DNA from: Candidatus Bathyarchaeia archaeon
Lineage (GTDB): Archaea > Thermoproteota > Bathyarchaeia > Bathyarchaeales > Bathycorpusculaceae
Assembly (NCBI GenBank): GCA_049516875.1
Contig: JBEKSS010000001.1
Span: 384,001 to 448,000 of the forward strand
Direction: 5' to 3'
DNA: 64,000 nucleotides
Part shown: in pieces, positions 1 to 64,000 of the stretch
Position numbering within the stretch: the first letter of the stretch is position 1
Layout of the letters: each line of letters begins with the position of its first letter
Made by a program: the position numbers and the translations under genes
Notes under the pieces: generated by a model
Told to the model about the DNA's origin: nothing
What the model saw: only the letters and a program-made list of their open reading frames with translations
Databases searched by the model: none

Positions 1-348
1 CACTCTTACGGGTATTGGGAATTCGCGTAAGTCTATTATGGCGTTGCTTGGTGAACTCGTGAGCTTGGCGAACTCGTGGAGGAAGCGACCGCCTCTTTCT
101 TCGTCGATTTTGAGTAGAGCCCACACAAACCTTCGCACGAACTTTGTACCGGGGCTCGGTCGCCTGCCGCTTTCATAGTCGCTTATCACAGAAGACGAAA
201 CCATCATTTTGTCCGAGAGATGCACCTGTGAAACGGCGAAGAGTTCACGCCATTTCCTCATTGTTGCGCCGGGTTTGCTTGAGAGAATTATTTCGCCTGC
301 AATTCTTCTTGCCAAGACAGAATCACGAAGACTCGGAGAAGCAGCCAT
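1..348 (-). CDS. XRE-type HTH transcriptional regulator, 5' part (runs off the window edge; absent from the ORF track)
   Basis: Manual translation from ATG at 348: MAASPSLRDSVLARRIAGEIILSSKPGATMRKWRELFAVSQVHLSDKMMVSSSVISDYESGRRPSPGTKFVRRFV, a typical archaeal HTH family. Confidence 0.85.
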   Translation of the reverse strand, partial: MAASPSLRDSVLARRIAGEIILSSKPGATMRKWRELFAVSQVHLSDKMMVSSSVISDYESGRRPSPGTKFVRRFVWALLKIDEERGGRFLHEFAKLTSSPSNAIIDLREFPIPVRV

Positions 349-849
349 TGAAGTTCGACCTTTCCAACTCGGCAGGTTTCCCTAAGAACTGCGTGCCCTA
401 TAAAAACCTATATGCACATTAGAAACAATGGCTAGCGCAAGCTGTTAGGCTTATTACGAACCTATTAGGTTACCAAACCAGCGTTGAATTAGGTTGTCAC
501 ATCTCTACGCGCTCTGCAAAGGACGCGCGCTCTTTCTAGGTGGAAATTGAATGCTCTTTCAGCTTGGATTAGACAAAAATTTAATTCCCTATTCTGATTA
601 CTCGAGTGTGGTGATTGCGTTGGGCATGGGAAGCGCTAAAAAGAAACCAATGACTAAAAAGGAAAGAGAAAAGAAAAAAGCACAAGGAGAAACGATTAAA
701 GAAGTAGTCTCAATTGCAGAGCGCGCGAGACTTTGCCTCTGCAGGTCTTGGAGCTTTCTTGTCTTGGCTGCTGCGCGCGGTGTTTTTAAACGTTCCTTTG
801 TGGGATTGCCCCACAATCCCTTCCCTTTCAAAATCTCTAAACGGTCCTC

Positions 850-1143
850 TCACAGATGCTTTTCACTTCTCTTTTTGCGAGGCTTGTGCAGTATGAAAGT
901 GTGGCCTCGAACATCGATTAGGGCGGATTCTGTTTGTTGAGCTATTTTTAACGCGATGTCTTTGGGGCTCTCATCCTTAAGCGCGCTATTTAATATTTGG
1001 ACTTTCACTATTCTCCTTTTCCCCAACTGCCTAGAAATCTCTTTCATCGTCTGCAGCGACGCCCCCTCCTTACCAACCCATATTGTTGGCTTCTCTAAGC
1101 TTAGCTCACGTTTCATTCGATTCTTGGCCTTGGACGATATCAT
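850..1143 (-). CDS. YhbY/CRM-domain RNA-binding protein
   Basis: KPTIWVGKEG...IVKVQIL...LIDVRGHTFILHK matches the CRM/YhbY pattern; 97 aa. Confidence 0.9.
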   Translation of the reverse strand: MISSKAKNRMKRELSLEKPTIWVGKEGASLQTMKEISRQLGKRRIVKVQILNSALKDESPKDIALKIAQQTESALIDVRGHTFILHKPRKKRSEKHL

Positions 1144-1329
1144 GTTTCCTCCTCCGCTCTTTCAGTACTTGGTTAAACCATTTACATCCAGATAGTACAA
1201 TGGAGCTTCTAAGACATAAGCAATAGCTTCATCCACAAACTCATTCAGTTCTCTAGGTGTCTTATTACCTTCGGACCATTGAGGAATATCATAATCAACT
1301 GAATGTGTGATCTCAGTTTGAATGTGCGC

Positions 1330-1434
1330 GCCAGAGTGGCTGAAAATATCGAAGAAGCATGCAAGCTTCTGGAAGGTGGGCTTGAATACGTACGTGAGAT
1401 CGACGAAAAAAGAGTCTTCCCCAAACGCAAATAA
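1330..1434 (+). pseudogene. C-terminal remnant resembling the tail of archaeal tyrosine integrases
   Basis: ARVAENIEEACKLLEGGLEYVREIDEKRVFPKRK* has no start and begins at GCGCGC (1326-1331); family assignment is recalled, not searched. Confidence 0.55.
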
Positions 1435-1504
1435 TGAGAAATCAGAATGAGGCCTCCGGTGTTTGTAGTGCGCGCGCGATGGGTTAAATGTTACTCGAGT
1501 AACT

Positions 1505-2104
1505 GTGTACGTGCGCACTGGAGAGAACCCATGTGTGCCTAGGCTTAGTTTTTGGACAGCAGGCCTATTCGCGCTCATTGCAGGTGTAGTCTCTTTGTTT
1601 GGGTTTGAAATCAATGAATCATCCAAGGGTAGGAGAACAGGCATCTTTTGGTGGGGCTTGATAATTTTTGGTCTAGCTTTATCATGGTTATTTGGGGTTC
1701 TTTGGTCTGGAGTCTTTCCTGGAGCCACAATTCTCAACATAAGTTCAAGTTTAGGATCCCTATATGGCATCGTACAGATTGTGGCCAGTCTTGTTTTCTT
1801 ATTTGTCGGATTCCGTATGATGAAGGGAGCGACCGTAAGAGACAACCAAACCTACTCGGCACTTGAACCAGGAATATTTGCACTGGAGTCTTACTTGAGT
1901 CAAAGGAATTACAGGTCCTTGGTTTACTTGTTAGCTAGTGTAGTAATCCACGTTTGGGCATTAGAGGGTGGCAGTAACATTGACTTTCTGATAATGCGTA
2001 TCAACTTTGTGGGATTGATACTTCTCTTGATTCTCTATGGTCCGCCTAGCATGTATATGGAGGTTGGTTTAACCCGGCTTCTATTCTGCCATATGCTTTG
2101 TTAG
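1505..2104 (+). CDS. Hypothetical multi-pass membrane protein (possibly degraded or chimeric)
   Basis: Several hydrophobic segments; no recognisable motif. Confidence 0.45.
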   Translation: MYVRTGENPCVPRLSFWTAGLFALIAGVVSLFGFEINESSKGRRTGIFWWGLIIFGLALSWLFGVLWSGVFPGATILNISSSLGSLYGIVQIVASLVFLFVGFRMMKGATVRDNQTYSALEPGIFALESYLSQRNYRSLVYLLASVVIHVWALEGGSNIDFLIMRINFVGLILLLILYGPPSMYMEVGLTRLLFCHMLC

Positions 2105-2215
2105 TGTTTGGTCTTTTCGCAGAACTCTTCATAGTCTGCGAATTCTTCATCAGCGTGATGAATCTAGCAAGCAGAACACGAAAGCTGGAATCCCTCAATT
2201 CCATAGAGTAGCGCG

Positions 2216-3109
2216 CTAGACAAGGAAGATTATGAAGACTCCTGCAACAATCATTATTGAACCCATGACATTCTTGACGTTGACCTTTTCATGCAAGAGT
2301 AGGATGCCTGCCAAGGTTGAAAAAAGGGGTGTAGCTGATGATATTGGAACAGCCCGAGATTGCAAGGTGTCTATGAAGCTAATGGACAGGAGAAACCAGC
2401 CCAGCCCAAGCGCCACAATTCCACCAGCAATCAGCGTGACCACTGTTCTTCTTCGCATTTTCAGAAAACCCAAACCCCTGTCCACAATGGGAGCAGAGAT
2501 CGCGAAGGAAACCGCGATTGTCAAAATTCTTATCGTGTTGATGGCGAACGCATCGCCTAAGTTCGGTGTTTCCTTCACAGCCAGACCCATCATCGCTATA
2601 CTCACAGACCACAACAAAGCTGTTGCAAGAGCCACAGCCAAGCCTCTGCCCAAGACCTTTTTCTGCGCATCCAACGTGTCTTTTTCTCCTTCTAGGCTCA
2701 AAAGCCATATTCCTAAGACTATGACAACAGCTCCAAGAGCCACAGACCACGTGATGGGTTCGCCTGCTAAAAGGGCAACCCACAGAAGATTGAAAAGCGG
2801 ATAGGTGCACGTCACCGGGACGGCCCGGGTGACGCCAATCATTTTCAGACTGATCATGTACAAAGTGTCGCCCAAACCTAAGCCGATAATGCCGCTGACA
2901 CCGGCAAGAACAACGACATTTGTGGGCAGACTAGCTAAGACTCCAAGCATGCCGGTGGCAACCAAAAAGGCAAGTAGAACAGCGCTGGTCAGCGTTAAGC
3001 GAACGATGTTAGCCGAAACAGGTTTAGTCTCTGATAATGCCTTTCTGTAGAGCAGGGCCGACACCGTCCAACTGATAGCCGCTCCTAGAGCTGCAAATTC
3101 GCCTATCAT
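2216..3109 (-). CDS. DMT/EamA family transporter
   Basis: Two EamA-like repeats, about 10 TM helices, PLF...LLHEKV motif. Confidence 0.9.
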   Translation of the reverse strand: MIGEFAALGAAISWTVSALLYRKALSETKPVSANIVRLTLTSAVLLAFLVATGMLGVLASLPTNVVVLAGVSGIIGLGLGDTLYMISLKMIGVTRAVPVTCTYPLFNLLWVALLAGEPITWSVALGAVVIVLGIWLLSLEGEKDTLDAQKKVLGRGLAVALATALLWSVSIAMMGLAVKETPNLGDAFAINTIRILTIAVSFAISAPIVDRGLGFLKMRRRTVVTLIAGGIVALGLGWFLLSISFIDTLQSRAVPISSATPLFSTLAGILLLHEKVNVKNVMGSIMIVAGVFIIFLV

Positions 3110-3172
3110 TTTCCTGAGCCTTTAGGCAAGATTCTGCTTGAAGCTGTTAAATAGCTAACGTCTAAAATAAGG

Positions 3173-3868
3173 TTGAATGGTGTTGCATCGATGCAAATAG
3201 GCGTTAGCTGGAGTGCTGATGTCCTTTCTAGGTTTTCAGAGCTTGCCATATGCGTCGGGATAATCACTGGAATCTGCAATCAAGAGGATGATGAGCAGCT
3301 GTGCCAGCTCAAGAAGACAGCATATGAAGAAGTTAGAGCAAAACACAGTGTTGACGCGTTGAAAGACAACTCGACAGTGAGAGCCTACAGAGACTTCTAC
3401 TGGAAGCTTGACATCGACCCCACGAAAACACGGCCTTCAGGCGAGGCTTTGCTGCGCAGGGTGCTGAACGGAAACGATCTGCCAAGCATATCCTCGGTCG
3501 TCGAACCGTACAATTTGGCCTCAATGCAAACTATAATTCCGATCAGTGGGTTTGACAGAGGTCTCCTGAACCCGCCGCTCCACGTACGCTTTGCAAGGAA
3601 CGAGGCTTTCACCGGAATCGGAATGAACAAGCCGATGTTTCTAACCGAGAAAATGCTCGTCTTGACGGACGAGAAATAGGTCCTATGCATCTACCCCTAC
3701 CGCGATTCTGACCTCACAAAGATTACTGTGCAAACGCAAAATGCGGTGATAGTCGGATATGGAGCACCAAGAATAGGACAAGGACAATTGAAAGCGGCTG
3801 TGGAAAAGACGCTGGAATACGTCAGAAGCGTTTCTGGCGGAGAAGTGGAATCAGTAAAGGTTTTCTGA
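3173..3868 (+). pseudogene. B3/B4 (PheT editing-like) domain protein interrupted by an in-frame TAG at 3677-3679
   Basis: IDPTKTRPSGEALLRR motif; the frame continues after TAG as VLCIYPYRDSDLTKIT...VKVF* (TGA 3866-3868). Confidence 0.85.
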
Positions 3869-3892
3869 TAGATTCGCTAGCGCATAGAGGCA

Positions 3893-4327
3893 TCAGGTTA
3901 GGTTGCTGCTGGAATAGTACAGGAAGGGCAATGCGAGCAGAATTGTGCTGCGTCCTCGTGTTGTCAGGGAATATTTCACTCTTAATGGTGGACCTTGTTC
4001 CACCGACCTTTTGACATACCCGTACTGGTCCAGACCTTTCAGCTTGTCAGACAACGTGCGAGAGTTCACGCTGAGAATCTTCTTCATCTCGCCGAAGCCT
4101 GTCGTCTCCCTCAGGAACAGGATGTAGAGTATTTGGAGACTCCATTTTTGAGACAGCAAGCTGAAGCTCTCTTCGAGACTCTTTATGGTCTCCCTCATGT
4201 CGTCCAAACCGAGTCTTTGGTTCCGGAATATTTCGTTGAGTGTTTCCTCTATGCCTCTAAGGTTGATTTTCATGCGGGACTCAACTAGTCTGCGAAGTTC
4301 ATCGCTTAGCACTGTTTTTGAGTTCAC
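3893..4327 (-). CDS. HxlR family winged-helix regulator
   Basis: KWSLQILYIL...RTLSDKLKGL...PPLRVKYSLTTRG. Confidence 0.9.
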   Translation of the reverse strand: MNSKTVLSDELRRLVESRMKINLRGIEETLNEIFRNQRLGLDDMRETIKSLEESFSLLSQKWSLQILYILFLRETTGFGEMKKILSVNSRTLSDKLKGLDQYGYVKRSVEQGPPLRVKYSLTTRGRSTILLALPFLYYSSSNLT

Positions 4328-4329
4328 GC

Positions 4330-4397
4330 TTGCACACTCAGTGTGTGAGTACCTACTTCACGGTTTATAAGGTTTAACTCTTAAATCTAGTGTGCAA
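4330..4397. promoter_or_regulatory. Divergent promoter region with inverted repeats (candidate HxlR operator)
   Basis: TTGCACACT 4330-4338 / AGTGTGCAA 4389-4397, CACACT-C-AGTGTG 4333-4345, and TATA-like TTTATAA between them. Confidence 0.4.
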
Positions 4398-4423
4398 AAC
4401 ACACCGAACCAGCCGGTGACACG

Positions 4424-4972
4424 ATGAACCCGTCTGCAAAGAAGTTGATAGGCATCGTCAAAGAAAGAATGTCAGTTCTTCAGGGAACGGCCCACTCCTA
4501 CGGGCACGTTGACCGAGTCGTGAAGATCGCTACCATTCTGGCTGAGAAAGAACAAGCCGACACGGAACTTGTGAAGACAGCAGCCCTTCTACACGATATA
4601 GGACGCGCGGTCGGAGAACCACACAACGAAACAGGGGCAAAACTTGCAGGCGAAATTCTGAAGCAGTCAACGAACTATCCGCAAGAAAGAATCAGAAGAA
4701 TTGTCAAAATAGTACTGCAGCATCCCATCGCCTTCAGAGACAAATTGGAAACTCTGGAGGAAAAGGTAGTGTGGGACGCAGACAAAATAGACTTGTTAGG
4801 AGTGATAGGCATCGCTAGAGTGTTTCACTGGCTTGGCAAAAAACCGTTTGAGACCGCGGTCGACACCTGTTTTGAAGATTTGAAACCAATCTACAGTTTG
4901 TTGAATACACCTTCCGCCCAAAAAATCGCAGAAGAAAGATACGAAGAACAATCGCTGCCTTGTCAGCTTTGA
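4424..4972 (+). CDS. HD-domain phosphohydrolase (probable frameshift near the 3' end)
   Basis: H...H, LLHDIG, VWDADKID motifs; an alternative frame continues RTIAALSALKEEL. Confidence 0.85.
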   Translation: MNPSAKKLIGIVKERMSVLQGTAHSYGHVDRVVKIATILAEKEQADTELVKTAALLHDIGRAVGEPHNETGAKLAGEILKQSTNYPQERIRRIVKIVLQHPIAFRDKLETLEEKVVWDADKIDLLGVIGIARVFHWLGKKPFETAVDTCFEDLKPIYSLLNTPSAQKIAEERYEEQSLPCQL

Positions 4973-5080
4973 AAGAAGAGCTTTCAACTGAGGATCTGAG
5001 AACCACCTGAAGTTGCTGAGAGCGTTGCGAAATCAAAAGAGTTTTTAGCGCTACACACGAGTAGAAAGAGGTGTTTAAAC

Positions 5081-5875
5081 TTGTCTTTCCGCGCCGGAAT
5101 GGCTCAGACCGCAAAGGAGAAAGAATCCAACATCGTCCTAGCCTTTGACTTTCCGTTCGAAAAACCCGAAAACCGCAAGAAACTCTTTTCCAAAGCAGAA
5201 CAGCTCTTGGAAGCGGTACATCCATACTTGTGCGCTGTGAAATTCAACCACCATCTGGTTCTTCCTCTAGGCACGTTTGACGGCGTTCAAAAGCTCGTAG
5301 GAAAGGCCCAGAACGAGGGATTGATGACCATTATGGACTGCAAGGTGAATGACATCGGCGCAACAAACCAAGCTATCGCAGAGTACTATTACGCGGCAGG
5401 ATTCGACGCGTTGATAGCCAATCCTTTCATAGGATGGGAAGAAGGGTTGAAACCGATTTTTGAAGTTGCAGGCAGACTGCATCGCGGTGTAATTCTACTC
5501 GTTTACATGAGCCATAAAGCAGCAGTAGAAGGATACGGACAAACAATCGTCGATGCTGAGACTGGAGGGAAAATGCTTCAGTACGTTTCGTTTGCAAGAA
5601 AGACTCTGAAATACGGTGCAGACGGCGCGGTTGTCGGCGCTACGTATCCCGAAAAAATAAGGGAAGTGCACGAGATACTCGGCGAAAAAATTCCGATATA
5701 TTCTCCGGGAATAGGAGCCCAAGGCGGAACAGCCCAAGCTGCCCTAATGGCTGGTGCAACTTACCTTATCGTCGGACGAGAGATAACGCTTGCCGAAAAC
5801 CCTGCTGAAGCAGCAAAGAAAGCTAGGGATATTGTAAGACCTGCCAAGTGGAGTTCTCCTAGACGTTCATCATAA
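5081..5875 (+). CDS. pyrF: Orotidine 5'-phosphate decarboxylase
   Basis: DCKVNDIGAT (DxKxxD), VVGAT, PGIGAQGG, LIVGR. Confidence 0.95.
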   Translation: MSFRAGMAQTAKEKESNIVLAFDFPFEKPENRKKLFSKAEQLLEAVHPYLCAVKFNHHLVLPLGTFDGVQKLVGKAQNEGLMTIMDCKVNDIGATNQAIAEYYYAAGFDALIANPFIGWEEGLKPIFEVAGRLHRGVILLVYMSHKAAVEGYGQTIVDAETGGKMLQYVSFARKTLKYGADGAVVGATYPEKIREVHEILGEKIPIYSPGIGAQGGTAQAALMAGATYLIVGREITLAENPAEAAKKARDIVRPAKWSSPRRSS

Positions 5876-5905
5876 GTCTTTGTGCTCGGGTTGACCAACT
5901 GGAGT

Positions 5906-6580
5906 CTAACCTGTTCTTTTTTGTGCGAGAATGACGTATCCTCTCACCCAGTTCCTATGATAATAGCTTGTAAAAGTGTCTTCTTCAAAGTGGATTACAT
6001 GGAAGTTCTTCAGAAGATCGAGTATTTCTTTACGGGTGAAGTGATGACCGAAATGGAGAATCCTTCCAGTTTCATCCTTCACCGCGATTGTGCCTGACTC
6101 GCCTGTGACTCTTGCATCGATTCTGTACCTTTTTGCGTAAACAGGGTTTTTCCATGTTCGAGCAAACTCTTCAACGAAGATGTAACCATGCTTTTTGAGA
6201 ATCCTATACACCTCGTTGAGTATTCTGGGTCTCTCAGACTTTGAAACTAGAGTGAGGACGCCCAGCATCGTGGCCGCATCGAAGGAAGAATCAGGGAAGC
6301 ACAGGTTTCTGGCATCGTTGAGTAGGAAGTCTATTTCTCCGTTAACGCCTCGCGGTTTTGACCCCTCTTGCGCTATTCCTATCTGAGTCCTATCAACGTC
6401 GACGCCGACAACGTTGAAACAATTTTCGTGAAGGAAGAAACAGGTCCTTCCATAACCACAACCGACTTCCAAAACTTTCTTTGCTGAACCGTCTTTGATT
6501 ACATTGACAAGCCTTGTGGGCAAGGGAATGGTGTAAAGCTTCCTTTCGCCGCAAGATTTCATCTTCCACGTCTTTCCCAA
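5906..6580 (-). CDS. Class I SAM-dependent methyltransferase
   Basis: VLEVGCGYG, VGVD, FPDSSFD, RILKKHG. Confidence 0.9.
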   Translation of the reverse strand: MGKTWKMKSCGERKLYTIPLPTRLVNVIKDGSAKKVLEVGCGYGRTCFFLHENCFNVVGVDVDRTQIGIAQEGSKPRGVNGEIDFLLNDARNLCFPDSSFDAATMLGVLTLVSKSERPRILNEVYRILKKHGYIFVEEFARTWKNPVYAKRYRIDARVTGESGTIAVKDETGRILHFGHHFTRKEILDLLKNFHVIHFEEDTFTSYYHRNWVRGYVILAQKRTG

Positions 6581-6771
6581 AGCTCTTTCTTCAGCAAATC
6601 CCTCACTGAAGACCTGATTGCCGAACTCCTGCTTGGATACATGTTCGCTCTAACAAGCTCATCCAAACCTTCCAAATAAGCTTCGGGCAACAACACCGTT
6701 ACAAGTTTCAACCTGCTTCCCCCTAAACATGTTATGCATATAACATGCACCAAATATAAGATTTGACCCAA
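6559..6771 (-). CDS. Ribbon-helix-helix (CopG) protein (true start probably later)
   Basis: LVTVLLPEAYLEGLDELVRANMYPSRSSAIRSSVRDLL. Confidence 0.85.
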   Translation of the reverse strand: MGQILYLVHVICITCLGGSRLKLVTVLLPEAYLEGLDELVRANMYPSRSSAIRSSVRDLLKKELWERRGR

Positions 6772-6873
6772 AACTCAAAGGTCATTCTTCAAGCGCGCGC
6801 AGTTGAAACCATGCCGTTGAGCGGCAAATGCGCAAATCATAAAAAAGAAATCAACTAACAGTCTACAAAGGTT

Positions 6874-8085
6874 GTGATATCAGTGGAATCTTTCTCCCCG
6901 AAGACATTTGTCGAGACCGCAATCGCAAGGATGAAGCGGAACATCGGCAATGAGAAGGCGTTGGTAGCTGTTTCTGGAGGGGTAGACAGCACGACATGCG
7001 CCGTGTTGACGCACAAAGCGGTTGGTGAAAATCTTGTTTGTGTGATTTTGGACGATGCTTTCATGCGACTAGGTGAACCGGAGCATGTTGCCGAAACGCT
7101 GTCAAAATCGCCATTCAATGTGCCTGTGAAAATAGTCAATGTTCGCGACCGTTTCATGCAGGCGATGAAGGGACTGAGGGACGCTGAAGAAAAACGCAAA
7201 GCGTTCCGCGAGACCTTCTATAAGGTTTTGAGCGAAACAGCCAAGAACGAAGGCTGCAAAATCCTAGTCCAAGGCACCATACGCGCCGACGTAATCGAAA
7301 CTGTAGGAGGCGTGAAAACTCAGCACAACGTTTTGGAACAGATGGGCATAAACCCGTTGCAAAAGTTTGGCTTCAAAGTTGTTGAACCCCTGCTGCCGCT
7401 GTTCAAAGAACAGGTCAGGATAGTTGCAAGGCATTTAGGGCTGCCGACAGAGTTTTCCGAACGGCAACCTTTTCCAGGGCCAGGCTTGTCAGTTCGGGTG
7501 GTAGGAGAAATTCGTCCAGACAAACTGGAAATCCTGAAGACGGCCACAACCATGGTTGAACACGAGCTTGCGGTTCACAAGCCCGGACAGTATTTTGCAG
7601 TGATCGTCGACAACGAAGAAGCCCCGCAGACTTCAAGGGCCCTGCATGTTCAAGAGACCGTTGCACATCTTCTCAACGTCCCATCGAGAAACGTTCACGT
7701 CAAAGTCTTCGCGGACAGGGCTACTGGCGTTGAGGGTGGCAAGAGGCGTTACGGTGAGGTAGTCGGCATAAAAGTTCAGACAATGGATGGTAGGCTTCAT
7801 CAAACGGGCATTCAGAACCTTGTTTCAGTTCAGGCAAGGATAATCACTGAAAACCCGCCGGTAGCAAGAGTTTTCTACGCAGTGAAAGATTCAGGTCAAA
7901 AAAAGCCCTATGTCATAGGCATAAGGTCTGTGCAGACAAAAGACTTTTTGACGGCGGAAGTTTCGGAGATACCTTGGACAACGTTGGACAAGATTGGGGA
8001 AGAAATCGTTGAACAATGCGCGGACGTGTCAACGGTCTACTATGATGTTACTCCCAAGCCGCCTGCAACAATCGAAATGGAATAG
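6874..8085 (+). CDS. guaA: GMP synthase ATP-pyrophosphatase subunit (B) with extended C-terminal region
   Basis: SGGVDS PP-loop, EEKRK, QGTI..D.IE, KTQHNV, RQPFPGPGL, YDVTPKPPATIEME; no glutaminase domain. Confidence 0.95.
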   Translation: MISVESFSPKTFVETAIARMKRNIGNEKALVAVSGGVDSTTCAVLTHKAVGENLVCVILDDAFMRLGEPEHVAETLSKSPFNVPVKIVNVRDRFMQAMKGLRDAEEKRKAFRETFYKVLSETAKNEGCKILVQGTIRADVIETVGGVKTQHNVLEQMGINPLQKFGFKVVEPLLPLFKEQVRIVARHLGLPTEFSERQPFPGPGLSVRVVGEIRPDKLEILKTATTMVEHELAVHKPGQYFAVIVDNEEAPQTSRALHVQETVAHLLNVPSRNVHVKVFADRATGVEGGKRRYGEVVGIKVQTMDGRLHQTGIQNLVSVQARIITENPPVARVFYAVKDSGQKKPYVIGIRSVQTKDFLTAEVSEIPWTTLDKIGEEIVEQCADVSTVYYDVTPKPPATIEME

Positions 8086-8138
8086 CCCACGCTAGAAAGG
8101 TATAAAACCTCTTGGACATTCTACAGTGATGAAAAGCC

Positions 8139-8465
8139 ATGTTCCGCGTAAGAGTGAACAAGATAGAATCCATACGAGACATTGACGGCAACCTTGGAAA
8201 ACGCATAGAACTGATTGAAGACAGGGAAATACCGAAATTCGTGGTTAGACCGCAAACCGAAGAGGCCAAGATGGTGCAAGACGTGATGCAGGCTTTACAA
8301 CAGCAGCTGCCGATGTTCCCCATGAGAACGGACGTAACGATCCCAAAAATAATCCTGTTCTTGACCGAGCAAGAGTGCGAGAGCCTGGGAATCGAGTTCG
8401 ACGTGAACCAAATCTACGAAATAGCTCTTGAAAGCCAGACATTGAAGTTCATGAAAACTGCATAA
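8139..8465 (+). CDS. Arcadin-1-like protein
   Basis: GKRIELIEDRE...EEAKMVQDVM...PKIILFLTEQECESLGIEFDVNQIYE resembles arcadin-1 (recognised, not searched). Confidence 0.7.
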   Translation: MFRVRVNKIESIRDIDGNLGKRIELIEDREIPKFVVRPQTEEAKMVQDVMQALQQQLPMFPMRTDVTIPKIILFLTEQECESLGIEFDVNQIYEIALESQTLKFMKTA

Positions 8466-8778
8466 TCTCTTTTCTAACTTGCCTCAAGGCTTGATGTTTT
8501 GGATGGAAAGACAGAACAAACATCATGTTCCTTAAGGTCATGTAGACTTCTTCCATGTTGGATTGACCGTTGTTGCTGCAGTATATCGGGATAGGCTCTT
8601 CGTCGCCTGTCTTGTAGTAAACATAGATCGGCGTGAAACTCTTTCTGAAAGTCTTGATTTCAAAGCTCAGCTTCAAGAGCCTGGCCATCTTCTCAGCAGC
8701 TATGCTGACAGGCTTCAATCTCTTTTGGCTGAAAGAAGAAGCGTAGACAAACAGTTTTCCGCTGGAACATTCTAGCAT
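8449..8778 (-). CDS. Hypothetical protein
   Basis: 109-aa ORF convergent with the arcadin-1-like gene; plausible composition. Confidence 0.7.
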   Translation of the reverse strand: MLECSSGKLFVYASSFSQKRLKPVSIAAEKMARLLKLSFEIKTFRKSFTPIYVYYKTGDEEPIPIYCSNNGQSNMEEVYMTLRNMMFVLSFHPKHQALRQVRKEIMQFS

Positions 8779-8883
8779 GTTCGACGCCCACGAATCAACG
8801 CGGCGCGAACTGCATTTAAGACAGGTGTTGCAGCAACACGTTTACGCGGTGGAGAGAGATAGGTAAAAGTGAATGCTTGAGCG

Positions 8884-9168
8884 GTGAATCCATTGAAAGT
8901 CAGAGTGCATGTTTTCGTAAGCGGCAGGGTTCAGGGAGTGTTTTTCAGATCTGAAGCCATGCATGATGCAAGAAAACGCGGCGTAACGGGTTGGGTTCGC
9001 AACCTGCCAGATGACAGGGTTGAGGCTGTTTTTGAGGGGGAAGAAGAAAACGTGCAGAAGCTTTTGGAATTCTGTAGGCGAGGGCCGCCCGGAGCCAAGG
9101 TCACAGATACAGACGTGACCTTGGAAAGCTATTCTGGAGAGTTCAGAGACTTTGAAATAAGATATTAG
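8884..9168 (+). CDS. acyP: Acylphosphatase
   Basis: VSGRVQGVFFR, GWVRNLPD, GPPGAKV. Confidence 0.95.
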   Translation: MNPLKVRVHVFVSGRVQGVFFRSEAMHDARKRGVTGWVRNLPDDRVEAVFEGEEENVQKLLEFCRRGPPGAKVTDTDVTLESYSGEFRDFEIRY

Positions 9169-9200
9169 AAGAGAAATTCATGCTTGGAAAGTCGCTACGC

Positions 9201-9623
9201 TCAGGTTCTTTTCTTTGGCACTCTGAAGTGTGAGGCTTTTCCAGCGCTTACGTAGTCTCCTCCAGCACCGCGTACAACTGAAGCGATTTTTGAGAAGTTG
9301 TCTGAACCTAGAAACTGCCGCGGTTTTATCATGATGTAGTCCTCTTTCTCCTCAAAGCTCAGCAGGTTCTCCAAGTCTTCTGGAAACATCATCTTCACGT
9401 CCTCTATCACTTTTGATTTTTCTTGAGGCTGGGGCGCTCCTGCTACGGGCTGAGACAATGCCGGTGCTGGATGCGCTGCTATTGGCTGAGTAATCTGTGA
9501 GACAGCCAGAGATTTCAAAGATGCTGAAACCTGCCGCAAATCCTCCATGATGCCGTTCATTATCAGAACAAGTTCGTCGACTCTCTTGGTCAGAGCTTCG
9601 ATTTTTTCTTTATCCGCGCTCAT
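9201..9623 (-). CDS. Hypothetical protein (coiled coil plus C-terminal domain)
   Basis: IKPRQFLGSDNFSKIASVVRGAGGDYVSAGKASHFRVP globular tail. Confidence 0.75.
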   Translation of the reverse strand: MSADKEKIEALTKRVDELVLIMNGIMEDLRQVSASLKSLAVSQITQPIAAHPAPALSQPVAGAPQPQEKSKVIEDVKMMFPEDLENLLSFEEKEDYIMIKPRQFLGSDNFSKIASVVRGAGGDYVSAGKASHFRVPKKRT

Positions 9624-9657
9624 ATGCCTTCTTCCTTACAAATCCCTAATACTTAAC

Positions 9658-9684
9658 GCATTTATTAATGGTTTTTGACTCTTC
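9658..9684 (+). repeat. Direct repeat copy 1 (duplicate of the rtcA promoter)
   Basis: GCATTTATTAATGGTTTTTGACTCTTC, 26/27 identical to 11217-11243. Confidence 0.9.
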
Positions 9685-9804
9685 CAGCAATTCGGATAGC
9701 GCGCGCTATCTTTCTTCATGCCGCGCTTAATCATTTTCTCTATAGGCAATGCAAGTGTATTTTTGAAAAAACCGATTTTGGCATCAACATTATATTTCCC
9801 ACTT

Positions 9805-10062
9805 TCACTCAACAAATTCCCTTCTGTAGGCTTGCACTTGTTTGTCTTCACTGACAGCCTGCCCTACGCACTTCAATATCCAACCTGTGAAGGACAGTGT
9901 CTCACCTGTTTTCTCTTTGTAACTGCGCATGTACTCGCGAGCTTTAGTTACGTCAAGTTCAATCAACCCATAAACACGATTCTTCACAGCGGCATTGTCA
10001 AGGAACTCATTGCCCCATCCGCGATTTTTCCTTATTTCTTGATAAGTTCCTATCTGGTCCAA
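9805..10062 (-). pseudogene. N-terminal fragment of a 2-oxoacid dehydrogenase acyltransferase-like protein
   Basis: VYGLIELDVTKAR...KTGETLSFTGWILKCVGQAVSE, then truncated. Confidence 0.75.
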
Positions 10063-10169
10063 TATTTATGCCGGCTTAAGCGTGTCTGACAATAATAATC
10101 GAGAGTGATGGTAAAAGAATTTTCGCCCGAACTTGCTTTGAACGTACAAGCACTACTGAGACCACGTTA

Positions 10170-11159
10170 TTAGAGCAAGAATTTGCCAAGAAGAAGAATT
10201 ATGGACATGATGCTGTAGGTTTGGGTAACCAGCATTATCCACTGGGGATTGTGCGCAGACAAGCTCACAATATCCTCAGCCACATAGCTTTGACCGTTTG
10301 AGGACACGTATTCTTTGGAAAGAAAGTAGAGCTTCTTGAATTTTCCCAGAACGAACAGGACGACAACTGGTATGGCGAGCAGGAAAACGCTCAACCATGC
10401 GTGCTGGTCATAGGTCCACTCAAGAAGGAAGGCTGCCCCTGTGAGTACGGCGCCGGCTGCAAGCAGTACGATGCCGAGGAACGAAGCCCTAACAAGTCCC
10501 AGCCGCACCGTCATCGTCTCGATGTTCATCGCTTTGTCTCCGAAGTAGTCTCGGATCTCGGTAGGTATTATCACGCCATAGACTGTCGAGGCGAGCCCTG
10601 CAAGGGAAAGGAGAAAGAAACGGTTGATTCCAGAAGCAAAAGTATGGTACGCAAACATCACTGGAAACACAGCTAAGACTAGAATAAGCGTGACCGGCGC
10701 CACCCAAGACCTAGACTTCAACCGCAAAGGTGGGGCAGAGTAGGCATATCCCAAAGAAATCCCAGCTACCCACATCAGGAGCAGGATAGGCTTTTCTTGG
10801 ATAAACATAAACAGAGAAACAAGAACCAGGGCAAAAACAAACTCGGCAACCAACAATGCTTTCAGCCGTTTTTGTCCCAAAGAATCCAGAGCGTGGACCA
10901 GCTGCCTCTTGCGGTCGTCCTTCAGGTCTAGTTCATAATCAGAAAGGGTGTTTGCCTGTGCTCCGATAGCAGAACTGAGGTTTATTATGGCGAAAGAGAG
11001 AACCACCAAGATTACTCCGTTGATCAAACTTAGAGGCGGACTGGCGCCCCAAGCAAGTCCCATGATAAGCGAACCTAAATTCGGGAGGAGAAACTCCGCC
11101 CTGGAAACGGTGGCAAGCAATTTCACGCTTTCAAACATTCTTGTCCCAACGCCTAACAA
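10170..11159 (-). CDS. UbiA family prenyltransferase
   Basis: NTLSDYELDLKD, YSAPPLRLK, RDYFGD, multiple TM helices. Confidence 0.9.
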   Translation of the reverse strand: MLGVGTRMFESVKLLATVSRAEFLLPNLGSLIMGLAWGASPPLSLINGVILVVLSFAIINLSSAIGAQANTLSDYELDLKDDRKRQLVHALDSLGQKRLKALLVAEFVFALVLVSLFMFIQEKPILLLMWVAGISLGYAYSAPPLRLKSRSWVAPVTLILVLAVFPVMFAYHTFASGINRFFLLSLAGLASTVYGVIIPTEIRDYFGDKAMNIETMTVRLGLVRASFLGIVLLAAGAVLTGAAFLLEWTYDQHAWLSVFLLAIPVVVLFVLGKFKKLYFLSKEYVSSNGQSYVAEDIVSLSAHNPQWIMLVTQTYSIMSIILLLGKFLL

Positions 11160-11216
11160 AGGGGGCCACAGTCAAAAACGTACTTTCAAAGCTTGCATTA
11201 TAATTACCTTTTGTAT

Positions 11217-11243
11217 GCATTTATTAATGGTTCTTGACTCTTC
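11217..11243 (+). repeat. Direct repeat copy 2, containing the TATA box of rtcA
   Basis: GCATTTATTAATGGTTCTTGACTCTTC just upstream of rtcA. Confidence 0.9.
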
Positions 11244-11275
11244 TGGTAACCTGAAGAACTGGGTGCGCGCCACGC

Positions 11276-12313
11276 TTGATCGAGATTGACGGAAGCGAAA
11301 AAAGTGGAAGCGGCACGATTCTGAGGATGGCCGTCGCCCTATGCGCGATAATTGGGCAGCCGTTGCACATCTACAACATCAGAGAGAACCGTCCGCAGCC
11401 AGGTTTGAAGCCTCAGCATTTGGAAGCTGTTCTGACAGCCGCTAAGCTCTGTGACGCCGAACTGGAAGGTGCGAAAGTCGATTCACGGGAGCTTTGGTTC
11501 AGGCCTAAAGAAGTAAAAGGCGGCAAGGTCGAAGCTGAAATCGGCACTGCCGGAAGCATCTCAATGCTTCTCATGACAGTGCTCCCCATGTGCGCCTATG
11601 CCAAGAACGCTGTGCACCTGCACATTTCCAAAGGCGGAACGGATGTTACCCATTCGCCGACCATCAATTATATGCGCTTCGTCCTTTTGCCGACACTTCA
11701 ACGCATGGGACTGAACGCTGTTCTGACCGTTCACAAGTACGGCTACTATCCCAAAGGAAATGGCGAGGTGACAATAGATGTGACACCTTGCAAGTCCCTG
11801 AAAGCTTTGAGCCTAGAGACTTTTGGCAACGCCAAAGCGATAAAGGGAGTCTCAGTCTGCACATTCCTTGCTGACAGAAAAGTTGCTGAACGCCAAGCAA
11901 GAGCGGCGAACGAGTACCTGGGCGAAAGAGGCTACAAGGCTAACATCCAGATAATAAATGACACCTCGAACCCACTACAAAAGGGCAGTTCCATCGTCTT
12001 GTGGGCCGAGTCTGACACCAACGCTATTCTAGGAGCAGACGCTATCGGCGAACTGAGAAAAACAAGCGAAACAGTTGGAACCGAAGCAGCCGAGAAACTC
12101 CATGCAGAAATCATTGACAAACCCACGGTTGACGCCCACCTAGCTGACCTGCTTGTTCCATACGTAGCCCTGGCCCACGGCAAGTCAACTTATCTTACGC
12201 GGTCTCTTACCGAACATTCGCAGACAAACATCTGGCTTGCCAAAAAAATATTGAATGTAAAGTTTGTTCTTGAAAAGAAAGATGGACTATACAAGCTGGA
12301 GAAAGTTGGTTGA
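11276..12313 (+). CDS. rtcA: RNA 3'-terminal phosphate cyclase
   Basis: IEIDGS...GTILR, RPQPGLKPQHL, GGTDV, GYYPKGNG, VDAHLAD. Confidence 0.95.
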   Translation: MIEIDGSEKSGSGTILRMAVALCAIIGQPLHIYNIRENRPQPGLKPQHLEAVLTAAKLCDAELEGAKVDSRELWFRPKEVKGGKVEAEIGTAGSISMLLMTVLPMCAYAKNAVHLHISKGGTDVTHSPTINYMRFVLLPTLQRMGLNAVLTVHKYGYYPKGNGEVTIDVTPCKSLKALSLETFGNAKAIKGVSVCTFLADRKVAERQARAANEYLGERGYKANIQIINDTSNPLQKGSSIVLWAESDTNAILGADAIGELRKTSETVGTEAAEKLHAEIIDKPTVDAHLADLLVPYVALAHGKSTYLTRSLTEHSQTNIWLAKKILNVKFVLEKKDGLYKLEKVG

Positions 12314-12340
12314 ATTATGGCAATCGGCTTAGCGCGCGCT

Positions 12341-12720
12341 GATGACGGCTTTGATCACCTTCTCTAATCTCGTACATTCCTCGAGGACCCAGGCCTAAGG
12401 ACGGTTCATCTAGTATTAGGATCGGAGGATCGTACAGCAACGCTTGGGCTAATCCAAGTCTCTGTTTCGTTCCGCGAGAAAACTTGGCTATTCTAGTGTT
12501 TGCCCATTCGGAAAGTTTAACGGTTTCAAGCACCTCGCTATTCTGGGTTTCAAGCTTTGAAAGGCAATGCCGCGAAGCCTGCCAACATAGCCCAAGACTT
12601 CATTTGGAGTCAGATAAGAATAGAACTCTGGCGTTTCCACCATGGCACCAACGTTCTCAAGGGCTTTAGTTGATTCTCTAATCGCGTCATGCCCGTTGAT
12701 ATAGACCTTTCCTCTTGTAG
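12341..12720 (-). pseudogene. ABC transporter ATP-binding gene, 3' fragment (continues from 19802-19974)
   Basis: TRGKVYINGHDAIRESTKALENVGAMVETPEFYSYLT, frameshift, then FSRGTKQRLGLAQALLYDPPILILDEPSLGL; truncated near AGCGCGCGCT at 12331-12340. Confidence 0.9.
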
Positions 12721-12748
12721 ATACTGTCCACTTAATCGGGATGGATGA

Positions 12749-13080
12749 CTATTTGACTATTTCCAATAATTCGTATGGACGCAATATTCTAATCTTGTTT
12801 GCATCTTGAATTTCCTTTCGATTCTCCTTAATCAGAAAATGTCTTTGATCCAGCGTCAAAAATACGTCACATGAACGAATCGCAAAAGAGAGATGAAGTG
12901 CATCGGGTATTGGAAGAAATGTATGCTTGAAAAGAAGGTCAATCACAGAATCTTCATCAATTTCATAGCTTCTTATTCTGAAGCCGACCTTTTCTAGTAG
13001 ATAGTCTGTGAATGTAGCCAGATTTTCGATAATTGCTCTTTTGGTATTTTCTTCTTTGATTTTGAAGCCATTCGCAGTAG
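12749..13080 (-). pseudogene. PIN-domain (VapC-like) protein, C-terminal remnant
   Basis: PDALHLSFAIRSCDVFLTLDQRHFL...IRILRPYELL; 5' end missing. Confidence 0.7.
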
Positions 13081-13117
13081 CTCGCCGTGACCCACCAGCA
13101 TTTGCACACGCGCTTAC

Positions 13118-14722
13118 TTATCCTAAGATTTTTTCTACCTCTTCCTTATCCGCATCAGTAACATAGCTAATACCTGATGCCTTTGCAGTTTCAGGAGTTA
13201 AAGCAACGATATCGTCTCGAGTGATGTATCGAACCGTGAATTTTCTGGCACCACACATTAATTGCTTTAATCCTTGGATCAGCCTCTGATTATAAGTATA
13301 AAGGCCCATCGCGCCTGTGGGTAAGTCCTTGAACTTTTTTCCAAACTTCTTCTTTAGTCTGCTCGCTTCGATAAAGGTTGCCTCGATGGTGTTTCCATAT
13401 CTTCCATAGTATATAGGTAGATTTCCTTCCGTAATCCCCCGACCTACGTTTTTACCTACCATCGCTGCGGTGAGTGGAGCTCTGGCCATACCCACAGCTT
13501 TGACGTAGGGTGCACCCAGAGCCAGTGCCTTGAAGATGTGATCTTCCATTGTAATGCCTCCCGCAAACGCTATGTCAGGTACGTATTCTCCCTTCTTCGC
13601 CAGTCTATCTGCATATTGATACGTCAAGGACCATATTTCTACGCTGGGTATTCCCCATTCGTTCATCATACGCCAGGGGCTCATCCCTGTTCCACCACCA
13701 GCGCCATCGATGGTAAGTAGGTCAATTCTTGCTAAGGACGAAAATTTCACTGCTCTTGCCACATCTGCTGGTCTGTAAGCGCCCGTCTTCAGGAAAACGT
13801 GCTTAGCACCTAAGCTTCTGAGCTCTTTTACTCTACTGAGGAAGGTCTCTTCGGTAACCATGCCCACTCTGGAATGTCTTTCAAACTCTTTGAAATGTCC
13901 CGCCTTAAATGCTTCAATAATGTCTGGATTTTCGGGATCAGGGAGAACTATGTATCCTCTTCTCTTTAGAAGCTGAGCTTTTTCCATATCCTTAATTTTA
14001 ACTTCACCACCTATGTCTTTAGCTCCTTGACCCCATTTTAGTTCAACGGCATCCACTTCTAAATCCGAAATGGCATACTCATGGACGCCGAGTCGTGTAT
14101 CTTCTATGTTGGCTTGAACAACAATAGCGCCGTAGCCTTCTTCTCTCCATTCTTTGTAAGTTTTCACCCTATATTCCAGTTCTGGAGAATGAATCACTTT
14201 TCCATCGTTGAATTTTGACTCCGCATCCATGCCACATACATTTTCACCAATTACTTGCATGGTCCCTGATATTGCCGCACCGATTGCCAGCTCTCTCCAA
14301 TTGTCGAGGGCGATTTTTGTGGATCCAAGTGCGCAGGTGAACCATGGAACTTTCAGTCTTATGCCTTTACCTTGACCGATTTTGGTTTCTAAGTCAACGT
14401 TGGGAAATATAGCTTTGTCACTATCGGCTTCGATGCCGACAGCTCCCACGGTTGTTCCCATAATGTTGAAGTGGGAGAGGTCTATAGGATAGTTCTTTTG
14501 AGATGCGGTGGTTATAACTCCGAAAGGCGCCGGGTATATGATTTCGCCGCCTCTTATTGCAGATTTGGCAACTTCGCAAGGACCTGGGCATCCATCTATG
14601 CATGTAACGCAGAGTCCGCTGACTGGACATGGATCCGTTCTATTCTTGGTCAGGGTTGCCGGGCTTGCATTTGGTTTGGAATAGCTCATATTATTTCTCC
14701 TCCTTTTGTACACATGCTCCAC
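13118..14722 (-). CDS. FMN-binding glutamate synthase family protein (stand-alone FMN domain with N-terminal Cys cluster)
   Basis: ELKWGQGAKDIGGEV, LLTIDGAGGGTG, AGGI..EDHIFKALALGA, CxxCxxxCxxxC; likely start MSYSKPN at 14689. Confidence 0.9.
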   Translation of the reverse strand: MEHVYKRRRNNMSYSKPNASPATLTKNRTDPCPVSGLCVTCIDGCPGPCEVAKSAIRGGEIIYPAPFGVITTASQKNYPIDLSHFNIMGTTVGAVGIEADSDKAIFPNVDLETKIGQGKGIRLKVPWFTCALGSTKIALDNWRELAIGAAISGTMQVIGENVCGMDAESKFNDGKVIHSPELEYRVKTYKEWREEGYGAIVVQANIEDTRLGVHEYAISDLEVDAVELKWGQGAKDIGGEVKIKDMEKAQLLKRRGYIVLPDPENPDIIEAFKAGHFKEFERHSRVGMVTEETFLSRVKELRSLGAKHVFLKTGAYRPADVARAVKFSSLARIDLLTIDGAGGGTGMSPWRMMNEWGIPSVEIWSLTYQYADRLAKKGEYVPDIAFAGGITMEDHIFKALALGAPYVKAVGMARAPLTAAMVGKNVGRGITEGNLPIYYGRYGNTIEATFIEASRLKKKFGKKFKDLPTGAMGLYTYNQRLIQGLKQLMCGARKFTVRYITRDDIVALTPETAKASGISYVTDADKEEVEKILG

Positions 14723-15374
14723 ATGATTCTAAAGTACACATGACTTGGTCATACTTTCCTAAACACTGTGGGGTTATTACAAGACAAGAGTTGCAGAGTT
14801 CTCCGGGAGACTTGACCCCACGACACTGCAAGTCTACTACGGGACAAATATACATGCAGGCTCCACAGTTGCGGCAGATTTCACTGGCCGTACGGAAGGG
14901 CGTGACCACTTCTCTTTTTTGGCCTCTGCCCGCGAAACCTATGGCTCCGCTTCTCATCTGTTCGGCGCACATCCTTACACATAAGCCACATAGGATGCAG
15001 TCTTCATTTTCCATCTTGAATCTAACTTGCTCTAATCCCATCTGTGAGGCTAAGTCTTGCAAGGTCTTAGAGTTGGGGCATCTGGCAAGTAATAGTTCCA
15101 GTATCAGTTTTCGCCCTTTCATCACTTTTTCAGAATGTGTTTTCACTTTTATCCCTTCTTTAACTGGATAAAGGCAAGACGCTACCAGTCTTACCCTTCT
15201 TCCGTCTTCAACCTCCACCGTGCATAGGCGGCAAGCGCCGTAAGGGGTTAACTCATCGTGGTGGCAGAGAGATGGAATACTAATCCCATAGAACCTGGCA
15301 ATTTCAAGTATTGTAGAGCCTTCTTCGGCTTGAGCCTTCACTCCATCAATAATGAGGTTTACCATCTCACTCAC
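14691..15374 (-). CDS. NuoG/HydA N-terminal-like 2Fe-2S/4Fe-4S subunit without a catalytic domain
   Basis: IPSLCHH...GACRLCTVEV...ASC, CILCGLCVRMC, CRNCGACMYICP, extra Cys-rich tail. Confidence 0.9.
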   Translation of the reverse strand: MSEMVNLIIDGVKAQAEEGSTILEIARFYGISIPSLCHHDELTPYGACRLCTVEVEDGRRVRLVASCLYPVKEGIKVKTHSEKVMKGRKLILELLLARCPNSKTLQDLASQMGLEQVRFKMENEDCILCGLCVRMCAEQMRSGAIGFAGRGQKREVVTPFRTASEICRNCGACMYICPVVDLQCRGVKSPGELCNSCLVITPQCLGKYDQVMCTLESCGACVQKEEK

Positions 15375-15377
15375 TTC

Positions 15378-17234
15378 CTATTTGACTGATATGGCCTGAA
15401 ATGGGCAAGCATCTCGACAGATACCACATCTAATGCATTTGGCGGGGTCAATCGTGTGAGTCAAACCATATGCGTCGATGGCCTGTTGAGGACAGAGTTT
15501 TAAACAGGCACCGCATCCTGTGCATTTGTCTTCAAGGATGACAAACGTAATCAGGTCCCTGCAAATTCCAGCTGGGCACTTTTTATCTCTAATGTGGGCG
15601 GCATATTCATCTCCAAAATACCTGAGAGTTGACAAAACTGTATTTGGAGCTGTTTGACCAAGACCGCAAAGAGAAAAGTCTTTGACCATCCTCGCTAAGT
15701 CTTGGAGAAGTTCCAGATCTTCTTCCCCAGCCTGACCCTTGGTTATCTTAGTCACGATCTCAAGCATCCTTTTGATTCCCTCACGGCAGGGGACACATTT
15801 ACCACAAGATTCATTCTGTAAGAAGTCGAGAAAATATCGAGCCAAATCAACCATGCATGTGTCTTCGTCCATCACTATCATGCCGCCGGAGCCCATCATG
15901 GAGCCGGCTTCGGTTAACTTCTCAAAGTCGACAGTTAGGTCGAGTAATTCTTCAGGTATGCAGCCACCTGAGGGGCCACCGGTCTGTACGGCCTTAAACC
16001 TCTTGCCTTTCGTTATTCCTCCGCCTATGTCGTAAACAATCGTCTTAAGGGGGGTTCCCATTTGTATTTCGACGAGACCAGTGTTGTTAACCTTTCCAAC
16101 AAGAGAGAAAATGCCTGTTCCCTTGCTGTTCTCCGTCCCCATTTTTACATACCAGTCTGTGCCATTGTTAATAATCAAAGGCACATTGGCCCAGGTCTTA
16201 ACGTTATTCAAATTAGTTGGCTGATTCCACAGCCCACGCTCGACTGTGTGAACATATTTTGCTCTGGGCTCGCCCATTTTGCCTTCTATGGAGGCCATCA
16301 ACGCAGAAGATTCACCGCAGACAAACGCACCAGCACCCCGATTTATCTTGATGTCGAAGTCAAATCCAGAATTGAATATGTTGTTGCCTACGAATCCGTA
16401 TTCTCGTGCTTGGTCTATTGCCGTCTGGAGGTGCTTTAATGCCAGTGGATATTCTGCGCGAACGTATAAATATCCTTGATTCGCTCCTATAGCATAGGCT
16501 CCAATTATCATCCCTTCGAGAATGCTATGAGGATTCGCTTCCATGAGGCTTCTATCGCTAAAGGCACCTGGATCACCTTCATCTCCGTTTCCAATTACAA
16601 ACTTAACGTCTCCATGGGCTTCCTTGCAAGACCTCCATTTTCTTCCAGTTGGGAAGCCGCCTCCGCCAAGACCGCGTAACCCTGATTTTTCAATTGTATC
16701 AATGATTTCTTCGCAAGACATGGTTGTAGTAGCCTTTGCAAGAGCTTGATAACCGCCAATAGCAATGTAGTCAAGTATGTTTGTGGGGTCGATTCGTCCA
16801 TTGTTAGCAAGAACCAGCCTTGTCTGTTTTTTGTAGAAAGGAACTTCGTGCTCATACAAGGCTTTTTGACCTGTTATTGGATCTATATAAAGAAGGCGAT
16901 CAACAACCTCGCCATTGAGGAGAGTTTTTGAAACGATATCAGGAACATCACTCGGCTTTACTTTTTGATAAAAGATCTCTTTTGGTCCTATAACGATGAC
17001 AGGCCCTCTTTCGCAGAAGCCATGACATCCGGTTTGCTTGCAGTCTGCCTTGATTTCTAAACCTTGCCTCTCAATTTCATCCTTGAAAGATATCATAACA
17101 TTTGCGCTACCACGCGCTCGGCAACCAGTTCCGAGGCATACTCTTACACAAGGCTTATTGGGATCTCTCATTTGCACTAGCGAGTTTCGAAGAGAACCGA
17201 GCTCTTGAGTGGTTCTAATCTTTTTCATTCTCAC
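15378..17234 (-). CDS. NuoF/HydB-like FMN/NADH-binding subunit with N-terminal thioredoxin-like 2Fe-2S domain and C-terminal 2x4Fe-4S
   Basis: GLRGLGGGGFPTG, NGDEGDPGAF, GAFVCGE, GGPSGG, ESCGKCVPCREG, two CxxCxxCxxxCP. Confidence 0.95.
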   Translation of the reverse strand: MRMKKIRTTQELGSLRNSLVQMRDPNKPCVRVCLGTGCRARGSANVMISFKDEIERQGLEIKADCKQTGCHGFCERGPVIVIGPKEIFYQKVKPSDVPDIVSKTLLNGEVVDRLLYIDPITGQKALYEHEVPFYKKQTRLVLANNGRIDPTNILDYIAIGGYQALAKATTTMSCEEIIDTIEKSGLRGLGGGGFPTGRKWRSCKEAHGDVKFVIGNGDEGDPGAFSDRSLMEANPHSILEGMIIGAYAIGANQGYLYVRAEYPLALKHLQTAIDQAREYGFVGNNIFNSGFDFDIKINRGAGAFVCGESSALMASIEGKMGEPRAKYVHTVERGLWNQPTNLNNVKTWANVPLIINNGTDWYVKMGTENSKGTGIFSLVGKVNNTGLVEIQMGTPLKTIVYDIGGGITKGKRFKAVQTGGPSGGCIPEELLDLTVDFEKLTEAGSMMGSGGMIVMDEDTCMVDLARYFLDFLQNESCGKCVPCREGIKRMLEIVTKITKGQAGEEDLELLQDLARMVKDFSLCGLGQTAPNTVLSTLRYFGDEYAAHIRDKKCPAGICRDLITFVILEDKCTGCGACLKLCPQQAIDAYGLTHTIDPAKCIRCGICRDACPFQAISVK

Positions 17235-17698
17235 CCTGCACCCGCTTTTAGAACACTACGAACTTTCGTTGGCGTCATTTTGTCAAAATAGCGTTCTCCG
17301 ACAACTATAACTGGAGCCAGCGCACAAGCACCAACACAATGAACCGATTGAAGACTAAATGTGCGATCAGATGTCGTTTCACCGTCTTTTATACCCAGCT
17401 CTTTTTCCACAGACTCAAGAACTCTGGGAGAACCTCTAAGGTAGCAGGCAGTTCCCAGACATACACGAACGAGGTGCTTGCCACGAGGGGTTAGGTGGAA
17501 TGCATCATAAAATGAAGCTACACCGTAGACCTGAATCATCGGAACACCAAGTTTTTCAGAAACATGTTTTAACGCCCACGCTGGAAGATAAGCGAACAAA
17601 TTTTCAGTTTCTTGCAATATCATTATCAACGCTGACTTTTCATAAGAATAACTTCTGATAATCTCGTTGACCTTGTACTCAGAAGCCCTTTCAGCCAA
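17231..17698 (-). CDS. NuoE/HydC-like 2Fe-2S subunit
   Basis: VYGVASFY, VCLGTAC, CVGACALAPV. Confidence 0.95.
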   Translation of the reverse strand: MAERASEYKVNEIIRSYSYEKSALIMILQETENLFAYLPAWALKHVSEKLGVPMIQVYGVASFYDAFHLTPRGKHLVRVCLGTACYLRGSPRVLESVEKELGIKDGETTSDRTFSLQSVHCVGACALAPVIVVGERYFDKMTPTKVRSVLKAGAG

Positions 17699-17774
17699 GT
17701 TTCATGGCACCTCTCAAGTCAATTATCTGCTCCTAATGTTGCTGGAAGTGAGGATCTTTTGAAGCCTTGGCATC

Positions 17775-18092
17775 TCAACTTCTGGAAACTCTCTTTATAC
17801 CTTTGAAACTTAGGGGAGCTTCTTCCGGAATCTCCTCAGCAAACATTATTTCGTAGACATCCTTTGAGGCACACTTAGGACACTCCAAAGATCTGTACCT
17901 ACATGTTTGACAATTTTCGGATTCGGTACCAATTCGAAGACTAAGATCCTCAGTTCCCTCTTTATGCCCAACAACCAATCCAACGAGTTCAATCCATGTG
18001 TTTCCGCAACTAGCACAACTAACTCTCTTCTTGATCAACTCCCCTTCCCCCCCTCTGTTTTCAATTTCCTTAACAATTTCTGTGACTTTCAA
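17775..18092 (-). CDS. Small Cys-rich (3x CxxC) protein heading the operon
   Basis: CASC, CQTC, CPKC. Confidence 0.7.
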   Translation of the reverse strand: MKVTEIVKEIENRGGEGELIKKRVSCASCGNTWIELVGLVVGHKEGTEDLSLRIGTESENCQTCRYRSLECPKCASKDVYEIMFAEEIPEEAPLSFKGIKRVSRS

Positions 18093-18312
18093 ACAACATC
18101 AAACATCTTAAGCATATTATTGAGCTATTTAACGCTTTCGTTCGACAAAGTCCAAAATTAATGGATATTGCAAGATAAGCGAGAACGAGATACTTACAAT
18201 GTCGAAAAAAGAGAGATAGGCATCATCTTGTTCTTCCGACATCATAAGGTTCCAAGGCAAAAATGGTATATTTTTTAAACTGTGAACACTAATTTCACAT
18301 AGGCGGCGTACA

Positions 18313-18792
18313 TTGACCACGAAAATAAAAATTGATGAGATTGATGTGAACATCATTAGGGCTTTACAGAAGGACGCACGTGCCAATTTTGCAGATATAG
18401 CAAGAAACTGTGACGTGTCAACAGATACCATAAGTAAACGATTCAGAAAGATGAAGAAAGCCAACATTATCAGAGGGACGACGATACTGTTGAACCCAAA
18501 AAGCTTCGGCTATGATTGCGTTGCGAGCTTTGGTATTCGCGTCGATTATCCACACGTAGAGGATGTTGTTGACTTTATCGAAAAGATACCAGAAGTAGTT
18601 TTCTGCAATCCATCTCTGGGCAGACACAACATATTCGCAATAGCAGTACTGAAAAATGTTGGCAGGTTGAGTCAAGTGAAGGAATCCATACAAGGACATC
18701 CCATGGTTAGGGAGGTAGCCGCCAGCATCTGGGTCGATGAGATACTGTTATGTCCAGAAAACTTCGAATTCGAACAGGTAAAAAAGAAGTGA
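18313..18792 (+). CDS. Lrp/AsnC family regulator
   Basis: IDEIDVNIIRALQKDARANFADIA HTH plus RAM domain. Confidence 0.9.
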   Translation: MTTKIKIDEIDVNIIRALQKDARANFADIARNCDVSTDTISKRFRKMKKANIIRGTTILLNPKSFGYDCVASFGIRVDYPHVEDVVDFIEKIPEVVFCNPSLGRHNIFAIAVLKNVGRLSQVKESIQGHPMVREVAASIWVDEILLCPENFEFEQVKKK

Positions 18793-18798
18793 CAAGGA

Positions 18799-19272
18799 AT
18801 GGATAAAATAGACCTTGCTATAATTGATAAGCTAACTGATGATGCTCGCACGTCTTTCAGAGAGATTGCAAAGGAACTTGGTATTTCACCGGACACTGTG
18901 ATAAATAGATATGCTGCACTGCAAAAAGAGGGCGTAATCCGAGGATCCACAATCGTAATCAACCCGAAGAAAGTTGGTTATCAAGCCATGGCCGTATTTA
19001 TGATCGATATCTCGCCTGCACACATCATGGCGACTGAAGTTACTCCAGCCGATTCTTCAATAATCTTAGATAAGCTGATTCAGATGCCAAACATAATCGT
19101 GGCTACAAAGAGTGTTGGAGACCACGACTTATTGGCTATTGGTGTAGCTATAGATTTTGAACATTTGATTAAACTGAGAGATTATATCGCAAAAATACCC
19201 GGTGTTAAAGATATTCAAGTATCATTCTGGGTCGAAAGAACAGAACTTTGCCCCAAATACTTCGTAATTTGA
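18799..19272 (+). CDS. Lrp/AsnC family regulator (tandem paralog)
   Basis: MDKIDLAIIDKLTDDARTSFREIAKELG...GDHDL. Confidence 0.9.
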   Translation: MDKIDLAIIDKLTDDARTSFREIAKELGISPDTVINRYAALQKEGVIRGSTIVINPKKVGYQAMAVFMIDISPAHIMATEVTPADSSIILDKLIQMPNIIVATKSVGDHDLLAIGVAIDFEHLIKLRDYIAKIPGVKDIQVSFWVERTELCPKYFVI

Positions 19273-19801
19273 GCAATTTGAGCAGAATGTAAGTTGAAAA
19301 CTTGAACCGGTATTTGTACCTTTCTTCATGACCTTAGGTATTTTTTTCTTACTGGTAAACGTATGTTCAATTTTCAACCTCCACCTACAAAATCTCGAAT
19401 TAACCTTCTTTTACTGAAACAAGCCCAACATAAGCCTGAAATTCAAGTGCGGGGGTCGGACCCCCACCCAACTTTACCGGTAAAAATATGTTAAATATAT
19501 GCCTGGCGAAAATTCGATGCTCTACCGAGCTATCAACAAACCCAAGTCACGTGGTCGTTCAACTCTCGTTTTTGAAATGGGGGCTAGGGGAAGATTCCCC
19601 TTTCATCTGCAACATCTGTTGCCTTGGAAACAGCGAAAACAAACGCTGCATTTCTCATATCAAGGTTGTAGTTTTTAGCGGTATCCATAATATTATTATA
19701 AGCGGTAGCCATTTTCTTTTGAAGCTTTTCTTTAACTTTCCTTAACAGAAAACTTCAAGGTCATCGCAAAGACTTCTTGGGTAACTTAACTTAGCAGAAC
19801 C

Positions 19802-19974
19802 CCTCTTGTAGGCCAGATTAGACTGCACAGAATTTTGATTGTCGTGGATTTTCCCGCACCGTTTGGACCTAGAAAACCAACTCAGTGCCCACTGTCTATT
19901 TTCAAACTCAAATCGTTGGGAGCCAGAATCTTACCATAGTATTTGGTTAAACCTTCCGTGACTATAGCTTCCAT
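19802..19974 (-). pseudogene. ABC transporter ATP-binding gene, 5' fragment
   Basis: [57 protein letters not shown] (Walker A); not in the ORF track. Confidence 0.9.
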
Positions 19975-20079
19975 GAACCCGTCTCCAAACCATAGTTGAT
20001 CTTGCACCGATAAATGGTTAAGTCTTGGCTAGTAGACCATGGAACATATAAATGTTTATTTTCTGCCTAACAATAGCGT

Positions 20080-20892
20080 TTGCAAGTCAAAGGAAAAAAT
20101 CAAATGAACAGCTTTGCCCGTAAAAAACTCATTCGAGAATACTATTCAAAAAGATCCAAGGATTATGATCGGCAGAAAAGCAGAACTTGGAAGTCGAGTC
20201 AAGGTTTTGGAAATGAAGTTTTTGACGAACTGCTAACGGCTTTGAAAGGGTTTAGAAACAGACTCCTGCTGGAAGTAGGCGTGGGAAGTGGCAGAAACGC
20301 GTTACCCCTGCTTGAAAAAGTCAAACCGCAGCTTATAGGACTGGACCTGTCAAAGGAAATGCTGAAACATGCAAAAACAAAAATGTCCTCCTTCAAAGAC
20401 TGTCTTGACTTGATCCTGGCTGACGGCGAACATTTGCCTTTTGTGAACCATGCTTTTGATGCGCTCATCTGCATGAGCACGATGCACTATTTCGCGTCTC
20501 CGGCGAGAGTCCTACAGAGATTCAGAAACGCGCTCAAAGAAAACGGAACGCTTGTGTACGGGGATTTGACAGTTCACGAAACGGATAATCAAGGATTCTT
20601 TGAAGGACTAGAGAGAACCCTGTCTAAAGCCCATACAAGATACTATAAACCATCACAGATAAAGACGCTCATTAAGAAACAAGGACTCCACATATCAAAG
20701 ATGAAAACGGTTGCCTACCGAAAAACCTACAGCGCTTTAATGGAAGACAAGGGACAGTACTTCAGAGTCACGCCCGAAACGCTTCACAAGTACATAGGAG
20801 GAGCCAACGCAGAGTCAAAGGAACAATATACATTAACCAGCACGGAGATGACCCTGTTTTACACGGTGATCACAACGAAAAAAGAAAACTGA
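20080..20892 (+). CDS. Class I SAM-dependent methyltransferase
   Basis: LLEVGVGSG, GLDLSKEML, ADGEHLPF. Confidence 0.9.
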   Translation: MQVKGKNQMNSFARKKLIREYYSKRSKDYDRQKSRTWKSSQGFGNEVFDELLTALKGFRNRLLLEVGVGSGRNALPLLEKVKPQLIGLDLSKEMLKHAKTKMSSFKDCLDLILADGEHLPFVNHAFDALICMSTMHYFASPARVLQRFRNALKENGTLVYGDLTVHETDNQGFFEGLERTLSKAHTRYYKPSQIKTLIKKQGLHISKMKTVAYRKTYSALMEDKGQYFRVTPETLHKYIGGANAESKEQYTLTSTEMTLFYTVITTKKEN

Positions 20893-20906
20893 AACCACGT
20901 GATCCT

Positions 20907-21974
20907 ATGAAAAAGTCAGCATGCATCAAAACTCCTAAGCAAGACGGTGAGAAAACCCTAACCCTAGCCAACAAGCTCGGAATGATCAACAAAGACTTAG
21001 AAATTCAACGAGACGAAAAATTCATCTACATCCCACTGACCAAGCGGCCATCAACGGAAGAAATGAAAATTCTCAAACAACAAGTGGCAGGCTGCAAAGT
21101 TTCAGTTCACTCTTTTCCAGAAAGAAAGAAACCGAGAATGTCACTTGCTCAGCTTCTTGAGGATAAGCTTCCACCACATCTGTTGGCCAGCTTGCCCCGC
21201 GCCATAGACTTCGTCGGCGACATAGCCATAGTTGAGGTTCCTCCGGAGCTTGACGCGTACAAACCTGCCATCGGCGAGGCAATTTTGAAAACGAACCGAA
21301 AAGTGGGCACGGTGCTTGCCAAGGCGGGAGCAGTGGGCGGGACCTACCGTTTAAGGGAGTTCACCGTAATAGCAGGCGAACCCAAAACCGAGACCATCCA
21401 CAAGGAATACGGATGCCAGTACTATGTGGACGTAGCCAAAGCCTTCTTTTCGCCGCGACTTTCATTCGAACATCGCAGAGTAGCATCGCTGATAGAGGAA
21501 GGCGAGACAGTTGTTGACTTATTCGCAGGAGTTGGACCTTTCTCGATACAAATCGCCAGAAATCATCAAAACGCAACAGTCTATGCTGTGGATGTGAACC
21601 CAGACGCAGTTGAATGTCTCAAGAAGAACATAAGGATCAACAGGGTCACGGGCAGGGTTCATCCCATCCTGGGAAATGCGAGACAAGTCGTCAAGAACAG
21701 GCTTTCTGGCGTTGCTGACCGTGCAATCATGAATCTGCCTGAAAAAGCCATCGAGTTTGTCGATGTAGCCTGCGAAACCATCAAGCCTTCAGGAGGTAAA
21801 GTGCACTTCTACGGCTTCGTCAACAAGCCTGATTCTTTAGAAAACCTCAAGGATCTCTTTGCGGACGCTGTTAAAAAGTCTGGAAGATATGTAGAGAAAA
21901 CATCGTTTTCGAGACTTGTCCGTGAGACAGCCCCGTACGAGTGGCAAGCAGTCTTAGACGTCAGAATCTGTTAG
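20907..21974 (+). CDS. trm5: tRNA (guanine-37-N1)-methyltransferase, Trm5/Met-10+ family
   Basis: VGDIAI, TIHKEYG, FFSPRL..E, DLFAGVGPF, IMNLP. Confidence 0.9.
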   Translation: MKKSACIKTPKQDGEKTLTLANKLGMINKDLEIQRDEKFIYIPLTKRPSTEEMKILKQQVAGCKVSVHSFPERKKPRMSLAQLLEDKLPPHLLASLPRAIDFVGDIAIVEVPPELDAYKPAIGEAILKTNRKVGTVLAKAGAVGGTYRLREFTVIAGEPKTETIHKEYGCQYYVDVAKAFFSPRLSFEHRRVASLIEEGETVVDLFAGVGPFSIQIARNHQNATVYAVDVNPDAVECLKKNIRINRVTGRVHPILGNARQVVKNRLSGVADRAIMNLPEKAIEFVDVACETIKPSGGKVHFYGFVNKPDSLENLKDLFADAVKKSGRYVEKTSFSRLVRETAPYEWQAVLDVRIC

Positions 21975-22063
21975 CCCTCCAGTTTAGGACGTTGGAATCG
22001 CACGATTTCAAATGGCCACTCACGTACATGTTGAATGGCTGAAAACTCGCCTGTGAGCACATG

Positions 22064-22498
22064 TCAGGCTTCTACTGTCAGTGTGATTTTTGCTTTCTGT
22101 GCTGGGTTCTTGAGTTTCTGGATGAGACTTCTTGACAAGTCGGCTGCTGCTTTGTCTGCCTTGACCGCCAACGTTCGGCTGCAAATGTAGCCACTTTTCC
22201 TCACAACCATCTCAGTCGGATGAACTAAGGTTAGATGTGCACTTCCAAAGGCATTCACCACTTCGGCTATTCCTCCCGCTTCGACAAGAATAGTCAGTCG
22301 AGCATTTTCTCTGCGCAGTTTTTCTTTGAACTCGGTGCTCAGATTGGGCATAGCTTTGTCTGCTGACACCGCGACGATGCAGTCGCCTCTTCTTGACAGA
22401 TCATCGTTTTTTGTGAATTCCAAGGTTGTCGGATGAATGGCTTGAATGTTCCTGTGCCCTTTGGCAAATATGACTTCTTTCAATTCGGCAGCGGGCAA
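22064..22498 (-). CDS. DUF371 family protein
   Basis: GHRNIQAIHPTTLEFTK, RGDCIVAV, RKSGY...RTL. Confidence 0.9.
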   Translation of the reverse strand: MPAAELKEVIFAKGHRNIQAIHPTTLEFTKNDDLSRRGDCIVAVSADKAMPNLSTEFKEKLRRENARLTILVEAGGIAEVVNAFGSAHLTLVHPTEMVVRKSGYICSRTLAVKADKAAADLSRSLIQKLKNPAQKAKITLTVEA

Positions 22499-22499
22499 A

Positions 22500-23495
22500 T
22501 TATTCTAGAACCTCTATTGAGTCGACTTTTCCGTCGCCGTTCAGGTCAAAGCCCTGAATGACCTTTGCGTAGGACTCCTCCCCGCTGTAGCCTTTCAGAG
22601 TTTTCTGCCAGTAGTCTGTCAGTGCTAGCACGCAGGCCTTCGTGCCCACCGCCTTGTTCCCGGCTAAAACTATAACTCGCTTGTTCCTGTCCCACGGGTT
22701 GACAACTTTTGCCACGACTCCGACCGCATCTTCCGTGTAAACGCGTCCAGTTTTTTTGGAGATTAAACCGCCAAGAAGGAAGCCTTCCTCTGAAGCTCGC
22801 ATGTTAAACCTGATAGGCAGACACTCGTTTACTTCTTCTGCAAGCAGGTTCGTTCCAGGCCCCCCTACGAGTATCAGGTTGTTTCTTTCCTCCTTCTCAG
22901 CCTTAACGTCTACATCGAGTTTTATCGCGAAGTCTTCAGGGGGCTTAACGAACTGCCCCAGAAAGAAGGCTAGATGAGAAGCGTAGTGGCCATCTCTCGC
23001 GCTTGTTTTGAACGGCCCGTGCGGTGTTGGACTGCCCACAACTATTTTCCCATCAAACGTCCCGTCTTTCCTTACGAACTCTCTAAAGAATTTCTGGATT
23101 TGTTCTTCCATGCCCAACAGTGAGAGTTTCTTAATCGTTCTGTACTCCCGTGGAAGCTCGATTCCAAACGCTGGCGCGGCTACCTTGTAATACTTGGCTA
23201 TTGCCCCCTTTTTCTCCTCTTCTCTTGCTACGATTATGGCTCCTGCCCTGAAGAGTTTTCTGATGTGATAGTAGACCTTCTGCTCATGGATGCCCAGTTT
23301 TCTGGCTATTTCCAGAGGGTACATCTCCTTTTCAGAAAGCATGATCAATATTTTCCAACTTAGCGCGTTCAAGATTAGCTTGAGCTTCTGCGGGTCATTG
23401 ACTAACGCTATGTCTTTGACCATCTGTGTCTGATTATCTTCGCGAAGCAGCAGGCTTTTGTCCAAGGTTGTTCCTAACCATAAACGCACATCCAT
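22500..23495 (-). CDS. ArsR-type HTH protein with S-layer-like C-terminal domain
   Basis: EIARKLGIHEQKVYYHIRKL; NLILVGGPGTN; located divergent from glmS. Confidence 0.8.
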   Translation of the reverse strand: MDVRLWLGTTLDKSLLLREDNQTQMVKDIALVNDPQKLKLILNALSWKILIMLSEKEMYPLEIARKLGIHEQKVYYHIRKLFRAGAIIVAREEEKKGAIAKYYKVAAPAFGIELPREYRTIKKLSLLGMEEQIQKFFREFVRKDGTFDGKIVVGSPTPHGPFKTSARDGHYASHLAFFLGQFVKPPEDFAIKLDVDVKAEKEERNNLILVGGPGTNLLAEEVNECLPIRFNMRASEEGFLLGGLISKKTGRVYTEDAVGVVAKVVNPWDRNKRVIVLAGNKAVGTKACVLALTDYWQKTLKGYSGEESYAKVIQGFDLNGDGKVDSIEVLE

Positions 23496-23727
23496 TATTA
23501 AAAATTTTGTTATGGTAAGCGCATAGGAAGCTCACTTGAGTTCCGAGCACGGCAAAAGACCATTATGGAATATTTTTTAACACTCCTCGAGAATTCATGA
23601 TAGTCACTGAATTAAGTTATGGAAAAACCTTGTAAACCATTTTTAGAGCTAAAAGATTTCTCCTAAAAATGCTTATTAGAGCAACAGTCATCGAATTGTG
23701 GTCATCAATAAGCATTGAGGTCTAGAG

Positions 23728-25557
23728 ATGTGCGGCATATTCGGTTGCGTCTTAAAAGAAGGAAACGCTGCGCCGCTGATACACGCAGCTTTGAAAAGAC
23801 TTGAGTACCGTGGCTACGACTCAGTTGGCATAGTCACCCTACATGACGGCAAACTCTACATGAAGAAAGACCAGGGAAAAATAGATGACGTCCACAGAAT
23901 TCACAATTTGGACAATTTGCCGGGCAGCTTGGGCATTGGGCATACAAGATGGGCAACACACGGCGCCCCTCTGCAAGTTAACGCCCATCCTCACGTTGAT
24001 TGCAGCGGACGGATAGCCGTTGTTCACAACGGCATCATAGAGAATTTTGCCGAATTGAAAACGGAGCTTGAGAATCGCGGGCACGTTTTTAAGTCCAAAA
24101 CCGACACAGAAGTGATATCCCACCTCATCGAGGAAAGCCTCAAGAACAACCCCAACCTGAGCCTCGAGAACGCCGTTCTAGAAGCGGTAAAAAGGCTTGA
24201 CGGGTCATATGCAATCGCCGTCGTCTCCACGAGCGAGCCCAGCAAGATAATCTGCGCCAGAAATGAAAGCCCACTCGTAATCGGAGTCAACCAGGGCGCG
24301 GTCTACTTTGGTTCCGACATTCCAGCGTTCCTGCCCTTGACAGACAAGGCAATTGTTGTTGACGACGGTGAACTTGTCATGCTTTCACTGGAAGGAGTGG
24401 AAATCAAGAAGATTGCTGACTCAAAAGTTGTTAAGCGCGAGCCGAAAATCATCGATTGGACCCCTGAAATGGCGGTCAAACAAGGCTATCCGCACTTCAT
24501 GATTAAAGAGATCCATGAACAGGCCGAATGCTTAAGAAACACGCTGAGGGTACAGGAGCACTACGCTGATCTGATGGCTACTTTTCTTGACCGTGCACGA
24601 GAAGTGTACCTGGTCGCATGCGGAACATCTTATCATACTTGCTATGCGGCCTCGTACATGTTCTCCAAACTTGCTTTCTTGCCAACCTATCCAGTCATAG
24701 CCTCTGAGTTCACAGAACAGCACGGCAAGTCCGTCAACATCGACAGCACCATCTTAGCCGTGAGTCAATCAGGCGAAACCGCGGACACCTTGGCTGCGGT
24801 GAACACCGCCAGGCAAAGGGCAGCAACGATTCTAGGATTGACTAACGCCATCGGTTCAACGTTAACGCGGGTTGCGCGAGTCTACATCGGCCAACAGTCA
24901 GGCCCAGAAATCGGAGTGGCTGCAACCAAAACATTCACGTCGCAACTTTCAGTCATGGCTCAGCTGGCCCTGAGACTTGCAAAGAAAAGAGGCAAGGTTT
25001 CACAGGACGAGATGGACTATTTGGCCGAAAGACTGTGCAAACTGCCGGACACGGTGCAAACGATAATTGACACACAGGAAGAAAAGGCGAAACGAATAGC
25101 GAAAAAATACAAGGACAAGAAAGATTTCTTCTTCCTCGGACGTGGAATCAGCACGGCAACGGCTTTTGAAGGCAGGCTTAAACTAATGGAAATAGCCTAC
25201 GCGCCTGCAATAGCCTTTCCAGCAGGAGAAAGCAAACACGGCCCGATAAGCCTCATAGAACCGGGTTTCCCAGTGGTGTTCGTGTGTCCAAACGATGATA
25301 CCCATAAAACGTTGATAGGCAACATAATGGAAATGAAAGCCCGAGGAGCCTCAATAATCGCCGTCGTAGAAGAGGGAGATGAAGAAGTCAAAAGCCTCGT
25401 TGATGATTACATGGAAGTGCCTAAGGGCATTCCAGAGGTGCTCTCCCCGATAGCGTTCATCGTCCCACTTCAGCTGATGGCATACTACATGGCTGTTGAA
25501 AGAGGCTACAACCCAGACATGCCTAGAAACCTAGCAAAATCAGTCACGGTGAAATAG
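23728..25557 (+). CDS. glmS: Glutamine--fructose-6-phosphate aminotransferase
   Basis: MCGIFG, LEYRGYDS, GHTRWATHG, SQSGETADT, PRNLAKSVTV. Confidence 0.98.
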   Translation: MCGIFGCVLKEGNAAPLIHAALKRLEYRGYDSVGIVTLHDGKLYMKKDQGKIDDVHRIHNLDNLPGSLGIGHTRWATHGAPLQVNAHPHVDCSGRIAVVHNGIIENFAELKTELENRGHVFKSKTDTEVISHLIEESLKNNPNLSLENAVLEAVKRLDGSYAIAVVSTSEPSKIICARNESPLVIGVNQGAVYFGSDIPAFLPLTDKAIVVDDGELVMLSLEGVEIKKIADSKVVKREPKIIDWTPEMAVKQGYPHFMIKEIHEQAECLRNTLRVQEHYADLMATFLDRAREVYLVACGTSYHTCYAASYMFSKLAFLPTYPVIASEFTEQHGKSVNIDSTILAVSQSGETADTLAAVNTARQRAATILGLTNAIGSTLTRVARVYIGQQSGPEIGVAATKTFTSQLSVMAQLALRLAKKRGKVSQDEMDYLAERLCKLPDTVQTIIDTQEEKAKRIAKKYKDKKDFFFLGRGISTATAFEGRLKLMEIAYAPAIAFPAGESKHGPISLIEPGFPVVFVCPNDDTHKTLIGNIMEMKARGASIIAVVEEGDEEVKSLVDDYMEVPKGIPEVLSPIAFIVPLQLMAYYMAVERGYNPDMPRNLAKSVTVK

Positions 25558-25614
25558 CCAACCCAACACTGATATAAGCTCGTCAGACCAGCTTCCTAGT
25601 CAAGGTGAGAAGGC

Positions 25615-25760
25615 TTGGAAGGATGACAAAAACTGCTGAGGTTCGATCCCCTGCCTCAGCTCCTCTCCTCGAAAAACGGTGCAATCGTGTTCTTTGCAAA
25701 CCGCGACCTGCTAAATGTCACGGAAGGTTCTTTAGAGTCATTGTGGAAACTGCCGCCACG
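25615..25760 (+). pseudogene. N-terminal remnant of a prenyltransferase/squalene-oxidase-repeat-like protein
   Basis: MEG*QKLLRFDPLPQLLSSKNGAIVFFANRDLL...ESLWKLP, with AGGTGA upstream; family recalled, not searched. Confidence 0.5.
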
Positions 25761-26136
25761 CCTGTACGATGCATCTTGAAATGTCGTCTTGAGCGATTGG
25801 TTTCTGACGCAAGTATGTCTCGGCGTTTTTCAATCTGGAAGCAATCTTCAATGGTTCACCGTACATTCCTATGCCCATCCTCGTTAATCTCAACGTGGCG
25901 GCTAACCCCTCATACTCTGGCTTCTCAAGAATCAACTCTTCAAGAAGATCAAGTCTGCGGATTATCTGGTCAAGTTTCTTGCTCAGCTCTTCTGCACTGG
26001 AAGCAAAGTTCTCTTTCCGGCTCAAATTCTTCCTGCTTCTCAAATGTGATTGATTTACATAGTTATTCCATTGTTTAAATGGTTGACTACACAAAAATGT
26101 CCCAAGCATAACAGACGTTCCCGGCGCAATCATCAA
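25738..26136 (-). pseudogene. Hypothetical (likely wHTH) protein with apparently truncated 3' end
   Basis: Coherent sequence up to [10 protein letters not shown], then runs into the convergent remnant. Confidence 0.55.
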
Positions 26137-26254
26137 TTCATGTCAACAACAGCTTTTGTCAATGAAAAAATCTGTTTTGAAGACTCAACGTAGCGTTGTT
26201 TCTTATTCTGCGTCTTATTTTCAAATGCAAATGTGTTAATAACTCAGTTCGTGA

Positions 26255-26982
26255 ATGTCTATTATGGTGCTTCAAGTGGAAGGAAGTGAGTGGGAGAAAC
26301 TCATTCAAAACCTGACGAGGGAAGGCATCCTGCGGTCTCCGAAGGTGATCGAAGCAATGCGCTCCGTTCCGAGGGGAAAATTCCTCCCAGAAAACATGCG
26401 TTCCTACAGCGCGACGGACACGCCGCTTCCGATTGGTTTCGGGCAGACGGCTTCGGCGCCACATAGCCTCGGCGCAGCTCCGAGACTAGGCGAAACATGG
26501 TTTCAATCATGAATGAAGCCCTGCAGTTGGAAGTAGGCCACAAAGTGTTCGAAGTCGGAGCGGGTTCAGGCTGGCACGCCGCCACGATAGCGGAGCTTGT
26601 TGCGCCTAGCGGCGCTCCAAGAAGCGAATACGGCCACGTCTACACAATGGAAATCGTTCAGGACTTGGCAGATTTTGCAAGAAAAAACATCATGAAAGCG
26701 GGGTACGGCGACCGCGTGACGATAATCAGCGGCGACGGCTCACTGGGTTACCCAGAAAAGGCCCCCTATGACAAGATATTAGTGACGGCTGCGGCCCCAG
26801 ATATTCCGAAACCGCTCATCGACCAGTTAAAATCGGGCGGCATCATGCTAATCCCAGTTGGGAACGCATCTCTGTTCCAAAACCTGATGAAAATCACTAA
26901 AACAGACGCAAAAATCAAGCAGGAAAACCTGGGGGGAGTGGCCTTCGTACCACTCGTAGGAAAACACGGCCACAGATTTTAG
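26255..26982 (+). CDS. pcm: Protein-L-isoaspartate O-methyltransferase; join 26255-26462 and 26495-26982
   Basis: VPRGKF...DTPLPIGFGQTASAPH / MVSIM...VFEVGAGSGWHAA...GDGSLGYPEKAPYDKILVTAA...FVPLVG; the halves are in different frames. Confidence 0.95.
26463..26494 (+). other. Candidate BHB-type pre-mRNA intron (32 nt)
   Basis: CGCC-ACA-TAGCCTCGG...CCGAGACTA-GGCG-AAA-C: 4-bp helix between two 3-nt bulges; cutting after the 2nd nt of each bulge gives CCA CAC ATG GTT. Confidence 0.85.
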
Positions 26983-27020
26983 CGAAACTCTGAGTTCTTT
27001 TCTTCCAAATGGACGTATGA

Positions 27021-28322
27021 TTATTGGATTCCTAGTTTATCCCTGTATGCTTCTAGGTCTAGCCAACCGTGTCCGCTGATGTTCACGCATATTGTTTTCT
27101 CCACGCCTGCCTTTTCAGCCTTGAGCGCTTCGTCAATTCCTGCCCTCACAGCGTAGCTAGACTCCGGTGCAGGCAACCACCCTTCAGTCTGAAGGAACAC
27201 CCTTGCAGCCTCAAAAATCGATTTCTCATCAACCGGATAGCTAACTGCCTTAACAATGTTGTGCTTTCTCAGCAGGCTAATAATTGGCCCGGCTGCGTGG
27301 TACCGCAAACCGTCAGCCCTGATGGGCATCATTTCAGACTTGTGACCTAGAGTGTACATCTTCAGGAGAGGAGTGTGTTCACCCACGTCGCCGAAGTCAT
27401 ACTTGTACTCTCCCTTCACAAGGTTCGGCGCAGCCGCCGACTGTGCTGCCAAGAACTCACATTTTCGCTTGCCCTTCAAGACCTCGCCTATGAAGGGAAG
27501 AGCGATTCCGCCGAAATTGGAACCTCCTCCCAAACAGCCGACCATCAAGTCAGGCTTCTCATCAACCATGTCAAACTGCTTAATCGTTTCAAGCCCAATC
27601 ACCGACTGTTGCGTCATAACATGGTTCAAAACTGAACCCAAACAGTAGACGCTGTTCTCATGCGCCTCCGTGTACTCCAACCCTTCAGAAATCGCGATAC
27701 CCAATGAGCCTGGACTCTTCGGATTCTTGGAGAGTATTTCTCTGCCCATCTGGGTCTCCTTGCTGGGTGAGGCAAAAACCTTCGCGCCAAAAAGCTTCAT
27801 CAAAGTTTTCCTGTCGGTCTTCCAGTCATAGACGGATCTAACCCAGAAAACCACGCACTCAAGGTCCAGAAGCTTGGCAGCGTAAGCGAGCGCCGTTCCC
27901 CACTGGCCAGCACCCGTTTCAGTGCTCAACGTCGTCTTGCCCTCTTTCATCGCGTAGTAAGCCTGCGCAATCGCCGTGTTAGTCTTGTGCGAACCCGTCG
28001 GAGATAAGTCCTCACGCTTGTAGAACAGCTTAACCTTCTTCAACCCTAGACTTTTCTCCAACCGTTTTGCACGGTAAAGCGGTCTCGGCCGGCCCATGTG
28101 AATGTACAGTTCACGAATGTCTTCAGGAATCGAAATCCAACTCTGACTTGACATCTCCTGCCCGAGACACTCTTTAATCATGGTCCTGCCCAGGTACTCC
28201 ATCCGCGAAGGACCCGTTTCAGGCTCCTTCGGAGGGGGAAGCGGCTCGGGCAAGTCGGGCATAATATTGTACCATTTAGTAGGAAACTCGTCTATCGGCA
28301 GAGCAATCTGATCAGGTTTCAT
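27021..28322 (-). CDS. trpB: Tryptophan synthase beta, TrpB2 type
   Basis: PTKWYNIMPDL, SPTGSHKTN, TETGAGQWG, GGGSN, APES, NISGHG. Confidence 0.95.
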   Translation of the reverse strand: MKPDQIALPIDEFPTKWYNIMPDLPEPLPPPKEPETGPSRMEYLGRTMIKECLGQEMSSQSWISIPEDIRELYIHMGRPRPLYRAKRLEKSLGLKKVKLFYKREDLSPTGSHKTNTAIAQAYYAMKEGKTTLSTETGAGQWGTALAYAAKLLDLECVVFWVRSVYDWKTDRKTLMKLFGAKVFASPSKETQMGREILSKNPKSPGSLGIAISEGLEYTEAHENSVYCLGSVLNHVMTQQSVIGLETIKQFDMVDEKPDLMVGCLGGGSNFGGIALPFIGEVLKGKRKCEFLAAQSAAAPNLVKGEYKYDFGDVGEHTPLLKMYTLGHKSEMMPIRADGLRYHAAGPIISLLRKHNIVKAVSYPVDEKSIFEAARVFLQTEGWLPAPESSYAVRAGIDEALKAEKAGVEKTICVNISGHGWLDLEAYRDKLGIQ

Positions 28323-28393
28323 AACCGTTCACCGTTTTGGGAAGCCTATAGTATAAAGAGTGGCGAATTAAAGATTTCTGCTGGCCGCTGAGA

Positions 28394-29434
28394 CTATCTG
28401 AACCATTTCTCCAGCGTCGTCTTCCCCTTTTCTTTTGTAATACCCTTTTGCATTTTTTCTAAAGCTTTTCGAACTCGGTCTTCCGAAAAATCTCTTCCTC
28501 TGCAAATGAAATCTACCACGCCCTCCACGTCGGGCTCTCGCCACTCCAGCCTGTAGCTGTCCGTCACCTTCGGACGCAGAAAAATCTCTCTGATTCTTTG
28601 AGGTTCAACCGGAAACTCTGCGTTTTCCACATGAACAACGGCTTTCTCCAAGGTTTCATATTCTTTAATCAATTTCAAGGCAGTTTTCGGCCCTAAACCC
28701 TTGATCCCGTCAGGGTTGAAGTCAGTTCCAATCAGTATGCCGACGTCAACCAGCTGCTCATAGGTTATCCCGCACTCGTTCAGAACCTGCTGCAGCTCAA
28801 CCACTTCAGGCACGACGTCAATATAGATGTTCTTGCTCGGCAACTTTCTTCTACCCGAAATGGTGATGTTCCTCACAAACCTGGGAGCACCGAACAGCAG
28901 GCTGTCATAGTCTTGGCTTGCGCAGTAGTCAGTGTCTCCACGCTTGGCCAGATGCGCAGCCTGAGCTTCTCCTTCACTTGGCGCCTGAATCCACGGGACC
29001 CCCATCAAACCCAGAAGCCGCTTGCTGTCTTCCGTCATGTAATCCTTCAAGTGCGACGTGGCCTGTGCGTACATCCTTGCCTCCTCAGGCTTCCCCGCCC
29101 TCAACGCCTGCTCATACCTAACAGCAGCCTCCTCCTTCACCCTCATCCGCCGCTTAATCTCCACCTCCTTAAGAGCTGGCGGCGCCCCGTCAAAAACGTA
29201 AACAGGTTTTATCCCCAGCTCCACCAAGTTGCTGGTCCGATAAAGCAATCCGCTCAAGTGGCTCGTCACCCTTCCGCTGCTGTCCTTCAACGGCGTGCCG
29301 TCAGGCTGGCGAATAATGGCCAAAAACTGGTAAAGAGCGTTGTAAGCGTCTATGGCGATGGATTTGCCGCCTAAATCCTCAAGCTTGACAACCGTTTTGG
29401 GAACGAGGTCACGAAGGTTTACTCCCAAAAACAT
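28394..29434 (-). CDS. fen: Flap endonuclease 1
   Basis: IDAYNALYQFL, QAPSEGEAQ, SQDYDSLLFG, GTDFN, C-terminal PIP-like TLEKWF. Confidence 0.97.
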   Translation of the reverse strand: MFLGVNLRDLVPKTVVKLEDLGGKSIAIDAYNALYQFLAIIRQPDGTPLKDSSGRVTSHLSGLLYRTSNLVELGIKPVYVFDGAPPALKEVEIKRRMRVKEEAAVRYEQALRAGKPEEARMYAQATSHLKDYMTEDSKRLLGLMGVPWIQAPSEGEAQAAHLAKRGDTDYCASQDYDSLLFGAPRFVRNITISGRRKLPSKNIYIDVVPEVVELQQVLNECGITYEQLVDVGILIGTDFNPDGIKGLGPKTALKLIKEYETLEKAVVHVENAEFPVEPQRIREIFLRPKVTDSYRLEWREPDVEGVVDFICRGRDFSEDRVRKALEKMQKGITKEKGKTTLEKWFR

Positions 29435-29542
29435 CCCTTTTCAATATTGGCGGAGAACTGAAATAATAAAGTTGCGAAAGCTGAATCACAGAGGATATAA
29501 GCTAGTCTTACAATTACAGAACCGTCACCGAGGACGTTCATC

Positions 29543-29731
29543 ATGACTGAAAGAGCAGCAACGTTAACGTTGGTCACGTGTACAAGCTGCGGCAAACCCA
29601 TCCCGCCGGGTGGGGAAGCAACCAAGTTCATGTGCCCAAACTGCGGAGAAATCCAGATAAAACGCTGCAGAAAATGCCGCAAATTCGGCCGCCCCTACAA
29701 GTGTCCGAAGTGCGGTTTCATCGGTCCATAA
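29543..29731 (+). CDS. Archaeal double zinc-ribbon protein (HVO_2753/DUF1610-like)
   Basis: CTSC...CPNCG...CRKCRK...CPKCGFIGP, upstream of EF-1beta. Confidence 0.9.
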
Positions 29732-29737
29732 AACGAA

Positions 29738-30031
29738 ATGGAGAACGTGTTGAAAATGGGTTCTGTGATAGTCACGTACAAGGTTTTTCCAATCGACATA
29801 ATAAACGATTTTGGTCCCATGAAAAAGAAGCTTGAAGCAAGCTTGCCCGCTTCCGCGTCCGTCGACGGGTACGGGGAAGAACCTGTGGCATATGGCCTGA
29901 AGGCCTTGCTGGTTCAAGTCAAGTTTCCAGAAGACCAGACAGGCCTGGTTGACGAATTCGAGAAGAAGCTGGAGACGATGGAAGGAGTAAGCCAAGCGCA
30001 AACGCTTATGGTGCGCAGAACAAGCAGATAG
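29738..30031 (+). CDS. ef1b: Elongation factor 1-beta
   Basis: YKVFP...EEPVAYGLKAL...EGVSQAQ. Confidence 0.9.
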   Translation: MENVLKMGSVIVTYKVFPIDIINDFGPMKKKLEASLPASASVDGYGEEPVAYGLKALLVQVKFPEDQTGLVDEFEKKLETMEGVSQAQTLMVRRTSR

Positions 30032-30110
30032 CTACTAACCTTTGGTTAACACATTTATATAGGAACACGCTTTTGTTTCGAAACGTAAAATCGTTATGGA
30101 AGGATTCTAG

Positions 30111-32282
30111 TTGAGCGAAGTACAGTTACGTGTTGGAGACGCAAGGCAAAGAGACGTTGGAAGAGGCATAGCCCGCTTAGACCAGAAAACCATGCAGAAA
30201 CTAGGAATATCAGCGGGCGACGTCATAGAAATATGCGGAAAAAGAACAACCTCGGCCATAGCCTGGCCGGCCTACAGTGAAGACCAGAACCGAGACCTGC
30301 TCCGCATAGACGGTTTCTCACGCAAGAACGCCGGAGTGGCCATAAACGAGTACGTCATCGTGAGAACCGCCAAGGTTAAAACGGCCCTAAGCCTCACGCT
30401 GGCCCCGGTTGACATGAGACTGAACGTGGACGAGGACTTCACCAATTTTGTCCGAAACCGCCTGATGGAAAGAACGCTCGTTGAAGGCGACACAACCCTC
30501 GTCATGATGCTTGGACACGCTATACCGTTCACCGTCACGAAAACGCGACCACACGGCATAGTCAAAATAACCGCGGAAACAAAGCTCACAATACTGAACG
30601 AACCCGCGCCTGAAGGAAAAGGCCTGCCCAGAACAACCTACGAAGACGTCGGCGGACTGCACGAAGAAATTCAGAGAGTAAGGGAGATGGTGGAGCTTCC
30701 ACTGAGACATCCCGAACTGTTCCAGCGGCTCGGAATAGAACCCCCGAAAGGAGTGCTACTGCACGGGCCGCCCGGATGCGGAAAAACACTCCTGGCCAGA
30801 GCCGTCGCAAACGAGTCAGAAGCCAACTTCTTCTCCATCAACGGCCCAGAAATAATGAGCAAGTTCTACGGTGAATCAGAAGCCAGGCTCCGAGAAATCT
30901 TCCAACAAGCCCAGCAGAACGCTCCGAGCATAATATTCATAGACGAACTGGACGCCATCGCCCCTAAGAGGGAAGAAGTCACGGGCGAGGTGGAAAGACG
31001 CGTCGTTGCACAACTTCTCGCGTTGATGGACGGGCTCTCAGGCAGAGGAAACGTCATAGTCATAGGAGCCACAAACAGGCCTAGCGCCCTCGACCCGGCT
31101 CTTCGCAGGCCTGGCAGGTTCGACCGTGAAATCGAGATAGGCGTGCCGGACAAGCAGGGAAGATACGAAATCCTGCAGATTCACACGCGAGGCATGCCGC
31201 TGGCGGAGGGCGTTGACCTCAAGAAACTGTCGGAAATGACCCATGGCTACACGGGCGCTGACGTCTCTGCTCTGGGAAGAGAAACAGCAATGAAATCCCT
31301 TCGCAGGTACCTGCCGCAGATAAACCTTGAAGAAGAACGCATACCGCCAAGCGTGCTGGAAAAAATGGACGTAACCATGGAAGACTTCATCAACGCCTAC
31401 AAAGAAATAACGCCGACCGCCATGCGCGAAGTGTTCATAGAAATCCCCACGACACACTGGGAAGACATAGGCGGACTGGAAGAAGCAAAACAGGACCTGA
31501 AAGAAGCAGTAGAGTGGCCCCTGAAAAACCCTGAAATCTTCACACGACTGGGCATAAAACCGCCCAAAGGCATACTGCTCTATGGACCTCCAGGCTGCGG
31601 AAAAACGCTCCTGGGCAAAGCCGTCGCAACAGAGAGCGAAGCCAACTTCATAACCATCAAAGGTCCAGAAATCTTTTCAAAATGGGTAGGCGAATCCGAA
31701 AAGGCCATAAGAGAAGTGTTCAGGAAAGCCCGAATGGCCGCCCCAGCCGTGATATTCTTCGACGAAATCGACTCACTCCTGCCCCGCAGAGGACTGGGAT
31801 TCTCAGACGGCGGCGTCAGCGAAAGGGTCATCAGCCAACTTCTAACCGAGATGGACGGCATAGTCACGCTTGAGGACGTGGTCGTCATTGCCGCCACGAA
31901 CAGGCCGGACATCGTGGATCCCGCAGTGCTCAGACCTGGAAGATTCGATAGACTAATCTACGTGCCAGAACCAGACGAAAAGAGCAGAACCCAAATATTC
32001 AAAATCTATACGAAAGACATGCCGCTGACAAAAGACGTGAGCATGACACAGCTGGCGACACTGGCCAAAAACTACTCTGGCGCCGACATATCAGCCCTCT
32101 GCCGAGAAGCAGCCATGTACGCTTTAAGAAAAGACGTGAACACGAAAGAAGTCACAACGGCGGACTTCGATGAAGCCAAAAAGAGAATCGGACCGTCAAT
32201 CACCCCTGACATGGAAAAATGGTACAAGAGCTTCATGCAGCAGGCCAGACAGGTGCAAAAACCCGCCACCCCGGTAGCCTAG
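30111..32282 (+). CDS. cdc48: CDC48/VCP AAA+ ATPase
   Basis: N domain plus two AAA modules (GPPGCGKT twice, [11 protein letters not shown]). Confidence 0.98.
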
Positions 32283-32292
32283 GTGACCAAAC

Positions 32293-32526
32293 ATGCCCAT
32301 GCCCACAAAAACCTGGAAAACCCTTCCCGCCTACTTCACATTAATTGCATTCCTGCAAAAGAAAGGCGCCGTAGCAGACACGGAGCTCTACGAAGCGTTA
32401 ACCGATGAATTCGAAGACTTAGGCTACAAGGACTTCAGCGACCTGTTGATGCGACTGGAAATCAGCGGGAAAATACGCGTGACTTCCATGTCTCGCGGAA
32501 AGAGACGGGTTGAGCTTCTAACGTGA
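32293..32526 (+). CDS. Small winged-helix-like hypothetical protein
   Basis: Operonic with cdc48; AGGTGA RBS. Confidence 0.75.
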   Translation: MPMPTKTWKTLPAYFTLIAFLQKKGAVADTELYEALTDEFEDLGYKDFSDLLMRLEISGKIRVTSMSRGKRRVELLT

Positions 32527-32554
32527 GAAACAGCAGGCCTGAAAAACGACCCGC

Positions 32555-33781
32555 GTGCAACAAATGAACGAATCTTCAGATGTGATAGTCGTCGGGGCAG
32601 GCCCAAGCGGCTCCTTCACTGCCCTGAAACTCGCAAAACTCGGCAGATCCGTAACAGTTTTCGAGGAACACAGCCAAGTAGGAGTTCCCTCACACTGCGC
32701 CGGACATCTAAGCATGAAAGGCCTGAAACAGCTAGGACTGCACCCACTTCCACCAGAAATAGTCGAAAACACTTTCTACGGTGCAAACTTTTTTTCCTCG
32801 AAAGGAAACAGATTCTCAGTACGCCTTTCTCAACCAGTAACATGTGCCGTCGACCGTGTCAGGTTTGACGAGTATATTGCAGAAAAAGCACAAGATGCGG
32901 GGGCAGGCTACAGCCTGAACTCCCGGGTCGAAGCTTTGATCATAAAAAACGCCTTCGCCGAAGGGGCAGTAGTCAAACAGGAAGAGACAGCTGAGAAAAG
33001 GCAGGCAAGCGTTGTCGTGGACGCGGAAGGAATATCCTCGACGATAATTAGGGAAGCAGGCCTGCCCAGACCTCAAAAATTTGTGAAAGGAGTAGAAGCA
33101 GATGTTGAAAACGTCAAAGACGCAGAGTCGGACGCCGTTGACGTTTATCTCGGAAACAGCTATGCCCCCGGCTTCTACGGGTGGTTGATCCCGAAGAAAG
33201 ATGGAACAGCAAAGGTTGGATTAGCCGCAAGAACGGGAAACCCAAAAGAGCTCCTGCAAAAACTCATGCTTAAACATCCAGCAGCCTCAAAGAAACTGCG
33301 ATCAGCAAGAACTTTGAAAGCCACGTTTCACCCGATAACGCTTGGAGGCCCAACCGCACAGGCCTATTCAAACGGGTTCCTAGCCGTCGGCGACGCAGCT
33401 TCACAAGTAAAGCCCACCACAGGAGGCGGCGTGATTCTTGGCATGACTTGCGCACGGGTCGCGGCTGAGGTAGCCTCTGAAGCCCTAGACAGAAACGACT
33501 TCTCCAAAGAGTTTCTAGCCAAGTACCAGAACAGATGCAGAGAACTCCTCGGTTTCGACATGAAAATCATGCTCAGAATGAGAAGAACGCTTGACGCGTT
33601 GTCTGACGAAAAAGTTGACGAGGCAATCGCCATGTGCGCAAAATTCGGCTTGGACAAAACCCTTCAAAACGTCAAAGACATAGACTTTCAGGGACAAACC
33701 GTTCTACATGTTCTGCGAAGCCCGCGCATGTTGACAGCTCTTGCCTACTTCTTTTTCGCTAACCTATCTGCGAACCTTTAA
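32555..33781 (+). CDS. Geranylgeranyl reductase family FAD oxidoreductase
   Basis: VVGAGPSGS, YGWLIPK, VGDAASQVKPTTGGG. Confidence 0.9.
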   Translation: MQQMNESSDVIVVGAGPSGSFTALKLAKLGRSVTVFEEHSQVGVPSHCAGHLSMKGLKQLGLHPLPPEIVENTFYGANFFSSKGNRFSVRLSQPVTCAVDRVRFDEYIAEKAQDAGAGYSLNSRVEALIIKNAFAEGAVVKQEETAEKRQASVVVDAEGISSTIIREAGLPRPQKFVKGVEADVENVKDAESDAVDVYLGNSYAPGFYGWLIPKKDGTAKVGLAARTGNPKELLQKLMLKHPAASKKLRSARTLKATFHPITLGGPTAQAYSNGFLAVGDAASQVKPTTGGGVILGMTCARVAAEVASEALDRNDFSKEFLAKYQNRCRELLGFDMKIMLRMRRTLDALSDEKVDEAIAMCAKFGLDKTLQNVKDIDFQGQTVLHVLRSPRMLTALAYFFFANLSANL

Positions 33782-33823
33782 AATCCCACATGGACAAACA
33801 GATACGGAAGGGCAGGTGAACCC

Positions 33824-34186
33824 ATGTCTGAGTTTCGTTACAAACAAGTCATAGTCTTCCGTTCAAACCTAAGGTTGAGCAAAGGCAAGATGTCAGCTCA
33901 AGCTGGGCACGCAGCGGTCTCAGCCGCAGAGGAAGCTCGCAAGCACCACAAAGAATGGTTTGAAGGCTGGTCTAGGGAGGGACAGTGCAAAATCGCCGTT
34001 AAAGTGAAAAACGAAGAAGAACTGACAGAGCTGGAAATAAGAGCCAGGGGAATGGGTTTGCCGTATGCACTGGTTATCGACAGGGGCCTCACAGAAGTCC
34101 CGCCTGGAACAGTGACATGTCTCGGAATCGGCCCTGCCCCCGTGGAAAAAGTGGACAAGATTACCCGCAGCCTTCCGCTTCTGTAA
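33824..34186 (+). CDS. pth2: Peptidyl-tRNA hydrolase 2
   Basis: KQVIVFR..L..GK..AQAGHA, DRGLTEVPPGTVTCLGIGP. Confidence 0.95.
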   Translation: MSEFRYKQVIVFRSNLRLSKGKMSAQAGHAAVSAAEEARKHHKEWFEGWSREGQCKIAVKVKNEEELTELEIRARGMGLPYALVIDRGLTEVPPGTVTCLGIGPAPVEKVDKITRSLPLL

Positions 34187-34199
34187 ACGGGCGCCAACT

Positions 34200-35585
34200 T
34201 TGCAAGCTCCAAAACTTGAAAAGCAGATAGGGATCGAAGTCTACGCCACCAGTTCAGCAGGCATCGGCGGAAGCATCCGCGAGAACGTTGAAGACTTCGT
34301 CGTCGAAGAAGTGTTGGTTGACGGCTCAAAGGCCCAAACAAAGGCTTCAAAAAGCTGCGTCAATAGCCAAGTGTTGGGCTGTTCAACGGCCAAGAACCGC
34401 TATTTGCTTTGCGTCATGGTCAAACGGAACTGGGACACACTTGTGGCTGTTGAAAACATCGCCAACCAGCTGGGCATAGGCTCAAGGCAAATTCAAATTG
34501 CAGGAATAAAAGACGCAAAAGCCCTAACCGCTCAATACATCACAATCGAAGGCGGTTCACCCGAACAAGCTCAAAAAATCCATGTCAAAGACATAGAAAT
34601 CCGCCCGTTGGGCTATCTGAACAACAGGCTCTCGGCCTACTACCTCTTGGGTAACAGTTTCCACATACGCATCAAAACCGTAAATCACCCCAAAAAAGTA
34701 ATCAATGAGAGAGTAACGAAAACGGTTGAAGAACTCAAAGCGATCGGCGGGATTCCTAACTTCTTCGGGCACCAACGCTTCGGAACAACCCGTCCGATAA
34801 CACATCTCGTCGGAAAAGCCATCATAAAAAAAGACCCCGAAAAGGCTGCAATGCTGTTCCTAGCTAAGCCAAGCCCGCACGAACACCCTTCATCGCGAAG
34901 GGCTCGCAAACAACTCCGAGCAACACGGGATTTTGAAGAAGCTTTGGAGGATTTCCCAAAACAACTACGCTACGAAAGATCCATGCTCAGACACTTGGTC
35001 AAACACCCAGAAGATTTCGCCGGGGCCTTTAGAACACTACCGTTCAAACTGCAGGAGATGTTCATTCAAGCATACGAGTCCTACTTGTTCAACAAGTTCC
35101 TGAGCAGAAGAATCGCACAGGGGCTACCGCTAAATATGGCTGAAGTCGGAGACTACGTTGTAGCCATAGAGCGCTCAGGACTCCCCGTGCTGACTATCCA
35201 CAAAACAGTCAACCTAGAAAGACGGACAGAAATCAACAACTTGATGCAAACTGGAAAACTGCGACTCGCAATTCCACTGATTGGATTCAAACAGTATCCT
35301 TCACTAGGAGTTCAAGGAGAAATCGAAAAACGAATCCTAGAAGAAGAAGACGTTTCTCCCAGAGACTTTCGTATATCCGCGATGCCTGAAATCAGTACCA
35401 AAGGAAGACTCCGGGCCGCCATAACTCCGATCAACAATCTCTTGACGGACGAAATCTCACTTGACGCAAATAGACCGTGTAGACACGAGGTTGAAGCAAC
35501 GTTCATGCTGTATCGCGGCTCGTACGCAACGATACTGCTAAGGGAAATCATGAAACCAAGAAGCATAATAAAAGAAGGATTCTAG
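34200..35585 (+). CDS. truD: tRNA pseudouridine(13) synthase
   Basis: EDFVVEE, AGIKDAKALTAQ, PNFFGHQRFG, GSYATILLRE. Confidence 0.95.
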   Translation: MQAPKLEKQIGIEVYATSSAGIGGSIRENVEDFVVEEVLVDGSKAQTKASKSCVNSQVLGCSTAKNRYLLCVMVKRNWDTLVAVENIANQLGIGSRQIQIAGIKDAKALTAQYITIEGGSPEQAQKIHVKDIEIRPLGYLNNRLSAYYLLGNSFHIRIKTVNHPKKVINERVTKTVEELKAIGGIPNFFGHQRFGTTRPITHLVGKAIIKKDPEKAAMLFLAKPSPHEHPSSRRARKQLRATRDFEEALEDFPKQLRYERSMLRHLVKHPEDFAGAFRTLPFKLQEMFIQAYESYLFNKFLSRRIAQGLPLNMAEVGDYVVAIERSGLPVLTIHKTVNLERRTEINNLMQTGKLRLAIPLIGFKQYPSLGVQGEIEKRILEEEDVSPRDFRISAMPEISTKGRLRAAITPINNLLTDEISLDANRPCRHEVEATFMLYRGSYATILLREIMKPRSIIKEGF

Positions 35586-35592
35586 TAATAGC

Positions 35593-35921
35593 GCGCATGC
35601 CTGTTCCTAAATCCGTTTGTGGGTTGGATGTGTTTGCTTCTTCGTTTCCGTTCTTTGGCGGCTGCGGTTCCAGAGTATGCAAACCGTCGCCAGGATGATG
35701 CGAGGCCTTGGGCTGTTGCGAGTTGGAAATTACAGTTTTTGATGGTGCACTCGCGCGTCACCAGAGGTTACCCAAATCTAGGCTTGTGTGCTGACACACC
35801 CTACCCCGGGTCTACTGTATGATACAAATATGATCCAACACGGCGACAGCGTGCCCTCTGCCGCCCAACTTTGTTGCAGCTTAGAAGGGAATTTAGGACA
35901 CATGCGCACTAAGGCCTAGTG
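35593..35921 (-). ncRNA. Candidate large structured ncRNA of unknown family
   Basis: Closing stems 35593-35599/35901-35907 and 35605-35612/35891-35898, nested helices, crossing pair 35623-35629/35833-35839; G-U pairs and a GCGA tetraloop favour the minus strand. Confidence 0.6.
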
Positions 35922-36017
35922 TGGAGGTCCCTTTGTGTGTGTCGAAGCGAAATAGCGGCCAATATTCTAAAGCTTTATCACTTGGTGAATCGTGAATAGT
36001 GGACAAGATGACTTGCT

Positions 36018-37025
36018 ATGGAAGCAGCTGAAGCCGCAAGAAATGCCCTAGAGTGTGTTCTGGAAGCAAAGAAGGGCGAAACGATCATGATTTTTTGTGA
36101 CGATGAAAAGATGGACGTCTGTGAGCCGTTTTCCATAGGCGCCCTGAAGCTAGGCCTGAAAACACGCTTGGTCAAGCTGAAGACTGAACCGACCCTACGA
36201 AAAGAGATTCCTCCAGAGATCAAAGAAATCTTCACGAAACAAAGAACAGACATTTTCGTCAACTTGCTGCGTGGAAACCGAGAAGAGACAACTTTCAGGA
36301 TAAGGCTCACCGAGATGGAAACCGAAGACCACAAAGCACGCCTTGCCCACTGCCCGGGCATCACACTGGACATGCTGACCGACGGCGCCCTAGCCCTAAC
36401 CATAAAAGATCATAGAAAAATGCAAAACTTCGCAAGCAGTTTGATCCAACAGCTAAGACAAGCATCCCGTGTGGAAATAACAAACTCAGCAGGCACAGAC
36501 ATTTCGATGAGCGTTGAAAGAAGGCCCTTCTTCACGGATACGATGATAGACTGGAGCAGATTAAGTTGGATGAACATGCCAACTGGAGAGGTCACGGTGG
36601 CACCTGTTGAAGATTCGCTTGAAGGCGAACTGGTCTGCGACATGGCGATAGGCGGAATAGGCCCAATAAAAGCGGCTGTTGGGATCACGGCAAAGGATGG
36701 AAAGGTGCAGAAAACCAAGTCTCAGGACGATCAAGTACTGAGAAGTGTTGAAGAATCTTTAGAGACTGACAGCCGAGCAAAAATCGTAGGCGAATTTGCT
36801 TTCGGAATTAACCCAAAAGCAAGATTTGTTGAGGAGTTTCTCGAGGCTGAGAAGATCCTTGGCACGGTTCACATAGCCTTTGGCAACAACTCGGACATGC
36901 CTGGCGGAAAGAACCCGTCAAGTAACCACATGGACTTTCTTATATCAAAACCTACGGTCAAAATCGTCAACGAGGACAGCTCCACTTTAGATGTGCTCGT
37001 AGACGGAACGTTCAAACACTTGTAG
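36018..37025 (+). CDS. M29-like (thermophilic metalloprotease) aminopeptidase
   Basis: NMPTGEV..AP, GEFAFGINP, EAEKILGTVHIAFG, NHMD. Confidence 0.85.
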   Translation: MEAAEAARNALECVLEAKKGETIMIFCDDEKMDVCEPFSIGALKLGLKTRLVKLKTEPTLRKEIPPEIKEIFTKQRTDIFVNLLRGNREETTFRIRLTEMETEDHKARLAHCPGITLDMLTDGALALTIKDHRKMQNFASSLIQQLRQASRVEITNSAGTDISMSVERRPFFTDTMIDWSRLSWMNMPTGEVTVAPVEDSLEGELVCDMAIGGIGPIKAAVGITAKDGKVQKTKSQDDQVLRSVEESLETDSRAKIVGEFAFGINPKARFVEEFLEAEKILGTVHIAFGNNSDMPGGKNPSSNHMDFLISKPTVKIVNEDSSTLDVLVDGTFKHL

Positions 37026-37087
37026 ATTTGTACATTTGAAATGTTTAAATGCAGAAAGCAAATTCTATGACTGGAAGGTCAGGACGC

Positions 37088-37351
37088 ATGTCTGACAAAA
37101 CAGAGGAGAAATTGCCCATATCCGACTTCTACAAAGTCGTCGACTCCGTGACCATTTTCAAAAATCAGAAATGGTGGGAAGCCATAGTTGTCTTTGAATC
37201 ATACGGAAAACGGTCAATCGGCATGTACCTCTGGCAAAAAAGGGAAGACATCTGGAAGAGAAAACACAAATTCAACGTCAGGAATTTAGAAGAATGGAAC
37301 AAGCTCAAAAACGCTGTAGAACAACTCGCACCTAAACTCGCGACAAAATAA
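37088..37351 (+). CDS. Small PC4/whirly-like hypothetical protein
   Basis: KWWEAIVVFESYGKRSIGMYLWQK...WKRKHKF. Confidence 0.65.
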   Translation: MSDKTEEKLPISDFYKVVDSVTIFKNQKWWEAIVVFESYGKRSIGMYLWQKREDIWKRKHKFNVRNLEEWNKLKNAVEQLAPKLATK

Positions 37352-37423
37352 TCCGTTTTTGCAATTCAGCATTTCAATTCTTATTCCAGATTAAGATCTG
37401 AAATTGAATAGTCTTATTACTCG

Positions 37424-37873
37424 ATGCTTGGAAACAAAAACAAGGCGAACAGTATGGATGCCTTAGAGCAAGAAACACAGCAAACTCCAGAAGACTGGGA
37501 AGAAGTGGGCGAAGAAAGTCTGGAGCAAGAACATGAAACAGGCCAGAAGACTGAGAAGGAAGAGAACGAGACAGCAGAAGAGAAAGTGCATCAAAAAAGA
37601 AAAAAGAATGAACGAAAGCGTGTATCTAATCTGACGCAGGACAGAAGCAGCTTTGTCCATGGACTTGCCGCCGGTCTTGGCATCGGATGCATAGCGGCAT
37701 TTGTCATGATGTGGATAGCAGTGTTTTTCACTCCGCGAATATCATCAGGAATCACTTATGAAGCCATGTTGTCAACGTTCATTTATCCACTAATCTATCT
37801 TTTCGCACTCGGTTTGATCGCATTAACAGTGGGCATCGTAAGGGAATTTTACCCTGTGAAAAGCCGAATCTGA
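37424..37873 (+). CDS. Membrane protein with acidic N-terminus and two TM helices
   Basis: E/K-rich N-terminus followed by two hydrophobic segments. Confidence 0.7.
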   Translation: MLGNKNKANSMDALEQETQQTPEDWEEVGEESLEQEHETGQKTEKEENETAEEKVHQKRKKNERKRVSNLTQDRSSFVHGLAAGLGIGCIAAFVMMWIAVFFTPRISSGITYEAMLSTFIYPLIYLFALGLIALTVGIVREFYPVKSRI

Positions 37874-37971
37874 ACGCAAAACACATAGTGTGCTCTAAAG
37901 CTGTGTATGACGCACAAACAGCAGCATGGATTATTCCGGATGACAACTAGAAAGTGGGGTATTCTAGTCCT

Positions 37972-38733
37972 TCAAAAGGTGTATTTGTCACCTTCAGATA
38001 AGATGCGCTCTAAAGCCGCATTGAAGCTCAGAATCCCCTCCGCTTGTCTTGGCTGAAATGGGAGTCAACAGAAACTTCAAGCCCAGTTTGTAAATTGCCT
38101 GCATCACGTTTCTGCTCAGCAAACGCTTCGTTCCCTCAAGTTTTTCATCAATTGCGGATGCCAAGGCATTTGGGTTAGATGACCAATCCACAACCTTGTT
38201 GACCTCTTGTTTGGGGAGCAGATCACACTTCGACAAAAGATGCACTTGAGGTAGGAGGAAGCGGGTGTAGACCGCTGACGAGAGAAAAAGGTTTGAAACG
38301 TAGTTAAGCGGGTTAACCGAAAAAACGGCGTCAAACAGGTAAACTATGGCTTTAGGTTCTTTGGTGAGCTCGCTGCGATGTATGGTCCGCTGGCTCTGAA
38401 AGCAAACAATTCCATCTGCCCCGAGGTGTCCACCAAGACTATGTCAGATTGCAACTCCTCAATCTCCTTCGAAATCTTCTCCACTTGATCCGCGATCAAG
38501 TCTGCAGCCATTATCAAAGCCCCGTTTGGACCTAAACCATACTCTTCCATCAAGCTCCCAACATCAACTTAGTCGCGAACATCCACTTCGGGCGAGTACG
38601 GAAGCGTTGACACTCCCGGGTCTAGATTCACTGTCACAACGTCCTGCTTAGACATTTTCAACCATTCGCCAAAAGTCGCCGTAAGCTGAGATTTACCAGA
38701 ACCAGCAGTTCCTATTATGAAAACAATAAACAT
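37972..38733 (-). pseudogene. GPN-loop GTPase with one nonsense codon and two frameshifts
   Basis: GTAGSGKS, VNLDPG, DVRD*(TAA 38569-38571), YGLGPNG, VDTSGQMELF, LSKCDLL; frame changes near 38375 and 38035. Confidence 0.9.
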
Positions 38734-38812
38734 GCCCTAACAACACACCTGCCCAAACATGAAACGCCGCGCATGATATCAGGACTTCACTCCGAAGTTC
38801 AAGCTTTTCTTG

Positions 38813-39973
38813 TTAAGAAGGAATATCTGGCGGCTGAGGTTCAGACGGCTCTGAGCCGGCGTGCCTTGACGCTAAAAACACAACTATACCGACGCTGACC
38901 AAAACCACAGTCATACTCAATAATGCAATGAAAAACCATGACAAAACCGTTACAGTTCTCGTCGGGCTGTCTCCAGCAGCGTAATTCTCATTTCCAGACC
39001 AGCTTGCGCGAAGATAACATATACCGGAAACGCCTGAGAGCCAGACGTATGTGAAACACCCACTGGAGTCTGTGGAAGCTGTGCCCAGTTCTGACCAGGG
39101 CAGACCGTTTGCTTTGATGTAGATTGTGATTGTTGTGTTTTGCAGAGGCTGTGAAAGCTGCCCTGAAAGCGTGAGTGAGCTTCCCTGAGTTAGAAACGCG
39201 GATGAAATGTCCAGTGAAACGGTTGAAACTGCCAAGGCATTGTAGCTTGCCGTAACCTGCCCTGGAGCAGATTGTTCACAGTTTTCAAGTGTTACAACTT
39301 GCACTGTTGCATTCGTCAGATCATCTGGGCATTCACCAACTCTCCATCCTTCCTTCCAGTTTTCTCCTGTGCATTCAGCCATGTAGTATCTTATACCGTC
39401 ATGCAGCACGTAGTCGATTTCCCCCCTTGCACAGCGTGGCTCATGTGAAAGGTTCACGCCGATGTTCATGTGCTCCTCGCTTTCATAGTAAAAGAGCACT
39501 ACGTCCAGCCCGCCGGCTTTCATGATAGACGCTGCGATGTAAGAGAACAGGTCGCAATCTCCTTTGTTTGCCGCAATTGTCTCAACTGGATATTTGGGAG
39601 GCTTGGTCTCTTCATAGGGTATTTGGTGGACAATCATCAAAACGCCGTTTGCAAAATCCTCGTCGTCAGAGTATATTTCTCGCAAACAGTCAGCGATCGG
39701 TTTCAAAGCATGAGGCGTGATGAATATAGCGAAGTCATTTTCGGAAATCTGTACATGACTCTTCTCAACATAGTACTCCAGGAGTGACTCTGAAACTACA
39801 ATATTCAACCTGTAATGTGTGGACCCACTTGGGCGGTCTAAGAGTTCATAGACAAAGGCATAATTCGCTGACAAGACACTAGGAGGCAAGCATGAAAGGC
39901 TAACGGAAACAATCAGCACAACGAAAACTAGTTCAGACTTAATCTTCATCTTCATCTGGAAATGTTGTTGCAC
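38813..39973 (-). CDS. Secreted transglutaminase-like protein with Ig-like domain and C-terminal anchor
   Basis: Signal peptide, KYPVET...GDCD...H...E, Ig-like beta region, TM helix. Confidence 0.8.
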   Translation of the reverse strand: MQQHFQMKMKIKSELVFVVLIVSVSLSCLPPSVLSANYAFVYELLDRPSGSTHYRLNIVVSESLLEYYVEKSHVQISENDFAIFITPHALKPIADCLREIYSDDEDFANGVLMIVHQIPYEETKPPKYPVETIAANKGDCDLFSYIAASIMKAGGLDVVLFYYESEEHMNIGVNLSHEPRCARGEIDYVLHDGIRYYMAECTGENWKEGWRVGECPDDLTNATVQVVTLENCEQSAPGQVTASYNALAVSTVSLDISSAFLTQGSSLTLSGQLSQPLQNTTITIYIKANGLPWSELGTASTDSSGCFTYVWLSGVSGICYLRASWSGNENYAAGDSPTRTVTVLSWFFIALLSMTVVLVSVGIVVFLASRHAGSEPSEPQPPDIPS

Positions 39974-40060
39974 GCGAAATTTATGGCACTTATGAAGAGT
40001 GAATCAATAGCGAAAAAATGGTCTGACCGTCCACATTAAACGTTCATGAAAGCGCGCGCC

Positions 40061-40330
40061 AAAACAAGGGAGTTCATCCGAAAAAAAATATCTCAATGCC
40101 CAACTTGACTGAAAGATCTGATTTTTCTTTGAAGTCGACAAAATCGTGAACATAAGTCGGCATTTGTTGGACAAAACGGTCTGAACGCTCCCTGAGAGGA
40201 CGTAGCAGAACATGTTCTGTGAAGCCAATCTCGTGGATTTTTCTTTTTTTGCAACATTGACACAATCTGCCATACTTCCCTCAGCGTCAGGAGAAGCTCG
40301 CGTGTGAACATGATAATCTGTAATCATCTT
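40061..40330 (-). pseudogene. PHP (histidinol phosphatase-like) N-terminal remnant
   Basis: MITDYHVHTRASPDAEG, frameshift in an A-run, EIGFTEH...VKLGIE; ends near AGCGCGCGCC at 40051-40060. Confidence 0.8.
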
Positions 40331-40377
40331 ATTCCACCTAGGCACAACCAAGAGAAGAGAACGTTGGAAACCTTACG

Positions 40378-41193
40378 TCATTTTGTGATTTTTCCACCGT
40401 TCTTCTGAACAAGTTCAGATAGTTGCGACACAGCCATGTCCAAACGGTTTCTGGCAGCTGAAGTATCATCGGCAGTTGTTGAGAAATGAAGTTCGATATG
40501 TGACTTTTGCCCCTCGATCTGCACTGGAGACCTCGTGTAGACATGTGATTTCACGTAAACGTAAGGGTTGTTATGCATGACTTGGTCAATCAATGGTGCC
40601 AAGTTTGACTCCATAATGCCATCTGCGTAAATGCTTACCTCAAAAAATGCAGATTTCCCAGCCTCTTTCTTGATGGTCTCTACCAAAGACTCGTTAAAAA
40701 TGGCTTCCATTTCGGGAGGAACTCCTGGCAAAGCTATTATGAACGTTCCTTTCACCTTCGCCATCATACCTGGAGCGGTGCCAACAGGATTGGGCAGTGG
40801 CTCTGTGTCTTCGGGCAAGGTTGCCATTTTAACCCGTGGCGGTGTCAGTTCGACCTTCTCGATTCTCCCCTGCTTGAGGTAGGCATCATACTTCTCTCTT
40901 ACCATTTTCAAAGCTTTTCCGTTGACTTCGAGCCTGCGATTTAGACCTTTGGCGATTCCTTCGAGTGTTTTATCGTCAAAAGTCGGCCCCAATCCCCCTG
41001 TTGTTATTACGAACTTGGGTTTTCGGCGTAATGCTTCCTGAAGAGCTTCTGCAATTTCATCCACATCATCGCCTATGACCGTAATTCTCTTCACCATCAG
41101 TCCTAGTGAAGTGACGCGTTTAGCCAGCCAAGTGGCGTTTGTATTCAAAGTTTTTCCGATCAGCAATTCATTGCCAGCACAGATTATTTCCAA
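40378..41193 (-). CDS. CinA N-terminal/molybdopterin-binding domain protein
   Basis: GNELLIGKTLNTN, TTGGLGPTFDD, NPVGTAPG, LPGVPPEM. Confidence 0.9.
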   Translation of the reverse strand: MEIICAGNELLIGKTLNTNATWLAKRVTSLGLMVKRITVIGDDVDEIAEALQEALRRKPKFVITTGGLGPTFDDKTLEGIAKGLNRRLEVNGKALKMVREKYDAYLKQGRIEKVELTPPRVKMATLPEDTEPLPNPVGTAPGMMAKVKGTFIIALPGVPPEMEAIFNESLVETIKKEAGKSAFFEVSIYADGIMESNLAPLIDQVMHNNPYVYVKSHVYTRSPVQIEGQKSHIELHFSTTADDTSAARNRLDMAVSQLSELVQKNGGKITK

Positions 41194-41488
41194 AGAGCGT
41201 TCACCTTCGTTTCTAGTTTACTGGCTTGTGGAATATAACTATCGCTCAGAGGCAAGGCTTGTGTTCATGAACGTAGTTATTCTTCATTTCTTGGAGATCT
41301 GAAAATTGTTTTGAAGGCACAGAATAGAGAAGCAACAGACGTTACGCTTCTGACGTGTGCATGTTCCTTGCATGAGATTGAAAATTCGAGTAGACGATAT
41401 CTCCAAACCTAATGAGATTATTAGAATGAACGATTTCCTAGCACCATGCTATTTGCTGTTTTTCGGTTTCGAAAGCTGCGTGAAGTGC

Positions 41489-41695
41489 CTATTGTTTCTT
41501 GCTTAGATACCATTTAAGGTATTCTTTTTTCTTCCTTTCCCGTTCCTCTTCCTTGGATTCCAAGTTGGGTCTCAGTTTATCTCTTAGTTCCATCAGTTCT
41601 TGCTGAGTCACGGACAGTCCGCAGCTCTTGCACACGTAATGTTTTGTGGCTATCATATACTGCATTTCGCCACCGCATTCTGGGCAGTAGGGCAT
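41489..41695 (-). CDS. Small zinc-ribbon protein
   Basis: CPECGG...CKSCG plus charged tail. Confidence 0.8.
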   Translation of the reverse strand: MPYCPECGGEMQYMIATKHYVCKSCGLSVTQQELMELRDKLRPNLESKEEERERKKKEYLKWYLSKKQ

Positions 41696-41766
41696 TCTTG
41701 TTCACTTTTTTTGTCTCATGAAGTGAGAATGGTTTGAGAAATAGCTTTCGGCTGTGGCGGGCAAGT

Positions 41767-42864
41767 TTAGGCTATGAAATTTAATAGATCCGCGTCTTTG
41801 GCCAATTGGATTGCTCTCTTCATTTCTTCACGTGTTAATCTTCTACCTAATTCGGGAACCTCAAACGCCTGCCATTCGGGTCTGTATTGAAACATGACGT
41901 TCACTCTTGTTTCGACACCCAAGTTTTTGGCAATCCAATCAAGGATTGGTTTTGCACAACACTCTAAATGGTTTGGCAGAAGAAGTACCCTTACTATGAG
42001 TTCTCCATGTTTCTTTGCTTCCAAGTGATTATTTACACACGCTTCCCAGTAGTTTGGAGCGTCGGAGATTTTTTCTGCGCATCGGCCTGGTCCGTACTTG
42101 AAATCCAGCAGGTAAACGTCGGCAAAGCCAGCCAGGAGCGCCGCGCTCTCTGCGCTGTAGTAGCTGTTTGAGTTCCAAACAACAGGAATACTCGTGTCAA
42201 CATGTTTGAAGGTTTTGAGCCACTGCTGAAGCCATGGAGTAGGCTCTCCTCCAACGAGGTTCACATTTCTGCAACCGTCAAGACGCAGCCGTTCAACTTC
42301 ACGAGCTAGATCCATAGGCTCGTAGACTTCGCCATTTTCAATCCATTGGGAAATCGTCCAGTTCTGACAGTGCTTGCATCGCATCGTACAGCCCAAGGTG
42401 AAAACTGTTCCGGAAGGCACAAGTTCTGGCTCTTCACCCATGTGTTCAAAAATACTTGAAACGGTTATGTCCAAACTGCATTTACAGTAGCCAGACTTTC
42501 CCTCCAACCTGTTGACACTGCATTTGCGCACGCAAAGATGACAGGCGGATAGAATCCTATCTACAATTTCGATTTTCAGGTCCAAGTAAGATTTTTCTGG
42601 AGTTGCCATTGCTTGAAAGTCTCTCTTTCCATCGTCAATTTCTCTCTGAATTCTACCGAATTCTTGCGTAAGCCTCGCGTGTTCTCGCCAAAGCTTCTCA
42701 GTGGAATCGTTTCTGTTGAATTCTGCTGAAACTTTCTTAGCTATCAGGAATTTTGCTGGCCCCCTGTTCTGCAGGAGAGCAAAGTATCTGGCTAGACTCC
42801 TCTTGACTAGTCTATCGTTTAATACCGCAACCGCATCTGGACGGAGAAAGCTCCACATTTTCAC
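41767..42864 (-). CDS. Radical SAM protein, PflX-like
   Basis: CHLCVRKCSVNR, HMGEEPEL, CTMRCKHCQN, NVMFQYRP. Confidence 0.9.
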   Translation of the reverse strand: MKMWSFLRPDAVAVLNDRLVKRSLARYFALLQNRGPAKFLIAKKVSAEFNRNDSTEKLWREHARLTQEFGRIQREIDDGKRDFQAMATPEKSYLDLKIEIVDRILSACHLCVRKCSVNRLEGKSGYCKCSLDITVSSIFEHMGEEPELVPSGTVFTLGCTMRCKHCQNWTISQWIENGEVYEPMDLAREVERLRLDGCRNVNLVGGEPTPWLQQWLKTFKHVDTSIPVVWNSNSYYSAESAALLAGFADVYLLDFKYGPGRCAEKISDAPNYWEACVNNHLEAKKHGELIVRVLLLPNHLECCAKPILDWIAKNLGVETRVNVMFQYRPEWQAFEVPELGRRLTREEMKRAIQLAKDADLLNFIA

Positions 42865-42890
42865 TCATTTTCACTCGAGTGATCGAACTG

Positions 42891-43946
42891 TCAAAACAAG
42901 GCGTACGGATAAGATTGCCCGCTAGCGTGTAGTTTACCCTTAATTGGGATTTCATGCCCGCACACTGGACATCGCATGTCCTTCGTCAGATTCCATCGCG
43001 TTATCACGAAATTGTAACGTTTTATTAGGGTTTCATTGCAGTTCGGACAGTAAGTGTTTTCGCACGGATGCCCGGGCACGTTTCCAATGTAAACATAATT
43101 TAGGCTCGCATCCTTTGCAGCAACGTAAGCTTTCTCCAGAGTTTCAATAGGGGTTGCCGGGATAGTGGTTACCTGATAGTCCGGATGGAAACGCAGTAAG
43201 TGAAACGGCGTGTCCTTCCCAATTCCATCTCGGACCCAAACGGCAAGCTCTTTTATTCTCTCAATCGAATCCCCTGATTTGGGCACAATGAGGTTCGTGA
43301 TTTCTATGTGAATGTTGTTCCGCCTCATTTCCTTCAAGGCCTCAAAGATCGGTGCAACTGAAGGAACAGATGAAAAGGTCTTGTAGAATTCCGGATCTGC
43401 ACCACCTTTGAAGTCCACCGTCGCAGCGTCCAAGTATGGAGCTATGGTTTTCACTGCTTCTGGCGTCATGTAACCGTTTGTTACAAAAGTGTTGAAGAAC
43501 CCTACTTGGCGAGCAAGTTTGGCAGTGTCATATGCATATTCGAAGAAAATCGTTGGTTCAGTATACGTGTAGCTTATTCCTTCGCAGCCGTTGTCTCTAG
43601 CGGCTTTTATTACGTCTTCGGGAGGAAAGTGCTTGCCACTTATCTTCTTCTCTTGGCTTATCATCCAGTTGTCACAGAATTGACAGCGGAAGTTGCAGCC
43701 AACCGTGGCAATAGACATCACCAAGGCCCCTGGGTTAAAGTGGGCAAGCGGCTTTTTCTCAATGGGATCTATAGCTGCGGATATTGCCTTGGCGTAGTTG
43801 AGTGAAAAAAGAGTACCTCCTTCGTTCTTTCTTACTAAACAGAAGCCTGTACCGCCGTCATTTATGAGGCATTTTCGCGCGCAGAGATGACAGTTCACCT
43901 TTCTGTCTTGAAGTTTTTCGTAAAGCATTGCTTCATGAAGGGACAT
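42891..43946 (-). CDS. amrS: AmmeMemoRadiSam system radical SAM enzyme
   Basis: DPIEKKPL.HF.PG, GCNFRCQFCDN, YTYTEP, RFHPDY, YVYIGNV. Confidence 0.93.
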   Translation of the reverse strand: MSLHEAMLYEKLQDRKVNCHLCARKCLINDGGTGFCLVRKNEGGTLFSLNYAKAISAAIDPIEKKPLAHFNPGALVMSIATVGCNFRCQFCDNWMISQEKKISGKHFPPEDVIKAARDNGCEGISYTYTEPTIFFEYAYDTAKLARQVGFFNTFVTNGYMTPEAVKTIAPYLDAATVDFKGGADPEFYKTFSSVPSVAPIFEALKEMRRNNIHIEITNLIVPKSGDSIERIKELAVWVRDGIGKDTPFHLLRFHPDYQVTTIPATPIETLEKAYVAAKDASLNYVYIGNVPGHPCENTYCPNCNETLIKRYNFVITRWNLTKDMRCPVCGHEIPIKGKLHASGQSYPYALF

Positions 43947-43999
43947 TCAACCAGCCCTTTGACCGTTCATGTAAATCTTAACATGAGCAAGTATAAGAT

Positions 44000-44617
44000 C
44001 TATTCGCTTGTCTCTGAAACAGGGTTATCTTTGATTTCGAAAACTAATGGTGGAGACGTGGTTTTCACGTCCAATTCTATATCAAGCAAGCCTTCCAGAA
44101 AACCAGCCCAGATTTCAGATTCACTAATGAAAGGCGTTTTTATAAGGAGATATTTATCCTTCAGGTAGAAGTCGCCGAATCCTTGCACTCGCAAGCGCTT
44201 GAAAACGTCCGGCCATTTCTCACGGTTTGTGGTTTCTATTCCAGGTGCGGTTTCTATAGAAACTCTTGCGGCCTCGCCCATGTTCTTCCCGATCTCACGC
44301 CATTTTTCCATTGGAACATTATGAATCAGGATGTCAAGCAGCTCCGCATTCACGAAAGCTATCCGACTTATCCCACAATAATATTCGCCTGGAAAACGCC
44401 AATCATAAATCATCATGCTTCTGTAGACATCAAGCATTTTCGAAATAAGCGGCTTAATGCCCGGTTCTTTTCCCTCCTTAATCAAAGAGTCGATGAATTC
44501 TCTTTCGTCTTTCTCCAAGATTATTGTTGTCCTCTTGGCTGAGGTTTCGTTTTTCCTTATTAGTTCTTGGAGCTTTTTCTCTTTGTCTTCCTGCATAATC
44601 ATTATATTTTTCGGCAT
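44000..44617 (-). CDS. Hypothetical regulator-like protein (RHH-like N-terminus, V4R-like C-terminus)
   Basis: KRTTIILEKDEREFIDSLI; GFGDF...GFLEGLL. Confidence 0.7.
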   Translation of the reverse strand: MPKNIMIMQEDKEKKLQELIRKNETSAKRTTIILEKDEREFIDSLIKEGKEPGIKPLISKMLDVYRSMMIYDWRFPGEYYCGISRIAFVNAELLDILIHNVPMEKWREIGKNMGEAARVSIETAPGIETTNREKWPDVFKRLRVQGFGDFYLKDKYLLIKTPFISESEIWAGFLEGLLDIELDVKTTSPPLVFEIKDNPVSETSE

Positions 44618-44774
44618 ATTTTATATAATTTGCGTTAGCACGGAAGCATATCAAAACATATCCACGCATCGGCACAGGCTATCCAGCATTGAGGACAGGT
44701 TATCACAGAAGGATCATTCTAGCTCACCACTAGCGCCATGAGCACTACGAGATAATGATTACAACCGAACGATT

Positions 44775-44782
44775 TTTAATAA
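44775..44782 (+). promoter_or_regulatory. TATA box of the predicted C/D sRNA
   Basis: TTAATAA-type box roughly 25 nt upstream of the sRNA terminal stem. Confidence 0.55.
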
Positions 44783-44803
44783 GCCTAAGCATCTTTTAGA
44801 ATC

Positions 44804-44860
44804 GCCGATGACGAGCTCTTTTTGTCTGAAAAAGATGATGTACTCTAGGGTATCTGAGGC
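44804..44860 (+). ncRNA. Box C/D guide sRNA
   Basis: GCC stem, C box ATGACGA 44808-44814, 11-nt guide, D' CTGA 44826-44829, C' ATGATGT 44835-44841, 12-nt guide, D CTGA 44854-44857, GGC stem. Confidence 0.8.
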
Positions 44861-44861
44861 A
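44843..44861 (+). repeat. attL core (19 bp)
   Basis: CTCTAGGGTATCTGAGGCA, identical to 60406-60424 and 52 nt upstream of the integrase. Confidence 0.95.
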
Positions 44862-44913
44862 ATTCTTTATAATATGTGAGGTATTTTATTCTTTTTCGCA
44901 GGAGAGAAGGCTT

Positions 44914-46167
44914 ATGGATTGGCGGCGCAGGTACGATTACGGCGTCTCGCGCCTGGAAGTCGACGCGTTCATCCAGGAGAACACGTGCGTTCAGCGGTTC
45001 TTGAAGAAGTATGCTGAGTCAACCAGGTACAATTTCAGCCGGTACCTCTGCATGTTCTTCAAGTGGCTACGAATTCGAAAAGGCCTGGAGCTGAGCCCAA
45101 GCGAGTTTCTGCAGATGCTCAGCGAAAAGCGTCAGGCTCATTCAGTTGAGGACCGGTGCTGGGGCAAAGACCTTGTCCTGGAATACACCCGTGACAATCC
45201 AGACATGAAAGGCAAGTCGCACAGTCTCCTGTACGGCGCCATGTTCAAGAGCGTGAACCTGTTCTGCAAGGCCCACGAAGTGGAGCTGGCCATCGCCCGC
45301 GGCGCGTATGGCGAGAAGAAAAAGAGGAAGTACCGGCCTGCCCCTTACACTGTCTCCTTAGCCAAGAAAGTCTTAGGCGTAGTCAACCAACGGGACCGGG
45401 CGATCTGCATGCTCGGTCTCCAGACTGGGCAAAGCATCCAGCAGGTGCTCGAGGAGATTAACGATCAGTACGAATACATCGTCCGGGAAATCTCTTCGGG
45501 AAAGCAAAGGATCCGCTTTGACTTCCCGGACGGGCGGAAGGGCAACGGTTTCAAGTATTACACGTTTTGCTCAGTTGACGCTATAACTGAGGTCCAGAAG
45601 TGGCTGCCTATCCGTAAGAAGTGGCTTGGGGACCGAAAGAGCCCGTACCTCTTCATTCAGCGGGATGGGTCGAAGATGACGCCTCAGGCTTGGCGGAGTC
45701 CGTTCCGGGAGCGCCTTGAACGTCATGGAGTTTACAAGGGTCCTTACTCCGTCGTTTTTCACATGTTCAGGAAAATCTTTGAGTCTGAGGCCAGTCCTCC
45801 AGATAGAGGCATTAGCAAAGATTATGCGCGGTTCATGATGGGCCACTCGGTTGATGAGGAAGAGCTTGATCAGTTGGATATTCCAGGGGGCACGTATGAT
45901 GAGGCGCCGTTTACGCATCCGGACGCAGTTGAAAAAGAATACGCGAAGCTGGAGCCCTACATCAACATCTACACCGGCAAAGCAGCCCACACGGAAGAAG
46001 GGGAAATCGGCGACATGCGGCGGCAGCTGAGCAGTCTAACTTCCCAAGTCGGCCAGCTGACGAGTACGTTGGAACTAATGCGAGTACCATTCCCAACGAA
46101 GGAAGCGATAGAGGGGCCAATAGCAGCTATGAAGAAAATAGCGCCAGAAAATGTCACCAAAAAATAG
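44914..46167 (+). CDS. Tyrosine recombinase/integrase (intact)
   Basis: RDRAI..LGLQTG, RKGN, FHMFRK, MMGH, downstream Tyr (GGTYD). Confidence 0.9.
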   Translation: MDWRRRYDYGVSRLEVDAFIQENTCVQRFLKKYAESTRYNFSRYLCMFFKWLRIRKGLELSPSEFLQMLSEKRQAHSVEDRCWGKDLVLEYTRDNPDMKGKSHSLLYGAMFKSVNLFCKAHEVELAIARGAYGEKKKRKYRPAPYTVSLAKKVLGVVNQRDRAICMLGLQTGQSIQQVLEEINDQYEYIVREISSGKQRIRFDFPDGRKGNGFKYYTFCSVDAITEVQKWLPIRKKWLGDRKSPYLFIQRDGSKMTPQAWRSPFRERLERHGVYKGPYSVVFHMFRKIFESEASPPDRGISKDYARFMMGHSVDEEELDQLDIPGGTYDEAPFTHPDAVEKEYAKLEPYINIYTGKAAHTEEGEIGDMRRQLSSLTSQVGQLTSTLELMRVPFPTKEAIEGPIAAMKKIAPENVTKK

Positions 46168-46374
46168 CGACTGTGGAAAGACAGGGCAAACTTGAACGAA
46201 AAAGGCCTACCTTAGCAGCGCAGAAACAGCCTCTTCCTCATAGTATATTACAGAAACTCAATGCATGTTGAAGAGCCATGGTAGAGACGGAGCAAAAGTG
46301 AAGCAGTTAGCCCAGCCTTGGCAACGCTGAAATGCCTAGTCATCCATTAACAAATATGGTGGCGCAATCCGCTA

Positions 46375-47427
46375 TTATTCCACACTTCGTTTTTGGCGGT
46401 AGCGTTTCCTATATCCATGGAACTTCTCCAAGATAGAAAAAACCCCATAGGAAAACAAAGCACCGAGGCCAAACAGAAAAACGCCAAACCAGTTCAGATC
46501 ATGCAATGCAAGTATACTCACATAGAAAAACAAAGCAGCGAAGCAGCCGATGAACATTCCTCCAATCATCGTAGCAACTGTCTTCTTTGCGCTTTCTGTT
46601 TTGGTATACTTTTCTTCCTCAAACTCAAGTTCCATTCCAAGATCTTTCGGAGTTATCCCTTGTTTCAAAATTCTCTCTGCAATCTTTGAACCTTCAGCCG
46701 TCAGAGAGTAACTGGCTTTGTGGGGTTCACGCCAGGCCCGGAAGATTCTTCCTCCAGTGATTCTCGCAATTCTGGTCTTGAATTTATCCATCTTTGTAAT
46801 CGGCTCAGGGCTAGTCTTCACAAACTCGGGGTAACGTTTCAATATCGTTTGAATCTCACGTGGCGATATTTTTCCTCGCAGAGACGAGTAAAGTTCCTCG
46901 GTGGTCGCCGTTTGTTCCGCGGGGGTACGAATTCCTAAAAGGAGAGAAGTGAAGAAGTAGAAGTAGCCGAATTTTTCAATGAATGACTTAAGATCTTCTT
47001 TGTTCATACCTTCGATGCTTCTTAGAATGTCTTCCGGATCTGGTTGCATTTCTGCCAAAGGATTATCTGATTTGTAAGCCCTCAAGAATTTGCCAACGAG
47101 TTGTGCATGCGATGTTTCCCTATAGCATTTGTAATTAGTCTTGAACTTTCCCAGGGCTGCTCTTTTTCCTTCAGGAGTCAGCGGGCTTCTCACGCCAACG
47201 TAGCTCGCTAACTTTAGCCCTTCGAGTTCCCTAAGAGTATCATCAACGAGACCTATGCTGATCTGTTGTCCGACTGGCCCTTGATTTCGAAGCTTCTGCT
47301 CAACGTCGATCGACGTCGCTTCTTTTTTGTCAATCAAAACGCCGAAGATTGCATATTTCTTTTCGTTTCTCAGGAGTCTGAAAGATCTGTACAACATCTC
47401 ATTCACACTTAATGACATATGAACCAT
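46375..47427 (-). CDS. Winged-helix-like protein with two C-terminal TM helices (cargo)
   Basis: LTPEGK and YSLTAEGSK wing-like motifs; hydrophobic C-terminus. Confidence 0.65.
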   Translation of the reverse strand: MVHMSLSVNEMLYRSFRLLRNEKKYAIFGVLIDKKEATSIDVEQKLRNQGPVGQQISIGLVDDTLRELEGLKLASYVGVRSPLTPEGKRAALGKFKTNYKCYRETSHAQLVGKFLRAYKSDNPLAEMQPDPEDILRSIEGMNKEDLKSFIEKFGYFYFFTSLLLGIRTPAEQTATTEELYSSLRGKISPREIQTILKRYPEFVKTSPEPITKMDKFKTRIARITGGRIFRAWREPHKASYSLTAEGSKIAERILKQGITPKDLGMELEFEEEKYTKTESAKKTVATMIGGMFIGCFAALFFYVSILALHDLNWFGVFLFGLGALFSYGVFSILEKFHGYRKRYRQKRSVE

Positions 47428-47541
47428 TACCTCATACGCATATTCTCAAAAAGTCAGAATCACTATTTCTTGATTCTGAGTTTCTCAGAATTAAAGATTT
47501 CCCTGATTTGGCCCTAGGTACTACTTGTTGTCCGACCGAAA

Positions 47542-48327
47542 ATGAGGAAAACGATTGAAACGGAAAGGAAAGCAGATGCAGGGCTCGAATTAGACGAAGT
47601 GAACCAGGAGAGCATTGACGAACGGCTTCAAGAGATTGAGAAAAAACTGACGAGAATCGAGAAGGAATCGCGTGTTGGTGTAGACGATCAGCTTTTTTAC
47701 GGATTGGTTCTCTCTTTTCTCTTGTTTTTCTTGGCAGTTCCCCTGCCTGATGTTACAAACTTCCTCTTGGCCAGTTTCAAGTTTGATCTTAGTACCGCGT
47801 CAAACGTTGCTCTAGGTTTGAAGAATACTTTTGTCGCGCTCTTACTTCTGTCCGTTGTATCCAGGTACTATGCCGCAGTGAAGCCAGCTAAGGGATATCG
47901 TCTGTGGTCGATTGAATTCCTTTTTGTAGCGTTCGAGCTCTTTGTGTGGAATCTAACATTTGCCATAGCAAACCCACTTGTCCCACCACCAGGATACACT
48001 ATAGAAAACAGTTTCGTTTCTCTCTCAGCCGCATATGTTGTGCTCTTAGCAATCTTTTTGCTGATAGGAAAGTTTGTCGAGAGCAGAATCCTTGGATTCT
48101 ACGCAAAGAAAGAGCTCATTTCAAAGAAACATGCCCAACCGATTGCATCAGCCTTTTTCATATCTTTCTTAGGAACAGGAGGCCTTGTACTTCTGCTACA
48201 AGAAGTGGCCTTTTTTGATGCGAACACTCTGTTCAGTGCCTTAGATCTAAACATCGCTCTTTCACTTTCGTTCGCCTTCTGTTTTTCCGTTTACCTTATC
48301 TTCTTGCGAAAGAAGAAAGTCTTATGA
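47542..48327 (+). CDS. Multi-pass membrane protein (cargo)
   Basis: Charged coiled-coil N-terminus followed by about 6 TM segments. Confidence 0.7.
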   Translation: MRKTIETERKADAGLELDEVNQESIDERLQEIEKKLTRIEKESRVGVDDQLFYGLVLSFLLFFLAVPLPDVTNFLLASFKFDLSTASNVALGLKNTFVALLLLSVVSRYYAAVKPAKGYRLWSIEFLFVAFELFVWNLTFAIANPLVPPPGYTIENSFVSLSAAYVVLLAIFLLIGKFVESRILGFYAKKELISKKHAQPIASAFFISFLGTGGLVLLLQEVAFFDANTLFSALDLNIALSLSFAFCFSVYLIFLRKKKVL

Positions 48328-48398
48328 AGATGGTTGCAATGCGACTTGGACCAAACGATCCCCTGCCATCCAAGTGTTAATGGGTATTAACAGATATT

Positions 48399-49184
48399 TC
48401 ATGGCTTGTCTGCTTCTTGGAGCAGATCCTCTTTTGTGTAAAGCTTGGAAGAAAGTGCCTTGTCAAGTGCTTTCCTGATATATTCACCGGCGATTCGTAC
48501 GTCGACTAAGGGTATCTCTTTTCTTCCGCCGTGGACGATGGCCCCTCTCAAATCATAGAACTTACCTATTTGTTTGGCCATTTCCTCTCTCTTCAATTCG
48601 TCAGGTTCTATGAAACTGGAGAGTCTACGTTTGAGATTGCTCTTGTAATTCCCCCCGGTTGAAAAGAGTGCTTCGGCGGCAATCGCCAAGTCGATAACAA
48701 CCTCTACTTGCATCCTACTACTGGCTTGCACAGCATTGTAGTAGTAGCGAAGAGCCAACCCAAGCTGTTCATCCATTATTCTTTGCATGTCTTTTTCCAG
48801 GTGAAGAAAGCGTTCCTTTGTCAAGAGGATTGATTCACTGAGTATGGATCCCATATCTTCATCGAGGACTGTGACTTTCCTGTAGTTAGTGAAAGAAACT
48901 CTTCTTCTCCCAAGCTCGTCCAATGCAGATATAGTTGTACCAATTCCGGAACGATAGGTGGCAGGTCGACCGGTCAATAGGGCATTCAATAAGAGAAAGA
49001 AATCCACGTATGAGCTGGCTGTGATGAAATAATCGGGGGCATCCTCGACACCAAAGTATGCAATGGCAGCTGACTCATTCTCGCCAAATACTTGTTCTAA
49101 GACAAATCTCTCGCAGACCTGAAGCTGACCTATTGTTGATGGCAGCAAGCTCCCTCTAATGAGAAATTCTACCTGTTTTAGCAT
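48399..49184 (-). CDS. ApeA-like HEPN domain protein
   Basis: LAIAAEALF...LKRRLSSFI...FYDLRGAIVHG (RxxxxH). Confidence 0.8.
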   Translation of the reverse strand: MLKQVEFLIRGSLLPSTIGQLQVCERFVLEQVFGENESAAIAYFGVEDAPDYFITASSYVDFFLLLNALLTGRPATYRSGIGTTISALDELGRRRVSFTNYRKVTVLDEDMGSILSESILLTKERFLHLEKDMQRIMDEQLGLALRYYYNAVQASSRMQVEVVIDLAIAAEALFSTGGNYKSNLKRRLSSFIEPDELKREEMAKQIGKFYDLRGAIVHGGRKEIPLVDVRIAGEYIRKALDKALSSKLYTKEDLLQEADKP

Positions 49185-49334
49185 AGTATTTCAAAATATA
49201 TGATTGCCTATTTGAGCCTCATGCTTCAGGCAAGCCATGGACGCTACCTATGAGGTACGAAGCCCCAGCGCGCGCGTCAGAAAGTCTATTGCGCGCAACA
49301 GACTTTTCTTGAAAATGGACTCGTTTCAGACCTG

Positions 49335-50357
49335 CTACGGTGGCGATTTTTGGAAAACCAGCCCGCCAGTCAAACCCATGCAAGCCCACTCCAGACCGAT
49401 GGGTTGGTCTGCCGCTACGAAGTAGTCTCCATACATGGTGATTCCTCCTGCCTCCGCAGCATTCAGATATGCGGCGAGTCTAACGTCGTGGACGCTGGTG
49501 TCTCTCTGAGTTGTGTTCAACCCAGTTTTCTCTACTTTTAGGACTCCATCGACCCACAGCCTGATTATGCCCGCCGAAACATGCAGATAATCATAGACTT
49601 CCACACAGTACCAAGTGTTCGCCACAGGGTTGCTGGGGCTAGACTCTAAATAATTGACTCCGGCACCTTCCCAGTGGCTAAGGCCCCAGTAGAGGTTAGC
49701 GCCGCTTTTTTCTATTATCGGAAGTAGGTCCCAGGTTCCTGCACCGGCACCTACTAAGCCCCAGCCGGGACCGAACATATGAGGAGTCCCATCTGCAGTG
49801 GGCATTGCAGACAGCTTGATGTATGCCCTGACGTAGATTTCTGGCGCGACGGGTGAACCAAGGTCCTTGTATGCGCTGCCTCCATCGTTGAGGGCCGTTA
49901 GACCTGTTATTTTCATGTTGTAGATTCCATGATGGGGGTTTGCGTTCTCAACCGTTGTCACTCCGCTGTTCCAGTTATGGGTTCCCGTCCATGCGTTGAA
50001 GTTGCCGGACTCGAAACCGTCTGCGAAGACCACTGTGAAGAATTGTTTCAAGTAGGTTCGTTGCTGCGCTGAGATTCGTGGAAATACGAATTTGTGAACG
50101 TATTCTTCTAAGGCTTTCTTATCCTTTAGAACTCTAGGCGGAACACGAAGAGGAACCGTGAACCGTTCAAGACAGTAAGGACACATATGGCTGGCGCCAG
50201 ATACTTTTCTTCTGCATCTTGGGCAGATGTGGTCCCACATCGGCAGTCCGGAGCAGGAGTCACAACGCCAACAATCGGACCGCATCAACTTAACGGACCG
50301 CATCAACTTAACATAGGCGACACAATACAGTTTCAGCAGCCAATATGGCAGTCTCAA
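49335..50357 (-). CDS. Putative adhesin/spike: zinc-finger N-terminus plus lectin/LamG-like beta-sandwich
   Basis: CPRC...CPYC; FADGFESGNFNAWT...NTWYCVEV...IRLWVDG. Confidence 0.7.
   Translation of the reverse strand: MRLPYWLLKLYCVAYVKLMRSVKLMRSDCWRCDSCSGLPMWDHICPRCRRKVSGASHMCPYCLERFTVPLRVPPRVLKDKKALEEYVHKFVFPRISAQQRTYLKQFFTVVFADGFESGNFNAWTGTHNWNSGVTTVENANPHHGIYNMKITGLTALNDGGSAYKDLGSPVAPEIYVRAYIKLSAMPTADGTPHMFGPGWGLVGAGAGTWDLLPIIEKSGANLYWGLSHWEGAGVNYLESSPSNPVANTWYCVEVYDYLHVSAGIIRLWVDGVLKVEKTGLNTTQRDTSVHDVRLAAYLNAAEAGGITMYGDYFVAADQPIGLEWACMGLTGGLVFQKSPP
50276..50311. repeat. 18-bp perfect tandem duplication (VKLMRS x2)
   Basis: CGGACCGCATCAACTTAA twice. Confidence 0.95.
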
Positions 50358-50378
50358 TTCAGGACCTCCATTTCTCGA

Positions 50379-50603
50379 CTACCACACTGCATTGAGGCTT
50401 CGCTGAGCATCTTCAAAAAGCAGCAAAGCAGACTTCAAGTAAGACTGCGCCTGCTCAAGCCTTCTTCTCTCGTCCGAAGAAAGAGGCAACGAGCCGATCA
50501 TGGAACACAGCTTCCTCGACATCTCGAGGACGTCCGCAACGTAGTCGCCGGGATATCTGTAGCCAAGAAGAGGCTTATTTCTGAGCCACTCTCTAAAATT
50601 CAT
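50379..50603 (-). CDS. Small hypothetical protein
   Basis: In the co-oriented minus-strand operon. Confidence 0.6.
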   Translation of the reverse strand: MNFREWLRNKPLLGYRYPGDYVADVLEMSRKLCSMIGSLPLSSDERRRLEQAQSYLKSALLLFEDAQRSLNAVW

Positions 50604-50625
50604 ACGCGATGCCCCCGCGAGCTAC

Positions 50626-51108
50626 TTAAAAAGATATTCCTACCTCTCCTAAAACTTTGATGTACCCTGATGTTGGTCCCGGAGCGCCTGTCCATTCGAG
50701 ACTGTGCCACATTATTCCTGGTGTCTGCAGACTGAAAGGAATGTTTACCGCTTCTTCGTATCGAGTGGCACTGGCTTTTGCGGGTGCACTTTGAAAGAGC
50801 AGTTGCATGATCAAGTTTAAGCCTGCATCACCGCCTGAAGCAAAAGTAGGGTTGTCTTGCCAAAGCCGTAAAGTGTAGGTTACTGGGTTTGTGGGTTTCA
50901 TGTAGTACGTTATGTCACGTATGTTGCCCGTCCGCAAAGTAGGATGACTGATTTGAGTAGAGGGGACGTATTGACCAAACCAGCGAGTCGGCGGAGTATT
51001 GATGTCTTGACTTGTGTCGAAAAGGTGCCAGTCCCAACCGGTAACAGGATTATACGACCTAAACCAGAAAAGGTCAACCGGTCGTTTGGTGCCGATACTC
51101 AATGCCAT
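50626..51108 (-). CDS. Beta-rich hypothetical protein, putative virion component
   Basis: T/P/W-rich beta-strand pattern; abuts the upstream gene. Confidence 0.6.
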   Translation of the reverse strand: MALSIGTKRPVDLFWFRSYNPVTGWDWHLFDTSQDINTPPTRWFGQYVPSTQISHPTLRTGNIRDITYYMKPTNPVTYTLRLWQDNPTFASGGDAGLNLIMQLLFQSAPAKASATRYEEAVNIPFSLQTPGIMWHSLEWTGAPGPTSGYIKVLGEVGISF

Positions 51109-51636
51109 TCAACCAACTCCTACAGCATCCAAGTACAGAAGACCATTAAGAACTACGGCTGTCACGAAGACGGCGCTGACATTCAGCGGATACGTATATG
51201 GCGTGTTGGCCAATAGGTAATGTCGAACCCGAGTGGCACTGTTGAATTTGACCCAGCAGTTTTGGTTTGCCATCAACGATAACTGTGTTGCCGTGAACAA
51301 AGGTACTGTTGGGTCTGCCTGATGTGCATTGTATCCGATATCATACTCAGTTTCTATAAGCGTAAAAGGAACTTGCGCGTAGTCATCATAAATGAGCGAG
51401 GGAGATGTGGTAGGATTTGATTCCGCTTCCTCAACCGCCCCGCAGTTTCCGTCGACTACGGTCACGCTTTTATTTGCACGGATATCATTCAATGCATGAA
51501 CTCGATAAACACCGGGACTATTCTTTTCCACGTCGTATGGAAAATAGAAAATGAAGATTTCGCCCCAGTCACCTACCGCAATTGCTATCGCAGCTATGCC
51601 GATGCTCCCCACGGGGGGTTTTTGTTTGTAGCTCAT
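51109..51636 (-). CDS. Beta-rich hypothetical protein, putative jelly-roll-like virion component
   Basis: Start MSYKQK after GAGGA; LSLMANQNCWVKFN...SAVFVTAV...GLLYL. Confidence 0.6.
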   Translation of the reverse strand: MSYKQKPPVGSIGIAAIAIAVGDWGEIFIFYFPYDVEKNSPGVYRVHALNDIRANKSVTVVDGNCGAVEEAESNPTTSPSLIYDDYAQVPFTLIETEYDIGYNAHQADPTVPLFTATQLSLMANQNCWVKFNSATRVRHYLLANTPYTYPLNVSAVFVTAVVLNGLLYLDAVGVG

Positions 51637-51675
51637 TGCTTTTCCTCTCGTTCGCTCAAGTGCGCGCACGCGCAC

Positions 51676-52188
51676 CTAAACGGTGAAATCAAACGGATAA
51701 GCTTTTAAGTCTCTTTCAGCCAAATCTGCTGCTGTTGGTTCTTTTTTGCTTCTTGCGCCCTGAAAATCAGGTTTTTGCACGACGTTTCTGATTTCGCCAT
51801 CCCAATGGTCTGAAGTAGTCTCGCCTCCTCTGAAACCGACGATCGCTTTTTGGTCCGTGGTGGCATTATAATTCAAAGCGCGGCCATGCGAAGTTAGCGA
51901 CGGTCTCGAGGGATCCGGAACCCATCGCTCCAAACTGGCGTCTCCATCGACTGATTTCAACTCATTTTGCAAAGGCTGAGGCTGCGTGGCGACTCCTTTT
52001 ACCTGAGGAACAGAATAACTTGCCCAGTCCAACGCAAAAGCCTCATTTGGATTGGCACCAAAAAGTGCAACTGGGCGTGGCTTTTGAGGTTCCAGCCTAG
52101 AAACTGACTGGCCTCTGCTCTGCACTCGGCTAATAGGAGCCTGGAGCCTGGCGCGGATCCGCGCTCGGACAATCTCTATCAATGACAT
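51676..52188 (-). CDS. Hypothetical low-complexity protein ending YPFDFTV
   Basis: GGTGA RBS; basic N-terminus. Confidence 0.65.
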   Translation of the reverse strand: MSLIEIVRARIRARLQAPISRVQSRGQSVSRLEPQKPRPVALFGANPNEAFALDWASYSVPQVKGVATQPQPLQNELKSVDGDASLERWVPDPSRPSLTSHGRALNYNATTDQKAIVGFRGGETTSDHWDGEIRNVVQKPDFQGARSKKEPTAADLAERDLKAYPFDFTV

Positions 52189-52198
52189 TCAAATCACC

Positions 52199-52426
52199 CT
52201 AAAAGGTGAAGTCCCATGGAAGGCGGGCGGTCTGCGGGGGTCTATACGTAAAGTCAAATTTTTCGGTGCCGCCAGGAATTCTAAATTCCATGTCGTAGGC
52301 TTCTTTTTGGCTTGCAGGCACGCGCTGGCTAAAATCGCAAATCTCGTGGTAGCCTGAAGGCATCCGCAGGTTTTTGACTGGGGGCTCGCTGGGAACGCTG
52401 ACCCACTTCCCGTTTACGTTCGCCAT
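52199..52426 (-). CDS. Small hypothetical protein ending LPWDFTF (first gene of the operon)
   Basis: AGGTGA RBS and TTTAAG TATA-like box upstream. Confidence 0.65.
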   Translation of the reverse strand: MANVNGKWVSVPSEPPVKNLRMPSGYHEICDFSQRVPASQKEAYDMEFRIPGGTEKFDFTYRPPQTARLPWDFTF

Positions 52427-52604
52427 GTGGCTCAAAATCTTTCACCTAATCATATTAGCGCGGTTTTGCTACTTAAACTTTGTTTTTTAGGCTCCGTCAA
52501 CGATTTGGACGGCGGGGCAAATCGAATTTTGTCAAAGAACCTTTTGAAACAGTCTGATTTAGGAATACGCCGTATTTGTTAATGGTTTTTGGCAAAAACT
52601 TAAC

Positions 52605-53174
52605 TTGAACGTATTGTTAGTATCTTGTGAGGCGGAATGGGTGGGTAGACACAAAGTCCTCAATAAAGTCGGTGAGTTGCTGGTCAGTTTCATTGACGAG
52701 AACGGTATAAACCACGAATTAATCTCTATTTCGTATCAACAAACGTGCGCGCGCAGAAAAATCGATGCCTCTTTACTGTTTGTTCCCCCAGAGAACACAT
52801 GGAACTCGTGCGCGCGCCCGAAAATCCGAAAAATGGTTATGGGAAAACATGATACGCCCTTTGACAAGGTAATTGGTGAACTCGCCGCCTTCTACAATGA
52901 GAGGGGAAAGTGTATGATTGCTGTGAAGATGAAGCTTGGCGACGGTCGATTGGAAACATGGTTGAATCCGCAAATTCTGGAAAAACTGGGGGAGATAAAA
53001 GCAGCGAGGGACCGAGTCAGCGCGATCGCTAATAACGGCGGGACAGGGCTCAATTTCTTTTCGAAAACCCTGAGAATGCTGGAGGCGGACGCCATTGTCG
53101 ACTTTGGTGAAAGGCCAGAACGCTTGCAAATCGAGTTTGACAACTTTTCTAAGCCTTTTCCTTTGACCTGGTAG
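52605..53174 (+). CDS. Hypothetical protein (true start likely near 52833)
   Basis: The C-terminal 110 aa look protein-like; the 5' part spans GCGCGC motifs. Confidence 0.5.
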   Translation: MNVLLVSCEAEWVGRHKVLNKVGELLVSFIDENGINHELISISYQQTCARRKIDASLLFVPPENTWNSCARPKIRKMVMGKHDTPFDKVIGELAAFYNERGKCMIAVKMKLGDGRLETWLNPQILEKLGEIKAARDRVSAIANNGGTGLNFFSKTLRMLEADAIVDFGERPERLQIEFDNFSKPFPLTW

Positions 53175-53196
53175 TTCCTGAGCTTCTTTTCACTTT

Positions 53197-53688
53197 TCAG
53201 CCTTCTTCTGGCGATTCTGAAGGGTAGTTGAGGCTAAGCATTACCCGGGTTCTCGAGTCCTTCACAACTTCCTTGAGTTTCTTGGCGAAATCCGTTGTTA
53301 GAGCCTTGACCGCGCTCTCTTTCTGTTCTGTCAGTCCGTGCACGGCAACAGTTCCATTTGTTTCTGGCGCTACGTTCTTGAAAAGAAGTATGTCCAAATC
53401 AGCAAAGGAAAAAGAGGTTTTCAATTGTTGTTCCTGTTCCAGAGCCTTTTTATTCAAGACTCCTGGTGGTGTAAGAAAGTATCGCCGACGTTTGCCGACC
53501 AACATGAAGGTCGCCAGTCCCTGGTCCAGGATGGTTGGCAGGTAACAGGCCAAGGTCTTCTTGCTCATTTTTGCTTCTTTTGACAAGTCGTTGAAGCCTA
53601 ATGTTCTATCTTGTTCAGTCGCTTTTGCCAAGGCACCTAATACTCGCAGCGTTGTATCCTGTTGTCTCCATTTTCCCCATTTAGTCAT
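53197..53688 (-). CDS. Winged-helix repressor-like regulator
   Basis: GFNDLSKEAKMSKKTLACYL...RRRYFLTPPG; divergent from the early operon. Confidence 0.8.
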   Translation of the reverse strand: MTKWGKWRQQDTTLRVLGALAKATEQDRTLGFNDLSKEAKMSKKTLACYLPTILDQGLATFMLVGKRRRYFLTPPGVLNKKALEQEQQLKTSFSFADLDILLFKNVAPETNGTVAVHGLTEQKESAVKALTTDFAKKLKEVVKDSRTRVMLSLNYPSESPEEG

Positions 53689-53791
53689 TCTTATCTCCCT
53701 GCATGAATTGGTTTACTTATTTACAATTTAGTTCCTTATGTAAACCGTTTATATAAGCCTTTGCGTAAAGTCTTGACTAAGGTCGTGAAGT
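53689..53791. promoter_or_regulatory. Divergent promoter/operator (genetic switch)
   Basis: GGTTTAC 53710-53716 / GTAAACC 53740-53746 and TTTATATAA 53748-53756. Confidence 0.6.
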
Positions 53792-54022
53792 ATGTCCGAA
53801 AACGAACTTGACGATAAACATGTGATTCTGAAAAGATACAAGCTACGCGTCGCAGGCGCTCAGGGTGCTACAACGGAGATCAGCTTGCCTCCCGACGCAC
53901 TTGCCCGCGAGGCTCGAAGGCTTGGCATAGACGAGAGAGAAGCGGCCAAGAAGCTTATCGGAGTGTGGAAATTCAATTCGTTTCACGGTTTGCATTTAGA
54001 TTTTGAAGTGAAGCAAGGATGA
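53792..54022 (+). CDS. AbrB/SpoVT-like small DNA-binding protein
   Basis: KLRVAG...TTEISLPPD...RRLGI. Confidence 0.6.
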   Translation: MSENELDDKHVILKRYKLRVAGAQGATTEISLPPDALAREARRLGIDEREAAKKLIGVWKFNSFHGLHLDFEVKQG

Positions 54023-54285
54023 TTAAAACAGAAAAAGAGTCCGAGAGCCCTGCAAGGCTCGCGGAGAAAAGCTACGACTTCAAAAGAACATTGTCTTTTC
54101 TAACTGATAGACTTTGCGGTGTCAAGGTTCTTCATGATATAGATTTTCTAAGTTGTGGCAATTGCGTGAGTTGGGCCGGTCGATGCTTGCGAGGAGCCCG
54201 ATACAAGATTGCAGCCGATAGCCCTTGCAGCGAGTTTATTCCAAAAAACCAAGCGACTTTCTCAGCTTTGAGGGTGTCCAGATGA
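54019..54285 (+). CDS. Small Cys-containing hypothetical protein
   Basis: CGNC...C...CSEF; ATGA-coupled to neighbours. Confidence 0.6.
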   Translation: MIKTEKESESPARLAEKSYDFKRTLSFLTDRLCGVKVLHDIDFLSCGNCVSWAGRCLRGARYKIAADSPCSEFIPKNQATFSALRVSR

Positions 54286-54764
54286 GCCAGATTTCTCTGG
54301 ACCAGGCTGCCGTCTACACCAAGCTGTGCGAACTTGACGCTTTGAAGAAACTTGTTGAAGAGCAACGCGCAACGATTGAGGCTTTGAAGGAACGGATCAT
54401 CAAACTGGAAGCCGATGCTGGCGTCACAGAAACAGGTCTGAGCGCAATTGCCGGTGCACTGGAGCTTCGCGGGATCCTCAAAAATGGCGAAGCGGTTGAA
54501 GCTTCCGAAAAAGAGCCCATGGTAGCCGTGAAAGAAGAAACCTTCACATGCTTGACGTTCGAGGACCAGCGGGGTTCGAAGCTCGGGGAGTTTTCAGTCG
54601 CATACAGAGAGAATAATGTCATCGATAAGTGGACGTCAGCCTACAACGTTCTGCAGCAGAGCAATGCTACAATAAAGAGCCGTTACCACGGACCAGGGTA
54701 CGTTCATTCTTACTGGTTGTATGCTGAAAATAGAATCTACCGCCAAAGATTGAAGGGGAGCTGA
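54282..54764 (+). CDS. Coiled-coil hypothetical protein
   Basis: LKKLVEEQRATIEALKERIIKLE; ATGA overlap. Confidence 0.7.
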   Translation: MSQISLDQAAVYTKLCELDALKKLVEEQRATIEALKERIIKLEADAGVTETGLSAIAGALELRGILKNGEAVEASEKEPMVAVKEETFTCLTFEDQRGSKLGEFSVAYRENNVIDKWTSAYNVLQQSNATIKSRYHGPGYVHSYWLYAENRIYRQRLKGS

Positions 54765-54838
54765 CAAAAACGGGCAAACACATTGTCAAAGAATTCACGT
54801 TCGAAAGGCCTAACAAAGAGAATCGACAACTGGAAATC

Positions 54839-57625
54839 GTGAGGGTTGAGGTTGGCCTGGAGAAGGTCGCGCGCGGTTACGAGTTCTATGTTGGAGAGAA
54901 GCGCGTAAAGGTGGGCAGTGTCGAAGCAGATGATTTAGACGCGAAAGCTGTGGCTGAGCAGCTTGGGCTTCCTGTGCCTCCGGATCCTGTAGGCTCTCTT
55001 CATCAAGAAGGGAGCAGGACGATATCAAAAGCAGAGTCATTCGTGTATAAGTTGGCTCTGATATATCGGCTCAGTCCCGAGAAAAAGCTCACCATGCCGG
55101 ACATTACTTGTTCGAGTATTGACGGTCGGAAAGGCGTTTCGATAGATCCAGGCGTTTTTCTGTTGGTTGAGAAGGACAAGTCATGGCGCCTCCAGCTGAT
55201 TGACACTGAAGAGAAATTTGATAGTAGTGAGAATCGTTCGCTCACAGCGGGGTTTCATGTTGGCAGTCTGGACGAATTGAAGAAGGAGGCCGTGTTGAAA
55301 GAAGCGTTGAAACTCTGTTTCAAAACGCAGCTTGTTCCCCTTATCGTTGCCAGGATTGTTGAAGTGATTCAGGCTGAGCCTCAAGAAACGTGGACGGTAT
55401 GCGAAAAAGAGCAGCCAGAGGAAGAAGGGGGACAGGTGAATATTCCCGTTGAACTGCCTACGAGCGAGGCGGTGAGCGACGTTTTCGCCTACCAAGGTGA
55501 CAGAAAATTTAACAGTCGAATCCAGATTAAAAGTTTCGGTTTTCCTCAGAGCAGGTTTCTTGAGCTGGAGTTCTCCTGCAATCGAAGCCGCGAAGACCTG
55601 TGCGCTATATGCACGTTCGAAGGCTACAAGATGAGTCTGAAAGAAAACTTTGATGCTTCAGCCTTCGCCACGTATTTTGACAGCGACAGTCCAAAGGACG
55701 CGTGGAAGATTCTGAAGCAGAACGGGACGGTAGCGGGCTGCGATAAGATTTCAGTTAAAGGTGAAAATGAAACCGCCGTAACCCAAGCCATAGTTAGCGA
55801 TCGACGTGGAAACGAGGCTAAAGCATGGTTTGTCTACGACCATGAAAAATGTGACCTTCGCACATCCCCGAACTGGATATACAGTCAAGGATGGCTTTGC
55901 CGGGGACTGAAGGGACGAATAGGCGTACTGGTAACGGAGTTTCAAGCGGAAAGCGAGGTTATGATGCCTAAGGCAGAAACCGTTGAAGCCTCCAAAGAGT
56001 ATCTGCGTTCAATCAGGACTGAAGACGAAGCCACAGTCTGGAAGGTCGCCAGGGCTCTGCATAAGAAGTCCAACTTGAAAGGATTAGAGGCGACACGCGG
56101 GTTTGTCTCAGACTTGCTCTTCATAGGAGCTCCTGTCTGGACAAAGACTCCGGAAGGCCCTCAAATAATCGGCATGACAAGCCTGGAGTGTGGAGAATCA
56201 ACAACAGCGAAAAGCCAGCGAGAACGAGAAGTCGTTGATTGGCTGAAAGCAGGCAAATATGAGAGTGGAAGAAAAACATCTGCAGGCTTGGCTGCCGGCG
56301 CTGAAAAGATTGAGGGAATAGGCTGGGTTATGCGGAAAGGCCTCTTGCCCTCAGCCGACCTTTCATTCATAATTCTGGACAACATGTTCCCGCACGCGCT
56401 CGACGAACACATTGAAAGTAGACGTAACGGAATCATAGAGCTTTCAACGATCAAGTCATGTGAACTGTGGGGACGGACCAGGCTTAAACTGTTAAGCAAT
56501 CCTGCTATGCCCTTCGACCAGCACCTGCACAAGTGCGTAGCCCTCAAAGTCTACGATTCCAAATTCATAGCACGCTTCACTTTCGTAACCTTCACCTACG
56601 GAGAGAAACCTGACGTCAGATACGATCCGAAGATTGAAGAGTTGTCTGAGAAAGACCAAGCAGTCCTCAACGCAGCGTGGAACGTGCTGAGATGGAACCT
56701 CAGCCAAGAAGTGACTTACACGGTTCCAGTGAAACTATGGCCTAAAATAATGGAGTACAGCAAGCAGCTGGAGCTCACCTTCGGAAACGAGGAGATCCCA
56801 CTTTTCCTCAGGGCAAACCCGCACAAGGTAGCGACGTTAGCCTATTGTTTCGCACTCTTTGAGGGAACCGAACCCACCGAAAGGCACGTTGAGCAAGCCA
56901 ACCAATGGCTGACAGAATGCGGCGTCGACATGGAAATGGACGAATTCACCGAAGAATGGAAAAAAGAACACACACTTTCTGAGGAAGAGTACTCAGGTCT
57001 GAAGCTGGCGATTGAGGCTCAGACATCTTTCGATATGAAAGAGCACGGCGGGGAACTTAGAGACTCGGAGCTCTTCAAGTTTTTCGAATACATAGCGAGA
57101 CGTGGACAGGCTCAAATGGAAGAGATAGCTGCAGCAGCTAGTCTTTCTGATCAGACTGTGAAAAGACGGGCTAAAGAGATGAAGGGGTTGGGTCTGATAC
57201 AGAGTTCGATCAGGGGCTATTTTTTCACTCCAAAGGGCGTCCGCTTCTACAAACGATGGTTACGTGGCCTCAATGGCCCTAATGGCCTCACTTTTAAGGG
57301 TCACAAGCCTTTTGGCGGCGGAAAAGTGCCTGAGACCCCTAAAACCGAGGCCAATGAGGCCATTAAGGCCACGACTGATTTTCTATGGACAAAGGTGCCG
57401 GCAGCTGAGAAGTGCGAGCTATGCGGCCAGTTTGCTGTTGAGTTTGAAATCAACGATACCCGGCAACGGCAGACCGTGAGACGCTGTGAGCCCTGTTTCC
57501 ACAAGATTCGCAGTGAGTACAGAAACGCGGTCTGGAAGGAGACATTGGAACAAGAGCCTAAGAAGGATGATGGATTAGTCAGGGGCTCGGTTGCGGTTCT
57601 CAACGGCACATCTGGGAGGCCATGA
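54839..57625 (+). CDS. Divergent MCM-like AAA+ helicase/replication protein with C-terminal wHTH and zinc ribbon
   Basis: CGESTTAKSQ (Walker A-like), GRKTSAGLAAG, WVMRKGLLPSAD, IILDN, LLSNP, ARF; possible CTG start at 54761. Confidence 0.8.
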   Translation: MRVEVGLEKVARGYEFYVGEKRVKVGSVEADDLDAKAVAEQLGLPVPPDPVGSLHQEGSRTISKAESFVYKLALIYRLSPEKKLTMPDITCSSIDGRKGVSIDPGVFLLVEKDKSWRLQLIDTEEKFDSSENRSLTAGFHVGSLDELKKEAVLKEALKLCFKTQLVPLIVARIVEVIQAEPQETWTVCEKEQPEEEGGQVNIPVELPTSEAVSDVFAYQGDRKFNSRIQIKSFGFPQSRFLELEFSCNRSREDLCAICTFEGYKMSLKENFDASAFATYFDSDSPKDAWKILKQNGTVAGCDKISVKGENETAVTQAIVSDRRGNEAKAWFVYDHEKCDLRTSPNWIYSQGWLCRGLKGRIGVLVTEFQAESEVMMPKAETVEASKEYLRSIRTEDEATVWKVARALHKKSNLKGLEATRGFVSDLLFIGAPVWTKTPEGPQIIGMTSLECGESTTAKSQREREVVDWLKAGKYESGRKTSAGLAAGAEKIEGIGWVMRKGLLPSADLSFIILDNMFPHALDEHIESRRNGIIELSTIKSCELWGRTRLKLLSNPAMPFDQHLHKCVALKVYDSKFIARFTFVTFTYGEKPDVRYDPKIEELSEKDQAVLNAAWNVLRWNLSQEVTYTVPVKLWPKIMEYSKQLELTFGNEEIPLFLRANPHKVATLAYCFALFEGTEPTERHVEQANQWLTECGVDMEMDEFTEEWKKEHTLSEEEYSGLKLAIEAQTSFDMKEHGGELRDSELFKFFEYIARRGQAQMEEIAAAASLSDQTVKRRAKEMKGLGLIQSSIRGYFFTPKGVRFYKRWLRGLNGPNGLTFKGHKPFGGGKVPETPKTEANEAIKATTDFLWTKVPAAEKCELCGQFAVEFEINDTRQRQTVRRCEPCFHKIRSEYRNAVWKETLEQEPKKDDGLVRGSVAVLNGTSGRP
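57265..57371. repeat. Two inverted sets of three 9-bp iteron-like repeats
   Basis: TGGCCTCAA TGGCCCTAA TGGCCTCAC (57265-57291) versus CCGAGGCCA ATGAGGCCA TTAAGGCCA (57345-57371). Confidence 0.8.
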
Positions 57626-57707
57626 CTGTGGAAACGCAAAGACCCCTCCCTAAACAACCTCAGACATTCTTCTCGTGTTTTGAGTCCATTCGAGGTGACA
57701 TACAAGA

Positions 57708-58004
57708 ATGAAGAAATCCAAACTAGAACATGAACCCTTGGAACAGGGGTATGGAAAAGGCGCAGAGGAGCGAAAAATCGTCCCCTCGTCTGTCTTACGA
57801 CGGAAGAAGCAGAAGGTCGAGAAACTATGGTTGATTCAATACTTCGAGGTGCGCAGACATTCCAGAACTTTGTATCTGCCGTTGGATCCGACAACTGTGC
57901 GAATTCACGATATCGAACGCGGCGACATTGTCAAAGCTGTTCTTCTGGCACTTCGCAAAGCGCCACGTCCAGACGAGCCCATAAAGGACCCAGGAGAGCT
58001 CTAA
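57708..58004 (+). CDS. AbrB-like protein
   Basis: RTLYLPLDPTTVRIHDIERGDIVKAVL. Confidence 0.7.
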   Translation: MKKSKLEHEPLEQGYGKGAEERKIVPSSVLRRKKQKVEKLWLIQYFEVRRHSRTLYLPLDPTTVRIHDIERGDIVKAVLLALRKAPRPDEPIKDPGEL

Positions 58005-58006
58005 AC

Positions 58007-58162
58007 ATGAGTGAAAATGCCATAGTTCAGCCTCTCGGAACAAGTAAGAGACTGTCAGTTCCACTGAAGCGCGAGCGGGACTTTGACCCTGAAAAGCAGC
58101 GTGAGCTCAGAATTCGATGTGAGCAGTTAGCCAAAGAAATTCTTGCGAGGAAGAAGAAATGA
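58007..58162 (+). CDS. Small hypothetical protein
   Basis: MSENAIVQPLG...; GGAG upstream; ATGA overlap with the next gene. Confidence 0.5.
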   Translation: MSENAIVQPLGTSKRLSVPLKRERDFDPEKQRELRIRCEQLAKEILARKKK

Positions 58163-58599
58163 CGACTCAACAAGAGACTGGCCATCTTTCCGTCCTTGTT
58201 CAACTGGTCCATGATGACGAGACGCGCCTTGGCTACGCTACGAAAGAACATTTGCTCGACATTTGCCAATTTATAGTGGACTCACAGGGGAAGTTCGGAC
58301 GCATAGAGTATTCTGAGGCCATAAAGACACTCGCACATTATCACCTGGCAAAGCTCGCAAACAACCACAGCTTTCGCAGCACGTGCCGGCGTCTCATCGA
58401 GGCTGAACGTATGAAGCCTTACATTGGCCGCTGTAGGCGCTGTGGTAGGACCATCTCAAACCCGATTAGCCTAGCGACAGGTTACGGTTGTGTGTGCCGA
58501 AGAAAACTCGCGGTCCCGAAACCAGGAGCTGAGCAGGACAAGGTTGAAACCCTCACTTACAAGGAAGCCGCGAAAATTCACAAAAAGTTGAGGTGGTGA
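58159..58599 (+). CDS. DUF6011-like zinc-finger protein
   Basis: CRRCGRTISNPISLATGYGCVC. Confidence 0.75.
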   Translation: MTTQQETGHLSVLVQLVHDDETRLGYATKEHLLDICQFIVDSQGKFGRIEYSEAIKTLAHYHLAKLANNHSFRSTCRRLIEAERMKPYIGRCRRCGRTISNPISLATGYGCVCRRKLAVPKPGAEQDKVETLTYKEAAKIHKKLRW

Positions 58600-58898
58600 A
58601 AATGACTAGACTATCATACTCTAGCATACAAGTGTTCTACAGACGCGCAAAAAGAAATTTCAAGGCGAAGTGCGGTCACAACATCAAAAAAGGCCAATGG
58701 TATCTAGTTGTAAACGATTATGCAATGTACCAATTGTATCACTGGAGCAAATGCTTAGACTGTGTGCTACAACAAAATCCACGCACCCTGGCACGATGCC
58801 TGAAAATAGAGAACGCTGGAACATGGCTTATGGTATCGGCACCTAAGCCGTTGGTGGTCCTGAAACTATTCTCGCTAGTTGGAGGTGAAAAGAAGTGA
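58593..58898 (+). CDS. Small zinc-binding hypothetical protein
   Basis: CGHNIKKGQWY...HWSKCLDC. Confidence 0.65.
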   Translation: MVKMTRLSYSSIQVFYRRAKRNFKAKCGHNIKKGQWYLVVNDYAMYQLYHWSKCLDCVLQQNPRTLARCLKIENAGTWLMVSAPKPLVVLKLFSLVGGEKK

Positions 58899-59362
58899 CT
58901 GAACCATTAGAAATTAAACCGTACAAAAGGCAGAAGATTCATCCGCCATCAGAAAGTACAGCAATATTCGTTAAAGATTTCTTGTTGAAGCATGGTAAGG
59001 GCTATTCATATGGAATGTGGAAAGCTTGGTCTGATCATCTTCACAGCCTCGGGTTCAAAGAACCGAAAATAGAATCGTTCAGAAAATACCTGTGGATTCT
59101 AACCAAACTGGGTTTAATTAGAAAAACCAAGGCGCCATCTTACAAGATACAAAGCCGATTCCTACGCGAATACTATGAGCTGAACCCAAAACAGATAGGC
59201 AATGAAAAAGCATGGGCAAACCCTAGTTTCACTCTTTACGGAGACAAAGCCCGGCTTGGACGTCGCCGATACCGAAAGCGGATCCTCGGTTTGCCTCCCA
59301 AAAAAGTTGGTCGACCGAAGACCAGGTGGGTACAGTCAAATGAGTCTTCAGAGCAATGTTGA
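58895..59362 (+). CDS. Winged-helix DNA-binding protein
   Basis: SFRKYLWILTKLGLIRK...REYYEL; basic tail GRPK. Confidence 0.7.
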   Translation: MTEPLEIKPYKRQKIHPPSESTAIFVKDFLLKHGKGYSYGMWKAWSDHLHSLGFKEPKIESFRKYLWILTKLGLIRKTKAPSYKIQSRFLREYYELNPKQIGNEKAWANPSFTLYGDKARLGRRRYRKRILGLPPKKVGRPKTRWVQSNESSEQC

Positions 59363-59555
59363 GAATCTTAACTTAGCTTCCTATAGGAGTTTGTTACTCT
59401 CTTGAGAGGGCTCTTAACCGTCTTGCCTACTGTAGGCTTTAACAGACTTGAGGATTGAAACACAAAGCCGTCAAGGTGTTACCACGTTCTACGCTCTTAA
59501 CTGGCATGGAAAAAAGATGTGTTACCCACAAGCAGACATGAAGTTAAGATAAAGC

Positions 59556-59828
59556 TTGACTGGCAGGTGTGAGCCATACATGAGACACAATGAATCCAAA
59601 AGAAAGGTGTTAGAGGCCATCTCAGACCTAAAAGAACCAGCCCCGCCAGGTATCGTCGCTGAATGGCTTTCCCTCGAATACAATGTCTCTTTAACTGACC
59701 GGGCTTGTTCCATGGAGTGTTTACGTTTAATGAGACAAGGACTATTGCGTCGTCACCAAGGGCTCTACACTATTTCAGAAAAAGGCGAGCAAAGGCTTCA
59801 GTGGCTTCGTACTAACTGTCAAAGTTAG
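59556..59828 (+). CDS. Small winged-helix protein
   Basis: CLRLMRQGLLRR...YTISEKGEQRL. Confidence 0.7.
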   Translation: MTGRCEPYMRHNESKRKVLEAISDLKEPAPPGIVAEWLSLEYNVSLTDRACSMECLRLMRQGLLRRHQGLYTISEKGEQRLQWLRTNCQS

Positions 59829-59919
59829 CACTACATCTACTGGCTCTTATTCAACGGCATACTCAACCCCACTAGAACAGACTAGGCGCTGCCAGACCAG
59901 AAATTTTATGAAAAACCGA

Positions 59920-60295
59920 GTTGCCACGTGGCAAGTGTCCAACCGTTTGTCAAAAATGAGAAAATTCGCTGACGGTCAGTCAATAATGAAATTGCCGAAA
60001 AAGACTGTAACACGCCCACGTTTCTTGAAAAAATTTTATTACACCTTGCGGTTCCGAGTCCCCTCAGAAAATTCGAAAAAGGGAGGGGATTGAGGGATAT
60101 GGAACATTCGCGTTACAATGTGCGCAATTCATTAATCCTCATTAACAAATATTTAATGAGATGAATTTTTATATTTTCTCCGAAAATTGTGACTCGCCCC
60201 ACGTCATCATCAAAATCGAATTTCAGACATCCATGCTGAGCGTATCTGAATTGACCGATTTGAGCAGGACGGTTAGGCACTTGCCACATGGCAAC
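59920..60295. repeat. Inverted repeats with palindromic cores flanking an AT-rich segment (candidate origin)
   Basis: 59920-59946 versus the reverse complement of 60269-60295 is 24/27; cores TTGCCACGTGGCAA and TTGCCACATGGCAA. Confidence 0.8.
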
Positions 60296-60405
60296 CGCCC
60301 CACCGTTCAAAAATTCAACGATTTTTCTGGAGACGCCCTTCAACCCCACATCTCTTTCAGAAAAACCCCTCATACATCCCTTACTACCATGAAAAACAAC
60401 AGGGC

Positions 60406-60424
60406 CTCTAGGGTATCTGAGGCA
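60406..60424 (+). repeat. attR core (19 bp)
   Basis: CTCTAGGGTATCTGAGGCA = D guide, D box and 3' stem of the sRNA. Confidence 0.95.
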
Positions 60425-60456
60425 GAAAAAGATTCCAACACCTCAAGAAGCGCGCG

Positions 60457-60696
60457 TCATGAAATGACTTTGCTCTTAATGAGATACCATATGAGTACTA
60501 GGCCTATTATTAGCGAAACAAATCCGCCGGCGAAAGAAAAGAAGATGCCTCGCTTGAGAAAACTAGATGCTATATAAACCACGTAGGGCGCACCGAAAGT
60601 GAACAGTCCTGCGAGGATGATCAATAGTAATTTCCAATACTTTGAGTTCATCATTCCAGTTCGGGTCTCTTTAGTTTCTTTAGCCATGCATTTCAC
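60457..60696 (-). CDS. Small two-TM membrane protein
   Basis: Two hydrophobic helices; downstream of the PAC2 gene. Confidence 0.7.
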   Translation of the reverse strand: MKCMAKETKETRTGMMNSKYWKLLLIILAGLFTFGAPYVVYIASSFLKRGIFFSFAGGFVSLIIGLVLIWYLIKSKVIS

Positions 60697-60729
60697 ATTC
60701 CGACGGGTATCTAAATTTCACGTTTTCTC

Positions 60730-61374
60730 TTATAACCCTTCCTTCACTTCGTTGCCTAGGGCTTTCATTAAGAATTTGAACACGGAAAAACCAGCTCCGC
60801 GATCCGCCTTAAAACCCGTTGTTGCCCCCAACAGACATATGCCCTCCAACCCACGTTCCTTCGCAAGAGCCAACGTTAAACCTGTGGCCCCGACTATCCT
60901 GCCCTTGCTGTAGATCACTGCACCTTTTTCCATAAACTCCAAGGCAAGCCGAGGCGAAGTAGCTGCCACATACACCTGCGACTTTTCTTCGGTCATGGGC
61001 ACACCACCAACCGTTACAAGAAAACTGCAACCTTGTTTCTCAACAAAATCCAATGTTTCACCGCAGAGTGCGTAGTGGGCGGCAATATCGTCAAAAGAGG
61101 GCTGCGTGTCTCCAGTCATTATGATGAAATCGTTTTTCTCCATGGGCGCGGCATAAAACTCGTAGCGGGGCAAACGGCAAATTCCCTTTGAATTGACTGA
61201 AACATAATCAGGGAAATAAGGTGAATACAACTCCGCAAAGGGTTTTGCACTGCAGAATTTCAGCAAAAGATAAGCTGCAATCTTCCCGACGTTTCCGAAG
61301 CCAGGCAGACCCTGGACAAAAACTGGATTCTCGAGGACCGGACTGGAAATTCGACGAAAATAGGGCGTTTCCAA
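60730..61374 (-). CDS. PAC2 (proteasome assembly chaperone) family protein
   Basis: FVQGLPGFGNVGKIAA, TGDTQP, IVGATG, GICLLG.T...DR. Confidence 0.9.
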   Translation of the reverse strand: METPYFRRISSPVLENPVFVQGLPGFGNVGKIAAYLLLKFCSAKPFAELYSPYFPDYVSVNSKGICRLPRYEFYAAPMEKNDFIIMTGDTQPSFDDIAAHYALCGETLDFVEKQGCSFLVTVGGVPMTEEKSQVYVAATSPRLALEFMEKGAVIYSKGRIVGATGLTLALAKERGLEGICLLGATTGFKADRGAGFSVFKFLMKALGNEVKEGL

Positions 61375-61667
61375 TCTAACTCACACCAACATCAATACGT
61401 AAACAGTGTAAGCCTAAAACGTTTCCTTCCCCACAATGGCCATCGCAAATTGCTGTTGATGCTCCCTAAACCCAAAGAGCTTGTCAAATCCCTCAACGAA
61501 ATAGAGGATTTCAGGAGTGAAGAATTCCAGAGCATCTGCCAAAAATAGTCATTTGATCTAAAACACAGAAACGCTTCTTGTATGTGTATGGTCATACACA
61601 CAAACCATTAACTCAACCCTGAAATCAAAATCGTTTGCCATAACAAGACACTGAAAAAGGAACGGAC

Positions 61668-61967
61668 ATGCAAGTGAGAAAACTAAGATACGAAATCTTG
61701 CTGGGGGTAGCTTTGATGTGCGTTTCTGTATTGTCAATAATTTGGGTTTACAGCATGGTTTATGCCGCGTCTGAAATTGGAACCATGGAACGCAAAGATA
61801 TGAAGCAATGGTCCCTGGTTCTCGTACTCCTGAGCGTAACCACCTTATTCATAGGAAGTGTAGGCGGATACCTCATCGGCAAATATCTGCATGTTCCACA
61901 CGGCCAATCGGAATTTTCAGGCATAACCAACCAAAATGCCGGTGCAGAAGCAAAACGACAACCCTAG
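61668..61967 (+). CDS. Small two-TM membrane protein
   Basis: Two hydrophobic helices. Confidence 0.65.
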   Translation: MQVRKLRYEILLGVALMCVSVLSIIWVYSMVYAASEIGTMERKDMKQWSLVLVLLSVTTLFIGSVGGYLIGKYLHVPHGQSEFSGITNQNAGAEAKRQP

Positions 61968-62160
61968 TATGGCCCTAGTCAAAACCGTGAGAAAGAGTAT
62001 TTCAACAAGCAACACTTGAATATCCCGAAGCCTCGTCTAAATCTCCCAGATGATCTAATCGTCTGCTATTCTCATCCTTCAACTTCGTACAATCAGAAAC
62101 CTCAATTCCTATCTGTAATTCATAACCGTTTTATGCGAACATCAGCTAGATCAATTCCTA

Positions 62161-63846
62161 TTGAATCTGCCTCGGGGACGTCTGTCGTTGCCGGCCAAGG
62201 ATTACGAAAGACTCCTACTTGATTCCATCGATGAAGCATTATCTTCAATGGAAGAAAACCTGAAGAAAGTGACTTATGCTCAATTGGAAAGCCTCGGCGT
62301 CCCAAAGTATGAAATTCCCCGCAATGTCGGAGCGTTCACAAGAGTCATTGAAACAGTTTTTGGGGCAGGCGCTGATGATATCAAGATCTTAATACTGAAG
62401 CGACTTTATGAAAAGAATGGATGGCCTTTCAGAAGGATAGAGTTTGATGAGCTAACATTTTCGGAACAGCTCGAGCGTGCGTGTGGGAGACTGTATTCGG
62501 AGATCATCAGCAATATACAGAGTCCTGTGGCCGTCTTTCATCTTGAAGATATTAGTCATCCAAGTTCGCTCAGGCTTATCGCTATTAACGCTAGTGGAGC
62601 AAGAACAACTGGAGTGAATGCAGAGAACACTATCGGAAAAACTATTATCGAAGTGTACCCCGAGATTTTCGGGACCGACGTCCAAAATACCATTGTGGAG
62701 GTAATTCGCTCAGGAAGGACAAAGAATCTGGGAAGGTTTCAACGCCGAACTGGGCACGATCTGGAGAACAATCTTTCTGCCACAGCTTTTCCGTTCTCGA
62801 GTAATTGCGTAGGTTTGGTTTTCAAGCAAGCCGCAGAGCGTGACGCAATCGACACAAAATCGACTGAGGACGAAAAGCGTTTCGAAGATGATACGTCAGG
62901 TGTAGGCGAGTGGAGATGGGAATCGGACACTTTGGGACGACAAATCTCCGCTGATCGATCACATGCACGAGAGAGGTGGACTCGGAAGGAGATTACACAC
63001 GAACCACACCGCGCCGACTATTTTTCGATAAGGGGAAAAGAATACTTAGAAAGCGGGAATTTGCTCAAGGCCAGAGAGTTCTTCCGACAAGCTGAAGACA
63101 TGTACCAAAGATCAAACGAAACTGAAGACGCATTTAAGAATGCATCCTTCCGCATTAGAACGTACATTTTTGAAGAAAAAATAGCCTTGCAAGAGTACTT
63201 TGAAGCTGTGGAGGAGTATGCTCATAAGTACGCAGATCTTTCTATGCATGAAAATTTCATAGAAAATCTTGCCTACTACCGACAATGGAAAGGTTACAAA
63301 TACGACGAAGAACACAGATTTGAGGATGCGAGAGCATCCTATGCAGAAGCAGAAGAAATGTTCTTGGCATTGAAGCAAAGGAACAGAGCACTCTTCAATG
63401 CATCTCGACGCGTTTTAACTTACAAGAGTGAGAATATGATGGAGATGTATGAAAAATGGGCGGAGGAGTTCTTCGACGAATACAGCGAATTCTCAGAAAC
63501 CAAATATTGCAAAGAAGTGCGTGCCTGCTATTACTCCTATAAGGCTGACAAGTCCAGCGACCCCCCTAAAACCATGGAGTTTCGAACCGAGGCTGAAAGA
63601 CTATTCTTGGAAATCAATCAGAGAGAACCAGCGTTTGAGAATGCATGCAAGCTTCTTGATTTGTACTGGGAGAACATCTCTTCCAAAGATGAACAACTAA
63701 CCCAAAGATGCTTAGATGCAACCGAAAGATTTCTCGGGAAATATATAGATTTCTCGGAACATGAATACTACCGAAAGAGAATGGCTGAGTATTACCTTTT
63801 GCAAGCTCGGACGCTTGCTTCACAGTTGAAGCAGGTCTTACGCTAG
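62161..63846 (+). CDS. NitrOD5-like domain + PAS + TPR-like signalling protein
   Basis: LLLDSIDEALSSM...EIP...IETVFGAGA; PAS-like INASG...IGKTIIEVYPE; repeated AE..F/Y...NA helical units. Confidence 0.7.
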   Translation: MNLPRGRLSLPAKDYERLLLDSIDEALSSMEENLKKVTYAQLESLGVPKYEIPRNVGAFTRVIETVFGAGADDIKILILKRLYEKNGWPFRRIEFDELTFSEQLERACGRLYSEIISNIQSPVAVFHLEDISHPSSLRLIAINASGARTTGVNAENTIGKTIIEVYPEIFGTDVQNTIVEVIRSGRTKNLGRFQRRTGHDLENNLSATAFPFSSNCVGLVFKQAAERDAIDTKSTEDEKRFEDDTSGVGEWRWESDTLGRQISADRSHARERWTRKEITHEPHRADYFSIRGKEYLESGNLLKAREFFRQAEDMYQRSNETEDAFKNASFRIRTYIFEEKIALQEYFEAVEEYAHKYADLSMHENFIENLAYYRQWKGYKYDEEHRFEDARASYAEAEEMFLALKQRNRALFNASRRVLTYKSENMMEMYEKWAEEFFDEYSEFSETKYCKEVRACYYSYKADKSSDPPKTMEFRTEAERLFLEINQREPAFENACKLLDLYWENISSKDEQLTQRCLDATERFLGKYIDFSEHEYYRKRMAEYYLLQARTLASQLKQVLR

Positions 63847-63894
63847 CTGAGCCTATAACCTGGATTTTTTCTGTCGATACAATCTCAATCGCGC

Positions 63895-63999
63895 TTATGG
63901 CGTTAGTATTTGCTGAAGATTTCCAAAGGCTCCGCCAAAGGATATATTCATAAGTGTTTGAGCACCAATCCACGCTGCACCGCTTAATAGAAGCAGGAT
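63895..63999 (-). CDS. 3' end of a membrane protein entering from the right edge
   Basis: ILLLLSGAAWIGAQTLMNISFGGAFGNLQQILTP*. Confidence 0.5.
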   Translation of the reverse strand: MLLLLSGAAWIGAQTLMNISFGGAFGNLQQILTP

Positions 64000-64000
64000 T

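What the first reader, a model, noticed from the sequence alone, without database searches (positions are those of the whole stretch)
26455..26500. Candidate BHB-spliced pre-mRNA intron in pcm
Seen: pcm is broken at the conserved GQTxSAPH-MV motif by 32 extra nt that shift the frame. The junctions form CGCC(26457-26460)/GGCG(26489-26492), a 4-bp helix flanked by 3-nt bulges ACA (26461-26463) and AAA (26493-26495), on an intron hairpin TAG.CTCGG/CCGAG.CTA. Established: archaeal tRNA splicing endonuclease (EndA) cuts after the 2nd nt of each bulge, and the well-documented archaeal mRNA intron is in crenarchaeal cbf5. Applying that rule removes 26463-26494 and yields CCA CAC ATG GTT (P-H-M-V) in frame. 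Inference: EndA/RtcB-dependent mRNA splicing of a protein-repair gene, possibly a regulatory switch. Caveat: the exon-exon outer helix is weak (one clear G-C).
Basis: partly seen in the sequence, partly recalled or inferred. Interest (0 to 1): 0.92.

Follow-up and report, generated by a model that had tools for sequence, protein, structure and literature searches.

The report
Spliced intron inside an archaeal repair gene
A protein-repair gene (pcm) of an uncultured Bathyarchaeia archaeon is interrupted by a 32-base insert with the shape that the tRNA-splicing enzyme cuts. The same insert is kept in well over a hundred related genomes, so it is very likely only the second known intron inside an archaeal protein-coding sequence.

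Summary
The only pcm gene of this Bathyarchaeia genome is split at the His codon of SAPHMV by 32 nt (26463-26494). Pfam matches stop at profile position 59 and resume at 61.

The insert forms a 4-bp helix (26457-60 / 26489-92), a 3-nt bulge, a hairpin and a second 3-nt stretch. Cutting after the second base of each restores CCA CAC ATG.

Comparison is the decisive evidence:
- 120 of 151 distinct pcm junctions carry an insert of 21-57 nt at exactly this site, across Bathyarchaeia and four families of other classes in the phylum.
- Every one is unreadable unless the insert is removed.
- RNAalifold independently predicts the same structure.
- All six hairpin pairs show compensatory changes.
- The wobble base of the exon Ala codon covaries with the intron: GCG/GGCG 103, GCA/GGTG 14, GCG/GGTG 3, mismatches 0.
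- Insert-free relatives equal the predicted spliced product.

The genome encodes a crenarchaeal-type EndA (catalytic and structural subunits, with the specific loop) and RtcB.

Three points are not shown. No RNA data could be found. The outer exon-exon helix is absent, so the motif is relaxed. A regulatory role has no support.

Verdict: a real intron, a new member of the cbf5-type class, with confidence about 0.87.

The parts
26264..26462 (+). pcm exon 1 (the start may be the ATG at 26255 or at 26264). It ends with the first base (C) of the His codon.
   Evidence: ORF 26255..26512. Pfam PCMT profile 4-59, E 4e-13. Third-codon-position entropy is far above positions 1 and 2 in 118 insert-bearing relatives.
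26456..26456 (+). G that can pair with C26496. This is the only invariant pair of the would-be outer helix h.
   Evidence: G14-C69 is a standard pair in 45 of 45 distinct rows, but both bases are fixed by the codons. The neighbouring pair 12-71 is never paired, and helix h is 57% paired overall.
26457..26460 (+). 5' strand of the central 4-bp helix H (CGCC). It lies in exon 1, in the Ala and Pro codons.
   Evidence: Paired in 100% of cells in 99 distinct sequences. The Ala wobble base (26458) covaries with the intron: GC 91, AU 6, GU 2. Over 120 distinct junctions: GCG/GGCG 103, GCA/GGTG 14, GCG/GGTG 3, mismatches 0.
26461..26463 (+). 5' three-base bulge ACA. The predicted cut is after 26462.
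   Evidence: Bulge letters in 120 junctions: ACA 106, TCT 7, ACT 5, TCA 2. The Pro codon is restricted to CCA or CCT when the insert is present.
26463..26494 (+). The 32-nt intron.
   Evidence: Removing it restores Pfam continuity. Same-site inserts of 21-57 nt occur in 120 of 151 distinct junctions. Insert-free alleles read CCN CAC/CAT ATG.
26464..26488 (+). Intron hairpin h'. Arms are 26464-26472 and 26480-26488, with one C.A mismatch (26467/26485). The loop is 26473-26479.
   Evidence: Fold. RNAalifold predicts the first six pairs. All 6 pairs show double changes and 94.6% of cells are paired. Within the genus the C.A mismatch becomes U-A (L201) or C-G (L212).
26489..26492 (+). 3' strand of helix H (GGCG), inside the intron.
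26493..26495 (+). 3' three-base stretch AAA. The predicted cut is after 26494. It is closed on its 3' side by only one pair, so it is loop-like rather than a true bulge.
   Evidence: Letters in 120 junctions: AAA 75, AGA 18, ATA 13, ACA 11, TTA 2, TAA 1. The third base is always A.
26495..26982 (+). pcm exon 2. It begins with the last two bases (AC) of the His codon, then ATG GTT..., and ends with the stop codon at 26980-26982.
   Evidence: ORF 26497..26982. Pfam PCMT profile 61-209, E 1.3e-43. Coding signature in 119 relatives.

Best explanation
The 32 nt at 26463-26494 are an archaeal endonuclease-type (bulge-helix-bulge-like) intron inside the coding sequence of pcm, which encodes protein-L-isoaspartate O-methyltransferase.

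How it would work:
1. In the pre-mRNA, the exon bases CGCC (Ala and Pro codons) pair with the intron's GGCG to form the 4-bp central helix.
2. A 3-nt bulge (ACA) separates that helix from a covarying intron hairpin.
3. A second 3-nt stretch (AAA) follows the helix on the other strand.
4. The heterotetrameric (alpha-beta)2 splicing endonuclease cuts after the second base of each 3-nt element.
5. RtcB joins the exons to give ...SAP-H-MV..., and probably circularises the intron.

The motif is relaxed: central helix, bulge and intron helix, with a loop-like 3' site and no outer helix. This is the kind of substrate that crenarchaeal-type enzymes with the Crenarchaea-specific loop accept.

The intron looks ancient and vertically inherited, with repeated precise losses. 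Splicing is obligatory to make the only PCM of the cell.

Shown here: the anatomy, the conservation, the covariation, the selection on both exons, and the presence of the enzymes.
Inferred: the cutting and joining themselves, the circular intron, and the loss history.
For: 1. Gene continuity. Pfam PCMT matches run 4-59 and 61-209 on the two sides. There is no second pcm in the genome; the other PF01135 hits have E >= 4e-11 and are other methyltransferases.

2. Same site in relatives.
- Of 61 genomes of the order, 45 have an insert, 12 have none and 4 have no pcm match.
- A covariance model of the junction finds insert-bearing pcm in 34 of 151 sampled genomes of the class.
- It also finds it in 14 of 131 sampled genomes outside the class: families f45 8/8, f56 3/3, f60 2/2, f43 1/1.
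- Of 80 metagenome contigs, 60 have the insert, 19 do not and 1 was unparsed.

3. Pooled junctions. 183 of 186 loci parsed into 151 distinct junctions, 120 with an insert of 21-57 nt. Length mod 3 is 20 / 56 / 44 for remainders 0 / 1 / 2. All 120 are broken if the insert is not removed; each of the 20 in-frame inserts holds a stop.

4. Structure.
- RNAalifold on 46 sequences predicts exactly helix H, a 3-nt bulge and hairpin h'.
- On 99 distinct sequences, 96.8% of cells are paired and 7 of 10 pairs show double changes.
- 0 of 500 shuffles reach the observed pairing or covariation score, and sliding the partner by 1-3 columns drops pairing to 19-44%.

5. Exon-intron covariation. Ala codon against the helix 3' strand: GCG/GGCG 103, GCA/GGTG 14, GCG/GGTG 3, mismatches 0. 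Insert-free genes use GCA 11, GCG 11, GCT 5, GCC 4. The Pro codon is CCA 111 or CCT 9 with the insert, against CCG 11, CCT 9, CCC 6, CCA 5 without it.

6. Splice-site check. Insert-free alleles equal the in-silico spliced junction. All 100 in-silico spliced products tested were open over 50 + 148 codons. Third-position entropy is far above positions 1 and 2 in both exons.

7. Machinery in the same genome.
- EndA alpha (185 aa) has the Tyr/His/Lys catalytic residues and a KPK-containing loop. Its best solved relatives are 2cv8_A (E 1e-42) and 3p1z_B.
- EndA beta (183 aa) lacks the His.
- RtcB is intact.
- ARAGORN reports introns in 17 of 40 tRNAs.

8. Literature. The (alpha-beta)2 enzymes cleave relaxed motifs in non-tRNA contexts and splice cbf5 pre-mRNA (passages of PMC2738675; PMC12397907).

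9. The insert is present in independent DNA assemblies.
Against: - No RNA evidence of any kind could be obtained.
- The outer helix of a canonical BHB is missing. The tested pairs 11-14/69-72 are 57% paired, and the only invariant G-C is fixed by coding. The 3' cut site therefore does not lie in a true bulge.
- The single-sequence folding energy is unremarkable (z -0.26).
- One metagenome contig (L215) has a mismatch in helix H (GACG).
- Exon 2 begins with ATG just after a GGCGA/GGTGA stretch that resembles a ribosome-binding site, so separate translation of the C-terminal part is conceivable.
- cbf5, the one gene known to carry such an intron elsewhere, is uninterrupted here.
- My genome-wide scans found no second candidate. 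mRNA splicing is thus not otherwise documented in this organism.
- Related genomes are not independent, so the shuffle statistics overstate significance.
Confidence: 0.87

Rival explanations
1. Split gene. The insert is not removed. The cell makes an N-terminal fragment of about 70-85 aa and a C-terminal fragment of 161 aa that starts at the ATG at 26497, and the two assemble into an active PCM. The conserved hairpin would serve translation or mRNA stability.
For: Exon 2 starts with ATG directly after the insert. GGCGA/GGTGA sits 3 nt upstream and resembles a Shine-Dalgarno core. Both parts are separate ORFs.
Against: - The ATG belongs to the conserved HMV motif and is also present in insert-free genes, so it says nothing.
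- Most sequences have GGCG rather than GGTG. That base covaries with the Ala wobble base 30 nt upstream (0 mismatches in 120), which a ribosome-binding site would not require.
- The fixed geometry of 3 nt, 4 bp and 3 nt with a helix of variable sequence is what EndA needs, not what reinitiation needs.
- The His residue would be lost or changed. Nine sequences read CCT CTT or CCT CTC (Pro-Leu) if unspliced.
- The tail of the N-fragment varies freely in length and sequence.
Confidence: 0.05
2. Recoding during translation. Ribosomes would bypass the insert (hopping, as in phage T4 gene 60) or shift frame.
For: A stable hairpin lies right after the break, as at the T4 take-off site.
Against: - Insert lengths fall in all three classes mod 3 (20 / 56 / 44) and range from 21 to 57 nt, so no single frameshift fits.
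- There are no matched take-off and landing codons in the right frame. In the window, CAT at 26462-64 and CAT at 26496-98 would land one base off the ATG frame.
- Sequences with a TCT bulge have no His codon at take-off.
- Pairing of the exon CGCC with the intron is unexplained.
Confidence: 0.03
3. Dead gene or assembly artefact. The insert is a sequencing error, a small mobile insertion or a decaying pseudogene.
For: The gene is formally frameshifted, and an automatic annotation would call it broken.
Against: - The same insert occurs in contigs of independent runs and studies and in more than 100 genomes.
- Both exons keep a coding signature, and all 100 in-silico spliced products are open.
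- There is no second pcm copy.
Confidence: 0.01
4. A structured RNA element that EndA cuts but that is not rejoined. It would be a processing or decay site that lowers PCM expression, or a source of a small RNA.
For: EndA also processes non-intron substrates such as rRNA spacers and a 5' UTR in Haloferax (passages of PMC7714728).
Against: The cell would then have no intact PCM at all in most of these lineages, yet both exons are conserved as one protein. RtcB is present.
Confidence: 0.04

Closest known systems
cbf5 pre-mRNA intron of Crenarchaeota (Watanabe 2002; Yoshinari 2006; Yokobori 2009, PMC2738675)
   Same: - A short intron inside a protein-coding sequence, placed in a codon of a highly conserved active-site motif.
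- An unconventional or relaxed BHB, with cleavage between the 2nd and 3rd bulge bases.
- Dependence on the hetero-oligomeric (alpha-beta)2 endonuclease.
- A patchy distribution, with insert-free relatives implying loss.
(passages read)
   Different: The gene is different (pcm, not cbf5), and cbf5 is uninterrupted here. The lineage is different: Bathyarchaeia and unnamed sister classes rather than Desulfurococcales and Sulfolobales. Here splicing is inferred, whereas for cbf5 it was shown by cDNA and in vitro cleavage.
BHB intron in the 5' UTR of HVO_1309, Haloferax volcanii (Schwarz 2020, PMC7714728)
   Same: An mRNA substrate of the archaeal splicing endonuclease (passages read).
   Different: That intron lies in an untranslated leader, not in the reading frame. 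The host enzyme is of another type. It does not interrupt a protein.
Archaeal tRNA and rRNA BHB introns
   Same: The same geometry (4-bp helix between two 3-nt elements), the same enzymes, and the same expected products (ligated exons plus a circular intron).
   Different: The canonical motif has helices on both outer sides. Here the exon-exon helix is missing, and the host RNA is a messenger.
HAC1/XBP1 unconventional mRNA splicing in eukaryotes (IRE1 plus a tRNA ligase or RtcB); recalled, and mentioned in PMC13149111
   Same: Spliceosome-independent removal of a short frame-changing intron from an mRNA, with ligation by tRNA-splicing ligases.
   Different: The endonuclease is different (IRE1) and that splicing is stress-regulated. 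No sign of regulation is known here.

Membership tests
Archaeal endonuclease-type (BHB) intron | Central helix of exactly 4 bp between the two cleavage sites | tested here: met
   26457-60 pairs with 26489-92. 100% of cells are paired in 99 distinct sequences, with AU and GU replacements at one pair.
Archaeal endonuclease-type (BHB) intron | Three-base bulge at the 5' splice site, flanked by helices on both sides | tested here: met
   ACA at 26461-63 lies between helix H and hairpin h'. It is always 3 nt in 120 junctions.
Archaeal endonuclease-type (BHB) intron | Three-base bulge at the 3' splice site, closed by an outer helix (canonical hBHBh') | tested here: not met
   The 3 nt are always present, but the outer helix is one fixed G-C plus a U.G, and 57% of cells are paired. 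The motif is therefore the relaxed form (helix-bulge-helix with a loop-like 3' site), not the strict one.
Archaeal endonuclease-type (BHB) intron | Intron-side helix supported by covariation | tested here: met
   6 of 6 pairs show double changes, 94.6% of cells are paired, and 0 of 500 shuffles reach the observed score.
Archaeal endonuclease-type (BHB) intron | Cutting after the 2nd base of each 3-nt element gives a functional mature RNA | tested here: met
   It restores SAPHMV and Pfam continuity. It equals the insert-free alleles. 100 of 100 in-silico products are open.
Archaeal endonuclease-type (BHB) intron | The host has an endonuclease able to cut relaxed motifs ((alpha-beta)2 with the specific loop, or epsilon2) | tested here: met
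   There are two EndA paralogues. One has the Tyr/His/Lys residues and a KPK loop aligned to the loop of 2cv8_A and 3p1z_B; the other lacks the His. That those PDB entries are crenarchaeal enzymes is recalled. The role of the loop comes from passages of PMC12397907.
Archaeal endonuclease-type (BHB) intron | The host has the RNA ligase RtcB | tested here: met
   PF01139 match with E 4e-180, uninterrupted, at G000:C1:89224-90534.
Archaeal endonuclease-type (BHB) intron | Spliced RNA and excised (circular) intron observed | not testable with these tools
   No RNA run was listed. No cDNA-like insert-free copy with matching exons was found among 80 metagenome contigs.
cbf5-type archaeal pre-mRNA intron (intron within a CDS) | It lies inside the reading frame of a protein gene and must be removed for a full-length protein | tested here: met
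   (120 of 120 broken if unspliced).
cbf5-type archaeal pre-mRNA intron (intron within a CDS) | The host gene is cbf5 | tested here: not met
   The host gene is pcm. The TruB_N match of cbf5 in this genome has no stop or break. It is the same kind of intron in a different gene.

The most novel reading that the evidence does not exclude
The pcm intron would be an ancient messenger-RNA intron inherited since before the split of Bathyarchaeia from neighbouring classes of Thermoproteota. It would be kept because the cell uses EndA/RtcB splicing as a checkpoint. Splicing efficiency, for example under stress, starvation or RNA-ligase limitation, would set how much protein-repair enzyme is made. This would be an archaeal counterpart of HAC1/XBP1-type regulated unconventional splicing, and the relaxed 3' site would make the step tunable.
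Probability: 0.12. Interest if true: 0.93.

Novelty: new member of a known kind. Interest (0 to 1): 0.85.

Why it matters
In the passages I read, a 2020 paper (PMC7714728) counts cbf5 of some Crenarchaeota as the only other BHB intron reported in an archaeal mRNA. That paper itself adds one in a 5' UTR.

A second intron, in an unrelated gene, would show that endonuclease-type mRNA splicing is not a one-gene curiosity. This one is conserved over a large uncultured lineage, and selection on it is visible even on exon wobble bases.

It also has a practical side. Automatic annotation will call pcm a frameshifted pseudogene in most Bathyarchaeia genomes, which distorts metabolic reconstructions and completeness estimates.

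Finally, it offers a natural series of more than 100 sequence variants (21-57 nt) of a relaxed substrate. That series can be used to study what (alpha-beta)2 endonucleases recognise, and how introns are gained and precisely lost in archaea.

Tried and rejected
RNA evidence. The look-up of sequencing runs listed no RNA holder, so nothing can be said about expression. I then scanned metagenome contigs for insert-free copies whose exons match an insert-bearing genome, which could be cDNA. There were none: the 19 insert-free contigs of 80 are 77-83% relatives.

Outer helix. The exon-exon pairs 11-14/69-72 were tested and not supported.

Rfam. No family matches 26200-26800 at E <= 1.

Genome-wide search for further CDS introns in G000.
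- A strict BHB plus ORF fusion gave 5176 hits against 5059-5363 in splice-offset controls.
- With coding-potential scores there was still no excess, and the strict hairpin rule missed pcm itself.
- A relaxed rule plus 'no start codon for exon 2' gave 5 hits against 1-3 in controls at the top threshold.
- Of the 10 best loci inspected, I identified one as a frameshifted SIS-domain gene and two as adjacent genes (a HicB/HicA pair, and a GNAT-like gene with its neighbour). The other seven have long inserts without a clear hairpin. None was checked with Pfam.
- A scan limited to inserts of 70 nt or less recovered pcm at rank 181 of 1976, again with no excess over controls.
- Conclusion: these scans cannot tell real introns from chance, so 'no other intron' is not shown.

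Naming the non-Bathyarchaeia classes. A search for mcrA in 5 of the 14 genomes found nothing. They remain unnamed.

Translational bypass, frameshifting, pseudogene and artefact were considered and rejected; see the rival explanations.

Literature. Eight searches were run. No paper in the held library combines 'bulge-helix-bulge' with 'isoaspartate'. The hits that combine 'isoaspart' or 'protein-L-isoaspartate' with 'splicing endonuclease', or with 'archaea' and 'intron', are by their titles and abstract openings on unrelated subjects; I did not open them. Subscription-only papers and supplementary files were not searchable. Supplementary tables, for example those of PMC7714728, could list further substrates that I could not see.

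Full report
WHAT IS THERE. The window lies in a 2.43-Mb, 20-contig genome (G000:C1:384001-448000). Its closest named relatives are MAGs labelled Candidatus Bathyarchaeia or Bathyarchaeota.

Between 26255 and 26982 two ORFs in different frames both match Pfam PCMT (PF01135). The first covers profile positions 4-59 and the second 61-209. Exactly one residue is missing between them, the His of the conserved SAPHMV motif.

The sequence reads ...TCG GCG CCA C|A TAG CCTCGG CGCAGCT CCGAG A CTA GGCG AA|A CAT GGT.... Removing 26463-26494 gives GCG CCA CAC ATG GTT. Shifting both cuts one base to the right gives the same product.

The minimum-free-energy fold of 26440-26515 contains the proposed elements: a 4-bp helix CGCC/GGCG, a 3-nt bulge, a 9-position hairpin with one C.A mismatch, and three unpaired bases after the helix. 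Its energy is not better than that of shuffles (z -0.26). A single sequence therefore proves nothing.

No other true pcm exists in the genome. No Rfam family matches the region.

IS THE INSERT REAL DNA? Yes. Contigs from four other public runs, of different studies, cross the insert without a gap. Three do so without any difference, and none skips it. Three metagenome contigs with 100% identical exon 2 carry the identical insert.

COMPARATIVE EVIDENCE: DISTRIBUTION. In 61 genomes of the same order, 57 have pcm. Of these, 45 carry an insert at exactly this place and 12 carry none. G019 has two copies and is counted once. G020, G032, G040 and G043 had no pcm-grade match.

A covariance model built from the 46 insert-bearing junctions finds one hit in the own genome. 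It finds full-length hits in 34 of 151 sampled genomes of the class, including families f20 (7/7) and f35 (6/11) from other orders. One of these hits, in G149, could not be parsed by my script.

The same model finds hits in 14 of 131 sampled genomes of other classes of the phylum: f45 8/8, f56 3/3, f60 2/2 and f43 1/1. Five of those 14 genomes were checked. All five have two EndA matches (the second match in G201 is below the Pfam cut-off) and no mcrA. I could not name those classes.

COMPARATIVE EVIDENCE: POOLED JUNCTIONS. Pooling all loci fetched up to, 183 of 186 were parsed. This gives 151 distinct junction strings, 120 with an insert of 21-57 nt and 31 without.

Insert lengths fall in all three classes mod 3: 20, 56 and 44. 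Every one of the 120 is unreadable unless the insert is removed, and all 20 in-frame inserts contain a stop.

Insert-free alleles read CCN CAC ATG or CCN CAT ATG, which is the predicted spliced product.

STRUCTURE AND COVARIATION. RNAalifold, given only the MAFFT alignment of 46 junctions, predicts the 4-bp helix (columns 15-18 with 62-65), a 3-nt bulge and six pairs of the hairpin, and nothing else.

On a 100-sequence model-guided alignment (99 distinct rows):
- 96.8% of cells are standard pairs.
- 7 of 10 pairs show changes on both sides.
- None of 500 shuffles reaches the observed pairing or covariation score.
- Sliding the 3' partners by 1-3 columns drops pairing to 19-44%.

The first hairpin pair is U-A 72, C-G 23, G-C 4. 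The second is A-U 69, G-C 22, G-U 7.

Related sequences inflate such statistics, and that alignment was fitted to the model. However, the counted pairs abut invariant flanks, and the unfitted alignment gives the same picture.

EXON-INTRON COVARIATION. The most telling observation involves the exon. The wobble base of the Ala codon (26458) pairs with the third base of the intron's GGCG. Among the 120 insert-bearing junctions the combinations are GCG/GGCG 103, GCA/GGTG 14 and GCG/GGTG 3. There is no mismatch.

The GCA/GGTG state occurs in several separate families. The 31 insert-free genes use GCA, GCG, GCT and GCC freely (11, 11, 5, 4).

Likewise the Pro codon, whose third base is the first bulge base, is only CCA or CCT when the insert is present, but any of the four codons when it is absent.

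Within the genus, the C.A mismatch of the window's hairpin is replaced by U-A in L201 and by C-G in L212.

One contig (L215) has a mismatch in the central helix.

BOTH EXONS ARE UNDER SELECTION. In insert-bearing genes the mean column entropy at codon positions 1, 2 and 3 is 0.78, 0.56 and 1.62 for exon 1, and 0.53, 0.35 and 1.45 for exon 2. Each exon was measured in its own frame. The values are much like those of insert-free genes.

All 100 in-silico spliced products that had enough flank were open over 198 codons. 21 loci were left out for short flanks and none for stops.

On a quick tree of these 130 proteins, insert presence needs at least 13 changes of state. Well-supported branches alone force only 2. 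Repeated precise loss is therefore likely but not firmly counted.

MACHINERY. The genome has two EndA paralogues.
- The first, 185 aa, keeps the catalytic Tyr, His and Lys. It also has an insertion (GIAKPKIPEFNVP) that aligns with the corresponding loop of its best solved relatives, 2cv8_A and 3p1z_B. From memory, these are the catalytic subunits of the Sulfolobus tokodaii and Aeropyrum pernix heterotetramers.
- The second, 183 aa, lacks the His.

This is the (alpha-beta)2 architecture. Passages of PMC12397907 and PMC2738675, and the abstract opening of PMC5829648 in the listing, state three things. This type, through its Crenarchaea-specific loop, cleaves relaxed motifs. It does so in non-tRNA contexts. 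It is the enzyme that splices cbf5 pre-mRNA.

RtcB is present and intact. ARAGORN reports introns in 17 of 40 tRNAs, though three with introns over 800 nt look spurious. cbf5 itself is not interrupted here.

WHAT DOES NOT FIT THE TEXTBOOK MOTIF. The outer exon-exon helix is absent. Of the four tested pairs, one is an invariant G-C and one an invariant U.G, both fixed by codons. One pair never forms, and one forms in 13 of 45 sequences.

The 3' cut site therefore lies in a 3-nt stretch that is closed on one side only. This is a relaxed (bulge-helix-loop-like) substrate, as reported for most cbf5 introns.

RIVALS.
- A split gene translated as two polypeptides is the only serious rival, because exon 2 begins with ATG after a purine-rich GGCGA. 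That ATG is part of the conserved motif even in insert-free genes, and the 'ribosome-binding' base covaries with an exon base 30 nt upstream. The strict 3-4-3 geometry also has no role in that model.
- Frameshifting and hopping fail on the length distribution and on the lack of in-frame matched codons.
- Pseudogene and artefact fail on conservation and on the independent assemblies.

WHAT IS MISSING. There is no RNA evidence. No RNA run was listed, and no cDNA-like contig was found. My attempts to find further CDS introns in this genome did not beat splice-offset controls, although pcm itself was recovered. Whether pcm is unique remains open. Nothing bears on a regulatory role.

COMPARISON AND NOVELTY. 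The kind is known: endonuclease-type introns in archaeal mRNAs. cbf5 of Desulfurococcales and Sulfolobales is the only case inside a coding sequence. One 5'-UTR case is known in Haloferax, and a 2020 paper still counts cbf5 as the only other example (passages of PMC7714728).

Eight full-text searches found no paper that links such an intron to pcm or reports one in a Bathyarchaeia protein-coding gene. Subscription journals and supplements were not searchable.

I therefore rate it a new member of a known kind. It has unusually strong comparative support, a wide and old distribution, and a practical consequence for annotation.

Noticed in passing
G000:C1:200170-200801 (minus strand; outside the window): A SIS-domain gene (phosphosugar isomerase-like) is broken into two frames. 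The 77 nt between the halves read as ordinary coding sequence in another frame (GRSGFVARAFALRLMNLGFNVYF, my own reading of the 77 nt printed). This points to a plain frameshift or sequencing error, not an intron.
   Followed up: partly
L215 (metagenome contig), junction of pcm: This is the only insert-bearing copy seen with a mismatch in the central helix (GACG instead of GGCG). It may be an assembly error or a decaying copy.
   Followed up: no
window 26481 and 26497 (loose ends of run X12): The same sample holds relatives with a different hairpin in the insert, and one insert-free allele (...GCGCCACAT followed by ATGG). Insert-bearing and insert-free lineages therefore coexist in one habitat.
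   Followed up: no
L178-L191 (genomes G201-G308, families f43, f45, f56, f60): The pcm insert also occurs in four families outside the class Bathyarchaeia. Their inserts are 23-34 nt, and family f45 uniformly has the GCA/GGTG state. The classes could not be named with the tools at hand.
   Followed up: partly
window 26489-26499: GGCGAAAC precedes the ATG of exon 2 (GGTGAAAC in some relatives). This resembles a ribosome-binding site, so unspliced mRNA might yield a C-terminal fragment.
   Followed up: partly
L014-L023, L079, L124, L145, L155, L167, L169, L170, L172, L192-L194: All 20 inserts whose length is a multiple of three contain an in-frame stop codon, so none can be read through as extra residues.
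   Followed up: yes
G000 whole genome: ARAGORN calls introns in 17 of 40 tRNA genes. Three of them are 831-1463 nt long and are probably false joins rather than real introns.
   Followed up: no
L176, L177, L192-L194 (family f35): These are very short versions of the insert (21-22 nt), with a 5-bp hairpin and a 4-nt loop. They are close to the minimum that could still form the motif, and so are useful as a natural minimal substrate.
   Followed up: partly

What the first reader, a model, noticed from the sequence alone, without database searches (positions are those of the whole stretch)
44795..44866. Integrated element uses a box C/D sRNA gene as its attachment site
Seen: the 19-bp att core (44843-44861 = 60406-60424) is the D guide, D box and 3' stem of a C-D'-C'-D arrangement (ATGACGA-11nt-CTGA-5nt-ATGATGT-12nt-CTGA) with a TATA box upstream. 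The full sRNA is restored at attL next to the integrase and only the 3' fragment remains at attR, the same logic as tRNA-targeting integrases. Established: archaeal integrases usually target tRNA genes. Inference: a methylation-guide RNA serves as attB, so the element carries a guide sequence and could swap it. Element-side GGCAATTCT also extends the terminal stem with AGAATCGCC (8/9 pairs).
Basis: partly seen in the sequence, partly recalled or inferred. Interest (0 to 1): 0.85.

Follow-up and report, generated by a model that had tools for sequence, protein, structure and literature searches.

The report
Mobile element inserts into guide-RNA gene
A 15.5-kb mobile element in an uncultured archaeon has inserted into the tail end of a small gene that looks like an rRNA-methylation guide RNA and rebuilds that gene with its own copy of the tail, as other elements do with tRNA genes.

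Summary
Confirmed and extended. The 19-bp repeat (44843-44861 = 60406-60424) occurs only twice in the genome. It covers 11 of the 12 D-guide bases, the D box and the 3' stem of a 57-nt box C/D-type sRNA (44804-44860). All boxes were found in 53 of 54 related loci, and the sRNA's 3' half in 164 of 201 family genomes (Bathyarchaeia). Four genomes of the same genus, and contigs from three metagenome studies, carry the uninterrupted gene and lack exactly 15,563 bp.

Integrase relatives (73-79% identical) sit 51-54 bp from the same sRNA in two other genomes. Five viral contigs, one a complete 37-kb tailed virus, carry the same 18-bp core as attP. In two relatives the integrase-side copy and attR differ at one D-box base. 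This places the crossover 5' of that base, so the rebuilt sRNA ends in element DNA.

More distant integrases (43-48%) use a second C/D-like sRNA in the same way. The D guide pairs over 10 bp with 23S rRNA next to GGGAUAACAGG.

No RNA data exist. The Rfam score is below threshold. No exchange of guide bases was seen. My literature searches found no earlier report of such an attachment site.

The parts
44763..44781 (+). Promoter-like block (BRE/TATA-like AACCGAACGATTTTTAATA) of the sRNA gene
   Evidence: It ends 23 nt before the 5' GCC. The same or a similar A/T block stands at that distance in the related loci. The promoter role is inferred from position and conservation.
44804..44860 (+). Box C/D-type sRNA gene, 57 nt: GCC, C box, 11-nt D' guide, D' box, spacer, C' box, 12-nt D guide, D box, GGC. 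This is the restored copy at attL.
   Evidence: It matches Rfam snoPyro_CD over the full model length at 26.8 bits, E 0.0019 on 601 nt, below the gathering score of 45. Twelve of the 14 weak hits are C/D families at this place and on this strand. The full architecture is present in 53 of 54 distinct related loci. Fibrillarin, Nop5 and L7Ae-family genes are in the genome.
44842..44853 (+). D guide ACUCUAGGGUAU
   Evidence: It pairs over 10 contiguous bp (1 G-U) with the genome's own 23S rRNA at UUACCCUAGGGAUAACAGG (G000:C17:70-88, minus strand). The base that varies in the guide stays paired with its 23S partner in 40 of 41 genomes.
44843..44861 (+). attL core, 19 bp
   Evidence: Exact direct repeat. 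Metagenome contigs join 44842 to 60406, with 19 letters that fit either side.
44862..60405 (.). Integrated element. One core copy plus this stretch is 15,563 bp.
   Evidence: It is absent from the empty sites in G001-G004 and from contigs of runs X7, X8 and X14.
44914..46167 (+). Tyrosine-recombinase-type integrase, 417 aa, starting 53 bp after the core
   Evidence: PF00589 E 1.3e-4, 22.3 bits, below the cut-off of 27.1. phrog_1 integrase E 2.3e-5. AF2 model with mean pLDDT 75. The top Foldseek PDB hits are all tyrosine recombinases, led by XerA 4a8e at E 2.9e-5. H283, R286, H311 and Y328 are invariant in 9 homologs.
49335..50357 (-). 340-aa ORF of unknown function, partly shared with the complete virus G405
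   Evidence: tblastx over 49953-50246 gives 44% identity to G405. Weak Pfam hits only: UPF0547 and Polysacc_lyase, both below cut-off.
54839..57625 (+). 928-aa putative replication protein
   Evidence: Among 64 homologs, twelve carry PF09250 (Prim-Pol) and one carries PF08708 (PriCT_1). The protein itself has only a weak PHROG helicase hit, E 9.6e-4, and no Pfam hit.
58159..58599 (+). DUF6011 protein, element cargo
   Evidence: PF19474, 28.7 bits, above the cut-off of 26.6.
60406..60424 (+). attR core: the displaced 3' fragment of the sRNA gene, without promoter, C, D' or C' boxes
   Evidence: The right flank GAAAAAGATTCC continues like the empty sites of G002 and G003.

Best explanation
A 15.5-kb integrative element, with a tyrosine integrase and a putative replication protein whose homologs carry Prim-Pol domains, has recombined site-specifically with the 3' end of a host box C/D sRNA gene in a Bathyarchaeia genome. 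The circular element carries an 18-19-bp copy of that gene's last 11 D-guide bases, D box and 3' stem (attP), just upstream of int. Recombination with the identical chromosomal stretch (attB) leaves an intact sRNA gene at attL. That copy has the host promoter, C box, D' guide, D' and C' boxes, followed by a 3' end that comes from the element from the crossover onward. A promoterless 3' fragment remains at attR. The crossover lies within the first 12 bp of the core; this is inferred from two relatives. The sRNA most likely guides 2'-O-methylation of a C in the 23S rRNA segment UUAC[C]CUAGGGAUAACAGG. The boundaries, the empty sites, the conservation of the RNA, the attP in related viruses and the recurrence at a second sRNA gene are shown. 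Expression of the RNA, the methylation, the integrase activity and the exact cleavage sites are inferred.
For: The core has only two copies in the genome.

Empty sites in relatives: in G002 the left and right flanks meet with an 18-bp overlap (C5:48196-49151 and 49134-50127), and likewise in G003, G001 and G004.

Empty sites in metagenomes: contigs of 3 runs from 3 studies skip 15,563 bp between 44842 and 60406, with 19 letters that fit either side.

The sRNA is a host gene:
- Its 3' half (C' box, D guide, D box, stem) was found in 164 of 201 family genomes, and in 90 of 99 high-quality ones.
- In 53 of 54 distinct loci the parts not used in that search are also present: 5' GCC, C box RATGA[AC]GA and D' CTGA.
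- There are 39 distinct D' guides but only 8 distinct D guides.

The RNP genes are present: fibrillarin 321 bits, Nop5 256 bits, L7Ae family 102 and 70 bits.

Target:
- The D guide pairs over 10 contiguous bp with the genome's own 23S rRNA.
- Guide position 7 against its 23S partner: A/U 15, A/C 1, G/U 10, G/C 15 genomes, so 40 of 41 are paired. Fisher p = 0.0008, but related genomes are not independent.

Same att elsewhere:
- Integrases 79% and 73% identical lie 54 and 51 bp downstream of the orthologous sRNA in G058 and G248. Their attR copies are on other contigs.
- Five of the 13 IMG/VR contigs that encode relatives show a non-sRNA left arm, then the core, then int.
- G405 is a 37,157-bp record with a 127-bp terminal repeat, one core copy and a portal protein.

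D-box difference: G058 has CTGA at attL and CGGA at attR. G408 has CTGA at attP and CCGA at attR, after 126 identical bases.

Second sRNA: in G303 a 17-bp repeat lies 28.1 kb apart at the 3' end of another C/D-like RNA, next to an integrase 46% identical.
Against: - No RNA run was listed, so no transcript has been seen.
- The best Rfam score, 26.8 bits, is below the gathering score of 45, and nothing in the window reaches any gathering score.
- The C box has A or C where the consensus has U (AUGA[A/C]GA).
- D' guides are 9-11 nt rather than 12, and I found no target for them.
- The 23S duplex has a U-U mismatch next to the D box and one G-U. One genome, G370, breaks the pairing.
- A second 23S site, near position 1290, also fits many relatives and fits G030 perfectly over 14 nt, but it fits this genome poorly.
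- The integrase is below Pfam's cut-off. By eye it has no Arg at the usual box I place; I did not verify this.
- No circular junction of this exact element appeared in the four runs laid.
- attP was seen only in relatives that share little beyond int with this element.
- The genome is a MAG with 5.4% estimated contamination.
- The G408 host flank is only 5 letters long.
Confidence: 0.85

Rival explanations
1. The integration is real, but the target is not a working methylation guide. It would be a conserved intergenic motif, or another small RNA that only resembles box C/D, so the site is an ordinary intergenic attB.
For: Rfam scores are below gathering. The C box is non-canonical at position 5, and D' guides are short, highly variable and without a target. 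No RNA data exist.
Against: Four boxes, the spacings, the terminal GCC/GGC and an upstream TATA-like block are kept in 53 of 54 loci, while the D' guide varies freely. The D guide is complementary to a conserved 23S segment and tracks its variation. The RNP genes are present. No ORF of at least 60 aa covers the site.
Confidence: 0.08
2. The sRNA is a guide, but its real target is the other 23S site, GAUACC..., near position 1290 in a variable hairpin. The match next to GGGAUAACAGG would then be a coincidence, or a second target.
For: The family guide GCACCCUGGGGUAU is a perfect 14-nt complement of G030's 23S at that site, and G040's 23S matches the G000-type guide over 11 nt. Family members with the CCCUGGGG guide pair over 9-11 contiguous bp there.
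Against: In G000, G004, G021 and G012 that duplex is broken by an A-C mismatch two bases from the N+5 position. I found no ortholog of the sRNA in G030 or G040. The other site stays paired in 40 of 41 genomes.
Confidence: 0.2
3. The 19-bp repeats are a target-site duplication or a chance repeat, and the region between them is an ordinary strain-specific island that no site-specific recombinase placed there.
For: No excised circle of this exact element was seen. The integrase is divergent.
Against: The same core stands in free viral genomes directly upstream of homologous int genes. The repeats are exact and occur only twice in 2.43 Mb. The deletion form is precise in three studies. Three genomes show the same arrangement.
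Confidence: 0.02

Closest known systems
Genomic islands and proviruses integrated in the 3' part of tRNA or tmRNA genes by tyrosine integrases (Islander database, PMC4383910, abstract seen in the listing; archaeal cases in PMC8371274 and PMC6563490, passages read)
   Same: The identity block covers the 3' end of a small stable-RNA gene. The int gene lies next to the restored gene, and the displaced 3' fragment lies at the far end. The element supplies the replacement 3' end.
   Different: The target is neither a tRNA nor a tmRNA: ARAGORN finds none in the window. It is a 57-nt box C/D-type guide RNA. The core is short, at 18-19 bp.
Phage integration into other non-coding RNA genes in bacteria, for example phiEf11 in ffs (4.5S RNA; PMC12540744, abstract seen in the listing); ncRNAs make up 13.5% of RNA targets of delimited proviruses (PMC13626063, passages read)
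   Same: A small non-coding RNA gene other than a tRNA is the attB.
   Different: Those cases are bacterial and involve other RNA classes. The passages I read name no snoRNA-like or C/D RNA: the terms 'snoRNA' and 'sRNA' gave 0 hits in the main text. Supplements are closed.
Archaeal non-partitioning integrases (pNOB8 or SNJ2 type) versus SSV-type integrases (PMC8371274, passages; PMC5861418, listing only)
   Same: It is a tyrosine-recombinase fold. attP lies outside the int ORF, so the gene stays whole after integration.
   Different: It is not SSV-type, because the core is 53 bp upstream of the start codon. Its sequence is too divergent for Pfam's cut-off. I did not place it in the review's families.
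Archaeal box C/D sRNAs (Rfam snoPyro_CD RF00095, sR41 RF01126 and others)
   Same: C, D', C' and D boxes, a D guide of 12 nt, a 3-bp terminal stem, a length of about 55-57 nt, and an rRNA-complementary guide.
   Different: The score is below the gathering threshold. The C box is AUGA[A/C]GA. The D' guide is 9-11 nt with no target found. The D box is CGGA or CCGA in some relatives.

Membership tests
archaeal box C/D sRNA | C box (RUGAUGA) near the 5' end and D box (CUGA) near the 3' end, closed by a short terminal stem | tested here: met
   AUGACGA at 44808-14, CUGA at 44854-57 and GCC/GGC. The C box is RATGA[AC]GA, and the 5' GCC is present, in 53/53 loci. The D box is C[TGC]GA in 53/53; it was part of the search pattern. 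Position 5 of the C box is A or C rather than U. The box consensus is recalled.
archaeal box C/D sRNA | Internal D' and C' boxes with guide spacers of about 12 nt | tested here: met
   D' is CTGA in 53/53 loci. C' is [AG]TGATG[ACT]. The D guide is 12 nt. The D' guide is 11 nt here and 9-11 nt in relatives, which is short.
archaeal box C/D sRNA | Guide complementary to rRNA or tRNA, with the target base paired to the fifth guide nucleotide upstream of box D | tested here: met
   The D guide pairs over 10 contiguous bp with the genome's own 23S, including the N+5 position, and 40 of 41 genomes keep the variable pair. No target was found for the D' guide.
archaeal box C/D sRNA | Score at or above the gathering threshold of an Rfam C/D family | tested here: not met
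   The best score is 26.8 bits against 45 for RF00095. There is no hit at gathering thresholds.
archaeal box C/D sRNA | Host encodes L7Ae, Nop5 and fibrillarin | tested here: met
archaeal box C/D sRNA | Expressed as a stable RNA of about 50-60 nt bound by the RNP | not testable with these tools
   No RNA run is listed for this DNA.
tyrosine recombinase / phage integrase | Pfam PF00589 above the curated cut-off | tested here: not met
   22.3 bits against 27.1.
tyrosine recombinase / phage integrase | Two-domain tyrosine-recombinase fold | tested here: met
   Seven Foldseek PDB hits at E <= 0.001, all chains of XerA, IntI or Tn1549 Int. Lambda Int, Cre and SSV1 Int follow. The model has mean pLDDT 75 and pTM 0.53.
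tyrosine recombinase / phage integrase | Catalytic HxxR, His/Trp and Tyr | tested here: met
   H283, R286, H311 and Y328 are invariant in 9 homologs. Assigning them to these catalytic roles rests on the recalled motif order.
tyrosine recombinase / phage integrase | First catalytic Arg (box I) | tested here: inconclusive
   By eye, the usual ..TG.R..E.. place reads TGQS in the window's protein, and 8 of the 9 homologs have no Arg there. R138 and R234 are invariant. I made no structural superposition.
site-specific island at the 3' end of a stable-RNA gene | Direct repeats equal to the 3' end of the gene, int next to the restored gene, an empty site in relatives, and attP on a free form | tested here: met
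   attP was seen in related viruses, not for this exact element.
site-specific island at the 3' end of a stable-RNA gene | The target gene is a tRNA or tmRNA | tested here: not met
   ARAGORN finds no tRNA or tmRNA in the window.
SSV-type (self-partitioning) integrase | attP lies inside the int ORF, which is split on integration | tested here: not met
   The core ends at 44861 and the int ORF 44914-46167 is whole.

The most novel reading that the evidence does not exclude
A lineage of Bathyarchaeia viruses and plasmid-like elements has specialised on box C/D guide-RNA genes as landing sites, using at least two different sRNA genes. Each integration overwrites the 3' end of the host's guide RNA with the element's own version. 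Mobile elements would then edit the D box, and potentially the guide, of an RNA that directs methylation next to the peptidyl-transferase region of 23S rRNA. Host range would be tied to which guide and 23S variant a host carries. Some archaeal att sites now called 'intergenic' may likewise be unannotated sRNA genes.
Probability: 0.3. Interest if true: 0.9.

Novelty: new variant of a known kind. Interest (0 to 1): 0.78.

Why it matters
Integration into the 3' end of tRNA and tmRNA genes is textbook. A box C/D methylation-guide RNA gene has not, as far as my searches reach, been reported as an attachment site. Here it recurs in three genomes, in five viral contigs, and at a second sRNA gene.

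- It adds a class of RNA genes to the known landing sites of archaeal viruses and plasmids.
- It gives a way to find both C/D sRNAs and element borders in uncultured archaea. The 15 of 68 'intergenic' sites reported in Thaumarchaeota (PMC6563490, passage read) could be re-examined in this light.
- It shows that part of a host guide RNA can be of viral origin.
- It offers a short, defined attP/attB pair from a mesophilic archaeal lineage for recombination assays.

Tried and rejected
- Gathering-threshold Rfam and ARAGORN on the whole window found nothing.
- 16S rRNA was not found in G000, G002, G003, G004 or G017. I could test only G012's 16S, and it gave no convincing guide match.
- Exact or one-mismatch complements of both guides in G000 hit no stable RNA. 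The exact 11-mer complement in five relatives hit only the sRNA gene itself.
- ARAGORN with introns allowed gave spurious 'tRNAs' with introns of about 1.5 kb. I disregard the guide matches inside them.
- My first pattern for orthologs in G040, G030, G034, G029 and G032 had a wrong gap length. The corrected one found no ortholog.
- I considered that the element spread its own CUCUAGGG guide through the family. Genus g17 holds CCCUGG, CCCUAG and CUCUAG, and G343 holds CUCUGG. All four variants pair with the 23S site by Watson-Crick or wobble pairs. Stepwise neutral mutation therefore explains the pattern, and I do not claim a guide swap.
- The partial likeness of attR to the sRNA upstream of the core (35 nt at 83% identity) is absent from the other attP arms, so I read it as chance.
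- No repeat of the second RNA's end lay within 20 kb in G303. It lay at 28.1 kb.
- I found no rRNA target for the second RNA. Rfam gave only weak C/D hits for it: none at E <= 1 on 20 kb, and sR2 at 14 bits, E 0.6, on 301 nt.
- phmmer against PDB sequences gave no recombinase for the integrase.
- No RNA holder was listed. No circular junction appeared in runs X3, X7, X8 or X14. In X3 the contigs break at the core, and none bridges by the tool's 31-letter rule.
- Cargo genes are mostly without any family.
- Literature searches and term searches in PMC8371274, PMC10848311, PMC13626063, PMC3558965 and PMC6563490 found no report of a C/D sRNA gene as an att site. Supplementary tables, which list individual att sites, are closed and could hold one.

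Full report
**Observation.** The window is G000:C1:384001-448000 of a 2.43-Mb, 20-contig MAG, estimated 97% complete and 5.4% contaminated. Record titles of two integrase-bearing relatives name Candidatus Bathyarchaeia. At 44804-44860 the + strand reads GCC-GATGACGA-(11 nt)-CTGA-AAAAG-ATGATGT-(12 nt)-CTGA-GGC. The 19-mer CTCTAGGGTATCTGAGGCA at 44843-61 recurs exactly at 60406-24 and nowhere else in the assembly. It covers 11 of the 12 D-guide bases, the D box, the 3' stem and one further base.

**The RNA: anatomy and conservation.**
- No Rfam family reaches its gathering score. On 601 nt, however, 12 of the 14 weak hits are box C/D families at this place and on this strand. The best is snoPyro_CD over its whole model at 26.8 bits, E 0.0019. 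ARAGORN finds no tRNA, and no ORF of at least 60 aa covers the site.
- BLAST of the flanks found the locus in 23 relatives, out to other families of the order, with the boxes in register.
- A pattern for the 3' half (C' box, D guide, D box, GGC) matched 164 of 201 family genomes, and 90 of 99 high-quality ones. Nearly all have one copy.
- In the 54 distinct loci I hold, 53 have the complete architecture; the other is masked by N. The parts that were not in the search pattern are all present: 5' GCC 53/53, C box RATGA[AC]GA 53/53 and D' CTGA 53/53.
- D' guides are free to vary (39 distinct, 9-11 nt), while D guides are not (8 distinct).
- A TATA-like block stands about 23 nt upstream.
- The genome encodes fibrillarin and Nop5 side by side, and two L7Ae-family proteins.

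**Target.** Two 23S sites fit the D guide.
- *Site A*, near position 1290 in a variable hairpin, matches G030's 23S perfectly over 14 nt and pairs over 9-11 bp in several family members. In G000, G004, G021 and G012 it is interrupted by an A-C mismatch.
- *Site B*, UUACCCUAGGGAUAACAGG (G000:C17:70-88, minus strand), pairs over 10 contiguous bp with the guide, including the base opposite the fifth guide nucleotide.
- Across 49 family genomes with site B assembled, 41 also have a known guide. I dropped 8: five without an sRNA match and three whose rows were not printed.
- In those 41, guide position 7 against its partner is A/U 15, A/C 1, G/U 10 and G/C 15, so 40 of 41 are paired. Fisher p is 0.0008, but relatives are not independent.
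- The other variable guide base (C or U) faces an invariant G.
- I therefore favour site B. That this segment lies beside the peptidyl-transferase region is recalled, not computed.

**The element.**
- In G002 the left flank (to C5:49151) and the right flank (from C5:49134) overlap by 18 bp. G003, G001 and G004 are the same.
- Contigs of runs X7, X8 and X14, from three studies, join 44842 to 60406. They skip 15,563 bp, with 19 letters that fit either side, at 99% identity or more to the flanks. X7 also holds pieces of the element.
- X3 holds the whole element in pieces. Its contigs break at the core, and one host-left contig runs 11 letters into the host-right flank. None of these counts as a bridge under the tool's 31-letter rule.
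- Cargo consists of the integrase, a 928-aa protein whose homologs carry Prim-Pol and PriCT_1 domains, a DUF6011 protein, and ORFs without a family.

**Integrase and attP.**
- The 417-aa protein is below Pfam's cut-off. Its AF2 model (pLDDT 75) finds only tyrosine recombinases at the top of the PDB list. H283-x-x-R286, H311 and Y328 are invariant in nine homologs.
- Sixteen of 301 genomes of the order, G000 among them, encode a relative.
- The two closest relatives (79% and 73% identity; G058 and G248) lie 54 and 51 bp downstream of the orthologous sRNA. Their second core copies are on other contigs, preceded by non-sRNA sequence.
- Among 13 IMG/VR contigs with relatives, five show a non-sRNA arm, then CTCTAGGGTATC[T/C]GAGGC, then int. 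This is an attP.
- One of them, G405, is 37,157 bp with a 127-bp terminal repeat, a single core and a portal protein. It shares only int, and part of one ORF, with the window's element. The integration module therefore travels between different kinds of elements.

**Which half of the restored RNA is foreign.**
- In G058 the copy next to int has D box CTGA, and the copy next to the host flank has CGGA.
- The G408 contig begins with attP (CTGA). It ends with the same arm, identical over 126 bases, followed by a core with CCGA and 5 further letters that differ from the int side and read like the flank after the sRNA in G021 (G021). D-box variants CGGA and CCGA occur in unoccupied hosts.
- Both cases fit a crossover 5' of core position 13. 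The D box and 3' stem of the expressed copy would then come from the element, as in tRNA-type islands.
- All nine element-borne cores seen carry the same guide bases, so no exchange of the guide was observed. The nine are the window, G058, G248, and L165 to L170.
- The three guide variants within genus g17 look like stepwise mutation.

**A second sRNA.**
- Integrases 43-48% identical (G303, G229, G292, G036, and IMG/VR L172) lie just downstream of another conserved RNA. It begins GGATGATGA and ends ...GACTCGACGGGCGAA-CTGA.
- Its last 14 nt occur in 130 of 201 family genomes, against 4 hits for the reversed control. There are two copies in 9 genomes. G000 has an unoccupied copy.
- In G303 a 17-bp repeat that covers the guide end, the D box and 3 further nt lies 28.1 kb apart.
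- Rfam gives only weak C/D hits, and I found no target. I call it C/D-like.
- By eye, other relatives sit after the 3' ends of ORFs. I did not verify this.

[quoted passage not shown] They found ncRNA genes in general for prokaryotes, but no C/D sRNA. Supplements were closed.

**Limits.**
- There is no transcript, methylation or recombination data.
- attP was seen only in relatives.
- The genomes are MAGs.
- The counts across related genomes are not independent.
- The placement of the crossover rests on one base in two relatives.

Noticed in passing
G000:C11 about 89094-89160 (minus strand); L156, L152 (G303); L153, L154, L155; L172: A second conserved C/D-like sRNA (GGATGATGA ... GACGGGCGAA-CTGA) is used as an att site by more distant integrase relatives. 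G303 has a 17-bp repeat 28.1 kb apart. The two guide-like regions are complementary to each other and co-vary (GAGTC/GACTC in most loci, GAGCT/AGCTC in some).
   Followed up: partly
G341:C3:69916-69931 (-) and C3:1593026-1593041 (+): Two core copies lie in opposite orientation 1.5 Mb apart on one contig. The intact sRNA has CGGA and the other copy has CTGA. This could be an att-mediated inversion or an element integrated elsewhere.
   Followed up: no
G356: Two full-length matches to the sRNA pattern, one on each strand. This could be a duplication or a mixed bin.
   Followed up: no
L007 / G004:C1:171646-172670: In G004 about 1 kb of extra DNA lies between the upstream gene and the sRNA, compared with G000, G002 and G003.
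   Followed up: no
window 44914-46167 and alignment A1: At the place where tyrosine recombinases usually have the first catalytic Arg (..TG.R..E..), this protein reads TGQS, and 8 of the 9 homologs have no Arg there. R138 and R234 are invariant and might substitute. This was read by eye only.
   Followed up: no
L168 / G408 (IMG/VR contig, 32,557 bp): The contig starts at an attP and ends at an attR of the same virus. It appears to be an assembly that runs from the free form into the integrated form.
   Followed up: partly
L097 447-517: A DUF3800-X RNA (RF02984, 60.2 bits, above gathering) lies inside the element of G229.
   Followed up: no
window 50276-50311: An exact tandem duplication of 18 bp (CGGACCGCATCAACTTAA) lies inside the element.
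   Followed up: no
G012:C1 (16S at 1.372 Mb, 23S at 0.545 Mb); G000:C17: The 16S and 23S rRNA genes are unlinked in the one relative where both are assembled. G000's 23S is cut by the contig end, and its 16S is not assembled.
   Followed up: no
window 60161-60577: A 138-aa ORF runs across attR, so it is probably not a gene.
   Followed up: no
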